DNA from: Parcubacteria group bacterium GW2011_GWA2_43_13
Lineage (GTDB): Bacteria; Patescibacteriota; Patescibacteriia; UBA9629; GWA2-43-13
Length of the DNA stretch: 64,000 nucleotides
Assembly: GCA_000999025.1 (NCBI GenBank)
Contig: LCFM01000005.1
Coordinates: 71,087 to 135,086 of the forward strand
Direction of reading: 5' to 3'
Position 1 is the first letter of the stretch, and every line of letters begins with the position of its first letter. Both the position numbers and the translations under genes were made by a program. The notes beneath the pieces were generated by a model. That model had not been told where the DNA came from, made no database searches, and saw only the letters and a program-made list of their open reading frames with translations. Shown piece by piece: positions 1 through 64,000 of the stretch.

Positions 1-1102
1 AGAGGTTCGGGATACGAAATTGGGACCGGAAATGATTACGCGCGATATTCCGAATGTCGGTGAAGAGAAGTTGAAGGACTTGGATGAGGAAGGTGTTATC
101 CGTATTGGCGCAGAACTGGCGTCAGGCGATATTTTAGTCGGCAAAATTACCCCTAAAGGCGAAACGGAATTGTCTGCGGAAGAAAAATTACTTCGCGCTA
201 TTTTTGGAGAAAAAGCAAAAGATGTCAGGGATAGTTCTTTGTACCTTGAGCATGGTGAACATGGGAAAGTGGTGAATATTAAGATTTTTTCTCGCGATAA
301 TGGAGATAAACTTCAGGCCGGAGTGCTGAAAGTCATTCAAGTTTCAGTTGCCTCACTTCGTAAGGTACAGGTGGGCGATAAAATGGCCGGTCGGCATGGA
401 AACAAGGGGGTCATTTCGTGTGTTGTGCCAATTGAAGATATGCCTTTTATGGAAGATGGCACACCTGTTGATATTATTTTGAATCCATTAGGGGTCGCTT
501 CTCGTATGAATTTAGGCCAGATTTTGGAAACGCATTTGGGTCTTGCGGCCTATACGCTTGGGTATAAGGTTGCGACGCCTCCGTTAAACGGGGTACATGA
601 GGAAACTATTAGAGACGAGTTGAAAAAAGCAGGGTTTAGCCCAGATGGAAAGGTGCAGTTATATGATGGGCGTACCGGGATGGCGTTTGATTTTAAAACA
701 ACTGTTGGCATTTCCTATATGCTGAAATTGAATCACTTAGTTGAGGACAAAATTCATCAGCGATCCATTGGTCCCTATTCCATGGTTACTCAACAGCCAT
801 TAGGAGGAAAGGCACAGTTTGGCGGTCAGCGGTTTGGTGAAATGGAGGTATGGGCATTGGAAGCATATGGCGCGGCGCATACATTGCAGGAGATTTTAAC
901 GATAAAATCAGATGATGTTCCTGGAAGATCAAAGGCGTATGAATCTATTATCAAAGGCGAAAAGATTGAAAAACGGAATATCCCTGAATCATTTAATGTG
1001 CTTGTTAGGGAATTGAAAGGGCTTGCTTTAGAAGTCGAGCTTTTGAAAGGCGGAGACAGAATTGAGGTGCCGGAATTAAAAGAAGAAAAAGAAGAAACAT
1101 AA
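1..1102 (+). CDS. rpoB: DNA-directed RNA polymerase beta subunit, C-terminal part (gene continues upstream of the window)
   Basis: The translation carries conserved beta-subunit C-terminal motifs ([55 protein letters not shown]), and rpoC follows directly. Confidence 0.95.
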
Positions 1103-1219
1103 ATTCGGAGCACGAAATTCGAAATAAATTCAAATATATGAAATAGAAAATTTTATTGTTTTTAACTTGTAATTTCGTGTTTCGGATTTCGTGCTTCGAA
1201 TTTCGAATTTAATATATTT
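1103..1219 (+). promoter_or_regulatory. rpoB-rpoC intergenic long-range inverted repeat (ATTCGGAGCACGAAATTCGAAAT ... ATTTCGTGCTTCGAATTTCGAAT), a potential processing or attenuation stem
   Basis: The two arms are read directly from the sequence, are near-perfect reverse complements, and lie about 60 nt apart. Confidence 0.5.
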
Positions 1220-4200
1220 ATGGCTACACCTTCAACCACCAAGACAACGATTTTCTCTTCTGGCTATGATCGGCCTGCGTTGGATTTTGATGCGATTCGA
1301 TTGCGCATCGCCTCTCCTCGCGATATTTTGGAATGGTCGCGCGGTGAAGTGACCAAACCGGAGACAATCAATTATCGCACGCAAAAACCGGAACGGGAAG
1401 GCCTTTTTTCAGAAGTTATTTTTGGTCCAACGAAGGACTACGAGTGTTATTGTGGCAAATACAAACGTGTGCGGTATAAAGGTATTGTGTGCGATAAATG
1501 CGGAGTGGAAGTAACTCGTTCAGTCGTTCGGCGCGAGCGCATGGGTCATATTGCAATTGCTGCGCCAGTTGCGCATATTTGGTTTGTCAGAGGAGTGCCT
1601 TCTAAAATAGGCATGGTACTTAATCTTTCAATGCAAGAAGTTGAAAAGGTGGTGTATTTTGCCAGTTTTGTGGTAACAAAGGTAGATGAAGCTCTTCGCG
1701 AGCAGACCATGGAATCGTTGAAACAGGAGTTTAAAACAATGAAAAAACAGTATGAGAGTGAAGCGCATGTCGAAATAAACCGATGGCGCGCAAGCCAGCA
1801 GAAAGCGCAAGCAGGAGGCGCTTTGGTGGATGAAAAGGAGCTTGGTGTTCTTGAAAAGAAACATGCTGAACGGCTTGCTGATTTAGAGAAAGCCGTGGAA
1901 ACCGCGCGTAAAGAACTTGAAGGATTGCAAGTGCTTGCCATTTTATCAGAACAGGAATATCAGGATCTTTCTTTAAAGTATGGCCATATTTTTGAAGCAG
2001 GCATTGGCGCGGAAGCGATATATGAGCTTCTTGTGAAAATTGATCTTGAAAAAGAAATTGCTGATCTTGAAAAAGAAATAGGAGATGGCAGTACAGTGAA
2101 ACAGAGAAAATTCATGCGTCGGTTGCGATTAATTTCGAGTTTTAAGAAAAACGGTATTCGTCCTGAATGGATGATTTTAACACATGTGCCGATTATCCCG
2201 CCTGATTTGCGGCCAATGGTTCAGCTTGATGGCGGCCGGTTTGCGACCTCTGATTTAAATGATTTGTATCGTCGGGTGATTAATCGCAATAACCGATTGA
2301 AACGGTTGTTAGAATTGAATGCTCCGGAAGTTATTACGCGCAATGAAAAACGCATGTTGCAAGAAGCGGTGGATTCATTGATTGATAATAATGCACGGCA
2401 TGGCAAGACCGTTACTGCTTCAACCGGACAGCGTCGCGTACTGCGTTCCATTGCAGATTTGTTAAAAGGAAAGCAAGGCCGATTTCGCCAGAATTTACTT
2501 GGAAAACGTATTGATTATTCAGGCCGTTCAGTGATTGTCGTGGGGCCTCGGTTGAAGCTTCATCAGTGTGGGTTGCCTAAGATTATGGCGCTTGAATTGT
2601 TTAAGCCATTTGTTATGAGCAAGCTTATCCAGCGTGGCATTGTTCATAATGTCCGTTCGGCAAACAGATATATTGAAAATGGATCGTCAGAGGTATGGGA
2701 TATTTTGGAAGAAAGTACGAAAAAGGCGTATGTGCTGTTGAATCGCGCTCCAACCTTGCATCGTTTGGGCATTCAGGCGTTTCAGCCCATTTTAATAGAA
2801 GGAAAGGCGATCCAAGTTCATCCGTTGGTATGCCCTGCGTTTAATGCCGATTTTGATGGCGACCAGATGGCGGTTCACGTCCCTCTAACAGAAGAGGCGC
2901 GATGGGAAGCGGCCAATCTTATGCTTTCGGCGAAGAATTTGCTCAAACCGGCGACAGGTGATCCGATTACTACGCCGCAACAGGACTTGGTATGGGGCGC
3001 TCATTACATGACTACTATGATTGCTGATACGCGCGATCATCCTAAGTATTATTTCGGGTCATGGGAAGAAGCGCTTACTGCATATCATCAAAAAATTGTT
3101 CATCTTCAAGAGCGCATATATGTCATGATGGATGGCGAGAAATATGAGACAACGGTTGGCAGGATTATTTTTAACCAAATATTGCCGGAGAAATTGCGAT
3201 ATGTTAACACGCTGTTAGATAAAAAATCATTGCGCAAATTAGTCGGTTCGTGTCTTGAACAGTATGGACTTGAACAGACAGCTGAATTTTTAGATGAACT
3301 CATGCAGTTGGCATTCCGGTATGTGACGGTTTCGGGAATGTCATGGGGGATGGGCGATCTTCCGGTGCTCTCTGAAAAGAAGCAGATGTTAGAGGATGCG
3401 CAAAAGAACGTTGATACTATTCATCAGCAGTATGCGATGGGGTTGTTAACAGTTCAAGAACGGCATGATCGTATTATCGAGGTATGGGCTCATGTGAAAG
3501 ATCGCGTAATGGCTCTTTCGCGCGAATTGTTGGGAAAACAAGATAGAAATCCTGTCTTTTCAATGATTGAATCAGGCGCGCGCGGTTCTTGGGGGCAGAC
3601 AACTCAGATGATGGGAATGAAGGGATTGGTAACTTCTCCGTCAGGAGACACGATTGAATTGCCTGTTACGTCGTCATTTCGAGAAGGGTTTGAAGTGTTG
3701 GAGTACTTTATTTCTACGCATGGCGCGCGGAAAGGATTGACTGATATCGCTCTTCGCACTGCAAATGCTGGATATTTAACTCGTCGGTTAGTTGATGTAT
3801 CACAGGATGTCGTGGTTACTGAAACCGATTGCAAGAGCGATGAAGGCGTGACGTTTGGAAAGGAGGAAACAGAGGAAATTGGAAAGGTATTAGGCGATCG
3901 TGCCATGGGGCGGGTTCTTCTTGAAGATGTAGTGGATGCTGATTCAGGCGAGGTGGTGCTTGAAAAAGGCGCATTGGTTTCACGCGCTGACGCAAAGAAA
4001 ATAGATACCGCTCAAGTGGATCATATTACTGTTCGATCCCTCTTAACCTGCCGCGCAAGACGAGGCGTATGTCAGCAGTGTTATGGATATGATTTGGGGT
4101 ATAACAGATTGGTTGAACAGGGGACAGCGGTGGGGATTATCGCGGCACAGAGTATTGGCGAGCCAGGAACCCAGCTTACGATGCGTACGTTTCATACCGG

Positions 4201-5008
4201 CGGTGTCGCAGGAAAGGATATCACTCAAGGGCTTCCGCGTGTTGAAGAAATATTTGAATGTCGAGCTATTCGAAAAGGGGCTCTGCTTTCCGAAGTGACA
4301 GGGACGGCAAAGGTGACTGAAAAAGACAAACAAAAGATTGTAACTGTTTCTCCTCAAGATAAGAGTGAGCCAATAGAATATGTAGTGCCGTCAGGTTTTT
4401 CCATTTTAGTGAAGGATGGAGAATTAGTGAACGTCGGTGATGCGCTCACTGAAGGCAGTCAGGATCTTCATGAGTTGTATCGTTTGCGAGGCCGTCGGGC
4501 AGTGGAAAAGTATGTTATCCGTGAAATTCAGCAAATATATTCTTCACAGGGCCAGGATTTAAACGATAAGCATCTTGAAATTATTATTCGTCAGCTTTTC
4601 TCCCGTGTTATTATTATGAATGAGGGGGGTACGCGTTTTTCACCGGGATCTGTTATTGATCGAACTGCTGTTGAAGAAGAAAATGTGCGCGTGAAAAAAC
4701 AAGGAGGCAAGGGCGCTACATGTCAGGAACTGTTGATGGGGATGACGAAAGCCGCGCTCGCCACATCATCGTTTTTATCAGCGGCATCGTTTCAAGAGAC
4801 AGCGCGCGTGCTTATTGATGCGGCTATTACCGGCAAAATTGATAACTTGAACGGGTTAAAAGAGAATGTTATTATCGGCAGGTTAATTCCTGCGGGAACC
4901 GGATATAAAAGCGGCCGGCTTGAGCGGGAAGTTTTGAAAGCGTCTGAAATAACGCGACAGCAAAAAGCGAATGAGAGAGCGGAATCAATGGCGCTGATAG
5001 AAGAATAA
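1220..5008 (+). CDS. rpoC: DNA-directed RNA polymerase beta' subunit
   Basis: The 1262-aa product has the zinc-binding [23 protein letters not shown] segment and the catalytic [12 protein letters not shown] motif, and sits in the canonical position after rpoB. Confidence 0.97.
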
Positions 5009-5038
5009 TATCGAATAGCATACTGTCTATTGTATTGT

Positions 5039-5064
5039 GGCCCCCGTAGTACGGGGGCTTTTGG
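5039..5064 (+). terminator. Rho-independent terminator after rpoC (GGCCCCCGTAGTACGGGGGC followed by TTTT)
   Basis: A GC-rich hairpin followed by a T-run lies immediately after the rpoC stop. Confidence 0.7.
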
Positions 5065-5123
5065 TACCGGAAAAACGATGGACTCTGGAATCATTATACG
5101 ATATACTACTTTCATATTAGTAT

Positions 5124-7298
5124 ATGTCGTCAGATAAAGGGAAAAAGAAATCAGATCAAAAAGAAGAGGATATTTCATGGCTTTCTCAAGAGGCGCGGGC
5201 CTCTATTTGGGCTGTGATACTTTTGGTGATTTCAGTTGTGTTTGCGTTGTCGTTATTGGATGCGGCCGGAACACTGGGAATATGGGTGAAAAGCGCGCTT
5301 GAGGGATTAGTTGGTTGGGCCGCGTGGGTCGTGCCGCTGTTGTTGATTCTTGTGGTGTATTTGGTGATTATTGGCAAGCAGGCGCATCGGCGCACATATC
5401 ACACATGGGGATTATTGCTGGTATTGTTTGCTATTGCCGGATTATTTCATTCAATTATTCCAATGGATCAGGCCTGGCCTGCGATTGATCAGGGCCGTGG
5501 AGGGGGGTATCTTGGGTTTGCTATGAGTTTCCCGTTTCGGCGGTTGATGGGGTCTTTTGCAAGCGCGCTTTTTTTATGTGCGTTGGGAGTGATTGGCGTC
5601 GTGTTGCTGTTTAATACTCCACTGACTTCACTACTGAAGCCGTGGGAGTTTTGGCGGCGATTGAAAAGGGTAAAGCCGCAGTCATCGCTTGGCGAAGGTG
5701 TCCAGTTGATTGATGATAAAAAGCATGGCGAAACAAAGCCATTTTTACAATCAACTCTTCCAACTGATAAAGGATTTTCCAAGCAAAAAATAGGAATGGT
5801 TGATGTGCCGAATCGCATTCGGCTTCCTAAAATTGATATACCATTAGATTTATTAGAGCGGGCGGAAATTCACCCTCAATCAGGTGATATCCGCAAGAAT
5901 TGTGAAATTATAAAAGGCACGCTTGAAACGTTCGGAATTCAGGTCGAGATGGCTGATGTTCATGTTGGGCCTACAGTAACCCAGTATACGCTCAAACCAG
6001 CCGAGGGAGTGAAATTATCTCAAATTACCGCATTGCAAAATGATTTGGCGCTGGCCCTTGCCGCGCTTTCTATTCGCGTTGAAGCGCCAATTCCCGGGAA
6101 AGCGCTGGTGGGCATAGAAATCCCCAATAAAAGCGTTGCTACCGTTCCATTGCGCAATGTACTTGAAAGCAGTGAGTTTGCGCGCAGAAAATCACCGCTT
6201 ACGATTACTATTGGCCAAGATGTTGCCGGAAATGCGTTTGTCGCCGATCTGACAAAAATGCCCCATTTATTGGTTGCCGGAGCAACAGGATCAGGGAAAT
6301 CCGTGTGCATCAATACCGCTTTGATCAGTTTGTTGTATCAGAATTCTCCTGAGGATTTACGTTTGATTCTTGTGGATCCCAAACGCGTTGAACTTACCAT
6401 GTATAATGGTATTCCTCATTTGTTGACTCCTGTGATTGTAGATGTTCAAAAAACAATCAATGCATTAAAGTGGACTGTCTCTGAAATGGAACGCAGATAC
6501 GAAGTATTGGCAGAGAAGGGCAAGCGGAATATTGAGAGCTTTAATCAAGCAGTTTCGTCTGAAGATTCATTGCCCTATATTATTGTTGTGATTGACGAAT
6601 TGGCAGATATTATGGCAGTCGCGGCGCGCGAGGTTGAAGCGATGATTATTCGGCTTGCGCAGATGGCTCGTGCTGTTGGTATTCACCTTGTACTCGCGAC
6701 GCAAAGGCCATCGGTTAATGTTATTACTGGCCTTATTAAGGCGAATATTACAACCCGCGTTGCATTTTCCGTTGCCTCTGGCGTTGATTCTCGTACGATT
6801 ATTGATTCGTCAGGAGCGGAAAAATTACTCGGCCGTGGAGATATGTTATTCATTTCTTCTGAATTGACAAAGCCAAAACGCGCTCAAGGCGCGTATGTTT
6901 CTGAAGAAGAGGTGAAGCGCGTGGTTGATTTTTTGAAACAAAAAGCTCAACCCCAGTATGTTGAAGCAGTGGTTCAAAAACATACCGTGAGTGGTGGGAA
7001 TGGAATGGTTGGCCTGGGAGATGATTATGATGATGTATTATACCAAGAAGCTCGTACTCTTGTGATTGAAACAGGCAAGGCATCGGCGTCACTCTTGCAA
7101 AGACGATTACGCGTAGGATATGCTCGAGCCGCGCGATTATTGGATTTATTAGAAGATCAAGGAGTGGTTGGGCCGCAAGAGGGTGCGCGTCCGCGCGAAG
7201 TTTTTGTGGCATCGCGCGCTTCTGAAGGATTTGACGTTCAGGATGGGCAGGATTTTGACACGCGCGATAAAGAGCGTATAGAAGATGATTATGAATGA
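5124..7298 (+). CDS. ftsK: DNA translocase FtsK/SpoIIIE
   Basis: The protein has N-terminal transmembrane segments, an FtsK motor domain with Walker A GATGSGKS, and a C-terminal gamma-like winged-helix region. Confidence 0.9.
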   Translation: MSSDKGKKKSDQKEEDISWLSQEARASIWAVILLVISVVFALSLLDAAGTLGIWVKSALEGLVGWAAWVVPLLLILVVYLVIIGKQAHRRTYHTWGLLLVLFAIAGLFHSIIPMDQAWPAIDQGRGGGYLGFAMSFPFRRLMGSFASALFLCALGVIGVVLLFNTPLTSLLKPWEFWRRLKRVKPQSSLGEGVQLIDDKKHGETKPFLQSTLPTDKGFSKQKIGMVDVPNRIRLPKIDIPLDLLERAEIHPQSGDIRKNCEIIKGTLETFGIQVEMADVHVGPTVTQYTLKPAEGVKLSQITALQNDLALALAALSIRVEAPIPGKALVGIEIPNKSVATVPLRNVLESSEFARRKSPLTITIGQDVAGNAFVADLTKMPHLLVAGATGSGKSVCINTALISLLYQNSPEDLRLILVDPKRVELTMYNGIPHLLTPVIVDVQKTINALKWTVSEMERRYEVLAEKGKRNIESFNQAVSSEDSLPYIIVVIDELADIMAVAAREVEAMIIRLAQMARAVGIHLVLATQRPSVNVITGLIKANITTRVAFSVASGVDSRTIIDSSGAEKLLGRGDMLFISSELTKPKRAQGAYVSEEEVKRVVDFLKQKAQPQYVEAVVQKHTVSGGNGMVGLGDDYDDVLYQEARTLVIETGKASASLLQRRLRVGYARAARLLDLLEDQGVVGPQEGARPREVFVASRASEGFDVQDGQDFDTRDKERIEDDYE

Positions 7299-8004
7299 TT
7301 TTATTGAAAAGAAAATTGTTACCCAACGGACGATTGGCGAGACACTGAAGAATATTCGAGAAGGGCTGGGGTATTCATTGGATGATATGGCGCGGCGTAC
7401 CAGCATACGCTCTTTTTATTTAGAGGCGATTGAAAGAGGCGCCTATGATGAGATCCCGGGAGAAGTGTATATTAAAAGTTTTTTAAAAGTATACAGCGAG
7501 TCATTGGGATTGAATGCTGATGATATTATGGAACGGTATTCTTATGAATGTGTCGTGTGGGAAGGGTATATAAAAAATAATCAACCTCGCCATCATGCCG
7601 AAGGGTATGGGAAGCGCGCGATGCTCTTTTTAAGCAATCCCAGAACAATCAGGTATGGCGTGATTGGGACTATTGTGCTGATAATGGTTGCATATATTGC
7701 GTATCAATTGTATGCGATTGTTCGCCCTCCGGAACTGAGCGTTGAATCACCTCCTGATACTATAACAGTATCAGAACGCCTTGTTCATGTGAGCGGAAGA
7801 ACTGACCCTTCCGCTCGCGTTACGATAAATGGAGAAGTGGTGTTTTTGAAAGATGATGGGAGTTTTGCAGAAACCGTTGATATTCTGGTCGGAGTGAATG
7901 TGATCCGCATTGAAGCAAGGTTTAAGTATTCTCGCACGCGAGTGGTAGAGCGCCATGTTTTTGCGACTGGAAGCGAGCGCCCGTTGATTGAAAAAATTGA
8001 GTAA
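7285..8004 (+). CDS. HTH (XRE-type) membrane protein, RodZ-like
   Basis: It has an N-terminal helix-turn-helix (LKNIREGLGYSLDDMARRTSI) and a central transmembrane segment, and overlaps the ftsK stop. Confidence 0.55.
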   Translation: MIMNDFIEKKIVTQRTIGETLKNIREGLGYSLDDMARRTSIRSFYLEAIERGAYDEIPGEVYIKSFLKVYSESLGLNADDIMERYSYECVVWEGYIKNNQPRHHAEGYGKRAMLFLSNPRTIRYGVIGTIVLIMVAYIAYQLYAIVRPPELSVESPPDTITVSERLVHVSGRTDPSARVTINGEVVFLKDDGSFAETVDILVGVNVIRIEARFKYSRTRVVERHVFATGSERPLIEKIE

Positions 8005-8092
8005 GGGAGTATGTATTGTATAGTGTATAAGTCATTTGCTACTTTAGAGGGAATTTGGTAATGTTATTCATTGTGTAGTTAAAATAATTTTT

Positions 8093-9115
8093 ATGGCACA
8101 AGAAAAAACACAAGGAGAAGGGGGGAGTGAACGGGTGAAAGCGGCAGAGGCCGCGATTGCGCAAATTAAAGAACGGTTTGGAGAGGGGTCTATCATGCGG
8201 TTTGGCGAAGCAAAGGCCATGGAGGTTGATGTTATTTCAACCGGCTGTCTGTCACTTGATATGGCTTTGGGCGTGGGTGGGATTCCGCACGGAAGAATTA
8301 CAGAAATTTTTGGGCCTGAAGCGTCGGGAAAAACAACACTTGCCCAGCATGTGGTTGCGCAAGCGCAAAAGATGGGGGGAATAGCGGCTTTTGTTGATGC
8401 GGAACACGCGCTTGACCCTGATTACGCACGCAAAATTGGCGTAAATGTTGACGAACTGTTGATTTCACAGCCAGATACCGGCGAGCAGGCGCTTGAAATT
8501 GTTGAGAATTTAGTGCGCTCAAATGCTATTGATATTATTGTGATTGATTCTGTTGCCGCGCTTGTTCCAAAAGCGGAAATTGAAGGTGAGATGGGAGATC
8601 AGCACATGGGTCTGCAGGCGCGGTTGATGAGCCAGGCGTTGCGGAAATTAACCGGCGTTGTTTCTAAAACGCATACTGCTGTTGTATTTATCAATCAAAT
8701 CAGGCATCAAATCGGCGTGTTTTTTGGCAACCCTGAAGTTACGTCTGGCGGACAGGCGTTGAAATTTTATGCTTCAGTGCGCATCGAAGTGCGTAGATCC
8801 GCGCAAATTAAACAAGCAGAAAAAATTATAGGGAATCGGGTAAAGGCAAAGATTGTTAAAAATAAAGTTGCCGCGCCGTTTCAAACAACGGAATTTGATA
8901 TTATGTACAATGAAGGCATCTCCATGTCAGGCGATTTATTAGATACTGGTGTTACTATGGGCGTGGTAACTAAGTCAGGGAATTCATATAGTTATGAACA
9001 AGAAAAATTTGGCGTAGGGAGAGAAACGGCAAAATCATATCTGCGCGAGCATCCTGAATTGATGGAAACGATACGCGCCCAAGTGTGGGAAAAATTTAAA
9101 GCAAGCGCTAAATAG
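8093..9115 (+). CDS. recA: Recombinase RecA
   Basis: The product has the Walker [11 protein letters not shown] and the conserved RecA core. Confidence 0.97.
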
Positions 9116-9153
9116 ATGAGATTGCTTTGTAGGGACAGCGCTTTGGGGGATAC

Positions 9154-9187
9154 AAAAAAGAACGCTCATGATAGCGTTCTTTTTTGT
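9154..9187. terminator. Bidirectional terminator between convergent recA and efp (AAAAAAGAACGCT-catgat-AGCGTTCTTTTTT)
   Basis: A perfect hairpin is flanked by an A-run on one side and a T-run on the other. Confidence 0.75.
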
Positions 9188-9194
9188 AGTGTCT

Positions 9195-9761
9195 TTAGTT
9201 ATTGACGCGTTCAACGTATTCTCTGGTTTCAGTGTTTACGCGTATGGTGTCGCCCGTTTTGACAAAAATAGGCACTTGAATAGTTGCTCCTGTCTCAAGT
9301 GTCGCAGATTTTGTGACTGATCCTTGCGCAGTGTCTCCTTTGACAGCTGGTTCTGTTTGTTCAACGTCAAATTCCATTTTAATGGGAAGTGATATGGCAA
9401 CTGATTTCCCTTCAAATATGAGGACATCAACACATGCACCTTCTTTTAAGAAATCCAATTGATCTTTGACCTGTTCAATAGGGAGCGAGAATTGTTCGTA
9501 CGAATCATGCTCCATAAAATATGCGTTGTGATCATCTTTATAAAGATAATCAGCTTTTGCTCGAGCAAGGTCTGCTGAATCTATCTTATCGTTTCCTTTA
9601 AATGACAGTTCCAATACTGTTTGTGAAATAAGACCGCGTACTTTGACGCGTACCGTGGCCCCGCCACGTCCCATGTGGCTGTGCGAATACGAGAGTACTT
9701 GGAACGGTTCGTTGGAATGTTTTAAAACAGTTCCTTTTTTGAGATCAGAAATAGAAAGCAT
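9195..9761 (-). CDS. efp: Elongation factor P
   Basis: Its N-terminus (SISDLKKGTVL...GRGGA) and overall length are typical of EF-P. Confidence 0.9.
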   Translation of the reverse strand: MLSISDLKKGTVLKHSNEPFQVLSYSHSHMGRGGATVRVKVRGLISQTVLELSFKGNDKIDSADLARAKADYLYKDDHNAYFMEHDSYEQFSLPIEQVKDQLDFLKEGACVDVLIFEGKSVAISLPIKMEFDVEQTEPAVKGDTAQGSVTKSATLETGATIQVPIFVKTGDTIRVNTETREYVERVNN

Positions 9762-9809
9762 AAGATATAACAAAAACTACAAACTACCCCCTACAACCTA
9801 CAAAGTTAC

Positions 9810-10034
9810 TTACTGTCTGACAAACGGAAGTAAGGCCATGACGCGTGCGCGTTTAATGGCTGTTGCAAGTTTTCTCTGCATTTTAGGCGAGGTGCCGGTA
9901 TATTTGCGTGGCATAATTTTGCCGTAATACGAGATGAACTGTTTTAACAGATCAACATCTTTGTAGTCAATGTCGGTGATATTATTCGCGGCAAAATAAC
10001 ATTCTTGTTTTTTTTGATTGCGTGGTGATGGCAT
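9810..10034 (-). CDS. rpsR: 30S ribosomal protein S18
   Basis: The product carries the S18 motif [26 protein letters not shown]; the start is chosen at MPSPRNQKK. Confidence 0.85.
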
Positions 10035-10123
10035 AGATAAAAGATAGATGAACGTAAGAACGGAAGAACATATAACGAAAGCGTACAAACATTCTTTGGT
10101 TCTCCAGTTTTTTGGGTTTACAG

Positions 10124-10567
10124 TTAAAACGGAATATCTTCAACATTAATTTCTTCTTCAGTAACCTGGCCGTCTGATTGTTGTTCTTGAGGAGCAGGTG
10201 GTTGTGGGGGAGCGAATGAGGAAGGAGGTTGCGATCCGGCGCGGTCAAGCATAATCATGTTTTCCGCGATAATTTCAGTGCGATATTGTTTTTTTCCTGT
10301 TGTTTGGTCGTCCCAATTGCGTGTTTCAAGCCGACCTTCAATAAAGATTTTGCTTCCTTTTTTAAGATATTGCTGGCAGATTTCCGCAAGCCGCCGCCAT
10401 GCGACGATGTTATGAAATTCAACTTTTTCCTGGCGCTGACCTTGCTGGTCTGTCCATGTAAAGTTTGTTGCAATGCCAAAATTTGCAACGGTCTGACCGG
10501 TTGGGGTTGTTCTGACTTCGGGGTCTCGCGTAACATTGCCGATAATCATTGCTTTATTAAGGTCCAT
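10124..10567 (-). CDS. ssb: Single-stranded DNA-binding protein
   Basis: It has an OB-fold N-terminus ([17 protein letters not shown]), a Pro/Gln-rich linker, and an acidic C-terminal tail ending DIPF. Confidence 0.95.
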
Positions 10568-10576
10568 AGAGTACAC

Positions 10577-10663
10577 GGATATACGCGGATTGAACCCGGA
10601 TAGACGCGGAATTGTGCGCTCTTACGAGCATCTATCCGCGTGTCGTCCGCGTAAATCTGCGTT
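10577..10663 (-). promoter_or_regulatory. rpsF-ssb intergenic region with repeated CGCGGAT(A/T) units and inverted copies (GGATATACGCGGAT, GGATAGACGCGGAAT, ATCCGCGTGTCGTCCGCGTAAAT)
   Basis: The repeats are read directly from the sequence; they may be an operator or an RNA structure inside the S6 operon. Confidence 0.35.
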
Positions 10664-11299
10664 TTAAAGAGTATCACTGGTTAAGATTTCATCAAGTTTT
10701 TCATCGAGATCATCGAGTGAGATTTTTGATTTTTTATCTCGTTTCGGTGTTTTTGGTTTCTGTTCTGGTTCTTCAGATGCGTCTGGCGAGTCAGTTGATT
10801 TTTGAGGAGGTTCTTGCTCCGGCTCTTTTGTTTCTGTGTCATGAATATCCTCACGAGATGGAACAGGGATAGGTTCTTGAGTAGTATCTTGGGCAAGAGT
10901 TGGCTGTTCATCATGTGCGACAGGGGCGCGAGGCGTTTCCGTTGTTACTTGTTTTTCTGTGCGTTTGTCAGTGAGAGAATACTGTGGCGCGAGGTCTGTC
11001 ATGCGTGATGGTTGCATCAATACATGTCGCAAGATTGATGTAGTATGAATCAAGGTGGTATTCAACTCATTTATGGCTGATGGATTGGCGTTAAAGTATA
11101 TCAACGTGTAAAATCCATGAGAGTACTGCTTAATTGGATACGCGAGTTTTCTGCGCATCGGCTTATCTTCACGCACAAGCACGCCCTGTTGAGATGTAAT
11201 TAATAAACGGATATGCTCGGCAATGGGATCAATTTCTTGTTCTGAAAGCGATCCGGGAATAAGATACAATAGCTCATAGAGCTTTGTTTCTTCTGTCAT
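10664..11299 (-). CDS. rpsF: 30S ribosomal protein S6 with a long acidic/Pro-rich C-terminal extension
   Basis: It has an S6 N-terminus (MTEETKLYELLYLIPG...) and sits upstream of ssb and rpsR in the conserved cluster; an extended tail of about 100 aa is unusual. Confidence 0.85.
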   Translation of the reverse strand: MTEETKLYELLYLIPGSLSEQEIDPIAEHIRLLITSQQGVLVREDKPMRRKLAYPIKQYSHGFYTLIYFNANPSAINELNTTLIHTTSILRHVLMQPSRMTDLAPQYSLTDKRTEKQVTTETPRAPVAHDEQPTLAQDTTQEPIPVPSREDIHDTETKEPEQEPPQKSTDSPDASEEPEQKPKTPKRDKKSKISLDDLDEKLDEILTSDTL

Positions 11300-11529
11300 A
11301 TACTCTACGCAAAGAAACAACAACGCTGTGGGGTTTCTTTGCACACTACCCCGCGCTGGTCGAAAAAGCGATAGCTTTTCAATTGGTGCGAGGATGGATA
11401 TGACCTTACGTCAGTATCCATATGGATAGTAAAGAATGGCATCACTTTACCATAGGGTTGTGATTTTGGCAAGAGTTTATTGAATAATAAGCCATTTTTA
11501 GGTATACTTAAGGTATCTTTTATGAAAAT

Positions 11530-12708
11530 ATGAAAAAGTTTTTTATTTTAGGGAATCATCCAGAGATTTCTCGGACTGAGCTTGAAGCAGTTAATAGACG
11601 AGATGGGCTTGATTTTGTGTTTTCTCATGTTTCACCGGCAGTGACGTTTGCTGATTGCGATGCAACTCATGCCCCTGATCCTGTATTGCTTATGAGAAGG
11701 TTGGCTGGCGTGGTAAAAGTTGGAACTATTATTGACGAAGTGAAGGAGATAGACGATGTTCCCGCCCTTGCTATGACAGTTTTACCAGAGGATGGCCATA
11801 AAGTGTTTTTGGGTATCAGCATATATGATGCAGGCGCGCCGGCATATGGGATACGAAAAAAACAAAAAGAGATTGGAATGGCAATAAAAGAATTAGCAAG
11901 ACGAAAAGAGATTTCTTTGCGGTTTGTGGTATCGCGCGAGCCAACACTTTCTTCTGTTGTTGTTGCAAAAAATCATTTATTAGATCGTGGCGCTGAAATT
12001 GTTTTATTTGCAACACGCCATTCTTTATTGGTTGGGAAAACAGAAGCAGTTCAGGAATTTGAAGCATATGGTGATCGTGATTTTTCTCGACCTGCTCGGG
12101 ACGCTCAATCAGGAATGCTTCCGCCGAAACTTGCTCATATCATGGTCAATCTTTCAGAATGTCCGTATACTAAAACTATCCTTGATCCGTTTTGCGGGTC
12201 CGGAACAATTCTTCAAGAGGCGCTCATGATAGGGTATACGCATGTTATCGGCACGGATCAATCATCAAAAGCCGTTGCTGATACGCAAAGAAATATTGAT
12301 TGGATGAGAGAGAAAAAAATGATTTCCGATGTGGTAGTGCGAATTGTGCAGTCAGATATCAACGCTCTTGACTCGTTAGGGTTGAAGGAGATAGGCGCTG
12401 TTGCGTCAGAACCCTATTTAGGCCCTCCATTGAGAGGGAATGAGTCAGAGCAGACAATTCGATCACTATACCGACAGTTGGATGAGCTGTATTCATCTGC
12501 TATTGAAAAGATAAGCCACTGTCTTGATCAGTCCGGCACTGTTGTATGGACACTGCCTGAGCTGATGGGATATGCGTTTGATTGGCCTTTGTTTTGGCGG
12601 GTTATTGAAGTGTGCGGTTTTGAGTATGCATCTTCAGATAGTATGAGGTATCAAAGAAGTAATCAGCACCTTGCTCGTATTATTTATATCTTTACAAAAG
12701 CGCTATGA
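11530..12708 (+). CDS. THUMP-domain RNA (guanine-N2 / adenine-N6 type) methyltransferase
   Basis: The product has Class I SAM-binding motifs (DPFCGSGTILQEA, VIGTDQS) in a THUMP-like context. Confidence 0.6.
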   Translation: MKKFFILGNHPEISRTELEAVNRRDGLDFVFSHVSPAVTFADCDATHAPDPVLLMRRLAGVVKVGTIIDEVKEIDDVPALAMTVLPEDGHKVFLGISIYDAGAPAYGIRKKQKEIGMAIKELARRKEISLRFVVSREPTLSSVVVAKNHLLDRGAEIVLFATRHSLLVGKTEAVQEFEAYGDRDFSRPARDAQSGMLPPKLAHIMVNLSECPYTKTILDPFCGSGTILQEALMIGYTHVIGTDQSSKAVADTQRNIDWMREKKMISDVVVRIVQSDINALDSLGLKEIGAVASEPYLGPPLRGNESEQTIRSLYRQLDELYSSAIEKISHCLDQSGTVVWTLPELMGYAFDWPLFWRVIEVCGFEYASSDSMRYQRSNQHLARIIYIFTKAL

Positions 12709-13748
12709 CAAAAACACATATTCAAACATTTTCTTTTTTTATGATTTTTAGTATTGTGTCGCTTGCGTTTGTCTGGATATTGCGGTTTTTTGCCGAACCG
12801 TTGTTGTACGCAGCTCTTATTGCTGTTTTTTCGTATCCCCTGTATACGAAGTTGGTTTCGTTGGTCAAAGGGAAACGTGGGCTTGCCGCGCTGTGTTCGA
12901 TTATTGTGTTGTTTGTATTTATTCTTGTGCCATTGAGCGTTATTGCTATTCTGCTTATTCGTGATTCTCTTGTGTTATATGGCGCCGCGCAAGCGCAGGT
13001 TGGACAGTGGTTTTCCGCGTTTGATTTTGCAACATTAAAACGCATGGAAGAAATCTTGCCTCAATCTGTTCAGCAACAGTTGTCAGCCATTGATTGGAAA
13101 TCATCAGTCATTGATGCTGTGCGAGGAGCGACGAGTTTTGTTTTTTCTCAACTCCAGATTGTGACGAAAAATGTTATCGCCATGGTTGGCATGACATTCA
13201 TTATGCTGTACGCGCTATTTCATTTTTATAAAGATGGAGAGCGATGGGTGAAAAAAATTATTCATTATTCTCCGTTAGACGATTCTGATGAACGAGCTTT
13301 TTTTAATAAGTTTATTATGACAGGCAAGGCGACGTTGTTGGGAACAATCGCAATTGGCGCGGTTCAGGGTGCGCTTGGCGCAATTGTGTTTTGGATGCTT
13401 GGCATTACCGCGCCGATTTTTTGGGGATTAGTGATGATGATCCTTTCGATACTTCCAGTTGTGGGCGCCGCTTTTGTATGGGCTCCAGTGGCATTGTTTT
13501 TGGCGATTCAGGGGCAGTGGTTTGGGGCTATATTTTTAGTATTATTTGGGATTTTTATTATCAGTACAGTGGATAATTTTTTAAGACCGATCCTTGTTGG
13601 GAAACAAACAAAAATGAATCCTTTAGTGGTATTGCTTTCAACCTTGGGAGGGATTGCGGTGTTCGGATTTACCGGCATTATTGTCGGGCCAGTGATTGCG
13701 GCTCTTTTTTTGACGGTTATCGAGATTTATGGAAAAAAGTATTTGTAA
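12705..13748 (+). CDS. AI-2E family (UPF0118, PerM-like) membrane transporter
   Basis: It is a polytopic membrane protein of about 347 aa with the conserved G-rich segments of the AI-2E family. Confidence 0.7.
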   Translation: MTKTHIQTFSFFMIFSIVSLAFVWILRFFAEPLLYAALIAVFSYPLYTKLVSLVKGKRGLAALCSIIVLFVFILVPLSVIAILLIRDSLVLYGAAQAQVGQWFSAFDFATLKRMEEILPQSVQQQLSAIDWKSSVIDAVRGATSFVFSQLQIVTKNVIAMVGMTFIMLYALFHFYKDGERWVKKIIHYSPLDDSDERAFFNKFIMTGKATLLGTIAIGAVQGALGAIVFWMLGITAPIFWGLVMMILSILPVVGAAFVWAPVALFLAIQGQWFGAIFLVLFGIFIISTVDNFLRPILVGKQTKMNPLVVLLSTLGGIAVFGFTGIIVGPVIAALFLTVIEIYGKKYL

Positions 13749-13771
13749 ATTGTCATTGATATTTCGTATGA

Positions 13772-14866
13772 TTATGCTCCATGGCGGAAATGCATAACAT
13801 CTCCATCGCAGACAGCATATTCTTTTCCTTCAACGCGAAGTTTTCCTGAATCTTTTGCGCCTTGTTCGCCATTGTATTCAATAAAGTCCTGATACGCGAT
13901 TACTTCCGCGCGGATAAAATATTTTTCAAAATCAGAATGGATTACTCCTGCGGCCTCTGGCGCTTGCGCGCCTTTTTTAATTGTCCATGCCCTGGTTTCT
14001 TTGGGGCCTGATGTAAAAAATGTTATGAGATCGAGGGTCTCGTATGCTTTTTTGATTAAACGATTCAATCCCGTATCATTGAGTCCCAATTCTTTTAGAT
14101 AGACACTGACTTCTTCTTGATCTAATTCTGAAAGTTCTGCCTCAAGTTTTGCGCAGATGGTAAGTCGTGTGTTGTAGAGACGCCCAAGGGGGGCGTCTTC
14201 GTCTGAGACGCCCAAGGGGGGCGTCTCTACAGGTTGTTCATCACTATTATACACTTCAATAATCGGTTTGAGAGTGAGGAGATTATATGGTTTTAAGAGT
14301 ATCTGTTTGTCGTCAGTGAATGGTTGCGATGAAATAGGAGTGCTATTGTTTAAAATGTGTTCAAGGGTTTGAAATAGTTCAAGCTCTTTGAGCGCGTCTT
14401 TATCTCCGGTTCGCGATTTTGCTTCAAGAGTATCAATACGTTTCAGTACAACAGCAAGGTCGGCCATTGCAAGTTCAGTGATGATGGTTTCGCGATCTGA
14501 TTCTGGATCCACTTTTCCTTCCACATGAATAATGTCGTCATTATGAAAATCACGCAATACATGGCATATTGCATCAACCCCTCTGATGTGAGAAAGAAAT
14601 TGATTTCCCAGACCCTCTCCTTTATGCGCGCCTTTGACAAGTCCGGCGATGTCTACAAATTCGATGGTTGTTGGAATGATTTGAGCCGAATGAGATATGT
14701 CTGAAAGTTTTTGAAGGCGATCATCCGGAACGGCAACAACGCCAACATTCGGGTCAATGGTGCAGAATGGAAAATTTTCCACAGCGACTTGTTTTTTTGT
14801 CAACGCGCGAAAAAGTGTTGATTTGCCAACATTGGGAAGTCCGACGATGCCAATTTGAAGAGACAT
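13772..14866 (-). CDS. ychF: Ribosome-binding ATPase YchF (Obg family), carrying an in-frame palindromic repeat insertion
   Basis: The N-terminus is MSLQIGIVGLPNVGKSTLF, followed by the G4/G5 motifs. A 57-nt hairpin repeat at 14174-14230 is translated in-frame as ...VETPPLGVSDEDAPLGRLYNTR... Confidence 0.9.
   Translation of the reverse strand: MSLQIGIVGLPNVGKSTLFRALTKKQVAVENFPFCTIDPNVGVVAVPDDRLQKLSDISHSAQIIPTTIEFVDIAGLVKGAHKGEGLGNQFLSHIRGVDAICHVLRDFHNDDIIHVEGKVDPESDRETIITELAMADLAVVLKRIDTLEAKSRTGDKDALKELELFQTLEHILNNSTPISSQPFTDDKQILLKPYNLLTLKPIIEVYNSDEQPVETPPLGVSDEDAPLGRLYNTRLTICAKLEAELSELDQEEVSVYLKELGLNDTGLNRLIKKAYETLDLITFFTSGPKETRAWTIKKGAQAPEAAGVIHSDFEKYFIRAEVIAYQDFIEYNGEQGAKDSGKLRVEGKEYAVCDGDVMHFRHGA
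14174..14230. repeat. Family A palindromic element (GTAGAGACG-N-CGTCTCTAC) with an internal tandem duplication, in-frame in ychF
   Basis: The sequence GTAGAGACGCCCAAGGGGGGCGTCTTCGTCTGAGACGCCCAAGGGGGGCGTCTCTAC is read directly. Confidence 0.9.
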
Positions 14867-15023
14867 AAGAGAGGAGACAAATAACAGAAACAAAAAACTA
14901 CAAACAAAAAATAGGTAACATAGGTAACAAGAGACACATAATAAATATCACGAGCAGAGATAAAAAGAAAGTGTGGCCATCCTTTTGTCAGTTTAGGGTG
15001 ACGCGTGTTATGATTTAATAACT

Positions 15024-15215
15024 ATGAAAACATCATCAGAATGGCGGCATGATCTTCGAAGCCCACTTACGGCGATAAAGGGCTATGTTGAGTTTTTATT
15101 GGCGGGAGATGACTGTTCATGCGATGATCAGGCGCAGGAATACATTAAGAATGTTCAGAAGGCGACAGAGAGAATGATTGCTCTGTTGGATGGGTGGAAA
15201 GAAGGTGAGGGATAA
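15024..15215 (+). CDS. Stand-alone histidine-kinase HisKA (H-box) mini-protein, possibly a remnant
   Basis: The 63-aa ORF carries RHDLRSPLTAIKGYVEFL, which matches the phospho-acceptor H-box. It has no ATPase domain, and a repeat element follows immediately. Confidence 0.4.
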   Translation: MKTSSEWRHDLRSPLTAIKGYVEFLLAGDDCSCDDQAQEYIKNVQKATERMIALLDGWKEGEG

Positions 15216-15223
15216 TGAAACAT

Positions 15224-15265
15224 GACACCCCCCCCTCCTTTACAATGAGGGGATAAAGGGGAAGG
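15224..15265. repeat. Family B hairpin element (CCCTCCTTTACAATGAGGGG variant)
   Basis: It lies directly between the mini-ORF and xseA. Confidence 0.6.
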
Positions 15266-15296
15266 TATATGTCATTTGGATTTTGTCATTTCGATT

Positions 15297-16460
15297 ATGC
15301 GTATTTACTCTGTATCAGAATGCGTGCGGGAAATTTCTCTTTATCTTGAACAATTGGGCTCGGTTGTTGTAAAAGGAGAGGTTACTGGATTCAGGCGCGC
15401 GCGCAATGGCCAGTTGGTCTATTTTGAACTCAAAGACGAGGGTTCGCGTTTGCTCTGTTTTTGTTTGGGGTATGAACTGCCAATGGATTTGGAAGACGGG
15501 CAAGAAATTCATGTTGTCGGTGTTCCGCAGTTATTTAAAACAACAGGAGGGTTTCATATTCGCGTGCAAGAAGTGCAGTTGATTGGAGAAGGGGCTTTGC
15601 AACAAGCATATCGAAGGTTATTCGAAAGATTAGAGCGCGAGGGATTATTTGCTCAAGAAAGAAAGAGGTCTCTGCCGCGATTCCCTCAAAGGATTGGCTT
15701 GATTACGTCAGAAGATGCCGCGGCGTATAGTGATTTTATGCGTATTCTTAATAACCGATGGAGCGGTGTTGTGGTACGGTTTTATCCCAGTGGCGTACAG
15801 GGGCCGGGCGCTATCCGACAGATTGTCAATGCGATTGAATATATGAATACGCATGAGCAGGTTGATGTTTTAGTACTCACACGCGGTGGCGGATCACTGG
15901 AGGATTTGCAAGTATTCAATAGCGAGGAGGTGGTGCGCGCGGTGATTGCGTCGCGTGTGCCTGTGGTTGTTGGCGTTGGTCATGAGCGAGACACAACGCT
16001 TGCTGATTATGTTGCTGATGTGCGCGCTTCAACGCCTTCTCATGCCGCAGAACGAGTCGTGCCTGACAAGAGCGTTATTGTACAGGAGATGAGTGATAGT
16101 ATTGTTGCGATGCGATGCGCTATTGCGCGACAGGTTACATTCATATCATCTCGCATATCATATCAGTTGAAAGTGTGCGAACGATGGATGTATTCATTTA
16201 TTTCTGCTGTTTCTCAATACGAATATCTTCTTATTATGAAAATGAGATCATTTGCGCGGATGGCATTAGAGCGTGTCGGAGCATTAGATCGTTTGTTGGG
16301 CTCTCTATCGCCACAGAGTGTTTTGGAGCGAGGGTATTCTATTTCTATAGTGGATGGGAAAGGAATCTGCGATCTTGACGCGTCGTTTGAAGGTAAGACA
16401 ATGGTAACGCGTCTTGCAAAAGGGACACTTGATTCAGTTATTCGTCATGTAAAGTTTTAA
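15297..16460 (+). CDS. xseA: Exodeoxyribonuclease VII large subunit
   Basis: It has an OB-fold N-terminus plus the catalytic domain, and xseB follows. Confidence 0.85.
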   Translation: MRIYSVSECVREISLYLEQLGSVVVKGEVTGFRRARNGQLVYFELKDEGSRLLCFCLGYELPMDLEDGQEIHVVGVPQLFKTTGGFHIRVQEVQLIGEGALQQAYRRLFERLEREGLFAQERKRSLPRFPQRIGLITSEDAAAYSDFMRILNNRWSGVVVRFYPSGVQGPGAIRQIVNAIEYMNTHEQVDVLVLTRGGGSLEDLQVFNSEEVVRAVIASRVPVVVGVGHERDTTLADYVADVRASTPSHAAERVVPDKSVIVQEMSDSIVAMRCAIARQVTFISSRISYQLKVCERWMYSFISAVSQYEYLLIMKMRSFARMALERVGALDRLLGSLSPQSVLERGYSISIVDGKGICDLDASFEGKTMVTRLAKGTLDSVIRHVKF

Positions 16461-16469
16461 GTAAACACT

Positions 16470-16694
16470 ATGCCAAAACAACACTTGCAGGAATTTGATT
16501 TTTCTCACGCGTATCATGAGCTCGAGGGGTTAGTGGCGGAATTCGAAAAAGGAGACATTGAGATTAATCAGGCATTGCCAAAATTTGAGCATGGAGTGAA
16601 ATTAGCGCAAGAGTTGAAAAAATACCTTAAAACAGTTGAAAACAAGGTGGAGAAGATTATACAAGAGAATGACAATAACAATGGAGAAGAATGA
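16470..16694 (+). CDS. xseB: Exodeoxyribonuclease VII small subunit
   Basis: The 74-aa coiled-coil protein sits immediately after xseA. Confidence 0.85.
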   Translation: MPKQHLQEFDFSHAYHELEGLVAEFEKGDIEINQALPKFEHGVKLAQELKKYLKTVENKVEKIIQENDNNNGEE

Positions 16695-16771
16695 ACAGTA
16701 CCTCTAATCCCTTGATATAAGAGGGGTGCTTTTCCGCTCTATTAAGCAAAGATAACACTACGAGTGTTGAC

Positions 16772-16800
16772 TTTTTTATTATAAAGTGCTATAATTGCAC
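16772..16800 (+). promoter_or_regulatory. Consensus sigma70-type promoter (TTGACT - 17 nt - TATAAT) upstream of the secreted-protein gene; a second weaker TTGACG-17-TAGAGT lies about 65 nt downstream
   Basis: Both hexamers and the spacing are read directly from the sequence. Confidence 0.6.
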
Positions 16801-16921
16801 GTTCTCTTGGAAATGCTTTTTTACTCTATTGACGAAAAGGGCGCTTTCAAGTAGAGTAATGTGTTGATTAACCGGTGTTTTATGGCTGATCCAGTCATAA
16901 AAGCGGGATTATACCTTATTT

Positions 16922-18469
16922 ATGAATAAACGTATTCGCATTGCAGGTGTTGGTTTTCTGACACTTGCCATAGTTTTTGCAACAATCGCCATGTCAGCGC
17001 CTCGCGGCAGTGCCGCAGAGCGTGTGTATCACGGTGTGTCAGCGACAACTGTGAATGGCCGCGATATTGTTGTACTCTCAAATCAGCAAGGCATTGAAAC
17101 CTTGGAGATCTCAGGCAATAAGCTGATTAAACGCGGTGAAGCAAACCAACCGGGCAATATTATGGTTGGCGTGTATGCGCGCTCTCAAGGATCAAAAGCT
17201 GAAGCGTATGTCGCCGCCGGCCCGAATATCTTGAAATTTGATATTTCAGATATTAATGCGCCAAAAATGGTTGCTTCTAAAGTGTATTTTGGACATGCCT
17301 ATGATGTTCATGCCGCAGGGCAGAGCGATATTGTGTTCGCAGGAACACGGGGCATAACACTGCATGAAGCCGACTCACTTGATCAGTTGAGCAATTATTT
17401 TGTTCAACCGGCGTATGGCGTTGCGCAGATGAAAAGCGGAGCCATGGTTGTAACAACCGATGATGAAGCATTGGTCATTAAAAAGAATGGCGCAATTACT
17501 CATCGCCAGGCATTAAGCGGAAGCGATAAACGATTACGCAAACCATATGCTGATCAATCTGGAAATAGTTATGCGCCTGGTGATGATATGTTTATCAAGG
17601 TTGGAACAGGAGTGAATTTTTCAAACTGGTCAGGGTATACCTATGCCATGTCAGGCGTTGACAGTGAACCGTATGTATATGGCGTGAACGGGTGGGGAGT
17701 GTATAAATTAGGGAAACAGACACTTGCGCTTGATGATTTTACTTCAATCAATGAGCGCGGCGGATGGGCAACAAATGTTACCGCATTCCCGACATCATCT
17801 GGTATTCGCGTTGTTGTTACTGCAAAACAGCAGGTCTATCTGTTGGATGAGCACTTGAACATTTTGGATACCTATACCTATCAACCATATCCATCAACCA
17901 GCGGAGTGGTGGTGTCTCAGGCGGACTCGCAGATTGAATCACCAAAAGGGAAAGCGTTGAGCGCGTGGGTATCATCTCATGATGTTAGATACAATACCTT
18001 TTTTAGCGCATATGGATCAGGTTTTTGGCCAGGAGAAGAAGTGACTGCTGAATTTGGGCCCTATCACCCTGTGCAGTATCCGCAGACGCCAAGTAAAATT
18101 TATCCGAATCCTGACAATGCGTCTGAAATCGGATGGGCTGACGCAAATGGAAATGTGAAAGTGGCGAATATATATGTAAAAGAATTTCCTCTCATGCGAA
18201 CTGATATTTCGAACGTCATGCAGGTAACATTGTATGGTAAGCAATCAGGGTTAACCTATTCAACTAATATCAATGTTCTTCCTGGCGTAAAGCCCGCAGA
18301 AATAAAGAAAGACGAACCAAAGAAAGATGAAACAAAAAAAGTGGTTGAATCAAGCAAGCGGTGCGAACGTACTATTGAAAAGACCACCGAAGAAATTATT
18401 CGCGATGGCAAGAAAGTGGTGATTGAAAAAGTGGTTGAAAAGGAGACCTGCACACAGGAAACAAAATAA
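16922..18469 (+). CDS. Secreted hypothetical protein (signal peptide, Lys/Glu-rich C-terminal tail)
   Basis: The N-terminus MNKRIRIAGVGFLTLAIVFATIAMSAPRGSAAE is a signal peptide, and the C-terminus is KKDEPKKDETKK...; no family is recognised. Confidence 0.5.
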   Translation: MNKRIRIAGVGFLTLAIVFATIAMSAPRGSAAERVYHGVSATTVNGRDIVVLSNQQGIETLEISGNKLIKRGEANQPGNIMVGVYARSQGSKAEAYVAAGPNILKFDISDINAPKMVASKVYFGHAYDVHAAGQSDIVFAGTRGITLHEADSLDQLSNYFVQPAYGVAQMKSGAMVVTTDDEALVIKKNGAITHRQALSGSDKRLRKPYADQSGNSYAPGDDMFIKVGTGVNFSNWSGYTYAMSGVDSEPYVYGVNGWGVYKLGKQTLALDDFTSINERGGWATNVTAFPTSSGIRVVVTAKQQVYLLDEHLNILDTYTYQPYPSTSGVVVSQADSQIESPKGKALSAWVSSHDVRYNTFFSAYGSGFWPGEEVTAEFGPYHPVQYPQTPSKIYPNPDNASEIGWADANGNVKVANIYVKEFPLMRTDISNVMQVTLYGKQSGLTYSTNINVLPGVKPAEIKKDEPKKDETKKVVESSKRCERTIEKTTEEIIRDGKKVVIEKVVEKETCTQETK

Positions 18470-18552
18470 TAATACTATTGCTTCGTCACCCAAAGGATGA
18501 CTCGCAATGACATCTTTTAAGAGCCCGAGATGTGGCTTCTCGACGCATTCAC

Positions 18553-18583
18553 CCCGACTCCGCCAGCTGGCGGATGTCGGGGT
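18553..18583. repeat. Family D palindrome (CCCCGAC-TCCGCCAGCTGGCGGA-TGTCGGGG)
   Basis: It is a perfect nested palindrome upstream of the GT2 gene. Confidence 0.85.
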
Positions 18584-18603
18584 GTTGTGTTTTTCAGGGG
18601 GGT

Positions 18604-19602
18604 ATGGAAAGATGGGGCGATATGCAATCAGATATTCAGCCAATGGTTTCCATAGTTATCCTTCATTTTCACGATATCAAAGACACATTGTGGTGTTTAA
18701 AATCGTGTATGGAAATGGAGTATGAAAATTTTCAGGTTGTAGTGGTGTGTAATGGCACGCCTGGGAGTGATTTTGACGTACTCAACAATACGGCATATAC
18801 GCACGCACCATGTTTTGTGGTTCAAAATGAAAAGAACCTTGGATATGCAGGCGGTATGAATACTGGGATTGTTGAATCATTCAAAAATACAGATGTTGAG
18901 TATGTGCTGGTATTGAATAATGATGCCGTGCTTGAAAAAAGTGCAGTATCCGAAATGGTTCAATCAGCTGGCTCTGCAGAAGTTGATATGGTTGCTCCTC
19001 GGTTGGTCGGGCTTAAGTATCCGCATCACACTGAATCCATGGGCATGCAACTCAATCGCGGATGGTTCCCATTTTTGAGAAAATCACAAGATGAACACAT
19101 TTTTTGTCCAAGCGGTGGCGCGGCGCTGTACAGTCGCACTATATTAGAGAAATTGTATACTATTGATGGATATTATTTCGATCCTGACTTTTTTTGTTAT
19201 AACGAAGATGTTGATTTGGGCTGGCGCGCTCGTCGTGCAGGGTTTGGGGTATGCACGGCTGTGAATGCTATTGTGTATCATGAGTGGTCTGGCTCAACAT
19301 CTGTGGGAAGTTCATTTAGCGTGTATCATTCCATGCGCAATGTATGGTGGGTTTTGGTCAAGAATATGGGAAAGGGGGATGTATGGCGGTTTGGCTTATG
19401 GATTGCGTTAATTTGGGCTATTTTTGCCTTGCGATACACATTTTCTTCCCGTATTGGGGCATTTTGGCGCGCCCAGATTGATGGCATAAAAGGTTTTTCT
19501 TTAGCCATTTCAAAGCGAAAAGGGCTATATCCAAATATGTCAGCCGAGCGTTCGCCTCGCTTGATTCCTCGCTATCTTATGCGCCCTGGTGGCAATGATT
19601 AG
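18604..19602 (+). CDS. Family 2 glycosyltransferase
   Basis: The GT2 N-terminus (VSIVILHFHD...) and the DxD region (VLNNDAV) are present. Confidence 0.75.
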   Translation: MERWGDMQSDIQPMVSIVILHFHDIKDTLWCLKSCMEMEYENFQVVVVCNGTPGSDFDVLNNTAYTHAPCFVVQNEKNLGYAGGMNTGIVESFKNTDVEYVLVLNNDAVLEKSAVSEMVQSAGSAEVDMVAPRLVGLKYPHHTESMGMQLNRGWFPFLRKSQDEHIFCPSGGAALYSRTILEKLYTIDGYYFDPDFFCYNEDVDLGWRARRAGFGVCTAVNAIVYHEWSGSTSVGSSFSVYHSMRNVWWVLVKNMGKGDVWRFGLWIALIWAIFALRYTFSSRIGAFWRAQIDGIKGFSLAISKRKGLYPNMSAERSPRLIPRYLMRPGGND

Positions 19603-19616
19603 TATAGGTCGTGTCG

Positions 19617-19675
19617 GTACCCCCTCCTTTACAAGGAGGGGTGGCTCTCCGCAGGAGAGACGGGGTGGTTTTTTA
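19617..19675. repeat. Family B hairpin element (CCCCTCCTTTACAAGGAGGGG ... GGAGAGACGGGG)
   Basis: The sequence is read directly, intergenic after the GT2 gene. Confidence 0.7.
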
Positions 19676-19805
19676 TAAGGAGAGAGTAGTGCTTGCCCTG
19701 TCCGTAGCTCGAGGTGAAGTGACGAGGGTGAGGGTATACAAACATTGACAAAATTAGGGCTATATAGTATTATGCCGAGTTCGTAATTTAGCCCTATTTT
19801 GTGAT

Positions 19806-20477
19806 ATGAACAATCGTCTTTTTAGTGTGCAAGATGTGATAAAACCGCTTGTATCGAGTTGGGGAATGCTTGTGCTTGGCACAATGCTTTTTGCGTTGCT
19901 CGTGGTTGGTATTACGCTTATTCAGCCACTGAAATATAGCTCAACGGTTCGGCTTCTTGTGATTCAAAAATCAGACAGCGTTGTTGACCCGTATACATCT
20001 TCTCGCGGAGCGGAAAAAATAGCTCAATTGATTACCCAAATTGTGCATTCTGATTCTTTTATGGAAAAGGTTGTGAGTTCAGGGTTTCAGGTGCGAGATG
20101 ATTATGGTTCTGATCTTGATGCACGGAGAAAAAAGTGGAATAAGACCATTGAAGCGCGGCAGGTTCCGGAAACAGCAATTATTGAATTGTTTGTGTATCA
20201 CATTAGTGTTGAGCAGGCGCGCAATATTGTAAAAGCGGCATCAACTGCATTGCAAACAAAGGCAAGTGAATATCACGGAGCAGGGGAAAATGTGCAGTTG
20301 CGCGAGATTGACGGAGCTGTTGTTTCTCGTTTCCCTATAAAACCAAATGTTATTTTGAATGCTATTGCAGGAGTGATTATTGGGTTGTGTGTAAGCGGTG
20401 GGTTTATTGTCGTGCGCGCGCGAAAACGTGCTGATATGAATGAGGCAGTGCGGATTCGGGTGATGGGGGATGTGTAA
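19806..20477 (+). CDS. Wzz/chain-length-determinant-like membrane protein
   Basis: It has an N-terminal transmembrane segment with a Wzz-type motif (SSTVRLLVIQK) and a C-terminal transmembrane segment. Confidence 0.6.
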   Translation: MNNRLFSVQDVIKPLVSSWGMLVLGTMLFALLVVGITLIQPLKYSSTVRLLVIQKSDSVVDPYTSSRGAEKIAQLITQIVHSDSFMEKVVSSGFQVRDDYGSDLDARRKKWNKTIEARQVPETAIIELFVYHISVEQARNIVKAASTALQTKASEYHGAGENVQLREIDGAVVSRFPIKPNVILNAIAGVIIGLCVSGGFIVVRARKRADMNEAVRIRVMGDV

Positions 20478-20552
20478 CACACCCCTGTATCCCCTCTCAA
20501 GAGGGGATGTCGTCCGCACTCCCTCCTTGAGGAGGGGTTGGGGGAGGTGTTA
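20478..20552. repeat. Family B composite MITE-like element with terminal inverted repeats ACACCC...GGGAGGTGT and two internal hairpins (CCCCTCTCAAGAGGGG; CCCTCCTTGAGGAGGG)
   Basis: The sequence is read directly; it marks the left edge of the high-GC island. Confidence 0.85.
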
Positions 20553-20720
20553 TTGGGGGGATGCAAATGTGCAGGAATATACAATCGCATATTGGTAATG
20601 TGCCATTGTATATCTCTGCAGAACCGTGTTTGTAAAACGGAAAGCAGGGATTGTTTCATTGACAATTTCGTTTTTTTCGTAACAAGGCGCTTCGCGCGCC
20701 GTCACAAGGAGCAATTTCCC

Positions 20721-21440
20721 ATGATAAAGGGGATCCTTCTCGCTCTCGTGGCGCTCCTCGGAGCGCCGGTCTCGGGGTTCGCCGGCGATTACGCCGGATT
20801 CCTGTTCTCGACCGAGCAAACCCCGTACGACGAGCAATCGTTCGTGTCGGGTGTCTTTCTCGGTACGAAGCAGGAAAGTGGTTTCTCCGGTTCGCTCGCC
20901 GTCGGCGCGTTTCAACCTCTACAGGAGGTGACGCGCCAGAAGTCCGACATCGCGGTGATCCCGCGAGTCGGGTTCTCCTATGGCGCGTTCGCGACGTCGT
21001 TACGGATTTTCGCTTCGCCGAAGAACGCGTACCACGGTACGCTGGGCGGCGAACTCTCGATACCTACGGAATGGCCGATTGATGTCGTCATTGACGGTGG
21101 GTATACGTTCGGATGGGGATTGAACTCCCCTGACGGACGATACCGTCTCGATGGCTTGAGCGTCGGCACTGGTGTCGAGTTCGGCGGCGGGTCTGTACGC
21201 GCTAAAATCCTTGGCACATTCGAGGCATCCAACGCCTCAGTAATGTCCAAGGGCAAGTCGGCGGTTTCCACCGCTCGACACTGGCACGTCGGTCCACAGA
21301 CAATAATCGTGTTTCGACCCGAAGGTTCAAACTGGTGCATTCAGCCCTCGATTGGGGTTGGTGTCATCGGGAAGAACCTGAAGGGAGAGGAACTCGATCC
21401 GGAATTCTCGTTCGGTTTCCGGGTCTTCACCCGGCGGTAA
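20721..21440 (+). CDS. Secreted Gly-rich protein, putative outer-membrane beta-barrel-like (high-GC island gene 1)
   Basis: It has a signal peptide MIKGILLALVALLGAPVSGFAG, a repeated amphipathic beta-strand pattern, and a C-terminal FSFGFRVF. GC is about 62-65% against about 45% in the flanks, and the RBS AAGGAG precedes the ATG. Confidence 0.5.
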   Translation: MIKGILLALVALLGAPVSGFAGDYAGFLFSTEQTPYDEQSFVSGVFLGTKQESGFSGSLAVGAFQPLQEVTRQKSDIAVIPRVGFSYGAFATSLRIFASPKNAYHGTLGGELSIPTEWPIDVVIDGGYTFGWGLNSPDGRYRLDGLSVGTGVEFGGGSVRAKILGTFEASNASVMSKGKSAVSTARHWHVGPQTIIVFRPEGSNWCIQPSIGVGVIGKNLKGEELDPEFSFGFRVFTRR

Positions 21441-21452
21441 GGAGTCACGGCG

Positions 21453-22695
21453 ATGAGACGTTTCTCATATCTCGGATTGGCGCTCGTATTCGTCGTCGGG
21501 CTGGCCGGGTGCTGGCCCGACTCTGACATTGACAACACCGAAGTGCCGACCGGTCCGCTCACGCTCAAGGTAGACACCAAGAGCGTTGAGCAGATTGCGT
21601 CGCTCATGCAGAGTGGTGCGCTTGCGGCACCGCCTGCGCGGCCTACGAAAGTCAAGGCGACAACGCGTTGGTTTGACAACGCGAATGTTCGCCAATCGGC
21701 ACAATCAGAGGCGAGCATCGGCGAGCTGATTACAGTCGCTCGCCCCCTCGACCGTTCCTATATCGTCAATGTCGCCGACATGGACAACCGGTCACTGACC
21801 GGGATTGTTCGTATGGCGACTCGGGATGGGCTTCCGAAAGCCGTAATCCCGCAACGCGCTTTTCTTCCGATGATGGAAGGGTTGGTGGTCGCAGAGAAGG
21901 TGGACGGTTCGTTCGACTTCCCTACGGCGCCGATCCAACCAGTCGTTGGTACTGGCGTTGACGGGAAAATCTTCATCCTCGAGTTCGAGGTTGAGGTTCC
22001 TGTCGCGACGGTTACCGCCGGCGGAAACGCGGACACGTTGGTCGCGAGCGCGACCGTGTCCCACGCTCTCGGCGATTCTAGATGCGAAAATTCGGGTTCG
22101 GGTACTCGGCACACGCGACGACGCTGGCGTGATCACGGTGGCCACAGGGGAGTGGGTTACTCTCCCCAAAGTGGACGCTACGATCACTGTGTCTATGGCG
22201 TGGGCGAATGGGGTGATCGTCCCTACGCCTGTAACTCCTGTTTCCGGATTCCGCTGGGAGCTGATCCAAGGCGCCCTCGATCTGCTTTACGCGGCAGATG
22301 GGGGCGGAGGAACTCCCAATCCTCCTACTGGAGGTGCCACTATCGAGGACATCGGCGGAAAATGGCAGATTGCAGGGATCACTGGGGCCGGCAATCTGGG
22401 CAAGAACGTCGCGATGTCCGAGGTTTTGCAGGTTGAGGTGATGTGGAAGGCGGATCCGACCGCTAACCCAACCCTCATCCCTGCGACATTCGCAGTCGGA
22501 GTTGACGGGAAACTGTCAGCGACGACTGCCGATATCGTCCCGCGAGGAGGGGTCGGGAACTTTCGATTCTACCTCAAAGACGGATCGCAAGCGTGGTTGA
22601 ACCGGGATTCGGTAACGAAGATCGGTGCGATACGTTTCGCGAATGTCGGTGGGGTGGAAGGGTTCGCAACCCCCTTGACTAACTCTCACGAATGA
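21453..22695 (+). pseudogene. Lipoprotein (lipobox VGLAGC) disrupted by a +1 frameshift near 22075-22081 (high-GC island gene 2)
   Basis: Frame 0 reads ...ATVSHALGDS and then an Arg-rich nonsense tail. The protein-like continuation ...DAKIRVRVLGTRDDAGVITV... is in the +1 frame and runs to 22695. Confidence 0.6.
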
Positions 22696-23408
22696 AAGGG
22701 TGTGTCGTGAAAGTAAGGATTCTCGCGCTCATGTTCACGTTCGTCGTCGGGCTGGCCGGATGTTGGCCCGGAGCGGACACGCCGTCCGCCCCGCCGATTG
22801 ACGACGGCGGATCCGGCGGGGACAACAGCGACGGATCCGGTGGGGGAGGTGGCGTCATCGTTGGAGACAACGACGCCGCTGAGCTTGCCGGATTCGAAAA
22901 AACTTTCGGGACAGAAACCACGTCGGTGTTCGTGTCGTCATCCGACGGCATGGACACCAGGAGCTATGGCCAATGGCGGAAGGATTCCGCATTTGGTGCC
23001 CCCGCGGCATCTCGGGCTGAGATCGAATCCGTCATCGCGGCCGGTGTCTCTGTCGGGCTCCGGATTGCCGGACCCGACGGCAAGCAGACCGCGACGACCC
23101 CGGCAGGGATCGTTTCATGGTTCCCTGGTGACCGGATGGTCGTCAAGACCTCCGGAATCACCGGCGAGCCCATCGAGACGAAGTATTTGCGCGGGGGGCT
23201 CGAGATTGACCCCGCCACCCGAGTTGGGGAAGGAGCAAACTTTGTCGTCTACCAAAAGGGTAGCGGCCAAGTGCTGTACTGGCTCCTCCTCCACGGCGAT
23301 CCGGATAAACCGGTGCCGTACTTCCGCATCTTCGGCGCGGCGGATTGGATGATCTCCAACCGCAGTGTCGCGGGCAAGCTGGAGTACGGATTCTTTAAGC
23401 GAGAATGA
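22692..23408 (+). CDS. Lipoprotein, paralog of the previous gene (same FVVGLAGCWP signal/lipobox; Gly/Ser/Asp-rich linker) (high-GC island gene 3)
   Basis: The signal-peptide region is nearly identical to the upstream gene, and the GC is high. Confidence 0.6.
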   Translation: MKGCVVKVRILALMFTFVVGLAGCWPGADTPSAPPIDDGGSGGDNSDGSGGGGGVIVGDNDAAELAGFEKTFGTETTSVFVSSSDGMDTRSYGQWRKDSAFGAPAASRAEIESVIAAGVSVGLRIAGPDGKQTATTPAGIVSWFPGDRMVVKTSGITGEPIETKYLRGGLEIDPATRVGEGANFVVYQKGSGQVLYWLLLHGDPDKPVPYFRIFGAADWMISNRSVAGKLEYGFFKRE

Positions 23409-23429
23409 CGCAACGTCATCTCTCACATC

Positions 23430-23490
23430 AACCCGTTCAACTGTGTGCTGAAAACGTTCAGTATTACAGTTGACGGGTTTATTTTTTTAT
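23430..23490 (+). terminator. Terminator after the island (AACCCGTTCAACTGT ... ACAGTTGACGGGTT followed by TTTATTTTTTT), with a nested CTGAA-AACG-TTCAG hairpin
   Basis: The stem-loop plus T-run is read directly. Confidence 0.65.
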
Positions 23491-23561
23491 TGTATAATAT
23501 TTTGTTTTACATGGCCTCCTCAATCCTTCCTTTCGAGAGGATGTAGGGGGTGTAGAGACGT

Positions 23562-23607
23562 GGCGGTGCCACGTCTTGTCGGAGACGTCCCATCGGGACG
23601 TCTCTAC
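23562..23607. repeat. Family A element (GTAGAGACGTGGCGGTGCCACGTCTTGTCGGAGACGTCCCATCGGGACGTCTCTAC), preceded by a family B fragment (23525-23561)
   Basis: The sequence is read directly; it marks the right edge of the island, upstream of the ligase-like gene. Confidence 0.85.
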
Positions 23608-23616
23608 ATACAAAAT

Positions 23617-25206
23617 ATGTCTTCATTTTTTAAAATATATTGGCAGTGGATTGCTATAGGGTTGGTCGCGTCTGGAGGAGTTGTATTGATAGGAGGGAAA
23701 ACAGCTCTTATTGTTTTTGTGTTGGTTGTTATTTCCGCCACACTGTTTATCAAACCAATGTGGCTGATGTATCTATTAGTGCCGTCGCTGTTTTTAGAAG
23801 CAGAGCAGTTTTCAATTTATTTTGGCAACTGGCGTGGGCGCGGGTATCATTTTTTGATTGGAGTGTTGGTTGTGAGGATGGTTTGGGAATTTATAAGCAA
23901 GAGAATAACACCTTCCGCCCCTTCGGGGCACCTTCCTCAAGGAAGGAGCCGTCGAATCCCCTCTCGAGAGGGGGTAGGGGGTGTGTCTGGGTTGGACAAG
24001 GCGTTGATTGCGTTTTTGTCAGTGCAGGCGGTTGCGATTTTGGTTTCGCCTGATAAAATGTTCAGCATAAAAATTTGGGTATTGCAGGTGTTACTTACCC
24101 TGCTGTTTTGGTGTGTTCGATATTTTGTCAAAACATCCACAGAATGGAAACGTTTGCTGAATATCTTTTTAATATCAAGCGTTGTTGAGGCGTTAATCGG
24201 GTTTTGGCAAGTGTTTGCGTTTTATCTTCAAAAAACAACTGGCATAGTTGTGCGCTGGGGAGAGGTGTTTCACGCGCAGATTTTGCAATTTGGTAGGCCG
24301 TACGGCACATTTGTTGAAGCGGACTGGTATGGCGCGTTTATGGCAATTCCATTGATGATGAGTGTTGTTTTGATGGCAGGCGCGCAGTCGAAAAAAACGC
24401 GTGCAGTGTATGGGGTATTAGGTATGGTTTTTGGTATTGCAGTAATCATCTCCGGTGTGCGTGCTGCATGGATCGCGGTGATTGTTGCGAGTGTAGTTGG
24501 TGTGTTTGTGTTGCGGGGCACGAATGGGGCACGAACCCGCCGAATCGGTGGGCGAATACCTCACCCCCCCCCTCTCCTTGTAAAGGAGAGGGGGACGACG
24601 ACACCTCCCTCCCTCCCTCCTCAAGGAGGGAAGATGTCGCATGTATTATACGGAGAGTATAAGCATTTGGTGGGGTTAGGCAGTGTGTGCGCTTTGGTTA
24701 TTGTGGTTCTACTCGCAATAGCATCGCCTACATGGGTTGGGCAGATCGGCGAACGATTTATTAGTATATTTAACCCTTCTACATGGGCGCATGAGCCGCG
24801 GGTCGCGACAACTCAAAAGGCGTTTGAATTGATTGCGCAATCGCCGATTATTGGTCATGGTCCGGGTAGTTATAAAATTTTAGGGATTGTGCCTGATGTT
24901 GATTCATCGCAGTATGATTATTATGGCGTTTATCCGTATTTGACGAATTATTTTTTAACGGTGTTGCATGATTCAGGTATTATCGGTTTTGCTGTGTTTT
25001 TGTGGTTGTTGTGGGAAGGGGTGAAGTTTAGGGCAAGATCTTATAAAGGAGAGGGGGCGGCGGTTGTGATGGGGGTGGTGGTGCTGATGATTGCATATTT
25101 GATTACAACCGGGTTTTGGTTGGGAATGACATGGTTTTTGTTTGCTTTATTATGCACAAATAGCTCACGAACCCGCCGAATCGGCGGGCGAATGGCTCAC
25201 GAATGA
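23617..25206 (+). CDS. O-antigen ligase/polymerase-like (Wzy_C-type) polytopic membrane protein with three in-frame repeat insertions
   Basis: It has multiple transmembrane segments. The repeats are translated in-frame as ...PSAPSGHLPQGRSRRIPSREGVGGVSG..., ...RGTNGARTRRIGGRIPHPPPLLVKERGTTTPPSLPPQGGK... and a C-terminal ...SRTRRIGGRMAHE. Confidence 0.6.
   Translation: MSSFFKIYWQWIAIGLVASGGVVLIGGKTALIVFVLVVISATLFIKPMWLMYLLVPSLFLEAEQFSIYFGNWRGRGYHFLIGVLVVRMVWEFISKRITPSAPSGHLPQGRSRRIPSREGVGGVSGLDKALIAFLSVQAVAILVSPDKMFSIKIWVLQVLLTLLFWCVRYFVKTSTEWKRLLNIFLISSVVEALIGFWQVFAFYLQKTTGIVVRWGEVFHAQILQFGRPYGTFVEADWYGAFMAIPLMMSVVLMAGAQSKKTRAVYGVLGMVFGIAVIISGVRAAWIAVIVASVVGVFVLRGTNGARTRRIGGRIPHPPPLLVKERGTTTPPSLPPQGGKMSHVLYGEYKHLVGLGSVCALVIVVLLAIASPTWVGQIGERFISIFNPSTWAHEPRVATTQKAFELIAQSPIIGHGPGSYKILGIVPDVDSSQYDYYGVYPYLTNYFLTVLHDSGIIGFAVFLWLLWEGVKFRARSYKGEGAAVVMGVVVLMIAYLITTGFWLGMTWFLFALLCTNSSRTRRIGGRMAHE
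23908..23984. repeat. Family B composite element (ACACCTTCC...CCTTCCTCAAGGAAGG...CCCCTCTCGAGAGGGGG...GGGGGTGTG), in-frame in the ligase-like gene
   Basis: Sequence read directly. Confidence 0.85.
24524..24640. repeat. Compound insertion: family C (CACGAACCCGCCGAATCGGTGGGCGAAT) plus family B (CCTCTCCTTGTAAAGGAGAGG; CCCTCCTCAAGGAGGG), in-frame
   Basis: The sequence is read directly; a second family C copy lies at 25163-25202. Confidence 0.85.
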
Positions 25207-25214
25207 GATGACAT

Positions 25215-26549
25215 ATGAAGATTTTACAAATAGATAAATTTTATTATCCAAAATACGGCACTGGAAAACATGTGTTTACTTTGACGCGGGAATTAGAAAA
25301 ACAGGGCCATACGGTGATTCCTTTTAGCATGGAGGATGAAAAAAACGAACCAACGCCGTGGTCAACGTATTTTGTAAGCAATGTTGATGTTTCAAAAATA
25401 TCGTTTTCCTGGAAAGGAATAAAAATCGCGTTTCGTATGATCTATTCATTTGGGGCGCGAAGGAAAATTCGGGAATTGATAGAAAAGGAAAAACCAGACA
25501 TCGCGCATATCCATTTAATTCATCACCATATCTCTCCATCCATTTTATATGAATTAAAAAAACAAGGCATTCCGATTGTGCAAACAGTGCATGATTATAA
25601 ATTGATTCATCCGAATTATTTTATGTGGTGCAATAACGCGCCATGTGAAAAAGTTCGTAAACATCGGTGGAATAAATTGATTTTTCATCGTTGTATGAAG
25701 CATTCGTTGGTCGGGTCAATCTGGCTTGGGATTGAGACCACGATCCATGCTCTTATAGGTGCGTATAAAAAGAGCATTGATGTGTGGATTGCGCCGAGTG
25801 AATTTGTCAAGCGGATGTTGGTGGAGGGTGGGTATCCGGAGGAGAAGATTGTGGTGTTGCCGCATGCCTTGGATATGCACGAATTACTCACGAATGATTA
25901 CGAATTGCGTACAAATAACACCTCCCTTCGTCCCTCCTCAAGGAGGGAGCCCAGTGTTCCCCCTCTCAGAGAGGGGGGAGGGGGTGTGTCAGGGGTGGAT
26001 GGGTATTTGTTGTTTTTTGGACGTTTGTCTCCAGAAAGGGGGGTTGATCGGTTGTTGGATGCTTTGAAAGAAATGCCAGATATGCCGTTGATTATTGCGG
26101 GCGATGGCGAAATGGGAGCGCAACTTAAAGACCAAGTAAAAAAGAATGGACTGCGGAATGTTGAATTTGTTGGATATAAAAGCGGGCAAGAATTAAAACA
26201 GTTGATTCATAATGCACGGGCTGTGGTGGTGCCAACTCTTTCACACGAAATTTTTGGTATGTCCGCATTGGAGGCAATGGCATTAGGCAAGCCGATTATC
26301 GCATCACATAGAGGGGCATTGCCTGAATTAGTTGAGAATGGTAAAAATGGCTGGCTGATTGATCCTGAAAACAAAGATGAATTTCGTATGGCGCTTAAAG
26401 AATGTATGAGTCGTGATGATCTTATTGAACAGTTTGGCAGGGCATCTCAACAGAAAGTAAAAGAGTTGACAATTAATAAATATTGTGCCAAAATAGTCGG
26501 TTGTTATTCAGAGTTAATTACAGCAAAATATGGCAGAGAATCATCATAA
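25215..26549 (+). CDS. Family 4 glycosyltransferase with an in-frame repeat insertion
   Basis: The protein has the GT4 fold (EX7E-type C-terminal region GMSALEAMALGKPIIAS). The repeat at 25920-25988 is translated as ...TSLRPSSRREPSVPPLREGGGGVSG... Confidence 0.8.
   Translation: MKILQIDKFYYPKYGTGKHVFTLTRELEKQGHTVIPFSMEDEKNEPTPWSTYFVSNVDVSKISFSWKGIKIAFRMIYSFGARRKIRELIEKEKPDIAHIHLIHHHISPSILYELKKQGIPIVQTVHDYKLIHPNYFMWCNNAPCEKVRKHRWNKLIFHRCMKHSLVGSIWLGIETTIHALIGAYKKSIDVWIAPSEFVKRMLVEGGYPEEKIVVLPHALDMHELLTNDYELRTNNTSLRPSSRREPSVPPLREGGGGVSGVDGYLLFFGRLSPERGVDRLLDALKEMPDMPLIIAGDGEMGAQLKDQVKKNGLRNVEFVGYKSGQELKQLIHNARAVVVPTLSHEIFGMSALEAMALGKPIIASHRGALPELVENGKNGWLIDPENKDEFRMALKECMSRDDLIEQFGRASQQKVKELTINKYCAKIVGCYSELITAKYGRESS
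25920..25988. repeat. Family B composite element (ACACCTCCC...CCCTCCTCAAGGAGGG...CCCCTCTCAGAGAGGGG...GGGGGTGTG)
   Basis: Sequence read directly. Confidence 0.9.
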
Positions 26550-27717
26550 AAAACGTAAAATTCGTATTGCAATTATGGGCCATCGGGGCATTCCATGCCG
26601 GTATGGCGGTTTTGAGACGTTTGCGGAACAAGCGGCTGTTCGGTTTGTCCGCATGGGGTATGATGTTCGGGTGTATAACCGTTCCCATAATGGCGATTAT
26701 CGTCGGACTTCATATAAAGGCGCAAAAATGATTTATTTGCCAACAGTGAAGAATAAATATTTTGACACATGGATACACTCTTTGTTGTCTGTATTGCATG
26801 CGTTGGTATTTCGCGTAGATGTTATTTTAATGGTGAACGTGGGGAATGCGCCGTTTACCGTGATCCCTCGAATGTTTGGCACGCCGGTTGTGCTGAATGT
26901 TGACGGATTGGAGTGGCAAAGGCGTAAATGGGGGCGGTTGGCGCGGTGGTATTTTTTATTGTGCGAAAAAATGGCTTTGGTTTTCCCTAATACAATTGTG
27001 ACTGATGCACAGGCCATTCGGGATTATTACAAAGAACGGTATGGAAAAGAATCAGTCATGATCCCGTATGGCGCTGAAGTGAGACGAAAGAACAACGCGA
27101 AAGTTTTGAAAAAATATGGATTAATTGCTGGAAAGTATTTTTTGTATGTCAGTCGTTTTGAACCAGAAAATAACGCGCTTGAGGTGCGTGAGGCGTTTGA
27201 AGACGTTTATACTCACATGCCTTTGGTTATGGTTGGAGATGCTCCGTATGCGCAAGAATATGTAAAAAGCGTTCGAGATACAAATGACGAACGTATCCAT
27301 TTTACTGGATTTGTATTTGGTAATGATTATAAAGTGTTACAGCAAAATGCGTATGCGTTTATTCAGGCAACTGAAGTCGGAGGAACTCATCCGGCATTAA
27401 TAGAAGCGATGGGGTATGGAAATTGCGTGCTGGTGCTGAATACGCCGTCAAACAGCGAAGTCGCAGGGGACTCGTGCATATTATTTGAGCAGGAAGAAGG
27501 GGATACGCAGGATTTGGTTCGCAAGCTCCAATGGGTGAGCGATAACCCTGATATTGTGAATCGGTATCGCAAAAAAGCGCAAGAGCGAATTCGCGAAGTG
27601 TACAGTTGGGATGCTGTGATTATTCAATACAGTGAATTGTTTCTTTCGTTATTGAGTAAAAAGATGATAAATCGGATACGAGCAACTGTATCCGGGGTCG
27701 CGCATAAATCGTTTTGA
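26530..27717 (+). CDS. Family 4 glycosyltransferase (second copy, DUF1972-like N-terminus)
   Basis: It has the GT4 architecture and overlaps the previous gene by 20 nt. Confidence 0.75.
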   Translation: MAENHHKKRKIRIAIMGHRGIPCRYGGFETFAEQAAVRFVRMGYDVRVYNRSHNGDYRRTSYKGAKMIYLPTVKNKYFDTWIHSLLSVLHALVFRVDVILMVNVGNAPFTVIPRMFGTPVVLNVDGLEWQRRKWGRLARWYFLLCEKMALVFPNTIVTDAQAIRDYYKERYGKESVMIPYGAEVRRKNNAKVLKKYGLIAGKYFLYVSRFEPENNALEVREAFEDVYTHMPLVMVGDAPYAQEYVKSVRDTNDERIHFTGFVFGNDYKVLQQNAYAFIQATEVGGTHPALIEAMGYGNCVLVLNTPSNSEVAGDSCILFEQEEGDTQDLVRKLQWVSDNPDIVNRYRKKAQERIREVYSWDAVIIQYSELFLSLLSKKMINRIRATVSGVAHKSF

Positions 27718-27725
27718 TAGCGGTT

Positions 27726-27755
27726 ATAGAGAGACGCCCCAGGGGGGCGTCTCTA
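27726..27755. repeat. Family A element (TAGAGAGACGCCCCAGGGGGGCGTCTCTAC) between convergent GT4 and folD
   Basis: The sequence is read directly and may act as a bidirectional terminator. Confidence 0.85.
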
Positions 27756-28658
27756 CGGTTTTGTGATATTGAGACAATTATTCATAGTATTTTTAAGGAG
27801 AAGTGCTACTGTAACCGGACCGACACCGCCAGGTACTGGAGTGATCGCTCCTGCGTGCTTTTTTAGTGATTCAATATCAGCATCTCCTTTAATTGCCGTA
27901 GTTCCGTTATGTTCAATTCTACTAATGCCAACATCAATAATAATGGCATCTTTTTTTGTATATTCTTTTGTGAGAATATGAGGTTTTCCAAGAGCGATGA
28001 TAAGAATATCGTACTGCACACATTTTTTATTCAGCTCTGTAAAATGGTCTGCTTTAATGTTTTGGCGCGAGAGGAGGGTGGCAAGGGGAATAAACAGAAT
28101 ATCTGATTTGCACATAATTGCGGCGGATAACGGCACATCCTTACGCCTCTGGAGAGGGGATACGTCTCCCTTTCCTTTATAAGGAGAGTCCGCGAGCTGG
28201 CGGAGGGGTGAGGTGTTAAGCACATTTTGTAAACATTCCACCACACTCATCACGGTAACTGGTTGCGGGAAGGAAGGGTCTCCTAAGTGTTTGATATTTT
28301 CCGGATGAAATCCGTCTGCATCTTTATCCGGACGAATGCGTTGAATAAGTGTATCAGGATTAAGATGCCCTGGAAGTGGGAGTTGAACAATAATGCCGTG
28401 AATATCAGAGTCATTATTGAGAAAATCAATGCATTCTATGATATCATCTTGGCTATCAGTTGCTTTGAATCGGTACAGATGCGGGGTAATGCCTGCTTTA
28501 TCTGCTGTGTGAATTTTTCTTTTTACATATATCTCTGATGAGGGATCATTGCCAATCAAAATAATCGCAAGTCCGGGAGTCACATTGCGTTCGACAATAG
28601 TGCGCCTGATATCGTGCAAAATATCAGACGCGATTTTTTTACCGTTGATGATGTACAT
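27753..28658 (-). CDS. folD: Bifunctional methylene-THF dehydrogenase/cyclohydrolase with an in-frame repeat insertion
   Basis: It has the FolD N-terminus (ASDILHDIRRTI...GLAIILIGNDPSSEIYVKRK). The repeat at 28148-28218 is translated as ...[26 protein letters not shown]... Confidence 0.9.
   Translation of the reverse strand: MYIINGKKIASDILHDIRRTIVERNVTPGLAIILIGNDPSSEIYVKRKIHTADKAGITPHLYRFKATDSQDDIIECIDFLNNDSDIHGIIVQLPLPGHLNPDTLIQRIRPDKDADGFHPENIKHLGDPSFPQPVTVMSVVECLQNVLNTSPLRQLADSPYKGKGDVSPLQRRKDVPLSAAIMCKSDILFIPLATLLSRQNIKADHFTELNKKCVQYDILIIALGKPHILTKEYTKKDAIIIDVGISRIEHNGTTAIKGDADIESLKKHAGAITPVPGGVGPVTVALLLKNTMNNCLNITKP
28148..28218. repeat. Family B/D hybrid element (CTCCCTTTCCTTTATAAGGAGAG + TCCGCGAGCTGGCGGA)
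   Basis: Sequence read directly. Confidence 0.8.
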
Positions 28659-28768
28659 AAAATGTAAAAATCAAAAAGTAAAAAGCAACATAACAATGCA
28701 AAATGTGAAAATACAAAGTATGCGTACTCTATTTACATTTTGATTTTTACACTTTCATTTCTGATTTT

Positions 28769-30058
28769 TTACAGTTCCTGATAGATTGGAAACCCTTGTG
28801 TGAGTTCTACTACTTTTGTTTTTATTTTCTCCTTCAAAGATGTGTTATGAATATCATGGAGAACGCCTGCAATGAGATTTGCGATAATTTCCATCTCTTC
28901 CTCTTTCATGCCTTGGGATGTGAGCGCTGGGGTGCCAAGACGGATGCCTGACGGATTAAATGGTTTTCTCGTATCAAATGGGATCATATTAAAGTTGGTG
29001 TAGATGCCACATTCAGCGAGCGCGTTTGCGCCGTCTTTCCCACCAATGCCGAGTGATGTACAGTCAATGAGCATGAGATGATTATCTGTCCCGCCGGACA
29101 CAAGCCGCAACCCTTGATGCATAAGTGTTTGTGCGAGCGTTTGAGCATTTTTAACAATCTGATGTTGGTATTCTTGAAATTCCGGTTTTTCTGCTTCGGC
29201 AAATGCCACTGCTTTTGCCGCGATGATATGTTCCAATGGGCCGCCTTGTAAGCCAGGAAACACAGTTGCATCAATAAGTTGAGCAAGAGTTTTTTCACTA
29301 TCAGGGTGGTAGTGTGTTTTTAAGCGATCTTCGATTCTTGATAGAATAATTGCGCTTCGCGGACCTCGAAGTGTTTTGGTGGTTGTTGTCATGACAATAT
29401 CATGAGATGAGACAGGATTGGGGTGATCGCCTGCAAGGCAGAGTCCGACAATATGCGAAATATCAGCCATGGCATACGCATTAATTTCCTTGGCAATATT
29501 TGCGAATGTTTCAAAATCAATGATACGCGGATAAGCAGTTGCGCCTGATAAAATCATTTTAGGTTTTTCTTTCAATGCCAATTGTCGCACTTCATCCATA
29601 TCAATCCGCTCGTTTTCTTGGCTCACTCCATAAGAGATAAATCGGTATGTTTTCCCTGAAAAATTAACAGGATTGCCATGCGTAAGATGGCCGCCATGCG
29701 CAAGATTCATGCCCATAATAGTATCACCTGGCTCAAGCACTGCGCTGTAACATGCCATATTTGCTCCGGATCCGGAATGGGGCTGTACATTGACATGTTC
29801 GGCATTGAATAATTTTTTTGCTCGGTCTATGGCGAGTTGTTCAATTGCATCAATATATTCATTGCCAGTGTAGTATCGTTTGCCTGGGTACCCTTCGGCG
29901 TATTTATTCGTGAGTACTGTTCCTGTGGCTTCCAGCACTGCTTGTGATGCAAAGTTTTCTGAAGGAATCATAACCAGGCCCTCGCGCTGGCGTTTGAGTT
30001 CTTTGTCTAATAGAGTGGCAACTTCTGGATCCTGTTGTCTAATGTGAGGGTATAACAT
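28769..30058 (-). CDS. glyA: Serine hydroxymethyltransferase
   Basis: It has the SHMT N-terminus (DPEVATLLDKELKRQREGLVMIPSENF) and the PLP-lysine region. Confidence 0.95.
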   Translation of the reverse strand: MLYPHIRQQDPEVATLLDKELKRQREGLVMIPSENFASQAVLEATGTVLTNKYAEGYPGKRYYTGNEYIDAIEQLAIDRAKKLFNAEHVNVQPHSGSGANMACYSAVLEPGDTIMGMNLAHGGHLTHGNPVNFSGKTYRFISYGVSQENERIDMDEVRQLALKEKPKMILSGATAYPRIIDFETFANIAKEINAYAMADISHIVGLCLAGDHPNPVSSHDIVMTTTTKTLRGPRSAIILSRIEDRLKTHYHPDSEKTLAQLIDATVFPGLQGGPLEHIIAAKAVAFAEAEKPEFQEYQHQIVKNAQTLAQTLMHQGLRLVSGGTDNHLMLIDCTSLGIGGKDGANALAECGIYTNFNMIPFDTRKPFNPSGIRLGTPALTSQGMKEEEMEIIANLIAGVLHDIHNTSLKEKIKTKVVELTQGFPIYQEL

Positions 30059-30187
30059 AAAATTAAAGATGAAAAACAAAAAGTAAAAATGATGTATGTT
30101 GCCAAATGTCAAGTATCAAATTTCAGTTTTCAAATTATGGTACTTGGCGGAAATATTTGAAAACTGGCAACTGAAAATTGATATTTG

Positions 30188-31897
30188 TTATGAAGTTATA
30201 TGTTTAATCATATATATTTTTTCTAATTCATATCCTAATTTTTTATAGTATTCTCGTGTTCCAATGCCGGAAATGACAGCCATTTTTTTGTAGCCATGAT
30301 CTCGTGCAATGCTTTCTGCTTTTTGGATGAGTTGTTTGCCCAAGCCAGTATGCTGGGAAGTGTACACCTCTTTGCCGTTCAACGGGGTTAGTTGACCATA
30401 ACTATGCACTTCTCGTATGATAGCACATCCTTTAAGTTCTGAAATAAACGGATGGGTGATGTTATCTGGTAGGCGAAGGCGGAGAAATGCGTGGAGGATA
30501 CGGCTTTCGCCCCCCCTCCTGCCCGAGGAGGGGGTAGGGGGTGGTGGGAGGATATTTATTTTTTCATACCTCACCCTACCCTCTCCTATTTTAGGAGAGG
30601 GTGACGACGACGTCTCAAACGATAAAAAGTATTCTTTCCCGCCGGTTGTGTCAATCGGTTCAATGAAACATTCAGCGTTACTTGAATCAATAGATTGATT
30701 TCTTCCCAACTCCTCTCTGCATCGTATACATTTGCACAGCAATCCTTTTTTTTGCATGTGCGCTTGAATATGCTCGCGCAGATTTGAAATTTTTGAACCG
30801 GCAATAATACTGGTCGCCGGAATATCACGGATGAGTCGGGCAATACGGACGTAGGGTGGGATAATGGTATGTTTGACATGCGCAAGAAGGGTTATCAATT
30901 CATCGTCTGTGTATGGTTTCCATATACCATCGCGCCACATTTTTTCCATAATGGGCGTGAAAGAGGGGAGTACTGTGGGGTATATTTTCATTTCATCTGG
31001 TTTAAAATCCGGATGCTGGAAAAGTTCGTTGTACATCTCGGTATCTTTTTGGAGATTTGACCCTGGAAGGTTTGGCATGGTATGGTAATTGATTTTAAAG
31101 CCAGCGTCTTTGAGCCAACGCGTTGCATCACGAACCTGATCCCGAGTTTGGTCACGTTTAATAAGGGTGAGAACATCATCATGCGTTGATTGTACGCCTA
31201 ATTGCACGCGGGTCGCGCCAAGGGCGCGCATCCGTTTTATTTCTGTTTTTGTAATATGATCGGGCCGGGTCTCAAGAGTAAGTCCAACACATCGGTGTTG
31301 CGCTGTTTGGTTGATGTCATGCGTTTCTTTTAGTAGTTGATTATGGGATGAGCGGTATGGTGTACAGTGCGTAGTATCATAATGGAAAATAAAATCATTC
31401 ATTGCCTGAAAACAACGTTTAATAAACCATGTTTGATACCGGCGTGGGTAAAATGACCATGTCCCACCAAGTACAATAAGTTCGATTTTTTCCGGCCGAT
31501 GCCCATTTTCATAAAATGAGTGCAAACGGATGACAATTTGTTTATAGGGGTCAAATTGTTGTTTAAGCGCGCGTGCCGCGGCTGGTTCATTAGAGAGGTA
31601 GCTTTTGGGCATGCCACGCTCTGTAGGGCAGTACACGCACCTGCCGGGGCAAGGGAAGGGCTTGGTAAGCACAGTGACGGGTGCGACTCCTGAAATAGTT
31701 CTGATAGTGCGGCGTTTTAACATGTGCAAAAAAAGCGGGTCTGGCGTAACTTCTCCTTTTTTGATACGTTCATGGTAGTCCTTCAGTAGTGCCCGATTGG
31801 GTGGGATAGGGATATGTAAAGTACGCGCCCATTTGCGTTTTGCCGCATGGAGATCGTTTTTTGTATGGATTGTTTCGGAGAGAAGGTGGATAAGCAT
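30188..31897 (-). CDS. Elp3-homolog: radical-SAM plus GNAT acetyltransferase (tRNA carboxymethyluridine synthase-like), with an in-frame repeat insertion
   Basis: It has a radical-SAM CxxxCxxC (CPGRCVYCPTE) and a C-terminal GNAT fold. The repeat block at 30509-30620 is translated as ...SSSPSPKIGEGRVRYEKINILPPPPTPSSGRRGGESR... Confidence 0.8.
   Translation of the reverse strand: MLIHLLSETIHTKNDLHAAKRKWARTLHIPIPPNRALLKDYHERIKKGEVTPDPLFLHMLKRRTIRTISGVAPVTVLTKPFPCPGRCVYCPTERGMPKSYLSNEPAAARALKQQFDPYKQIVIRLHSFYENGHRPEKIELIVLGGTWSFYPRRYQTWFIKRCFQAMNDFIFHYDTTHCTPYRSSHNQLLKETHDINQTAQHRCVGLTLETRPDHITKTEIKRMRALGATRVQLGVQSTHDDVLTLIKRDQTRDQVRDATRWLKDAGFKINYHTMPNLPGSNLQKDTEMYNELFQHPDFKPDEMKIYPTVLPSFTPIMEKMWRDGIWKPYTDDELITLLAHVKHTIIPPYVRIARLIRDIPATSIIAGSKISNLREHIQAHMQKKGLLCKCIRCREELGRNQSIDSSNAECFIEPIDTTGGKEYFLSFETSSSPSPKIGEGRVRYEKINILPPPPTPSSGRRGGESRILHAFLRLRLPDNITHPFISELKGCAIIREVHSYGQLTPLNGKEVYTSQHTGLGKQLIQKAESIARDHGYKKMAVISGIGTREYYKKLGYELEKIYMIKHITS
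30509..30620. repeat. Double family B element (CCCCCTCCTGCCCGAGGAGGGGG ... CCCTCTCCTATTTTAGGAGAGGG)
   Basis: Sequence read directly. Confidence 0.85.
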
Positions 31898-31902
31898 AGG
31901 GC

Positions 31903-32040
31903 AATCCTAATCTACTAATACATCCTAATCTGCTAATACGAGTGGGATGTCTCGTCTGTAAAGATTGGGGTAAATATTGGGGTAAATATTGTATCTATAG
32001 CGTGTTATTTGTAGATTCGGATGAATTCGTATATTAGGAT
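31903..32040. repeat. Family E intergenic palindromic element (GCAATCCTAATCTACTAAT... / ...TGTAGATTCGGATG...ATTAGGATTG) in the divergent Elp3/Trm9-like promoter region
   Basis: The arms are read directly from the sequence. Confidence 0.75.
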
Positions 32041-32046
32041 TGATTT

Positions 32047-32829
32047 ATGTCAGTAGTAGAAATATATAACCAAATCGCTGCTCAATTTTCTAAAACCCGC
32101 AATAGAAGTTGGGTTGATTTTGATCTGTTTAAAAAAGTTATTCAGAGGCAAGTGGCAATTGTTAAACATCAATTGTCAGTGTTGGATGTTGGGTGTGGGA
32201 ATGGAAGGTTGTATTCGTTTTTTGTAGAGACGGGATTAACCCCGTCTCTACACTATAGAGGTATTGACGCAAGTGTAGGTATGATTGAGCAAGCGAAGAA
32301 GTGGTATCCGGAGTGTGATTTTCGCGTTGCTGATATGCGGGAAGTGCCATGTGATGATAACAGTTTTGATATAGTTTTTGCGATTGCGTCTTTTAACCAC
32401 ATGTTGACCAAGGAAGACCAAGAAAAAGCATTATCAGAAATATTTCGCGTACTAAAGCCGTGCGGGTATGTGTGCATGACAAACTGGAATTTATGGCGAT
32501 TGACATTAAAAGAAAAATCGTGGTGGTATTATGTGTTTTGTAGAGACGTGTCCCTGGCGCGTCTCATTCGGCGAGGTAAAGATGATGATTGTTTACAGAG
32601 AGACGCCGCAGGGGGTCGTCTCTGCGATCATTCCATGAGAGTTGTCTTGACCCGCTGGAACAACCATGAACTCCCATATTACGCGTTTACTTTACGAGAA
32701 TTAAAGCGCATGGTCAAGCAGGCTGGGTTGAGTGTAGAAACGGCATTGTATAGCAAAAACGGACACAAAGCGCATTGGTGGAATGGAAAAAATATCATAC
32801 TGATTGCGCGCAAAAAGCACTTGACATGA
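32047..32829 (+). CDS. Trm9/ALKBH8-like class I SAM methyltransferase with two in-frame repeat insertions
   Basis: The N-terminal motif IYNQIAAQFSKTRNRSW plus LDVGCGNGR is typical of Trm9-type methyltransferases. The repeats at 32224-32251 and 32539-32627 are translated in-frame. Confidence 0.65.
   Translation: MSVVEIYNQIAAQFSKTRNRSWVDFDLFKKVIQRQVAIVKHQLSVLDVGCGNGRLYSFFVETGLTPSLHYRGIDASVGMIEQAKKWYPECDFRVADMREVPCDDNSFDIVFAIASFNHMLTKEDQEKALSEIFRVLKPCGYVCMTNWNLWRLTLKEKSWWYYVFCRDVSLARLIRRGKDDDCLQRDAAGGRLCDHSMRVVLTRWNNHELPYYAFTLRELKRMVKQAGLSVETALYSKNGHKAHWWNGKNIILIARKKHLT
32224..32251. repeat. Family A element (GTAGAGACGGGATTAACCCCGTCTCTAC)
   Basis: It is a perfect palindrome inside the methyltransferase CDS. 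Confidence 0.9.
32539..32627. repeat. Two adjacent family A elements (GTAGAGACGTGTCCCTGGCGCGTCTC ... CAGAGAGACGCCGCAGGGGGTCGTCTCTG)
   Basis: The sequence is read directly inside the methyltransferase CDS. Confidence 0.85.
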
Positions 32830-32860
32830 ATTTTCATTTTGTTATGATGCGATTATATGA

Positions 32861-32967
32861 AAAGCCAATGGATTACTATTTTCTTTAGCACTCCTAACCT
32901 GACGTAGTCAGTCGGCTTTTCATACGTGGCGCAGTGTAAAAGATCCGACTGATGTCGGGTTTTTTGT
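32861..32967 (+). promoter_or_regulatory. Structured leader/terminator region upstream of the DAHP synthase gene (GAAAAGCC...GGCTTTTC outer stem, CTGAC-GTA-GTCAG inner palindrome, then CCGAC-TGAT-GTCGG followed by TTTTTT)
   Basis: The hairpins are read directly; the function is unknown (terminator of the upstream gene and/or an attenuator). Confidence 0.4.
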
Positions 32968-32995
32968 TCCTTTTTTATGAGGGGAGTTTATTCTC

Positions 32996-34141
32996 ATGAT
33001 TGTTCACATGGTTACCGGCATTGGATTGGGCGATGCTCGTGTCAACTGCGTAGTGGAAAAGGCAAAGGCATTGGGACTCAATGCAACGGCAAGAGTTGTT
33101 CATGGGACACATTTCGTTACCGTCGAGGTGTATGTTTTCGACAGTAACGGAAAGAGCGCTGGTGAGTTTTCGACGCATATTTTCGAGAATCTACCTGGCG
33201 TCGAAAGTGTGGCGCGGGTTACGCCGTCGGCGGTCAGGATGGCATGTACAAATCCTGATGATGCCAGGCGTGTTACTATCGGGAAGCATCAAATCGGTCG
33301 CGGTTTGCCGTGTCGGCTTATCACAGGACCGTGTACTGTAACGAGGGACGTTGGCCGATTGATTCCGATGATAGTAGATACGGGGGCGATGTGGATTCGT
33401 GGCGGTTGCTGGAAGCCACGAACCAGAGCCAATTCGTTTCGCGGGTTTGGTGTGTTGGCCGTTGAGTGGCTTCTCACTGCCGCGCGCGAGAACAACGTTG
33501 AAGCTATATTCATCGAAGTCATGGATACACAGCACATTGCCCAAGTGCGGGCAGTGCAAGAGTCCGTCGGCTTTGAAGGCGCGATTGTGCTTTGGGTGGG
33601 CGCGTGGACATCAAATCAGGCCTTGCTCGAAGCGCTTGGCAAGCAGGATAGATACACGGTGATGCTGAAGCATCATCCCTGGGATATCGGGATTGATGGC
33701 ATGATAACGCGAGCCGAATTCGTCCTTGCAGGAGAAATGGAATGGGATGAAAGAGGGGAGTTGATTCCAGAGGCAAGCACACCGCAGGGCAACAGCAATG
33801 TTTTACTGTGCGTGCGGGGAGTCAATAAACCCGAATCAAGCCGACATACCCTGTATCGGTTTATGCCGAATGCGGAATGGATCAGCGCACTTCACCAACG
33901 GTGTTGGGCACCTGTGGTTTGGGATCCGTCTCATATCGCTGGTCATACAGACCTTGTGTGGGGAGTTTTAGCTGAAGGGTTGAGATATCGGCCAGAAGCG
34001 GTCATGGTCGAATGTTGGTTCGACCCCAATGATCCTCGTAAGCCACTGTGCGATGCTGAACAGGCGATTCCGATGAACCAAGTGCCCACGTTGCTAAAGC
34101 TTATTGAGGGACACAACCAAAATCTCACAGAACAAGCGTAA
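32996..34141 (+). CDS. 3-deoxy-7-phosphoheptulonate (DAHP) synthase, type I-beta-like with an N-terminal ferredoxin-like domain
   Basis: The motif GGCWKPRTRANSFRGFG matches the KPRTS-PYSFQG signature of the DAHPS/KDO8PS family. An N-terminal domain of about 90 aa is present, and GC is about 53%. Confidence 0.6.
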   Translation: MIVHMVTGIGLGDARVNCVVEKAKALGLNATARVVHGTHFVTVEVYVFDSNGKSAGEFSTHIFENLPGVESVARVTPSAVRMACTNPDDARRVTIGKHQIGRGLPCRLITGPCTVTRDVGRLIPMIVDTGAMWIRGGCWKPRTRANSFRGFGVLAVEWLLTAARENNVEAIFIEVMDTQHIAQVRAVQESVGFEGAIVLWVGAWTSNQALLEALGKQDRYTVMLKHHPWDIGIDGMITRAEFVLAGEMEWDERGELIPEASTPQGNSNVLLCVRGVNKPESSRHTLYRFMPNAEWISALHQRCWAPVVWDPSHIAGHTDLVWGVLAEGLRYRPEAVMVECWFDPNDPRKPLCDAEQAIPMNQVPTLLKLIEGHNQNLTEQA

Positions 34142-34156
34142 GTGATTGACTTTACG

Positions 34157-34197
34157 CAACCCCCTCTCGTATTCGTTTACGAGAGGGTTGCTTTATT
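34157..34197 (+). terminator. Terminator (CAACCCCCTCTCGTA-ttcgt-TACGAGAGGGTTG followed by CTTTATT)
   Basis: The hairpin is read directly, after the DAHPS gene. Confidence 0.6.
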
Positions 34198-34265
34198 AAA
34201 GGAGTTTTATTAGAATCAAAGGGGATTGTCGCCGAAGGGTACTCGGTTAGAGAATTTTTTTTTCT

Positions 34266-35633
34266 ATGCAATTAGATGAATCAATATTTAAGGCGTATGA
34301 CGTGCGGGGGGTATATCCTACCCAACTCAACGAGGAAATCGCGGAAAAGATGGGCAAAGCGTTTGCGGTGTTTATTAAACAGCAGGTCGGCAAAGAAGAG
34401 GGTATTCGGGTGGCGATGGGTAGGGATACGCGGCTTTCATCTCCTCAACTTTTTGAAGCCGCAATTGCTGGTATTCTTGCGCAAGGTGTTGATGTTGATG
34501 ATATCGGGCTTGTAAGCGCGGATGTGATGTATTTTACTGTCGGACATGGGGAGTATGACGGAGGCATGATGGTATCAGCATCTCACAACCCGAAAGAGTA
34601 TAATGGATTTAAAATGCTTTCAAAGGGTGTTAAATTCATCAGCAGTGTGTTTGGTCTGCCTGATATTAAAGCGTTGATTGTTAAAGATGAATGGAAAGAA
34701 TGTGCGCATGGCACGCGAACTCAAAAAAAGGTTGTTGATGATTATATTGATTTTGTTTTTTCTCATATTTCTGCCACAAAAATCAATCCATTAAAGATTG
34801 TAGTTGATACTGGCAATGGTATGGCAGGGGTTGTTGCGCGAAAGTTGTTTGCCAGATTAAAGGGAGAGTTTGTGCCCTTGTTTGAAGAATTAGACGGGAA
34901 TTTTCCTGGCAGAAATCCAAATCCATTAACTCCTGGCGCATTAGATCCATTATCTACAAAAGTAAGAGAAGTTCACGCGGATTTAGGCATTGCATTTGAT
35001 GCTGATGCCGATAGGTTGTTTGTAGTTGATGATACTGGTGCTGTTATTCGCAATGATTTGGTGTTGGGAATTGTTGCGCAGGTTGTATTGAGGTCTCATG
35101 CTGGCGGGGCTGTTGTATATAGTTTGAACTGCTCGCATACAGCTCCTGAAACAATTACAGAAGCAGGGGGACGGCCTGTCCGCGCGCGCGTTGGGCATAC
35201 ATTTATTAAAGAAACCATGAAAGCGGAAAACGCGGTGTTTGGCGGAGAAGCGTCTGGGCATTTTTATTTTCGTGAAAATTTTTATTCTGAATCAGGATTT
35301 TTAACTGCGTTGGTACTGATGCAGTATATGAGCGAGCAGGGGAAACCGCTTTCGGTATTGGCGCAAGGATTGGATCGGTACGCGTATCAGCCCGAAACTA
35401 ACCGCAGGGTAGAAGATCGCAGTGCTGTGATTGCGCGAGTAAAGGAAAAATATAACAATGGCCGTCAAGATGAAACAGACGGGTTGGTTGTAGAGTATGA
35501 TGATTGGTGGTTTTTGTTGAGGCAATCAAATACCGAACCATTAGTGCGGTTGGTTGTTGAGGCAAAGACAAAAGAGTTGATGCAGGAAAAAGTAAATGAA
35601 TTGCTTGATATCATCGGCGGCGAGCCGGAATAA
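34266..35633 (+). CDS. Phosphoglucomutase/phosphomannomutase
   Basis: It has the active-site serine loop SASHNPKEYNGFK and a Mg-binding DADADR-type motif (FDADADRL). Confidence 0.9.
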   Translation: MQLDESIFKAYDVRGVYPTQLNEEIAEKMGKAFAVFIKQQVGKEEGIRVAMGRDTRLSSPQLFEAAIAGILAQGVDVDDIGLVSADVMYFTVGHGEYDGGMMVSASHNPKEYNGFKMLSKGVKFISSVFGLPDIKALIVKDEWKECAHGTRTQKKVVDDYIDFVFSHISATKINPLKIVVDTGNGMAGVVARKLFARLKGEFVPLFEELDGNFPGRNPNPLTPGALDPLSTKVREVHADLGIAFDADADRLFVVDDTGAVIRNDLVLGIVAQVVLRSHAGGAVVYSLNCSHTAPETITEAGGRPVRARVGHTFIKETMKAENAVFGGEASGHFYFRENFYSESGFLTALVLMQYMSEQGKPLSVLAQGLDRYAYQPETNRRVEDRSAVIARVKEKYNNGRQDETDGLVVEYDDWWFLLRQSNTEPLVRLVVEAKTKELMQEKVNELLDIIGGEPE

Positions 35634-35636
35634 AGT

Positions 35637-35720
35637 AACCTCATCCTACCCTCTCCTTGTAAAGGAGAGGGAGATGACGACTCCCCCTCTCTGATAGCTT
35701 CCGCCAAAGGCGGATATGCC
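35637..35720. repeat. Family B element (CCTACCCTCTCCTTGTAAAGGAGAGGGAG ... TTCCGCCAAAGGCGGATA)
   Basis: The sequence is read directly, between convergent genes. Confidence 0.85.
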
Positions 35721-35765
35721 TATGGTAGTGGCGGATCAGGACGGGCATTTGTAAAGAAGAAGGGA

Positions 35766-36764
35766 TTACAACAATCCGCATTTTTGTTTTACCTCTTTTA
35801 TTGTTTGTTGTGCGATTGCGCGGGCGGTTTCTGTTCCATTCATGATAACCTCGGTAACATATCCTGGATTTTGTTCAAGATTTTTCCGTTTTGTTTGGAT
35901 TGGTTCTACCATGGCAATAACTGTATCTGCCACGGCGGATTTTAAATCTTTATATTGAAGCGTTTTTTCGTTATAGTGTTCCATCAGATTCGCGACAAGA
36001 GATGTTTCTGCTCCGCATGCTGTAAGGATAGTGAAAAGATTTTCCACGCCCGCAGGCATTTTTTTTGCGCCTGCAGAAGAATCAGTTACAGCACTCATGA
36101 TTTTTTTGCGAATAGTATCAGGATCTTCAAACAGGCCAATGTAATGTTTTTCACCACGGCTTTTGGACATCTTTTTTTCCGGTTCTGCCAAACTCATGAT
36201 GCGTGGAGTGGGAGTGAGCATGACTTTGGGCTCGGGAAATGTTTTGCCAAATAGTTTATTGAATTTGCGAGCCACAATGCGTGACAACTCAACATGCTGG
36301 GTCTGATCTTCTCCAACTGGTACGCCGATAGTTTTATATAGCAAGATATCTGCCGCCATAAGCACGGGATAGGTGAGTAGGCCTGCATTGATATTATTTC
36401 GATGCTGATCTGATTTATCCTTGAATTGCGTCATGCGTTCCAGTTCTCCGAGTGGGGTGATGGTGTTGAAAATCCACGCGAGTTCAGTGTGTTCCGGAAT
36501 ATGGGATTGGATAAAGATGTGGCACTTTTCAGGATCAAGCCCTGTAGAAAGGTAAGTGAGAATAAGATTTTTTACCCGTTCAGGCATGTCTTTTGGGTCA
36601 TATTCGATCGTCATTGCATGATAATCAACAATAGTGAAAAAGCACTCATATTCGTGCTGGAGGGCAACCCAATTTTTGAGCGCTCCTAAGTAATTTCCAA
36701 TATGCAACTCACCAGTTGGTTGCATGCCGGAGAATAATATTTTTTGAGAGGTGGAGGGGGGCAT
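35766..36764 (-). CDS. trpS: Tryptophan--tRNA ligase
   Basis: The class I motifs HIGN (TGELHIGNYLG) and KMSKS are present. Confidence 0.95.
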   Translation of the reverse strand: MPPSTSQKILFSGMQPTGELHIGNYLGALKNWVALQHEYECFFTIVDYHAMTIEYDPKDMPERVKNLILTYLSTGLDPEKCHIFIQSHIPEHTELAWIFNTITPLGELERMTQFKDKSDQHRNNINAGLLTYPVLMAADILLYKTIGVPVGEDQTQHVELSRIVARKFNKLFGKTFPEPKVMLTPTPRIMSLAEPEKKMSKSRGEKHYIGLFEDPDTIRKKIMSAVTDSSAGAKKMPAGVENLFTILTACGAETSLVANLMEHYNEKTLQYKDLKSAVADTVIAMVEPIQTKRKNLEQNPGYVTEVIMNGTETARAIAQQTIKEVKQKCGLL

Positions 36765-36844
36765 AGATCTGCAAATTTACTATTCGGATATAGATGGCAC
36801 GTAAGGGTTATTATCAGTTTTCAGTTATCAAATGTCAAATTTGA

Positions 36845-36860
36845 TCCGCCAGCTGGCGGA
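36845..36860. repeat. Family D palindrome TCCGCCAGCTGGCGGA
   Basis: It is a perfect 16-bp palindrome; further copies lie at 18561-18576 and 48644-48659, and a variant at 44575-44590. Confidence 0.9.
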
Positions 36861-36886
36861 GATATTTGATAACTGGCATTTGTAAG

Positions 36887-38710
36887 TTATACTTCAATAA
36901 CCACAGGCAGAATCATAGGTCTGCGTTCGGTTTTTTGGAACAAGTGGATGCCGATGTCATCACGAAGGGCGTTGCGTAAGGGCGACCAATTTTCCACTTT
37001 TTTTGTTGTATGCGCTTTGCAGATATCTTTTACTTTATCAACGGTTTCTTTGATGAGTTTGTCATTGCCTTTCATGTACATGAATCCGCGTGAGATAATT
37101 TCCGGATCGCCAATCAGCGCATGAGTTGAGTGGTTGATAGTAACAATAATAACAAACATCCCATCTTGTGCCATAACCTGACGGTCGCGTAATACAACTT
37201 CGCCAATATCACCAACACCTAATCCATCCACTAATACCGCAGTGTTGGGGATCCTTGTTTTTGAGATGCGCGCGATCACTTCTCGTGTTCGTCCAGCCGC
37301 CATTTCAAGGATACTGCCATTTGAGAGGATAAAGATATTATCGCGTGGAATACCCATGTCTGTTGCAAGTGTTGCGTGCGCTTCAAGCATGTGGCGTTCG
37401 CCATGAATCGGCATGAAATATTTTGGTTTTGTGAGCGCAAGCATGAGCCGAAGATCATTTTGATATCCATGTCCTGATGTGTGGAGATCAAAAATTTTAT
37501 TGTAAATAACTTTTGCTCCAAGCCGAAAGAGTCCATTCATGAGGTTTTGCACAGCGCGTTCATTCCCTGGAATGGGCGATGAGGAAAGCAACACAGTGTC
37601 ACCTTGTTTGATTTTTATCTGTCGGTGTTCGCCTCGCGACATTCTGCCCAATGCGGAATTTTCTTGTCCTTGGCTTCCAGTGGAAATGATTATAACCTTA
37701 TTATCAGGGTAATTATCAATATCTCGCAAGCGAACGAACATATCGCGTTTAACATGCATTGCTCCGAGCTTTATTGAAATATCAATTGTGCGTTCAAGAG
37801 AATATCCTGAAATCGCAACTTTTCGATTATGATGTTCTGCCGCGTCAAAAACTTGTTGAACGCGACTGACTAACGTGGCAAAGGTTGAAACAATCACGCG
37901 ACCCGGAGCTTCTTCAATCAGATGATCAAGGTTTTTGCCAATATCGCGTTCCGAGATAGAAGATCCCGGATGTTCTGCGTTTGTGCTATCTGACATAAGC
38001 ATCAGCACGCCTTCTCCTCCTAATTTTGCTATTTTATGGAGTTCTGCAGGTTGTTCGTCCCGAGGCGTGAAATCAATCTTAAAATCGCCAGTATGCACGA
38101 TTGTGCCTAACGGGGATTTAATGGCAATGCCGACTCCATCGGGGATGTTGTGATTGACTCGAAAGAACGACAGTTCAAACGCGCCTAACTTGATGGTGTC
38201 ATCAGGATGAAACTCTTTTACCATCACAGTTGACGTAAGGTTGAACTCTTCAAGTTTTTCTTGAATCAGCCCGACAGTTAACCGTGTCGCATACACAGGT
38301 GGAGTGCCAATACGTGTAAGCAGGTAAGGGATTGCTCCGATGTGGTCAAGATGGCCATGCGTAATGACAAGCGCTTTGATGCGATCTTGGTGTTGTTGGA
38401 GATAGTGATAATCCGGCACGACATAATCAATGCCAGGCATATCTTCCGAAGGGAACATGAGCCCAAGGTCTACAACAATAATATCTCTGCCATATTCAAA
38501 GGCAGTCATGTTTTTGCCAACTTCTTCAAGTCCTCCCAGTGGAATAACTCGAAGTTGCGATTCTGCACTCGTTGATCGCGGGAATGGGGCGCTACGGTTT
38601 GTTCTGCCGTTTCTTCCGCCTCCAATTCCGGGCGCTCGCCTGCCGCGAGTGATCGGCCTGCGATGGGTGCGCGGATACGCTTGTGTCCGCGCTGGTTCTG
38701 TTGGAACCAT
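36887..38710 (-). CDS. rnj: Ribonuclease J (beta-CASP metallo-beta-lactamase) with an Arg/Gly-rich N-terminal extension
   Basis: It has the HGHLDHIG motif, a beta-CASP domain, and an N-terminal stretch of about 50 aa rich in R and G. Confidence 0.9.
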   Translation of the reverse strand: MVPTEPARTQAYPRTHRRPITRGRRAPGIGGGRNGRTNRSAPFPRSTSAESQLRVIPLGGLEEVGKNMTAFEYGRDIIVVDLGLMFPSEDMPGIDYVVPDYHYLQQHQDRIKALVITHGHLDHIGAIPYLLTRIGTPPVYATRLTVGLIQEKLEEFNLTSTVMVKEFHPDDTIKLGAFELSFFRVNHNIPDGVGIAIKSPLGTIVHTGDFKIDFTPRDEQPAELHKIAKLGGEGVLMLMSDSTNAEHPGSSISERDIGKNLDHLIEEAPGRVIVSTFATLVSRVQQVFDAAEHHNRKVAISGYSLERTIDISIKLGAMHVKRDMFVRLRDIDNYPDNKVIIISTGSQGQENSALGRMSRGEHRQIKIKQGDTVLLSSSPIPGNERAVQNLMNGLFRLGAKVIYNKIFDLHTSGHGYQNDLRLMLALTKPKYFMPIHGERHMLEAHATLATDMGIPRDNIFILSNGSILEMAAGRTREVIARISKTRIPNTAVLVDGLGVGDIGEVVLRDRQVMAQDGMFVIIVTINHSTHALIGDPEIISRGFMYMKGNDKLIKETVDKVKDICKAHTTKKVENWSPLRNALRDDIGIHLFQKTERRPMILPVVIEV

Positions 38711-38936
38711 AGAAAATAATACTGTTTATAATAAATAGAGATGTAAGATTCTCGATACGGGTATCCTATCGTTCCATTTATTATAAAAATAATAATAGAT
38801 GATCATTAGTCAGGAAGCCGTTTGTGTGCGGATTTCTCCGCAAACATACTTGCCTGTCCAATGATAAAGAAACATGTGTTTCGTCTTAAAATACCTTTAG
38901 AAAGGTGTCTCGAGACGAAGTACATGAGTGGAATTT

Positions 38937-39020
38937 TGCCCTCAAGAGGACTCGAACCTCTATGAGCTTGCGCTCACTAGCACCTGAAGCTAGCGCGTCT
39001 ACCAGTTCCGCCATGAGGGC
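38937..39020 (-). tRNA. tRNA-Leu (anticodon CAG), long variable arm
   Basis: The cloverleaf was folded by eye: acceptor GCCCTCA/TGAGGGC, anticodon loop TTCAGGT, T-arm GGTTCGAGTCC. No CCA is encoded. Confidence 0.85.
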
Positions 39021-39090
39021 AAAGCACAATCAAAGATAAGTGTAAAATGAAAAAAAATGTGGTTAAGCTTTTTACATTTTGATTTTTGCT

Positions 39091-40878
39091 CTATTTTAAT
39101 GTTCTTTTTGTTTTGATATACCATTCTGCGATACGCGCAAACCTGTCAGACGGAGTTGCAATACTTGTTTGAGTAAATCCTTTAATTGCTTGAGGAAGTA
39201 CATATGTATATGTCGGCGAGTATAAAAATACTGCAGGAATATCTTGATTGAGAATATCTTGAAATTGTTTATATTTTTCTCCCCGTGTTTCCGGATCAAT
39301 TATTTTTCGCGCTTCTTCAAGGAGCGCGTCTGCCTTTTTATTTGAAAAAAGCGAAAGATTTAATCCCGGTGATTGTATTTGAGATGAATGCCAGAATGGA
39401 TACGGGTCAGGATCAGGTCCTAATACTTCTCCGTAAAGAAGCGCTTCGTACGCGCGTACATTGATAATATCTGATGTAATTTTTTTATGTGAGACCAAGC
39501 GGACGTAGGTAATGATTCCGACGCTTTGTAAATCCGTTCGGATGGTGTTTGCAAGGGCAGTCATTTCCGGCTGATCGACTGTAGTAATGGTGAGAGATAA
39601 CAGAGAACCTTGTTTTATGCGATAGGATGAAATGTCGTCCGGCAGTTGCGGAGCGGTGTCTGATGAAATCGTGTTTTTATTTTCTTCATCTTGAGCGTCC
39701 TCATCTGTTTTTTTACTTGCTTCATACTCATCTTTTGAAATAAGTTTCCACCCGGCTTCTATTAAAAGTTGCTGTGCGCGTTCTGTGTTGAATTCATAGC
39801 GCGTCACACTATCATGGTAGCCGATCGCATTTTTAGGAATAGGCGCGTCAATAATTTCAATGGGCGCCGATCCTGCGGTATTGGCGAGTGCGGGTTTATT
39901 GATTGCGTGAGCAATGGCAGTTCGCACTTTTTTATCTTTGAGAGCGTCATTATTATTTTGATTGAAAAAGAGAGCAGTGTATTGGGGGAGGGACAAGGTG
40001 TGAAAGTTAAGGGAGTTCGCGCCTTTAAGGGAACCTTTTAAATTTGGAGGAAGAAAGCTCAATCCATCTGTACTGCTGTTTTCTAATGCATTCACAGCGC
40101 TTGTGAAGTCAGGATAAAATTTGAATGTGATGTCTTTGAGCATTGGCCCTGTTGCATAGTAATGCGGGTTTCTCTCCAAGGTGTATTGTTTAATTGATCC
40201 GTTGCTGTCTTTGGAAAGAGATTTAAATTGATACGGGCCGCTTCCGATAGGGTTAATAAGGTTAATACGCGCAAGCGTCGCTGACTTTGGATCAATAGAG
40301 CTCCAGATGTGTTCAGGAAGAATACCAACAGTCAGTGTGGAGAGAAACGGAGCAAAGGGTTGTTCTAATTGAAATTGGATTGTCTGCTCATCTATTTGTT
40401 GTATTTTTACGTTTTTAAAATTAGGATATAGCGGACTTTTATAATTTTGATCTTGGATCGCGGCGATGGTGAATAACACATCATTGATAGTCACGGATTT
40501 GCCGTCATGCCAGATGATGTCGGAACGGAGTGTGATGGTATACGTTTTTTGATCATCGGCAATAGTGTATTTTTCCGCGAGATCGGGGATAAATGAAGCC
40601 CCGTCATATTTTAAAAGTCCGGAAAACACCAGATGTGAGATGTCGCTATCCACTTCATTTGATGAGGCGTACAGGGGATTGATGTAGGTTGGTTGCCCAA
40701 CAATGGCTTCAATGTATTTTCCGCCAATAGCAGGAGCTTCTTGTGTATTTTGCCATACAATATGAACAGCAAGAAGCGCAATAAGGATGATGGCGGTGAC
40801 ACTTGTGGTATATAAAATACGCTTTTCTTTTTGCGAAAGAAATCGTGTTAAATAACGAAGTTGTGGAATGCTGGGCAA
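39091..40878 (-). CDS. ABC-transporter substrate-binding protein, family 5 (oligopeptide-binding, OppA-like), membrane-anchored
   Basis: It has an N-terminal transmembrane anchor and SBP_bac_5-type length and motifs; no cognate permease genes are adjacent. Confidence 0.7.
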   Translation of the reverse strand: MPSIPQLRYLTRFLSQKEKRILYTTSVTAIILIALLAVHIVWQNTQEAPAIGGKYIEAIVGQPTYINPLYASSNEVDSDISHLVFSGLLKYDGASFIPDLAEKYTIADDQKTYTITLRSDIIWHDGKSVTINDVLFTIAAIQDQNYKSPLYPNFKNVKIQQIDEQTIQFQLEQPFAPFLSTLTVGILPEHIWSSIDPKSATLARINLINPIGSGPYQFKSLSKDSNGSIKQYTLERNPHYYATGPMLKDITFKFYPDFTSAVNALENSSTDGLSFLPPNLKGSLKGANSLNFHTLSLPQYTALFFNQNNNDALKDKKVRTAIAHAINKPALANTAGSAPIEIIDAPIPKNAIGYHDSVTRYEFNTERAQQLLIEAGWKLISKDEYEASKKTDEDAQDEENKNTISSDTAPQLPDDISSYRIKQGSLLSLTITTVDQPEMTALANTIRTDLQSVGIITYVRLVSHKKITSDIINVRAYEALLYGEVLGPDPDPYPFWHSSQIQSPGLNLSLFSNKKADALLEEARKIIDPETRGEKYKQFQDILNQDIPAVFLYSPTYTYVLPQAIKGFTQTSIATPSDRFARIAEWYIKTKRTLK

Positions 40879-41022
40879 TTTTCTTTTATGGAGCGATCTG
40901 ACGAGTCGCTGATCAAGGGTCGGGCCAGCATTATTATTTTTTCTAAAAATCAGAGGAAAAAACGATACTAAAGAGAGGCCTGCTAAAGATTCGGGCGTAC
41001 TCTTTTTATTGTAATAGTTGAA

Positions 41023-41238
41023 TTATGCAAGAAAGAGTGATGCGAATGCACTACCTGCGAACAGGACGGCGATGACGGTAGTTGCAATAAACAGGACTTT
41101 TTCAGCCCCGCGTTTTGTTCTAAAAACAGTTCCACCTCCTCCGAATACTTCGCCTAATCCAGCACCACGCGATTGAAGCAATATCGAACCGACAAGAAGA
41201 CCTGATAGAATGATTTGTGCTATATAGAGCCATTTCAT
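41023..41238 (-). CDS. secG: Preprotein translocase subunit SecG
   Basis: The 71-aa product has two transmembrane segments and the LLQSRGAGLG-type Gly-rich loop (GGGG). Confidence 0.85.
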   Translation of the reverse strand: MKWLYIAQIILSGLLVGSILLQSRGAGLGEVFGGGGTVFRTKRGAEKVLFIATTVIAVLFAGSAFASLFLA

Positions 41239-41297
41239 ACATTCAAAAATATCATCTATTACTATACCATGAGAATAGTTTACGAGTCAATGTTGTG

Positions 41298-42408
41298 CGC
41301 TGGTTCATATGATAGTATCCACCTAAGGGTTGTTCACCCGTATGAAAGGCAGATACTCTGGAAGCCATATGACTATCTATGGCTCAATCCTCCCAGGCGC
41401 GATTTCCATTGCCCGTTGGGCAAACAAAATCCAGCCTCTCACAGCACAAGCTAAACATACATTAAAGGTACTCGACTGGCACCGCACCCACGGCAACAAT
41501 ATCTCTTTAACCGCGCGTCATTTCTGCCTTACCAGAAAGACGGTTGCCTCCTGGCAGTATAAATTCAGTTGCTATGGTCCAATCGGGCTCAACCAACAAT
41601 CACGAAAACCTAAACACCTCCGACAACCCACTACCTCGAAACAGATAACATCAGAGGCAGTAACCCTCAAAAAACAATATCCAGCTTGGTCTAAATACAA
41701 AATTCAGAAACTCATGGAACACAAAGGTGTTAAAACTTCAGCCAGCACCGTTGGTAGAATCTTTAAGCGTAAAGGATTGATTAACAAAAAAGTGTCTGCT
41801 AAACGAAGGAAAGCCGCTATTCGTCCAAAAGCAAGATTTCCGCGAGGATTCAGGGTTTCCAACCCAGGAGATATGGTTCAAATTGATACGAAACAGGTTA
41901 ATCTTATCGCAGGCAGAAAGCTTTACCAGTTCACTGCCATTGATGTCTTAACCAAGCAGAGAGTGTTACGATACTATCCCTCGCTCTCCTCAAAAAATGG
42001 CTCTCTGTTTTTACAGGAATGCATAGAAACCTTCCCTTTTACCATCAGGGCGGTACAGACGGATAACGGATCAGAGTTCCTTAAATCCTTCCATGCCACG
42101 TGTCTTGAACGAACTATCCCTCATTACTTCATCTATCCTCGCACCCCTAAACAAAATGCATATGTGGAAAATTCCCACGGCTCGGACGAGAAAGAATTCT
42201 ACCTACAAGGCATTGTCTGTTCTAATCTCCTCGTTATGCAAACACGACTGAAACAATGGCAGAATACATGGAATGAAATCAGACCCCATGCCGCACTCAA
42301 CTACCTCACCCCCAAAGAATATTTTATGAAGTGGCAACATGGTAGATTGCCTACAAAAGACACCATAACTTTACAAACCTAACTGGATACTATGTATCTG
42401 AACCTGGA
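41298..42408 (+). mobile_element. IS481-family insertion sequence (single transposase ORF; imperfect terminal inverted repeats of about 20 bp, GGTTCATATGATAGTATCC / GGATACTATGTATCTGAACC)
   Basis: The IRs are read at 41302-41320 and 42385-42404, and the element is inserted between secG and pcrA. Confidence 0.7.
41330..42382 (+). CDS. IS481-family transposase (N-terminal HTH + DDE integrase core)
   Basis: It has an HTH region and an rve core (DMVQIDTK...FTAIDVLTK...QTDNGSEF) in a single ORF. Confidence 0.85.
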   Translation: MFTRMKGRYSGSHMTIYGSILPGAISIARWANKIQPLTAQAKHTLKVLDWHRTHGNNISLTARHFCLTRKTVASWQYKFSCYGPIGLNQQSRKPKHLRQPTTSKQITSEAVTLKKQYPAWSKYKIQKLMEHKGVKTSASTVGRIFKRKGLINKKVSAKRRKAAIRPKARFPRGFRVSNPGDMVQIDTKQVNLIAGRKLYQFTAIDVLTKQRVLRYYPSLSSKNGSLFLQECIETFPFTIRAVQTDNGSEFLKSFHATCLERTIPHYFIYPRTPKQNAYVENSHGSDEKEFYLQGIVCSNLLVMQTRLKQWQNTWNEIRPHAALNYLTPKEYFMKWQHGRLPTKDTITLQT

Positions 42409-42451
42409 CATGTTGGTCTTTTTACCTGCGCATCGTATAATACAGTGTGAT

Positions 42452-44563
42452 ATGAGTATTCTTGATGGATTGAATGAGAATCAACAACGGGCTGTCCAGC
42501 ACGTGGACGGGCCTGTTTTAGTTTTGGCAGGCGCTGGGAGCGGTAAAACTCGCACGCTTGCGCATCGGATAGCGTATATTATTTCTGAAAAGAAAAAGAG
42601 CTCATCTTCGGTGCTTGCGGTAACATTTACGAACAAAGCGGCTCAAGAAATGAGAGAGCGTGTAGTGAAACTCTTGCGTATTCCTGTACGGAGCATGCCT
42701 CGATTCACTACTGATCTTGATCAGCAGATATTTCCAGTAATGGGTACGTTTCATTCCATTAGCGTTCGTATATTAAGGAAAGAGGGAGGATTGTTAGGGT
42801 ATAAACCTGATTATGCGATTTATGATGAGCACGATCAAAAAGCCGCGATAAAACAGGCAATGGATGAGCTTGGTATCTCTCCCAAAGAAATCAATCCGCA
42901 AAATATTGCATGGATGATATCTTCGGCAAAAAATAAACTCTTGACCCCTGTTGATTATGCAGGCAAAGCAGACGGGTTTTTGGAGGAAATCGCATCTCGG
43001 GTGTATCAATCGTATCAGGATATTTTACGCCGTCATCAGGCAATGGATTTTGATGATTTGATTATGAATGTTGTTGGGCTGTTCGAAACATATCCCGACC
43101 TACTTGAACGCTATCAGGATCGGTTTCAGTATATTCTGATTGATGAGTATCAGGACACGAATACTGCTCAGTATCGGTGGGTTTCATTATTGGCGAAAAA
43201 GAATCAAAATATTTTTGTCGTTGGCGATGACTGGCAGGCAATTTATGGGTGGCGCGGAGCGGATTTTCATAATATCTTGAATTTCGAAAAAGAATATCCA
43301 AAGGTGAAAGTATTTTATTTGGAACAGAATTATCGTTCAACGCAACCGATCTTGGATTTGGGTAATTTTATCATCAAGCAAAATACGCATCAAAAAGATA
43401 AGACCTTGTGGACTGAAAATCATTCAGGTGATAAACCGAGAATTATTGAAGTTGAAGACGAGTGGCGGGAAGGGGAATGTATTTTGAACGCGCTTGGAAA
43501 GAAACGCAAAAAAGAAAGCGCATTTGATGATATTGTATATGAATATGATGACGGGAAGCGGGTTGCGGGCATGTCAATTCTTGAGCGCATTATGCAGGAA
43601 CAACGCGCTAAAAAAGATCAAGAGCGCGGTTGGGAAAAACGGTCATATGATATTGATTTTTCAGGGGTTACTCTTTCGGATAGCGTGGTGTTGTATCGTA
43701 CGAATGCTCAATCCCGCGCACTTGAAGAAGTATTGCTGACGTTCGGGGTTCCATATCGCATTATCGGCGGATTAAAGTTTTATGATCGTAAAGAAATTAA
43801 AGATATGCTCGCTCTGTTGCGGTTTGTGTATAATCAGGATGATCTTGTAAGCTTTGATCGAGTAATTGATGTGGTTGGAGAAGGGATCGGGCCGAAAACT
43901 ATTTCAATGGTGCGGCAGTGTTCTCGTACACGAGGATTGCCTGTCATTGAAGTAATGAAGAACGCAGTTGAGTTTATTGATGTGTCTGATGCCCGGGCGC
44001 AGAAATTAGTTGCTTTTGGCGAGATGATAGAAGATTTACTGGTTCGATTAGAAGATACAGGACTGGATGATTTTATTGATATTGTGGGGAAAAGGACAGG
44101 ATATTTTTCTTTGCTTAATGACGGCAGTCCAGAAAATCAGGCACGATTAGAAAATATCGCAGAGCTTAAAACAGTGGCAAAAAAGTTTCGGCAAGAGAAG
44201 GGTGTGCAAGGGCTATCTTTGTTTTTGGAAGAGGTTGCGTTATTGACTGATCTTGATCGGGAAGATGCGCGAGGGGATCAGCTAACATTGATGACGCTTC
44301 ATAGCGCAAAAGGATTAGAATTTAAAACAGTGTTTGTTGCCGGGTGTGAAGAAGGGTTACTGCCTCATTCAAACAGTATGATGAGGCCGGAAGAGTTGGA
44401 AGAAGAGCGGCGATTGTGCTATGTTGGAATCACGCGTGCAAAAGAGAATTTGTATTTAACGCATACGCGGCAAAGAACTATTTTTGGCAAAACCATGGTG
44501 AATCTTCCCTCCCAGTTCATTGCTGATATGCCGGATGAATTGGTTGAGAGGATTATATTATAA
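42452..44563 (+). CDS. pcrA: ATP-dependent DNA helicase PcrA/UvrD
   Basis: The Walker A AGAGSGKTRTL and the UvrD helicase motifs are present throughout. Confidence 0.95.
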   Translation: MSILDGLNENQQRAVQHVDGPVLVLAGAGSGKTRTLAHRIAYIISEKKKSSSSVLAVTFTNKAAQEMRERVVKLLRIPVRSMPRFTTDLDQQIFPVMGTFHSISVRILRKEGGLLGYKPDYAIYDEHDQKAAIKQAMDELGISPKEINPQNIAWMISSAKNKLLTPVDYAGKADGFLEEIASRVYQSYQDILRRHQAMDFDDLIMNVVGLFETYPDLLERYQDRFQYILIDEYQDTNTAQYRWVSLLAKKNQNIFVVGDDWQAIYGWRGADFHNILNFEKEYPKVKVFYLEQNYRSTQPILDLGNFIIKQNTHQKDKTLWTENHSGDKPRIIEVEDEWREGECILNALGKKRKKESAFDDIVYEYDDGKRVAGMSILERIMQEQRAKKDQERGWEKRSYDIDFSGVTLSDSVVLYRTNAQSRALEEVLLTFGVPYRIIGGLKFYDRKEIKDMLALLRFVYNQDDLVSFDRVIDVVGEGIGPKTISMVRQCSRTRGLPVIEVMKNAVEFIDVSDARAQKLVAFGEMIEDLLVRLEDTGLDDFIDIVGKRTGYFSLLNDGSPENQARLENIAELKTVAKKFRQEKGVQGLSLFLEEVALLTDLDREDARGDQLTLMTLHSAKGLEFKTVFVAGCEEGLLPHSNSMMRPEELEEERRLCYVGITRAKENLYLTHTRQRTIFGKTMVNLPSQFIADMPDELVERIIL

Positions 44564-44594
44564 TGCGATCCTAATCCGTCGGCTGGCGGAACGA

Positions 44595-44689
44595 ATAACA
44601 TCTGAATGAATCCGAATATAGCGAATTGCCGTCATTAGGAATATTCGTAGATTCGGATGTATTCGTAGATTCGGATTGCTTCAGATACT
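44595..44689. repeat. Family E intergenic element (…AATCCGAATATAGCGAAT… / …TTCGTAGATTCGGATGTATTCGTAGATTCGGATTGC)
   Basis: The sequence is read directly, upstream of the SDR gene. Confidence 0.7.
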
Positions 44690-45388
44690 ATGAAAACAGC
44701 AATTATTATTGGAGGCACGGGCGGCATTGGTCGCGCGATTAGCCAAATGTTAAGTAAGGAATTTTCCATTGCCGTATCTGGGTTGCGTCAGGAGGAAGTT
44801 GACAAGGTTCTTTCAGAACTTGGTCATGGTTATTGGGGTAGGGCGTTTGACGCAACGTCAAGTAAGGATGTGAACACATTTATTGCTCAAGTCAAAGAGC
44901 GTTATGGTTCAGTGGATGTATTGGTTAATAGTCAAGGGTTGTTTGTGGAAGGCGCAATTGAAACAATGACAGATGAACAGTGGAAAAAGATTATGGAAGT
45001 GAATCTCTCCAGTGTGTTTTATAGCTGTCGGGCCGTTGTCCCGATAATGAAACAGCAGGGGAGTGGGTTTATTATCAATATCAGTTCTATTGCCGGTGAG
45101 GTTGGATTTCCAAATGAAACACTCTATGTGTCATCTAAATTTGCTGTGAATGGGCTTTCAGAGGCCTTGTATAAAGAACTAAAACAGTATAATATCCGCG
45201 TAACTGCTCTGTGTCCGGGGCTTGTGGATACGCCACTTGCTCGACAGGGCTTTGATCTTTCCGAGGATCAATGGAAAGAGGCGCTTGCGCCGATTGATGT
45301 GGCTCGTGTTGTGTATAATCTGGTTACTATGCCAGCAACAACCCAGTTCATATCAAAAATCACCATTGATCCCAAACTGACGTTTTAG
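44690..45388 (+). CDS. Short-chain dehydrogenase/reductase family oxidoreductase
   Basis: It has the TGGTGGIG NAD(P)-binding motif and the SDR catalytic YxxxK. Confidence 0.85.
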   Translation: MKTAIIIGGTGGIGRAISQMLSKEFSIAVSGLRQEEVDKVLSELGHGYWGRAFDATSSKDVNTFIAQVKERYGSVDVLVNSQGLFVEGAIETMTDEQWKKIMEVNLSSVFYSCRAVVPIMKQQGSGFIINISSIAGEVGFPNETLYVSSKFAVNGLSEALYKELKQYNIRVTALCPGLVDTPLARQGFDLSEDQWKEALAPIDVARVVYNLVTMPATTQFISKITIDPKLTF

Positions 45389-45397
45389 GAGAAATCC

Positions 45398-46117
45398 ATG
45401 GCTGATGTCAGAAAAGACCGAATCACGTTCGTGGTTTTCGGTCCCTACGGTAATGTTGGGTTGGCAGTGAGCAGAATGATCGCTGAATACTTCTCAGCGA
45501 GTCGTGTGACTCTGTGTTCACGCGACAGTTGCCGATTAACGGCACTGCGGCGCGATGTGTTTACTGATTCAAAGAGAGTGAACGTGATGGCAGGCGACGT
45601 GGCAGAGCCATCCGTTGCTTTCGACGCCATTCATTCCACGCACAATCAATGTGAATTGTGTGTTGTGATAGACGCATCAGGCACGTGGCGCGGCGTGGAA
45701 GAAGATTTCTCAGCAGAAAGGGTTTTGAGCTACCTTGCGCCAGCCGTCCGTATTTACGAGGCGGTATGTCGCCTGACCAGCTTCTTACCATTGCATTATC
45801 TGTACTTGGCTGGCTCAGTGGCAGGCACGGTATTGCCGTTTTTTCCTGGGCAGTTCGAGTACTCGCTTGCGAAGTTGGCAATGCACCATTGCCTGGTGTC
45901 AGGACATGAACGAGGGGTAGGTTTTACGATATCCATGGCCACGCTCGGCCTGGTTGAGGGTACTGATCTCTCCAAGCTCGGACCTGGAACGCGCGTGACA
46001 GATACTCTCGTGGATCCGCGCGAGGTCGCACATTGGGCACTCGAACGGATCAATAATCCAGAGGGCACTGAGTGGTACAAAACATTTCTTGGCAACTATC
46101 AGGTGGTCGTCGAGTGA
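45398..46117 (+). CDS. Hypothetical NAD(P)-binding Rossmann-like protein (atypical SDR-like)
   Basis: It has a Gly-rich N-terminus (VVFGPYGNVGLAV) and an elevated GC of about 53%. Confidence 0.4.
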   Translation: MADVRKDRITFVVFGPYGNVGLAVSRMIAEYFSASRVTLCSRDSCRLTALRRDVFTDSKRVNVMAGDVAEPSVAFDAIHSTHNQCELCVVIDASGTWRGVEEDFSAERVLSYLAPAVRIYEAVCRLTSFLPLHYLYLAGSVAGTVLPFFPGQFEYSLAKLAMHHCLVSGHERGVGFTISMATLGLVEGTDLSKLGPGTRVTDTLVDPREVAHWALERINNPEGTEWYKTFLGNYQVVVE

Positions 46118-46154
46118 GCCGGAGTATCGGCTTATCTTGTTCTCTATACTGGAA

Positions 46155-46199
46155 TCTGGAAATGCGAAAGAAAGGCGCATTCCCAGATTTATTTTTTTA
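46155..46199 (+). terminator. Terminator (CTGGAAATGCG-aaagaaagg-CGCATTCCCAG followed by ATTTATTTTTTTA)
   Basis: The hairpin plus T-run is read directly. Confidence 0.65.
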
Positions 46200-46339
46200 T
46201 CCGCAGTTTCGCGAGTTTTTTTACAGATGATCCAGATACAATCATTTTGATTTTTTTCTTTTTTTCGCGGCGAGTTATTTTTTGTTCTGTACGTTTTTCT
46301 GTGATGGTTTTGTTTTGCATAGGATTAAATGCGTGGATG

Positions 46340-46400
46340 ATATTTTATGAACGTATACTACGATTCGTAGATTCGGATGTCATGTGTAGATTAGGATTGC
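46340..46400. repeat. Family E element (CGATTCGTAGATTCGGATGTCATGTGTAGATTAGGATTGCC)
   Basis: The sequence is read directly, just downstream of the uvrC stop. Confidence 0.7.
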
Positions 46401-46401
46401 C

Positions 46402-48261
46402 TTATAAATATTCCCGGAACTGCTGTGTTAATTGTTTCCCAAGAATAGGGGAGAGTTCATCATCAGTCGCATTTTTAATGCCACTAATATCGCCAAATAT
46501 TTTGAACAACTTTTTTTTACGCTTTGGACCGATACCTGGGATTGAATCCAAGAGAGAAGGGGAGAGTGATGTTGTATGTTTTTTTCTGTAATATTGGATA
46601 GCGAACCGATGCGCTTCATCACGAATATATTGCAAAATATGGAGTTTTGTGGTGCCTGTGGATAACTTTTTTAATGTGAAAGGGGATTGGGGTCTCCCCT
46701 CTCTCCATGTTGGTAAAAAAATATCTTCTTGTTTTTTTGCCAATGCAATAATTGGGATATCTAAATGTAACGCATGCCATACGCTTATGGCTGATGATAA
46801 TTGCCCCTTTCCCCCATCAATAATAACCAAGTCCGGCTTGGGCCAGATCATCTTTTGCGTGAGACATTCGTTATGATTTGTGATAGGTTTGTGATGATGC
46901 GCAAAGCGGCGTATGAGCACTTCTTTTATCATAGCAAAATCATTTGATCCTTTCACTGTTTTGATAGAGAATTTTCTATATTCGTTTTTTGCAGGTATGC
47001 CATCAATAAACACAACCATCGAAGCAACTGGATACGTTCCTTGGATATTTGAAATGTCATAACATTCAATTCTGTGAGGAATGATAGGAAGAGCCATGTC
47101 CTTCTTTAGCTCTTTCAGTACGCTGGTGTGATTTTTCAATGGTTGATACTGCTCCCAGTCAGGCCGTGATTGTGTGAGATATTCGCATGCATTTTTTTCT
47201 GCCAGTGTAAGGAGTTTTCGTTTTTTTCCCTTTATTGGAACTGAAAAAGTAACGTCAACGCCACACACTGCAGATAGCGCTGACTGTGATAGAGACGGAA
47301 TATAGGGGAGAATGATTTCGCGTGGCAGGTCAGGGGCGTGAGTGTAGTATTGTGATAAAAATGACGCTTCAATATCAGGGAGAGAATCATATCGCGTGTG
47401 GGTGAGTATGAATTGAAATTTTTCAATCACATTCCCCTGTCGAATTTTTAAAAGAGTTACTGCGACCTGATCATGTTCATCATCGCGCACAAAACTGATA
47501 GCATCTTGGCTTACCTTTTTTTGTTGAATGATTGATTGTTGAGTGGGCTCTAATGCCTTGAGCGCGTGAATGCGATCGCGCCACTTCCCGGCTGATTCAT
47601 ATTCTTTTTGAGAGCTTGCGTATTCCATTTTTTGAATAAACAATCGTAACGCGTTATCAGTATCCCCTTGTAAAATCGAAATGATGGCATTGATGATTTC
47701 GTGATATTCTTTTTTAAGATGACTGTTTTGTTCCGCCTCTTGTGTGTGCACGCAGGGTTCTGTGCATCGTTTCATGTAATACTGAAGACATGGACGTGAA
47801 GATCCTTTTTCTTTTGTTCTGTAAGGAAAGATATGTTTTAGCGCGCGAAGTGCGATATGAATGGCGTAGGTTGAAAGGTAAGGACCGAAATACCGCGCCG
47901 TGCGTGTGGAAGTCGGCCTGCGGACAATGGTTACAGTAGGCCATTCTGTTTTTTGCGTTATTTTTATGTATGCGTGGCTTTTATCGTCTTTTAGTATGAT
48001 GTTATGCGCTGGCTGATGTTTTTTAATGAGGATAGATTCCAATATCAATGCCTCGGTTTCATTGGTTGTAACAATGGTTTCGATGTTCGTGATTTTTGAT
48101 ATCATCTGGCGTTTGTGTTCTTTAAGGTTTTGTATGTTTTGCCAATACGAACTCACCCTTTTTTTAAGGTTTTTTGCTTTGCCAATGTATAAGATGGCGG
48201 TTTCATTTTTGAATATATACACGCCTGGAGATGTCGAAATTTTACTTATGTCAGGTAACAT
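46402..48261 (-). CDS. uvrC: Excinuclease ABC subunit C
   Basis: It has the GIY-YIG N-terminus (GVYIFKNETAILYIGKAKNLKKRVSSY), a UvrBC domain, and a C-terminal helix-hairpin-helix. Confidence 0.95.
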   Translation of the reverse strand: MLPDISKISTSPGVYIFKNETAILYIGKAKNLKKRVSSYWQNIQNLKEHKRQMISKITNIETIVTTNETEALILESILIKKHQPAHNIILKDDKSHAYIKITQKTEWPTVTIVRRPTSTRTARYFGPYLSTYAIHIALRALKHIFPYRTKEKGSSRPCLQYYMKRCTEPCVHTQEAEQNSHLKKEYHEIINAIISILQGDTDNALRLFIQKMEYASSQKEYESAGKWRDRIHALKALEPTQQSIIQQKKVSQDAISFVRDDEHDQVAVTLLKIRQGNVIEKFQFILTHTRYDSLPDIEASFLSQYYTHAPDLPREIILPYIPSLSQSALSAVCGVDVTFSVPIKGKKRKLLTLAEKNACEYLTQSRPDWEQYQPLKNHTSVLKELKKDMALPIIPHRIECYDISNIQGTYPVASMVVFIDGIPAKNEYRKFSIKTVKGSNDFAMIKEVLIRRFAHHHKPITNHNECLTQKMIWPKPDLVIIDGGKGQLSSAISVWHALHLDIPIIALAKKQEDIFLPTWREGRPQSPFTLKKLSTGTTKLHILQYIRDEAHRFAIQYYRKKHTTSLSPSLLDSIPGIGPKRKKKLFKIFGDISGIKNATDDELSPILGKQLTQQFREYL

Positions 48262-48325
48262 ATTGACTTTTTTATTGAATTTCAGTATATTGTTGATTAA
48301 CAAACCAGAGAGAGGAGTACTCGCA

Positions 48326-48493
48326 ATGAAGAGTCGCATTCTTGATGCTCTGCGGCGACTCTTTCGGCGGAGCTTGGTTCCTCGGCAACGCACAACGGTT
48401 GCTGAGGAAGTGTTCCGAGGATTGGAGCGGCAGCGCATTCAAGCGCGCATGCGCCATCTTAGGGAACAAGCTTCCGTTGGAAGTAGTCGATGA
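48326..48493 (+). CDS. Small Arg-rich hypothetical protein (55 aa) with its own RBS and terminator, between divergent uvrC and uvrA
   Basis: The RBS GAGAGGAG lies 8 nt before the ATG. The ORF has a local GC of about 55% and is followed by a hairpin plus T-run at 48527-48555. Confidence 0.4.
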   Translation: MKSRILDALRRLFRRSLVPRQRTTVAEEVFRGLERQRIQARMRHLREQASVGSSR

Positions 48494-48526
48494 CGATGCG
48501 AGTTCCAATGCCACTCTCTTGTAGCT

Positions 48527-48555
48527 GTCTCGGGATCCCGAGCGGCTTTTTTTAT
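48527..48555 (+). terminator. Hairpin CTCGG-GATC-CCGAG followed by CGGCTTTTTTTAT
   Basis: Sequence read directly. Confidence 0.5.
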
Positions 48556-48637
48556 ACTTATAATATATAAGGGCTTGTTGGAAAAGGCAAAAAAGAGTAT
48601 AATCAGAAACCGTATTGAGGGCCATACATCACCACTC

Positions 48638-48680
48638 CGCCAGCTGGCGGACGCTCCCTGTAAAGGAGAGGGGGAAAAAG
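48638..48680. repeat. Family D+B element (TCCGCCAGCTGGCGGA + CTCCCTGTAAAGGAGAGGGGG) that supplies the uvrA Shine-Dalgarno
   Basis: The AAAGGAGAGGGGG arm ends 6 nt before the uvrA ATG. Confidence 0.8.
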
Positions 48681-48682
48681 AT

Positions 48683-51550
48683 ATGCAAGATTATATTTCA
48701 ATCAAAGGCGCGCGGGTGCATAATTTAAAAAATATTTCCGTTGATATTCCGCGCAATAAATTAGTTGTTATTACCGGACTTTCTGGATCAGGGAAATCTT
48801 CTCTTGCGTTTGATACGATTTATGCTGAAGGACAGCGGAGGTATGTTGAGTCACTCTCTGTGTACGCACGGCAGTTTTTGGGGTTAATGGATAAGCCGGA
48901 CGTAGATCAGATTGATGGGTTGTCCCCTGCTATTGCCATTGACCAAAAATCAGCATCCCATAATCCGCGTTCAACCGTTGGTACAGTCACAGAAATTTAC
49001 GATTATCTTCGCTTATTGTACGCGCGTGTCGGGATTCCTCATTGCCCGCAATGCGGTCGGCTTGTTGAAAAGCAGACCATTGATCAGATTGTTGAGCATG
49101 TTCTTGCACTGCCCCAAAAAACTTCAATCGCGCTTGCCGCTCCATTGATTAAAGAACAAAAAGGCGAGCATCGAAAGGTGTTTGAAGAATTAAAAAAATC
49201 TGGTTATGCGCGGGTGCGCCTTGATGGAGAACTCCTGTTATTGGAAGAGGCAGAGGATAAAAAAATTGATCCCAAGAAAAAACATTCCATTGAGGTGATT
49301 GTTGATCGTATCATGATCAGTAAAGAAACAGAGCGTGTTCGATTGACTGACTCGCTTGAGATTGCTCTTGATTTGGGGGATGGATTGGTCATTGTTTTGA
49401 ATACTGATACAGGAGAGGAATATGTGTTCAGTCAGCAGTTTTCGTGCCCTGTGTGCGGAGTGAATTTGCCGTTGTTGGAACCGCGCCATTTTTCATTTAA
49501 CAGTCCGCACGGCGCGTGCCCTGAATGTACTGGACTTGGAACAAAACTTGAAGTTGACGAGGAACTGGTTTTGCCAAATAAAAGATTGACTATTGCGGAA
49601 GGGGCTATTCGACCATGGTCCCGCACTGTGAGCAACCAAACATGGTATATTCGTATGCTTGAGGCAGTCGGCCGCCAGTATGGATTTACTGTTCATACTC
49701 CGTTAAAAGATATTACTCAAGAACATATTAAAATTATTTTGTATGGGACAGGCGTTGAATCATATCAAATCGGGGTTTCATCAGAGAAGTTTCGAGGAGA
49801 ATATGAAACATCGTTTGAGGGTGTGATCCCCAACCTCAAGCGTCGCTATCAAGAGACGGACTCTGATTATATCCGGCGTGAAATAGAAACATACATGAGG
49901 ATTGTTGACTGTCCTGTGTGTCATGGAAAGCGTTTGTGCAAAGATGTGTGGAATGTGACTGTAGGTGGCTGGGCACTGCCTGATGTCGTAACGCTTCCTA
50001 TTGATATATGTGTATCGTTATTTCAAGGATTATCGTCTGACAATGAGCATGAATTAGTGAAAGAGCGATTGACTACCAAGCAAAGTGAAATTGCAAAACA
50101 GGTGTTGAAAGAGATTGTTGCCCGGCTGTCTTTTTTGGATAATGTCGGCGTTTCCTATTTGACTTTGGATCGTGCCGCGACAACATTATCTGGCGGCGAG
50201 GCCCAGCGTATACGTTTGGCAACCCAAATTGGATCAGGGTTGACTGGCGTGATTTATATTTTAGACGAGCCGTCAATTGGGCTTCATCAGCGCGATAATG
50301 ATAAATTGATTGCAACACTGAAGAATCTTCGCGATTTGGGCAATACTGTGATTGTTGTTGAACATGATGAAGATACGATACGAACCAGTGACTATGTTAT
50401 TGACATTGGTCCGGGCGCAGGCAAACATGGCGGATCAGTAGTCGCCCAAGGCACTCCTGATGAGATTTCTAAAAACAAACATTCGCTCACCGGACGATAC
50501 ATTGCTGGAATAAAGACGATTCCGCTACATGGCACCTATCGAAAGGGAAATGGGAAGACCCTTCGTATTTCCGGCGCTTCGGAATTTAATTTAAAAAATA
50601 TTACTGTTGATATTCCTTTAGGGACATTTGTGTGCGTAACTGGCGTGTCCGGGTCAGGAAAATCAACCCTTGTTGCAGAAATTTTGGCAAAGGCGTTAAA
50701 AAAACATTTTCATGGGAGCAAAGATCATCCAGGAGCGCATACTGCCATTATTGGATTGGAGTATTTAGACAAAGTCATTGAGATTGATCAGTCGCCTATT
50801 GGCAGGACTCCCCGATCAAACCCTGCGACATATACAGGCGCTTTTACTCCGATTCGTGATTTGTTTTCCGCAACACCTGAGGCAAAGATACGCGGGTATG
50901 CGCCTGGTAGGTTCAGTTTTAACGTGAAAGGAGGTAGATGCGAAGCATGTCAGGGTGATGGAATGGTGAAAATTGAAATGCATTTTTTGCCTGATGTCTA
51001 TGTGGAGTGTGAGGAATGTAAAGGGCGGCGCTACAGCCAGCAGGTCTTGGAAGTGCATTATAAAGGAAAGAATATTTCCGACGTGCTTGCCATGACGGTT
51101 GAAGAAGCCCATGCTTTTTTTGAGAATATTCCGTCTATTAAAAATAAACTTAAAACATTAGAAGATGTGGGGTTGGGGTATATTCAGTTAGGCCAGTCTG
51201 CAACCACGCTTTCTGGTGGCGAGGCGCAAAGGATTAAACTTGCGACAGAGCTTTCCCGCAGAGCTACAGGGAAAACGATGTATATTTTAGATGAGCCGAC
51301 CACTGGATTGCATTTTGAAGATGTGAAACGCCTGCTTGATGTGTTGCATCGTTTGGTGATGAAAGGAAATACCATTGTAGTGATTGAACATAATCTTGAT
51401 GTTATTAAAAGTTGCGATTGGATTATTGACTTGGGGCCTGAAGGCGGCGACAAAGGTGGAGAAGTCGTTGCCGTAGGCACTCCGTATGATATAGTGAAAA
51501 ATACAAAGAGTTTTACAGGTCATTACTTGAAAAGGGTTCTTAAAAAGTAA
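48683..51550 (+). CDS. uvrA: Excinuclease ABC subunit A
   Basis: It has two ABC ATPase modules ([20 protein letters not shown]) and zinc-finger Cys clusters. Confidence 0.97.
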
Positions 51551-51555
51551 GCAGT

Positions 51556-52497
51556 ATGGTTGATACCGCGTTGAATAAAAAAATTGTTCATACACTCCTC
51601 TATTATGATTTATTTGATTATCCGCTCACAGGGGTTGAATTGTGGCAGTATGTGATAAGCAAAGAACGATATGGTTTAGCTGAAGTATTAGAAGCGGCTC
51701 GGAATAATAAAGAGATCGTGGAGGAGCACGGTTTTTTTTGTCTTAAAAAAAGAGAGGCCATTATCAATCAGCGTAAGATTGAGTATCTTTTTGCGCTTAA
51801 ACAAAGAAGAAAGATGCAGAAATGGTTGCCCTGTTTTAAGGTGTTTCCTTGTATGAAAGGGCTTTTTCTTTCCGGTCCTATTGCATTAGATGTTTCACGA
51901 GAGAACAGCGATATTGATATTTTTTCAGTCACAGCAGTCCATCGTTTATGGACTGCAAGATTTTTTGTGGTGATGGTATTAAAAATATTTCGCCAGCGTC
52001 CCGGCTTTATTCCGGTATTAGGAAAAAAGAAAGGATCCAATAGAGGAAAATTTTGTTTTAGTATGTGGTGTACGGAGGCGGATATGGATCTTCAGCGTTA
52101 CGCTCTCTCGGATAATGACATTCATTTTGCTCTCTGGCTGAAGCATTTATCTCCAATATGGACTAATGGTGATAATGTGTATAAAAAATTTGTTCAGACA
52201 AATACATGGGTGCGGCAGTATGGAGAATGGCTGTGTGCAGAGCGCAAGGGTTTTTCTCGGTCTATCATTGCACGTTGCTGTGAGTTGGTGTTGAGCATAA
52301 TCCCTGATGGTGTATTTGAGAGAATTGAATGGCACTTGCTTCCTCGATTGACACGCCAAAAGGCACTGGGTTCCGGAACTGATGTTGTTGTGAGCCATGA
52401 ATGTGCTAAACTGCATATTACAGACAGGAGGGAGGAATATAATCGTGCTTGGAGGGGGCGTATCCAAGCATATGAAAGAACAGAAAGCGTTGTATAA
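51556..52497 (+). CDS. Hypothetical protein, possible nucleotidyltransferase fold
   Basis: The segment GPIALDVSRENSDIDIF resembles the Pol-beta-type NTase G[SG]x9-13DxD motif; the gene is translationally coupled to uvrA. Confidence 0.35.
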   Translation: MVDTALNKKIVHTLLYYDLFDYPLTGVELWQYVISKERYGLAEVLEAARNNKEIVEEHGFFCLKKREAIINQRKIEYLFALKQRRKMQKWLPCFKVFPCMKGLFLSGPIALDVSRENSDIDIFSVTAVHRLWTARFFVVMVLKIFRQRPGFIPVLGKKKGSNRGKFCFSMWCTEADMDLQRYALSDNDIHFALWLKHLSPIWTNGDNVYKKFVQTNTWVRQYGEWLCAERKGFSRSIIARCCELVLSIIPDGVFERIEWHLLPRLTRQKALGSGTDVVVSHECAKLHITDRREEYNRAWRGRIQAYERTESVV

Positions 52498-53869
52498 TAG
52501 AGGTGCGCGTATTTTTCATGTACTGATGAATGTTTTTTTGGTTTTAGCCTGCGTAGTGCTTCCTTTTCAAACGCGGTGGATTATTGTGCCTGCTTTTCTT
52601 CATGGCGGATATTGGGAATATGGCACGATATCTTTGTACGCAAGTGAGGGTATTGTATGGTGCGCTTTTGTTGCATGGCTTTTTGCGGATGGTCTGAAGA
52701 AATGGAATAAACAGAGCCCTTGGTTACAAGAAATGATGCATTTTTTGATACGGCGCTGGTGGGTGCGTGGAGGTGTTATGGTATGGATTGTGTTGCAATT
52801 GTTATGGGCGCCGAGAACTGTGGCCGAGATCTCATGGCTCATTCATGCCATGAGTGTTTTTGTATTCTATGTTTTACTAACAAAAAGTCAGATACAACTC
52901 AAGGTAATTATTTTGGCCATTGCAATCGGGCTGTCTTTTGCCGGGAGTATGGGGATTGAGCAGTTTGGATCACAACACATTGAAGCGAATACAGTACTGG
53001 GCATTTCAGCGCAAAAGCCAGAAGATGGCGGGGTTTCTGTGATTGAGACGCCGATCAGAAGATGGTTGAGGGCGTATGGCACCTATCCGCATCCGAATAT
53101 ATTAGGAGGTATGATGGTTTTGGGTCTTTTTTGTTGGCTATTATTTTTTATCCTTGCGGACGATTTGGTTGATCCAATTGATTATTGGGGTAGGTTAATC
53201 GGGATTGTCGGAGTTATCGCGACATCATCTGGATTGTGGCTTTCGTTTTCTCGAAGCGCGTGGTTGGGCTGGCTCACAGGCGGAATCTGTGTGTGGGTCG
53301 TGGTGGTTATAAAAAAACGGCATTGGTTTATTCCTGTTTTAAAATGGACAGCGATAAGTGTTGTGGTGTTGGTTGTTGTTTCGTACGCGTTTGATGAGCC
53401 GTTCAGGGCGCGAACATCATTTTTAGCGCGTGAGCCGGTATATGGATATCGGTTGGAAAATCAATCAAATGTTATTCGTATGGCGCAGTGGAAAGAAGCG
53501 TATGAAATTGGTATTATACGGACGTTCGGTGCCGGAACAGGAGTTGGTAATTACACCGCATGGGTAGGTATTATATATCCCTCTCTTCCGGTCTATAACC
53601 TTCAGCCATTTCATGTTACCCTTTTGTTAATGCTGGCAGAACTTGGGCTGATTGGCTTTATCGGAATTGGTGTTCTTGTTGTTCAGTGGATACGACGGTA
53701 CGGTACACATGCATGGGCGGTTTCAATACTCATCGGCTTTGCGGTTATGAGTGTGTTTGATCATTATTGGTGGACGCTTTTTCCCGGTATGGTTGGTGTT
53801 GCTCTTTTCGCATGGCTTATGACGCAAAAGATTTCGACACAGGTGCAATTGCGAATATTTGGGAAATAG
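52472..53869 (+). CDS. O-antigen ligase-like (Wzy_C-type) polytopic membrane protein, second copy
   Basis: It has 10-12 predicted transmembrane segments with a large periplasmic loop, and its start overlaps the previous gene. Confidence 0.55.
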   Translation: MKEQKALYNRGARIFHVLMNVFLVLACVVLPFQTRWIIVPAFLHGGYWEYGTISLYASEGIVWCAFVAWLFADGLKKWNKQSPWLQEMMHFLIRRWWVRGGVMVWIVLQLLWAPRTVAEISWLIHAMSVFVFYVLLTKSQIQLKVIILAIAIGLSFAGSMGIEQFGSQHIEANTVLGISAQKPEDGGVSVIETPIRRWLRAYGTYPHPNILGGMMVLGLFCWLLFFILADDLVDPIDYWGRLIGIVGVIATSSGLWLSFSRSAWLGWLTGGICVWVVVVIKKRHWFIPVLKWTAISVVVLVVVSYAFDEPFRARTSFLAREPVYGYRLENQSNVIRMAQWKEAYEIGIIRTFGAGTGVGNYTAWVGIIYPSLPVYNLQPFHVTLLLMLAELGLIGFIGIGVLVVQWIRRYGTHAWAVSILIGFAVMSVFDHYWWTLFPGMVGVALFAWLMTQKISTQVQLRIFGK

Positions 53870-53907
53870 GGGGGATCTCTGGTGGTTTTTTCATGATTGG
53901 ACATGAA

Positions 53908-53934
53908 TTAGCACTCATACTTGACAAGTGCTAA
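53908..53934 (+). promoter_or_regulatory. CIRCE operator (HrcA binding site) TTAGCACTC-N9-AAGTGCTAA
   Basis: It matches the TTAGCACTC-N9-GAGTGCTAA consensus with one mismatch, upstream of groES. Confidence 0.85.
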
Positions 53935-53948
53935 TTTTTGTTTATAAT
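53921..53948 (+). promoter_or_regulatory. groESL promoter TTGACA-16 nt-TATAAT overlapping CIRCE
   Basis: Both hexamers are read directly from the sequence. Confidence 0.7.
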
Positions 53949-54033
53949 AACCTGTGCATTTTAAAGTATTTTTTAACGAGTCAATAGTGGGGGCTTTACT
54001 TGGTTCTCGCTGATGATGAGTAGTAGTTTTTCT

Positions 54034-54333
54034 ATGGCAGTAACATTAAAGCCTTTGGCTGATCGGGTAATTGTTAAGCCCGAATCACAAGAGGAAGTAA
54101 CAAAGTCAGGCATTGTTCTTCCGGATACAGCACGTGGCGAGCGTCCGGAAAAAGGAGAAGTGATAGCAACAGGGCCGGGTAAGATTCTGGAAAATGGAGA
54201 ACGCCAGTCAATGAGTGTCAAAGTTGGTGACACTATTGTCTTTACAAAATATGCTCCTAATGAAGTGAAGATAGATGATCAAGAACTGCTGATTATTCGT
54301 GAAGACGATATCATGGCAGTGGTTGAGAAATAA
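54034..54333 (+). CDS. groES: Co-chaperonin GroES
   Basis: The 99-aa product begins LKPLADRVIVKP. Confidence 0.95.
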   Translation: MAVTLKPLADRVIVKPESQEEVTKSGIVLPDTARGERPEKGEVIATGPGKILENGERQSMSVKVGDTIVFTKYAPNEVKIDDQELLIIREDDIMAVVEK

Positions 54334-54342
54334 TTGATAGGT

Positions 54343-56082
<1,740 letters not shown>

Positions 56083-56109
56083 AACAGAGCAAAGAATGAT
56101 ACTTATTTT

Positions 56110-56148
56110 GGAGAGACGCATCGTTGATGCGTCTCTCCTTTTTTTTGG
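56110..56148 (+). terminator. Terminator GGAGAGACGCATC-gttg-GATGCGTCTCTCC followed by TTTTTTTT (the stem contains the GAGACG/CGTCTC core of family A)
   Basis: The hairpin is read directly. Confidence 0.8.
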
Positions 56149-56227
56149 ATGTTTAGAGTTGTATAAACCGAGTATAAAGAGTACAATAGGCACGTCTTTT
56201 TTGTTTTCATAAAACGAAGGAATCTTC

Positions 56228-57004
56228 ATGAATGATCAATCTGCAGGCGACGTGACTGTTGTTCTTTCTGACCTTCATCTTGGTGATGTGCTGTGCAGGG
56301 CAAAACTGTTGCTCGATTTTTTGTGTAATCGGCACTTTTCTCTGCTTATCTTAAATGGCGATATATTCGCTGATTCTGAGATCGAATGGAGAGATCTTCC
56401 AGCTTATCACAAAAAGGTGCTTGTCAAAATCGGTGAGCTCATGCGTCAGGGTGTTCGTGTCGTGTGGGTTGCTGGGAATCATGATCTGAATATTGGTGAG
56501 ATTCTTCGGCGTTGCTCAGGGCATATGGGCATCATGGATGAGAATCTCTCAATGTGCACAGATTCCTACGCATGGGAACATGAGCGCGTATCGTGTATCG
56601 CGACTCATGGTCACCAGTGGAATCCTCTTGATCAGCTCAACGGGTGGTTCACAATCCTCATCTTGTTGATGTTTGATTTTCTCAAGAAGATTGATGTCAT
56701 TACAGGATGGCGACTCACCCGTCTTCTGAGTCGCAATGCGTTTTTTTGGAAGCGATCCAATCGGTTGGTCCAAAATGGCGCACTCAAGTTCACTCGAAAG
56801 GACAATCCAGAGGTTGTGTGTTGCGGACACACGCATGACCGTGTGCTCTTCAAAATCGACGGGGTAATCTATGCCAACACCGGATGTTGGACAGATCGAC
56901 TTCCGACCGCGCTTATCCTCACAAAGAGTGATATCATCCTGTATGCCTACTCATGGATACATGGATGGCGTGTGCGCGCTCACATCCCCCTCCAGAAGTG
57001 TTGA
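56228..57004 (+). CDS. Calcineurin-like metallophosphoesterase
   Basis: The metal-binding motifs DLHLGD, GDIFAD, GNHD and GHTH are present in order. Confidence 0.75.
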   Translation: MNDQSAGDVTVVLSDLHLGDVLCRAKLLLDFLCNRHFSLLILNGDIFADSEIEWRDLPAYHKKVLVKIGELMRQGVRVVWVAGNHDLNIGEILRRCSGHMGIMDENLSMCTDSYAWEHERVSCIATHGHQWNPLDQLNGWFTILILLMFDFLKKIDVITGWRLTRLLSRNAFFWKRSNRLVQNGALKFTRKDNPEVVCCGHTHDRVLFKIDGVIYANTGCWTDRLPTALILTKSDIILYAYSWIHGWRVRAHIPLQKC

Positions 57005-57094
57005 CCATCTGGAGGTCTTTTTATTTTATCTTCAAGGTCGTTTATCGGATGTGTTGAAATTTTAATTGAGTGTGGTACAGTATGTATGCATTCT

Positions 57095-58537
57095 ATGTAT
57101 CGAAATACAAAAATTATTTGTACAATCGGGCCTGCGACAGAGTCGCAAAAAATGATTGAACAGTTGGTTAAAAACGGCATGAATATCGCGCGGTTGAATT
57201 TTTCGCATGGCACTCATCAGTATCACAAAACGCTGATTCAAAATATCCGCGTTGTTTCAAAGCGCTTGCATCAGCCCGTTGCTATTTTACAGGATTTGCA
57301 AGGACCGCGAATTCGCATCGGCATACTTACTGAACCGGTTGAGGTAGTGCGCAATGAAAAAATCATAATAGTACCTGAATCAGAATTTAAGTCGCTTGCA
57401 GGAAAGCGCGGTCTTGGGAAAATACTTCCTGTGCAATATGAGGAGTTATACAAAGATCTTCACAAAGACAGTACGATTTTGATTGACGAAGGGTTTATAG
57501 AACTGGAGGTTGTAAAAATAGTAGGGTCTCATATTCACGCGCAGGTTGTTACGTCTGGGATAGTGAAAACCAATAAAGGCATCAACACCCCGGGAAAAGA
57601 ATTATCCGCTGACCCGCTTACTAAAAAAGACAGAGATGATATTCGCTTTGGTATTGAGCACGGAGTTGATAGCATTGCGCTTTCGTTTGTTTCATGCGCT
57701 GATGATATGGTTGTGTTGAAGAAGGAAGTCATGAAGCGTGCGAGGGGTGGCATTACTCCTGCATTGATAGCAAAGATTGAACGCCAAGCGGCAATGGATG
57801 ATATTGAAAATATTATTGTAGAGTCAGATGCCGTGATGGTTGCGCGGGGTGATCTTGCCTTAGAGTGTTCTGCGGCAGAAGTGCCGGTTATGCAAAAGCG
57901 CATTGTTGGCGCGTGTATCAGAAATGCGAAGCCGGTCATTGTTGCCACTCAAATGCTTGATTCCATGATTGAAAATCCGCGTCCGACGCGGGCAGAGGTG
58001 TCTGATGTCGCAAATGCCGTGATTGACCATGCCGATTGCGTGATGCTCTCTGGTGAAACGGCGAGCGGTTCATATCCTCTTGAAGCAGTTGCGATGATGG
58101 AAAAAATTATTGAAGAAACAGAGGCGTCGCCGTATGATGATGCTCCTCGTGAATTTGCTCGTATGTTTCATATGAGCGGAGATCGGCATGCTATTGCCGA
58201 GGCGGCTGTTGATATCGCAATCACGGAACAGGCGTCCGCTCTTGTGATTGCCTCTCTGACCGGCGCAACTATTCGAGCGGTTGCCCAATTAAGACCCGCA
58301 ATGAGGATATTAGGGTTGGTGACTGAAGAGGCGTTAGCTCGGCAATTGATTTTTTCATGGGGAGTGAATCCGTTGGTCATTGCAAAACAGCAGAGTGTCG
58401 GAAAATTAATTGAGGTATGTTTGTCAACTCTTGAAAAAACAAAAATAGCGAAAAAGGGAGATAAAATAGTATTGGTTGCTGGCCAAAAAGTTGGTATCCC
58501 TGGGACTACGAATTTTGTGCAAGTGCAGGAACTGTAA
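57095..58537 (+). CDS. pyk: Pyruvate kinase
   Basis: The N-terminus is TKIICTIGPAT, followed by the conserved PK domain. Confidence 0.92.
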   Translation: MYRNTKIICTIGPATESQKMIEQLVKNGMNIARLNFSHGTHQYHKTLIQNIRVVSKRLHQPVAILQDLQGPRIRIGILTEPVEVVRNEKIIIVPESEFKSLAGKRGLGKILPVQYEELYKDLHKDSTILIDEGFIELEVVKIVGSHIHAQVVTSGIVKTNKGINTPGKELSADPLTKKDRDDIRFGIEHGVDSIALSFVSCADDMVVLKKEVMKRARGGITPALIAKIERQAAMDDIENIIVESDAVMVARGDLALECSAAEVPVMQKRIVGACIRNAKPVIVATQMLDSMIENPRPTRAEVSDVANAVIDHADCVMLSGETASGSYPLEAVAMMEKIIEETEASPYDDAPREFARMFHMSGDRHAIAEAAVDIAITEQASALVIASLTGATIRAVAQLRPAMRILGLVTEEALARQLIFSWGVNPLVIAKQQSVGKLIEVCLSTLEKTKIAKKGDKIVLVAGQKVGIPGTTNFVQVQEL

Positions 58538-58640
58538 TAGCAATCCGAATCTACAAATACCATCCTAATCTACTAATCTACGAATGGCTGAGCTATGAGG
58601 TATTGGTAGATTCGAATGATATTAGTATATTAGGATTGCT
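58538..58640. repeat. Family E palindromic element (GCAATCCGAATCTACAAATACCATCCTAATCTACTAAT ... GGTAGATTCGAATGATATTAGTATATTAGGATTGC) between convergent pyk and mutL
   Basis: The inverted arms are read directly. Confidence 0.8.
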
Positions 58641-60410
58641 TTATGGGCGTTTAAACCACTTTCGCAATTCTTTATCTGAAATCTCAATTGAACACGGTCT
58701 GCCATGGATGCAGGATTGATTGTGCGGAGTGTTGTGCCATTCTGAAATAAGCGCTCTTTGTTGATCATGTGTGAGTACATCTCCAAATTTTATTGCGGTT
58801 TTACATGCGACGGCTTTCATAAGCGCGTCTTTTTTTTGTTCAAGTGTTGATTCCGCTGTTTGATCTGATCTGATATCGGAAAAAAGAGAAGCAATAGTAT
58901 CATGAATATTTTCTTGTACCATGATAGACGGAAGAGCTGAAATACTGATTGTTGTTGATCCGAATGGCTCAATGTCAAATCCCAAATCTTGCATGAGAGG
59001 ATAGTATTCTTCAAACAGCGCGTACTCCTGCGGAGATAATTCAATTGTGATGGGAATCGCGCACGCTTGAGAAGTGTTCTGTAGAGTATCGCGTTGTTTC
59101 ATCTGATGATAATTGATACGCTCGCTGATTGCGTGTTGGTCTATGAGGAGTATTCCTTCCTGCGTTTCGATAATGAGGTATGATGCGTGTATTTGTTCGA
59201 TAAGGCGCCAGTTATGAGGGATGGCATTTTTTTCAATGACAGATTCTTGGTTTGAATTTTTTGAAAGTGGCGTGTGTGTGAATTCTTGATGTGATAGATG
59301 TTTGTAGAAATTGAACGATTGGGCACTGTCTGCTTTATTAAGTGGCTGCTGAAAACCACGAGGCGATGAGTACGGTGTGCGTTGAGGAGAGCGAGTATAT
59401 GCGTCAATGTCAGTGGGAGAGCTTTGTATGTTTTTTTGAGCAAGAATTTTGCTGATAATATTTTTTATGTTTGAAAAAATAAATTGGGGGTCGCTATATT
59501 TTACTTCGAGTTTTCTGGGATGCACATTTACATCCACTGTTTTGGGATCAATGGTGATATTGATTATGCATGGAGGGTAGGTGTTTTTTGCAATCAGCGA
59601 CCCATACCCATCTTTCACTGCTTTGAGTACAAAATAATCATTCACCGGACGTTTATTGACAAATATGTATTGATTTTCGCGCGTGAAAGTGGCAGAGCGA
59701 GGATGCGCGATAAATCCTTCTATGCTTAGCCGTTCGCTCTGAACAGTGAGAGGGAGTATGTTTTTACTGCGTTCGTTTCCCAACAAAAGCGAAACACGGT
59801 CATGCCACGCTGTATGCGCGGGTAGTGTAAGAACCGGCTTTGAATTGTGAAACACATGCCATTCAACTTCTGGTGTAATGAGCGCGAATTGAGTGATGAG
59901 TTCTATGCAGTGGCGATATTCTGTGTGAGGTGATTTGAGAAATTTTTTTCGAGCAGGGACATTATAAAAAAGGTCCGCGATTGTTATATCAGTCCCGCTA
60001 TTCATTGCATATTCTGTTATCGTGATGCCTTCGTCATCGTGTTTGAGCTCAACGCCAGTATCAGATTCTTGTTTCCGTGTTCTCAAGGTAAATCTGCTCA
60101 CACTTGATATGCTGGATAACGCCTCGCCTCTGAATCCGAATGTTGCGATAGAAAATAAATCATCTAAAGATGAGAGTTTACTCGTTGCGTGTGGCTCAAT
60201 AGATACACGCGCGTCATCAGGTGACATCCCAGCGCCATTATCACTCACATGGATTTTTTTCATTCCGCCTTCTTCAAGTTCAATACTAAAAACAGTCGCA
60301 TGCGCATCAAGCGAGTTTTCAATCAATTCTTTTACAACAGAGGCAGGCCGTTCCACCACCTCTCCTGCCGCAATTTTATTAATGAGTTCTTGTGGGAGTT
60401 TGTGAATCAT
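58641..60410 (-). CDS. mutL: DNA mismatch repair protein MutL
   Basis: It has the GHKL ATPase N-terminus (INKIAAGEVVERPASVVKELIENSLDA). Confidence 0.95.
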   Translation of the reverse strand: MIHKLPQELINKIAAGEVVERPASVVKELIENSLDAHATVFSIELEEGGMKKIHVSDNGAGMSPDDARVSIEPHATSKLSSLDDLFSIATFGFRGEALSSISSVSRFTLRTRKQESDTGVELKHDDEGITITEYAMNSGTDITIADLFYNVPARKKFLKSPHTEYRHCIELITQFALITPEVEWHVFHNSKPVLTLPAHTAWHDRVSLLLGNERSKNILPLTVQSERLSIEGFIAHPRSATFTRENQYIFVNKRPVNDYFVLKAVKDGYGSLIAKNTYPPCIINITIDPKTVDVNVHPRKLEVKYSDPQFIFSNIKNIISKILAQKNIQSSPTDIDAYTRSPQRTPYSSPRGFQQPLNKADSAQSFNFYKHLSHQEFTHTPLSKNSNQESVIEKNAIPHNWRLIEQIHASYLIIETQEGILLIDQHAISERINYHQMKQRDTLQNTSQACAIPITIELSPQEYALFEEYYPLMQDLGFDIEPFGSTTISISALPSIMVQENIHDTIASLFSDIRSDQTAESTLEQKKDALMKAVACKTAIKFGDVLTHDQQRALISEWHNTPHNQSCIHGRPCSIEISDKELRKWFKRP

Positions 60411-60418
60411 AGTAGGTA

Positions 60419-62992
60419 TTATGTGAGGTGTTGTTTCAGCTCATCGAGTTTTTGGAGAGCTTCTATTGGAGTGAGGGTATTTGGATTGATATTTTTGAGT
60501 TGTTCTATCAGGTTCTGATGAGCGCAGGCCGAAAATAAGTGGGGTTGAATAACTACCGTAGAGACGGGGTTAACCTCGTCTCTACGCGTTTGGGTGTTAT
60601 TTTGTTCTAAATTTGTTAGTATCATTTTTGCTTGTAAAATGACCTCTTTGGGTAATCCGGCAAGCCGAGCTACTTCAATGCCGTAGGATTTATCTATACC
60701 GCCAGGCACAACTTGATGTAAAAATAATACCCCTTCTTGCTCATTTTCTTTTACTGCTACGCGATAATTGTGGCATCTTTCTAATTGTTCGCCGAGTTCG
60801 ATGAGTTCGTGATAATGCGTAGCGAACAAAATTTTTGTTCGGCTTGTTGTATGAAAATATTCAATCACTGCCCATGCAATAGACACGCCATCATACGTTG
60901 ATGTCCCTCTGCCTAATTCGTCAAAAATGACTAAACTATTATCAGTCGCATTGCTTAAAATATACGCCGCCTCCTGCATTTCGACCATAAAGGTTGATTG
61001 TCCACGCGCAAGATCATCTGATGCGCCAACGCGCGTGAAAATGCGATCAATAATACTGATAGATGCGTGGTCTGCAGGAACAAAAGAACCTATTTGTGCC
61101 ATCAATACAATCAATGCGTTTTGCCTGAGATATGACGATTTTCCACTCATGTTTGGCCCGGTAAGAATGATGATTTGCTGATCAGTAGAATTAAGAGCAA
61201 GATCGTTTGGGATATACTGTTGGGAAATAATTTTTTCTATCACCGGATGTCGTCCGTTGCGGATAGTAATAATTGAATCAGAAGTAATATGTGGCTTTGT
61301 ATAGCGATAAGAAATGGCATTGTGCGCAAACGCGCAATACACATCAACTTCCGCTATCGCTTTACCGATGTTTTGTATTGTTTTAAGATAAGGCGTAAGA
61401 AAAGAAATGCATTGATCAAAGAGTTCTTTTTCAAGTATCAGTATTTTTTCTTCTGCTGTTAAGACCTTTTCTTCATATATTTTTAAATCAGGGGTAATAA
61501 AACGCTCTGCATTTACTAATGTTTGGCGGCGTTCAAAATAATCAGGAACTCGAGTCAACTGGCCTTTGGAAATTTCAATAAAGTAGCCAAAAATTTTATT
61601 GAATTTTATTTTTAAATTGTCAATGCCTGTTTTTTTACGTTCTTCTTCTTGGTAGCGCGAGAGCCATTCTTTGCCTCCATAGGCAATATCGCGCCATTCA
61701 TCTAATTCCGGGCTGTATCCTTTGCGTATCACTCCTCCGTGGTCAAAGAGAGCTGGCGGATTATCAGAAATCATCTGATTGAGAATGGAAAGCGGTTCTG
61801 TGTATGTTTGCTGATCAAAAAATGTGTTCAGTTCTTGAATTCGAGTGGAATGCATCTGCGATGCCATATCACATAATTGTGGGATCTGATCAAATGTGGT
61901 TCGGAGAGCGTGGAGATCCCGCGGTCCTACCCTATTTGCTCCAATTTTTGCCGCAATTCTTTCCAAATCGTTCATACGAGTAAGATGTGGTATGAGTCGG
62001 GTGATTATTGACATTGATTGGGTCATATCTTCCACTGCTTCTATACGCATTTCAATGGATTTTTTATTCAACAGGGGATGCATCAGCCACGATCGCAACA
62101 TTCTTCCGCCCATAGGCGTTTTGGTTGTATCTAAAACATCAAATAAAGAACCTGTGGTGTCATGCGATCTTACGGTTGTGAATAATTCAAGATTGCGGAT
62201 AGTGGTTTCATCTAACAGCATGGTCTCGTTCCATTGGTACTGTTTGATAGTGGTAATATGGGCGAGTGATGTTTTTTGCGTTTCTTTTAAATACACAATC
62301 AAACGCGCGGCCGCTTCTGTTTGTTGATCATTCTTTTGTAATCCAAAGGAATCAATTGAATTGATATGAAAATGGCGAGTGATGGTTTCATCAGCAGACA
62401 ACGTCAGGATTGGCGTTGTTACAAGGTAATACGCGCCAAGTTCTTGCGAAGGCATGGTAACGAGTGATTCATGAACCAGCACTTCTGACGGTTCAAGCCG
62501 TTTCAGCAGTGTATACGCGATATGCGTTGGTGCTTGGCAGACAAAAAAATCACCAGTGGTGATGTCGCAAAACGCCAATCCCGTGTATTCTTCGCCTTGA
62601 ATGAATGCGGCGCAGTAATTATTTTTTTTACCTTTCATCACAGCTTCGGAAAACGTTGTGCTTGGCGTGATTATGCGGACAACTTCCCGTTGTACTATTT
62701 TTCCTTGCTCTGGTTCTGTGGTTTGTTCCACAATCGCGACTCGTTTACCCGCTTTTGTGAGTTCCGCGATATATGCTTCAGCCGCATGGTGAGGTATGCC
62801 TGCCATGGGTATTTCATGTGGTGTGTTTTTGAATCTGGCTGTAAGCGTTAAATCCAAGATCCGTGATCCTTCAAGCGCGTCTTGTCCAAACATCTCGTAA
62901 AAATCGCCCAAACGAAAAAACACAATCGCGTCCAGATGTTGATTTTTAATAGCCCAATATTGTTCCAGTAACGGAGTGGTCTCATTCTGCAT
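60419..62992 (-). CDS. mutS: DNA mismatch repair protein MutS, with an in-frame family A repeat near the C-terminus
   Basis: It has the mismatch-binding N-terminus and the Walker A GPNMSGKSS. The repeat at 60557-60584 is translated as ...TRRDEVNPVSTVV... Confidence 0.95.
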   Translation of the reverse strand: MQNETTPLLEQYWAIKNQHLDAIVFFRLGDFYEMFGQDALEGSRILDLTLTARFKNTPHEIPMAGIPHHAAEAYIAELTKAGKRVAIVEQTTEPEQGKIVQREVVRIITPSTTFSEAVMKGKKNNYCAAFIQGEEYTGLAFCDITTGDFFVCQAPTHIAYTLLKRLEPSEVLVHESLVTMPSQELGAYYLVTTPILTLSADETITRHFHINSIDSFGLQKNDQQTEAAARLIVYLKETQKTSLAHITTIKQYQWNETMLLDETTIRNLELFTTVRSHDTTGSLFDVLDTTKTPMGGRMLRSWLMHPLLNKKSIEMRIEAVEDMTQSMSIITRLIPHLTRMNDLERIAAKIGANRVGPRDLHALRTTFDQIPQLCDMASQMHSTRIQELNTFFDQQTYTEPLSILNQMISDNPPALFDHGGVIRKGYSPELDEWRDIAYGGKEWLSRYQEEERKKTGIDNLKIKFNKIFGYFIEISKGQLTRVPDYFERRQTLVNAERFITPDLKIYEEKVLTAEEKILILEKELFDQCISFLTPYLKTIQNIGKAIAEVDVYCAFAHNAISYRYTKPHITSDSIITIRNGRHPVIEKIISQQYIPNDLALNSTDQQIIILTGPNMSGKSSYLRQNALIVLMAQIGSFVPADHASISIIDRIFTRVGASDDLARGQSTFMVEMQEAAYILSNATDNSLVIFDELGRGTSTYDGVSIAWAVIEYFHTTSRTKILFATHYHELIELGEQLERCHNYRVAVKENEQEGVLFLHQVVPGGIDKSYGIEVARLAGLPKEVILQAKMILTNLEQNNTQTRRDEVNPVSTVVIQPHLFSACAHQNLIEQLKNINPNTLTPIEALQKLDELKQHLT
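60557..60584. repeat. Family A element (GTAGAGACGGGGTTAACCTCGTCTCTAC)
   Basis: It is a near-perfect palindrome inside mutS. Confidence 0.9.
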
Positions 62993-63162
62993 AGCACAGG
63001 GTATTGTATGGGGTTTGATGTATTCATGCAACCAAAGGAGTTGACTTTATGATGAGAAGATTTTAATGTATAGATATTCTGTGACAACAGCGGAAGAGTG
63101 ACATTGAGGGTGTTGTCTCTTGTCGCTTTTCCTTGTTGTTCTCTTTTCACCTCGAGGAGCCG

Positions 63163-63324
63163 GTAATGCTGGATCACAGCACCTTACGCTACGTCGAGAC
63201 CGGGGACGGGTGTTTCATTTACGATCCCCTGCATGTTCGTGGAGAGATTGATCACGATGACTCTCACGATGACGACGTAGATAAGGAGCAGGATGATGCG
63301 TTGTCGGAAGAATCAGATCAGTAA
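63163..63324 (+). CDS. Small highly acidic hypothetical protein (53 aa)
   Basis: The RBS GAGGAG lies 6 nt before the ATG; the ORF has elevated GC and a downstream terminator. Confidence 0.3.
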   Translation, partial: VMLDHSTLRYVETGDGCFIYDPLHVRGEIDHDDSHDDDVDKEQDDALSEESDQ

Positions 63325-63414
63325 CCTTCGCGCTCTTGATGGTAGGGTACGGGCGCGTAATCGCTGGTATCGGTCTAAGTGGTACCAACGGATGCGTTGA
63401 TCACAATGGAGGTT

Positions 63415-63458
63415 CGGGAGGGGACATGGCGACGGCTTGTCCCCTCTTCCTTTTTTTT
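63415..63458 (+). terminator. Terminator AGGGGACA-tggcgacggct-TGTCCCCT followed by CTTCCTTTTTTTT
   Basis: The hairpin plus T-run is read directly. Confidence 0.65.
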
Positions 63459-63537
63459 AGTATACGATTTAAAATGCTGACAGATTTGTACGGGCGCGGT
63501 GTTCCGCGTCTTTTATCAGCGAGTACAATCCCGATAA

Positions 63538-63622
63538 GGAAAGGTGGCCGAGTGGTCTATGGCGCACGCTTGGAAAGCGTGTGTGGGGAAACTCACCGTG
63601 GGTTCAAATCCCACCCTTTCCG
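63538..63622 (+). tRNA. tRNA-Ser (anticodon GGA), long variable arm
   Basis: The cloverleaf was folded by eye: acceptor GGAAAGG/CCTTTCC + G, D-loop GCCGAGTGGTCTATGGC, anticodon loop TTGGAAA, T-arm GGTTCAAATCC. Confidence 0.85.
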
Positions 63623-63637
63623 TTTTGGTCTAAAAAG

Positions 63638-64000
63638 TATGCTATTTGATATTTTTAAAGCCGTTATTTTGGGGATTGTAGAAGGGGCAACAGAGTTTTT
63701 ACCCATTTCCTCTACTGGTCATTTGATTATTGTAAATCAATGGTTGTCTTTAAGTGGCGACGTTACAAAAATATTTGATATTGTTATTCAAGGAGGCGCG
63801 ATAGTTGCGGTTTTTTTTTATTTTCACAAGCAATTAATTCCTATCGGCAAGAATAAAGGCGCAGTGCTTCACATATGGGTAAAAGCATTGATTGGGACGA
63901 TTCCCGCTCTCATTCTTGGGGTTATCGCGGGAGAGAGTGTTCAAAAAGCGTTATTTCATCCTTTTGTCGTATCAGTGGCATTAATTATTGGAGGCATCGC
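63638..64000 (+). CDS. uppP: Undecaprenyl-diphosphatase (BacA/UppP), 5' part (gene continues past the window end)
   Basis: The N-terminus is AVILGIVEGATEFLPISSTGHLI. Confidence 0.9.

What the first reader, a model, noticed from the sequence alone, without database searches (positions are those of the whole stretch)
30188..32829. Divergent Elp3-homolog and Trm9-like methyltransferase pair: a possible bacterial mcm5U34 tRNA-modification module
The minus-strand gene has the radical-SAM CxxxCxxC (CPGRCVYCPTE) and a C-terminal GNAT domain, which is the Elp3 architecture. The divergently transcribed neighbour begins IYNQIAAQFSKTRNRSW...LDVGCGNGR, matching the N-terminal signature of Trm9/ALKBH8-type methyltransferases that methylate cm5U to mcm5U. 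Elongator-type wobble modification is characteristic of eukaryotes and archaea and occurs only patchily in bacteria. Finding the synthase and methylase as a divergent pair suggests a complete two-step pathway under one shared promoter region. Both genes also carry in-frame repeat insertions.
Basis: inference. Interest (0 to 1): 0.6.

Follow-up and report, generated by a model that had tools for sequence, protein, structure and literature searches.

The report
Bacterial Elp3–Trm9-like tRNA wobble-modification gene pair
A groundwater ultra-small bacterium (Candidatus Jacksonbacteria) carries, head-to-head, an intact Elp3 enzyme and a Trm9-like methyltransferase; this pairing is conserved across the Patescibacteria, which suggests they modify tRNA wobble uridines by the archaeal/eukaryotic route, not yet shown in any bacterium.

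Summary
ORF 30188-31897(-) is a bona fide Elp3. It scores 515 bits on TIGR01211 (cutoff 350) and keeps the Fe-S and Zn cysteines, the acetyl-CoA residues and all seven anticodon-loop-binding arginines. ORF 32047-32829(+) carries only generic methyltransferase labels, but its family profile has Trm9 as best hit in the PDB. It aligns full-length with fungal Trm9 (hhalign E 1e-39). It keeps 6 of the 8 residues essential in yeast Trm9; R241 is Leu and N271 is ambiguous.

The decisive evidence is synteny. In 80 species-representative Patescibacteria loci, Elp3 lies within 10 kb of the methyltransferase in 69. It is head-to-head in 68 and directly adjacent in 64 (63 head-to-head, one tandem; median gap about 57 bp). 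No other neighbour is conserved in more than 16.

The most likely mechanism is Elp3 making cm5U34 and the methyltransferase esterifying it to mcm5U34. No Trm112 partner was seen. MnmE/MnmG absence and the chemistry itself are untested.

Both genes also carry in-frame copies of short GC-rich palindromic repeats that are scattered through the window.

I found no paper describing this pair in bacteria. Reviews state that Trm9-like genes are undetectable in bacteria and that bacterial Elp3 is rare. I rate it a new member of a known pathway, with moderately high interest.

The parts
30188..31897 (-). Elp3 gene (569 aa): radical-SAM domain plus C-terminal KAT/GNAT domain, with a basic N-terminal extension of about 62 aa
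   Evidence: ORF. TIGR01211 scores 515.5 bits against a cutoff of 350. PDB hits 5L7J and 6IAZ at E about 1e-111. The exact protein is KKS93959.1 from a Candidatus Jacksonbacteria / Parcubacteria MAG, annotated 'hypothetical protein'.
31625..31651 (-). Radical-SAM [4Fe-4S] motif CPGRCVYCP (C83, C87, C90)
   Evidence: Aligns with the DmcElp3 motif CPGKCIYCP. Positions.
30197..30502 (-). KAT (GNAT) domain, aa 466-567, with E496, H498, the G518/G520 acetyl-CoA motif and Y550
   Evidence: Second aligned stretch to DmcElp3 residues 355-458, E 8e-17. Pfam Acetyltransf_1 scores 23.1 bits against a cutoff of 20.7. Residue mapping.
30503..30607 (-). In-frame insertion of about 35 aa in Elp3 (aa 431-465), built from two GC-rich palindromic elements at 30512-30534 and 30578-30602
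   Evidence: Gap relative to DmcElp3 and MinElp3. Hairpins. The RNA fold reaches -51.7 kcal/mol, z = -4.4. An 87%-identical relative lacks 19 of these residues.
31898..32046 (.). 149-bp divergent intergenic spacer, the presumed promoter region for both genes, containing two short tandem repeats (31904-31939, 18-bp unit x2; 31958-31991, 12-bp unit x2.8)
   Evidence: Sequence. Tandem repeats. One weak sigma-70-like match on the minus strand at 32015-31988, and none on the plus strand.
32047..32829 (+). Trm9-like class I SAM-dependent methyltransferase gene (260 aa)
   Evidence: ORF. Generic Methyltransf_11, 91 bits. The family profile's top PDB hit is Trm9. hhalign against fungal Trm9 gives E 1.2e-39. 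AF2 model has pLDDT 89. The exact protein is KKS93960.1, annotated 'Methyltransferase type 11'.
32062..32112 (+). Trm9-type N-terminal motif IYNQIAAQFSKTRNRSW (Y7, F14, S15, R18 and W22, each invariant in 78/78 family members; R18 corresponds to ScTrm9 R29)
   Evidence: The role of R29 comes from PMC4678810.
32182..32208 (+). SAM-binding motif I, LDVGCGNGR (D47 corresponds to ScTrm9 D72)
32227..32248 (+). In-frame palindromic element GAGACGGGATTAACCCCGTCTC inside the MT gene (adds about 4 aa near aa 62-69); a near-identical copy lies inside another gene at 60561-60582
   Evidence: Fold energy -22.1 kcal/mol, z = -7.0. The extra residues relative to homologues are visible.
32548..32631 (+). In-frame insertion of about 28 aa in the MT (aa 168-195), containing two GAGACG...CGTCTC hairpins at 32543-32565 and 32600-32622
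   Evidence: Absent from the 47%-identical Jacksonbacteria homologue P0005. Hairpins. Residues 180-193 of the AF2 model have pLDDT below 50.

Best explanation
This is a two-gene tRNA wobble-uridine modification module of the archaeal/eukaryotic (Elongator-type) kind, carried by a Patescibacteria (CPR) bacterium.

Step 1: stand-alone Elp3 uses its radical-SAM [4Fe-4S] centre and its acetyl-CoA-binding KAT domain to attach a carboxymethyl group to C5 of U34, giving cm5U34. This is inferred from full conservation of the catalytic, cofactor and tRNA-binding residues.

Step 2: the divergently transcribed Trm9-like methyltransferase uses SAM to methyl-esterify that carboxyl group, giving mcm5U34 (and possibly mcm5s2U34 if a thiolase acts as well). 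This is inferred from Trm9 homology, retained active-site residues and conserved gene adjacency.

The short shared spacer probably allows co-regulation of the two genes. This last point is an inference only.
For: Elp3:
- TIGR01211 scores 515 bits against a cutoff of 350.
- E about 1e-111 to solved bacterial and archaeal Elp3 structures.
- Fe-S cysteines C83/C87/C90 and Zn-linker cysteines C388/C390/C393 are present.
- K137, K268, E496, H498 and Y550 match DmcElp3 K77, K193, E386, H388 and Y441.
- R124, R230, R351, R354, R357, R374 and R392 match the seven anticodon-loop-contacting arginines of human ELP3. K304 matches the acetyl-relay K316.
- The first 66 residues hold 14 K/R, resembling the tRNA-binding N-terminus of archaeal Elp3.

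Methyltransferase:
- The family profile's best hit in the PDB is Trm9.
- hhalign E 1.2e-39 against fungal Trm9.
- Local reciprocal test: a fungal Trm9 HMM hits this family in 81 of 81 loci at 46-112 bits, and only 3 other ORFs in about 1.3 Mb, at 23.6 bits or less.
- Equivalents of the experimentally essential yeast residues are conserved in the 78-member family: R29, D72, H116, W145, W168 and Y243 in 78, 76, 78, 77, 72 and 72 members respectively.

Synteny:
- Across 80 loci from different Patescibacteria species, Elp3 is within 10 kb in 69.
- It is head-to-head in 68. It is directly adjacent in 64: 63 head-to-head with gaps under 400 bp (median about 57 bp), plus one tandem pair (L022).
- 3 of the 11 negatives are truncated contigs.
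- No other neighbouring gene is conserved in more than 16 of 80 loci.
- An independent look-up of a different homologue also shows the pair, 14 bp apart.

Precedent: Elp3 and Trm9 genes cluster in Sulfolobus, and Haloferax Trm9 makes mcm5U.
Against: - No modification chemistry has been measured in any Patescibacteria.
- The residue equivalent to ScTrm9 R241 (the R241A mutant keeps about 1% activity) is Leu here, and in 53 of 78 family members.
- The counterpart of N271 is ambiguous. Automated alignments place it at the non-conserved H243, although an invariant N249 starts the equivalent last strand.
- Eukaryotic and archaeal Trm9 need Trm112. No Trm112/YcaR-like ORF was found in the window or within 10 kb of the pair in 80 loci. 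This was a weak test.
- The structure search does not single out Trm9 (rank 6).
- This copy of the MT carries three hairpin insertions, and Elp3 carries two. Function has not been shown to survive them.
- DmcElp3, the only bacterial Elp3 that has been characterised biochemically, has very weak activity in vitro.
Confidence: 0.72

Rival explanations
1. Elp3 makes cm5U34, but the neighbouring methyltransferase acts on a different atom or substrate in the same pathway. Examples are a 2'-O or base methylation of the same tRNAs, a different xcm5U derivative, or methylation of Elp3 itself. The end product would then not be mcm5U.
For: - The R241 equivalent is Leu in two-thirds of the family.
- The C-terminus has an extra hairpin of about 8-10 residues relative to Trm9.
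- No Trm112 was detected nearby.
- In H. volcanii the chemistry around cm5U is already more complex than in yeast.
Against: - Six residues that position the cm5U carboxylate and uracil ring in Trm9 are near-invariant in the family: R29, H116, W145, W168 and Y243, plus Y18.
- Trm9 is the best PDB hit.
- A carboxyl methyl ester is the simplest chemistry for this active site.
Confidence: 0.15
2. The methyltransferase is a generic small-molecule or protein methyltransferase of the UbiE/BioC/type-11 kind, unrelated to tRNA. Its position next to Elp3 would be incidental.
For: - Public annotations call it 'UbiE', 'Methyltransferase type 11' or 'class I SAM-dependent methyltransferase'.
- Pfam Ubie_methyltran scores 44 bits, above its cutoff of 20.1.
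- Single-sequence PDB hits are led by phosphoethanolamine N-methyltransferases.
- Foldseek ranks several uncharacterised MTs above Trm9.
Against: - The head-to-head adjacency is conserved in 68 of 80 species from many CPR lineages, while all other neighbours vary.
- UbiE, MenG and BioC NCBIfam models score far below their cutoffs.
- Fungal Trm9 proteins carry the same generic Pfam labels, so those labels cannot discriminate.
- The Trm9-specific N-terminal motif is invariant in the family.
Confidence: 0.05
3. The pair in this particular genome is decaying. The palindromic-repeat insertions (two in Elp3, three in the MT) would have inactivated one or both proteins, even if the family is functional elsewhere.
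For: - Five hairpin elements lie inside the two genes.
- The inserted segment of the MT is predicted to be disordered.
- This MT scores lower than its relatives on the Trm9 HMM (62 bits against a median of 89).
Against: - All insertions are in-frame and contain no stop codons.
- They lie in loops, at the start of the KAT domain in Elp3 and in the variable region before W204 in the MT. Fungal Trm9 proteins also tolerate insertions in a neighbouring variable stretch, just after the conserved tryptophan equivalent to W204.
- All catalytic residues are intact.
- The identical MT protein is on record from 17 contigs.
- The AF2 core is confident (pLDDT 89).
Confidence: 0.08

Closest known systems
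Eukaryotic Elongator (Elp3) plus Trm9-Trm112 pathway (cm5U34 to mcm5U34 / mcm5s2U34)
   Same: - The same two enzyme families in the same predicted order.
- Elp3 has the same rSAM+KAT architecture, with cofactor, acetyl-relay and anticodon-loop-binding residues conserved.
- The MT shares the Trm9 N-terminal Y..IA..FS.TR...W motif, motif I, and the equivalents of H116, W145, W168 and Y243.
   Different: - No Elp1, Elp2 or Elp4-6 subunits are expected; Elp3 is stand-alone.
- No Trm112 was detected near the pair.
- The R241 equivalent is Leu.
- The MT has an extra C-terminal hairpin.
- The two genes form a conserved divergent pair, which is not the case in eukaryotes.
Archaeal Elp3 plus Trm9 (Haloferax volcanii mcm5U; Elp3-Trm9 gene clustering in Sulfolobus solfataricus)
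   Same: - Stand-alone Elp3 with a basic N-terminal extension.
- A Trm9 homologue physically clustered with Elp3.
- The predicted product, mcm5U, has been demonstrated in H. volcanii.
   Different: - The host is a bacterium.
- Archaeal Trm9 requires Trm112 in vivo, whereas no partner was seen here.
- Trm9 occurs in only a subset of archaea, whereas here the pair is conserved across many Patescibacteria lineages.
Dehalococcoides mccartyi Elp3 (DmcElp3; PDB 5L7J, 5L7L, 6IA6)
   Same: - It is the best-scoring solved structure (E 2e-111).
- It shares the Fe-S, Zn and acetyl-CoA residues.
- It is a bacterial stand-alone Elp3.
   Different: - DmcElp3 lacks the extended basic N-terminus, which this protein has (aa 1-62).
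- This protein has a repeat-derived insertion of about 35 aa at the start of the KAT domain.
- No Trm9 partner has been described for Dehalococcoides in the papers read.
Bacterial MnmE/MnmG (plus MnmC) pathway for (c)mnm5U34
   Same: It modifies C5 of the same wobble uridine in tRNAs that read NNA/NNG codons, so it plays an analogous physiological role.
   Different: - The enzymes are unrelated (a GTPase and an FAD protein using methylene-THF and glycine), and the side chain is different.
- Neither gene is in this 64-kb window.
- Whether they exist elsewhere in this genome could not be tested.
CmoM (E. coli tRNA cmo5U methyltransferase, PDB 8JOZ)
   Same: A bacterial class I MT that methyl-esterifies a carboxyl group on a U34 side chain. 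It shows weak similarity that includes the N-terminal region (profile positions 10-158).
   Different: - It scores 45.5 bits, against 93 bits for Trm9.
- CmoM needs the CmoA/CmoB-made cmo5U.
- The conserved partner here is Elp3.

Membership tests
Elp3 (TIGR01211; tRNA U34 carboxymethyl radical-SAM/GNAT enzyme) | Whole-protein score above the curated family cutoff | tested here: met
   515.5 bits against a cutoff of 350.
Elp3 | Radical-SAM CxxxCxxC [4Fe-4S] motif | tested here: met
   C83, C87 and C90 in CPGRCVYCP, aligned with the DmcElp3 motif CPGKCIYCP.
Elp3 | C-terminal KAT/GNAT domain with acetyl-CoA pocket residues (Dmc K77, K193, E386, H388, Y441; Gly-Gly motif) | tested here: met
   K137, K268, E496, H498, Y550 and G518/G520. 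Pfam GNAT scores 23.1 bits against a cutoff of 20.7.
Elp3 | Basic cleft that binds the anticodon stem-loop (human R151, R242, R361, R364, R367, R384, R402), plus a basic N-terminus | tested here: met
   R124, R230, R351, R354, R357, R374 and R392 are all Arg. The residue list comes from PMC11096365. The human sequence was recalled from memory, and its numbering was validated at these positions. The first 66 residues hold 14 K/R.
Elp3 | Catalyses cm5U34 formation on tRNA | not testable with these tools
   Needs biochemistry or nucleoside LC-MS.
Trm9 / ALKBH8-MT (tRNA cm5U34 carboxyl methyltransferase) | Closest characterised relative is Trm9 (forward and reciprocal profile tests) | tested here: met
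   - The family profile's top PDB hit is 5CM2 Trm9: 93 bits, against 85 bits for the next generic MT.
- hhalign E 1.2e-39 over 197 columns.
- The fungal Trm9 HMM hits 81 of 81 family members at 46-112 bits, with all other ORFs at 23.6 bits or less.
- The margin over generic MTs in the PDB is small, and Foldseek does not discriminate.
Trm9 | N-terminal motif with the catalytic Arg (Sc Y18, F25, S26, R29, W33) | tested here: met
   Y7, F14, S15, R18 and W22 are invariant in 78 of 78 members.
Trm9 | Essential residues D72, H116, W145, W168 and Y243 (yeast mutagenesis, PMC4678810) | tested here: met
   D47 in 76/78, H118 in 78/78, W147 in 77/78, W204 in 72/78 and Y211 in 72/78.
Trm9 | Essential R241 | tested here: not met
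   The equivalent residue is L209 in this protein. Across the family it is Leu in 53, Arg in 24 and Ile in 1 of 78.
Trm9 | Essential N271 (recognises the uracil) | tested here: inconclusive
   MAFFT and hhalign place N271 at the non-conserved H243. An invariant N249 (78/78) begins the equivalent last beta-strand after an extra hairpin.
Trm9 | Obligate Trm112 activator partner | tested here: inconclusive
   No Trm112/YcaR-like ORF was found in the 64-kb window or within 10 kb of the pair in 80 loci. The query sequence was recalled from memory, and the rest of each genome was not searched.
Trm9 | Functional coupling to Elp3 | tested here: met
   Elp3 lies within 10 kb in 69 of 80 species loci and is head-to-head in 68. 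No other neighbour is conserved.
Trm9 | Methylates cm5U34 to mcm5U34 | not testable with these tools
   Needs an enzyme assay on trm9-delta and elp-delta tRNA, or LC-MS.
UbiE/MenG and BioC small-molecule methyltransferases | Score above the curated equivalog cutoffs | tested here: not met
   UbiE models score 52 and 50 bits against cutoffs of 216 and 158. BioC scores 47 against 185. Only the broad Pfam PF01209 model passes (44 bits against 20.1), and it overlaps a stronger generic Methyltransf_11 hit.

The most novel reading that the evidence does not exclude
Patescibacteria (CPR) as a lineage decode NNA/NNG codons with Elongator-type xcm5U34 wobble modifications, made by a stand-alone Elp3 and a Trm112-independent bacterial Trm9 clade. 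This pathway would replace, rather than supplement, the canonical bacterial MnmE/MnmG pathway. It would be an archaeal/eukaryotic translation trait fixed across a major part of bacterial diversity, either ancestral or acquired early from archaea.
Probability: 0.35. Interest if true: 0.75.

Novelty: new member of a known kind. Interest (0 to 1): 0.58.

Why it matters
mcm5U-type wobble modification is treated as an archaeal and eukaryotic trait.
- A 2020 review places bacterial Elp3 in a single clade, Dehalococcoides, and notes that there is no evidence for xcm5U in bacteria (PMC7663514).
- A 2017 Trm112 review states that no bacterial genes resembling the Trm112-dependent methyltransferases, Trm9 among them, could be detected (PMC5372719).

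The data here point the other way.
- There is a large bacterial Trm9-like family, with about 1,576 representatives at 50% identity scoring E<=1e-30. Public annotation calls it 'UbiE' or 'type 11 methyltransferase'.
- It is locked head-to-head to Elp3 across many Patescibacteria lineages.

If the prediction holds:
- it re-annotates hundreds of proteins;
- it gives the first bacterial mcm5U pathway;
- it offers a possibly Trm112-independent Trm9 for structural and enzymological work;
- it adds a translation-apparatus character to the debate about how CPR bacteria relate to other bacteria and to archaea.

The hypothesis can be tested directly. At least one lineage named for a cultured organism (Ca. 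Microsyncoccus archaeolyticus, L060) carries the pair, and yeast trm9-delta complementation is a simple assay.

Tried and rejected
- **Single-sequence family scans of the MT.** Pfam and NCBIfam gave only generic or sub-threshold hits. Single-sequence PDB search was led by phosphoethanolamine N-methyltransferases, with Trm9 only fifteenth at E 2e-6. This is uninformative, because Pfam has no Trm9-specific model and fungal Trm9 proteins carry the same generic labels.
- **Structure route.** The AF2 model is good (pLDDT 89). Foldseek against the PDB ranks Trm9 sixth among near-equivalent class I MTs, although with the best target TM-score, 0.76. The fold does not discriminate within this superfamily.
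- **A mistaken lead.** I first took PDB 6F5Z for Haloferax Trm9. The entry is in fact Hvo_0019-Trm112, so I dropped it.
- **CmoM-like alternative.** Rejected on score (45.5 bits against 93 bits) and on the identity of the conserved partner.
- **Trm112 search.** tblastn, a regular-expression scan and phmmer with an E. coli YcaR sequence recalled from memory found nothing. The one small hit lies inside UvrA. This is a weak negative.
- **Promoter scan of the spacer.** It gave one 9/12 match on the minus strand and none on the plus strand. It does not support or refute a shared promoter.
- **A third conserved gene in the module.** None was found. SHMT appears in 14, FolD in 8 and phosphomannomutase in 13 of 80 loci.
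- **MnmE/MnmG absence.** Neither gene is in the window. Whole-genome absence could not be tested with the available tools, and literature searches on the topic returned nothing.
- **Glatt et al. 2016 (PMC5018218).** Not held, so the tRNA-binding residues were taken from the human cryo-EM paper instead.

Full report
**1. What is in the sequence**

One is 30188..31897 on the minus strand (569 aa). The other is 32047..32829 on the plus strand (260 aa). They diverge from a 149-bp spacer. Exact-sequence look-up identifies both as proteins of a groundwater metagenome-assembled genome, called Candidatus Jacksonbacteria or Parcubacteria group bacterium GW2011_GWA2_43_13. In that record they are annotated 'hypothetical protein' and 'Methyltransferase type 11'. 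The rest of the 64-kb window holds ordinary housekeeping genes: RpoB/C, FtsK, RecA, EF-P, FolD, SHMT, TrpRS, RNase J, UvrABCD, GroEL, MutL and others.

**2. The minus-strand gene is a complete Elp3**

It scores 515.5 bits on NCBIfam TIGR01211 (ELP3), whose cutoff is 350. It aligns with the solved Elp3 structures of Dehalococcoides mccartyi and Methanocaldococcus infernus at E about 1e-111, across both the radical-SAM and KAT domains.

Every functional residue I could find in the literature is present:
- The Fe-S cysteines C83, C87 and C90.
- The Zn-linker cysteines C388, C390 and C393.
- K137, K268, E496, H498 and Y550, the equivalents of DmcElp3 K77, K193, E386, H388 and Y441.
- The acetyl-relay lysine K304 (human K316).
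- The Gly-Gly acetyl-CoA motif, G518/G520.
- All seven arginines that contact the anticodon stem-loop in human ELP3. Human R151, R242, R361, R364, R367, R384 and R402 correspond to R124, R230, R351, R354, R357, R374 and R392.

For this mapping I used a human ELP3 sequence recalled from memory. I checked that it has the published residue at each of those numbered positions.

Unlike DmcElp3, and like archaeal Elp3, the protein has an N-terminal extension of about 62 residues. It is rich in Lys and Arg (14 in the first 66 residues).

**3. The plus-strand gene is a Trm9-like methyltransferase**

Single-sequence scans are uninformative. Pfam has no Trm9 model, and authentic fungal Trm9 proteins carry the same generic domain labels.

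Homologues are numerous and, where named, come from Patescibacteria. About 1,576 representatives at 50% identity reach E<=1e-30 in a library of 1.8 billion proteins.

Several tests point to Trm9:
- A 78-sequence family profile (A2) has Yarrowia Trm9 (5CM2) as its best hit in the whole PDB. The score is 93 bits at E 1.8e-25, and the alignment covers almost the whole crystallised construct. UbiE-like, BioC-like and CmoM entries score lower.
- UbiE and BioC NCBIfam models fall far below their cutoffs.
- Profile-profile comparison with 32 annotated fungal Trm9 proteins gives probability 100% and E 1.2e-39 over 197 columns.
- In a local reciprocal test, a fungal Trm9 HMM was searched against every ORF of the window plus 80 related loci, about 1.3 Mb in all. 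It hit the family member in all 81 cases at 46-112 bits, and only three other ORFs, at 23.6 bits or less.

Yeast mutagenesis defined eight essential Trm9 residues (PMC4678810). Their equivalents in the 78-sequence family are as follows:

| Yeast Trm9 | This protein | Conserved in family |
|---|---|---|
| R29 | R18 | 78/78 |
| D72 | D47 | 76/78 |
| H116 | H118 | 78/78 |
| W145 | W147 | 77/78 |
| W168 | W204 | 72/78 |
| Y243 | Y211 | 72/78 |

There are two exceptions. The R241 equivalent is Leu here (Leu in 53 and Arg in 24 of 78). The N271 equivalent is ambiguous: an invariant N249 starts the matching last strand, but automated alignments pair N271 with the non-conserved H243.

The AF2 model is confident (pLDDT 89). 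Fold search, however, cannot separate Trm9 from other class I methyltransferases.

**4. The gene pair is conserved**

A scan of one genome per species (GTDB) with the MT family returned at least 430 relatives. The 80 best loci all carry Patescibacteria-type labels or are unclassified bacteria. Named lineages include Magasanikbacteria, Uhrbacteria, Falkowbacteria, Kuenenbacteria, Gracilibacteria, Peregrinibacteria/Peribacteria, Kerfeldbacteria, Lloydbacteria, Portnoybacteria, Komeilibacteria, Buchananbacteria, Paceibacterota and Ca. Microsyncoccus.

tblastn with the window's Elp3 gave these counts:
- An Elp3 gene lies within 10 kb in 69 of 80 loci.
- It is head-to-head with the MT in 68.
- In 63 of those the gap is under 400 bp (median about 57 bp), and one further locus (L022) has the two genes in tandem 50 bp apart.
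- Three of the 11 negatives have less than 1 kb of sequence upstream of the MT.

Clustering all neighbouring ORFs showed no other gene conserved in more than 16 loci. An independent contig look-up for another homologue again showed the pair, 14 bp apart. This is strong evidence that the two proteins work together.

**5. Most likely mechanism**

Stand-alone Elp3 carboxymethylates U34 to give cm5U. The Trm9-like enzyme then methyl-esterifies it to mcm5U. This is what happens in eukaryotes and in Haloferax volcanii. Elp3 and Trm9 genes are also known to cluster in Sulfolobus.

What is shown:
- homology;
- residue conservation;
- synteny.

What is inferred:
- the substrates;
- the product;
- co-regulation from the shared spacer. 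Only one weak promoter-like match was found there.

What remains open:
- Whether a Trm112 partner exists. None was seen near the pair, but the test was weak.
- Whether MnmE/MnmG are absent. This could not be tested.
- Whether a 2-thiolation step follows.

**6. The repeat insertions**

Both genes contain short GC-rich palindromes that also occur in intergenic DNA.
- GAGACG-N(3-14)-CGTCTC occurs 8 times in the window against 0.01 expected. Three copies lie in the MT gene and others lie inside further ORFs.
- CCTCTCC-N-GGAGAGG occurs 3 times against 0 expected, once in Elp3.
- All the copies inside the two genes are in-frame and fall in loops or in regions predicted to be disordered.
- An 87%-identical Elp3 from a related genome lacks 19 of the inserted residues. 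At least one element therefore arrived recently.

**7. Novelty**

Full-text searches combining Elp3 or Trm9 with CPR or Patescibacteria terms found nothing relevant. The single co-mention concerns Thorarchaeia.

Reviews say that bacterial Elp3 is confined to Dehalococcoides and that xcm5U has not been shown in bacteria. They also say that no bacterial homologues of the Trm112-dependent methyltransferases can be detected. A 2026 paper does acknowledge Elp3 in 'numerous bacteria', and NCBI's pipeline already names some of these proteins Elp3.

The new elements are the bacterial Trm9-like family and its conserved pairing with Elp3. The library does not hold every paper, so prior description cannot be ruled out. 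I classify this as a new member of a known kind of system, of moderately high interest because it is broad, contradicts stated expectations and is easy to test.

Noticed in passing
window 14205-14227, 23556-23604, 27731-27753, 32227-32248, 32543-32565, 32600-32622, 56113-56135, 60561-60582: A family of short palindromic repeats, GAGACG-N(3-14)-CGTCTC, with 8 exact-arm copies against 0.01 expected. Copies sit both between genes and in-frame inside at least four different ORFs. The copies at 32227 and 60561 are near-identical 30-bp elements in two unrelated genes. This resembles the in-frame palindromic elements of Rickettsia.
   Followed up: partly
window 19621-19641, 24568-24594, 30512-30534, 30578-30602, 34162-34187, 35649-35671: A second family of hairpins, CCC(C)TCTCC-loop-GGAGAGGG. 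Some copies are intergenic (after genes, terminator-like) and some lie inside ORFs (23470..25206 and Elp3). Inside ORFs they translate to motifs such as SPSP..GEGR.
   Followed up: partly
window 30509-30568 (Elp3 aa 444-463): An 87%-identical Elp3 from a related assembly (P0242/P0244, 550 aa) lacks 19 residues (57 bp) of the Elp3 insert, at about aa 444-462. This is an insertion/deletion polymorphism of one palindromic element between close relatives.
   Followed up: yes
window 31904-31939 and 31958-31991: Two short tandem repeats in the Elp3/MT intergenic spacer: an 18-bp unit ATCCTAATCTACTAATAC x2, and a 12-bp unit GTAAATATTGGG x2.8. They could be operator or promoter elements. Conservation in relatives was not checked.
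   Followed up: no
window about 20500-23400: A GC-rich island (GC 0.54-0.56 against about 0.43 elsewhere). Its ORFs (20538..21440, 21453..22436, 22692..23408) have no Pfam match at E<=1e-8. It may be foreign DNA or a lineage-specific surface-protein region.
   Followed up: no
window 41330-42382: An ORF with integrase core domains (rve, rve_3), probably an IS element transposase, next to the UvrD helicase gene.
   Followed up: no
window 27753-30112; loci: SHMT (GlyA) and FolD lie immediately downstream of Elp3 here. They recur near the pair in 14 and 8 of the 80 related loci. The link between one-carbon metabolism and the module is weak and may reflect only residual synteny.
   Followed up: partly
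window 27753-28658 (FolD): FolD matches its family models in two stretches, with an unmatched segment around aa 145-185. This may be another in-frame insertion.
   Followed up: no
L030 (DAOPTN010000030.1), L007/L020/L023/L056/L057: Contigs carrying the Elp3/MT pair are labelled 'Candidatus Pacearchaeota archaeon' (DPANN) and 'uncultured Gammaproteobacteria'. Either the bins are mislabelled or the pair occurs, or has been transferred, outside Patescibacteria.
   Followed up: no
P0063, P0092, P0106, P0114 (homologues): Some members of the MT family are 349-388 aa long and carry a SET-domain Pfam hit (PF00856) in addition. These may be fusions to a lysine methyltransferase domain.
   Followed up: no
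L060 (BTXY01000007.1, Ca. Microsyncoccus archaeolyticus PMX.50): A genome named for a specific Patescibacteria strain carries the head-to-head pair (Elp3 4195-5616 on the minus strand, MT 5749-6150 on the plus strand). That organism could be used for direct tRNA nucleoside analysis.
   Followed up: no
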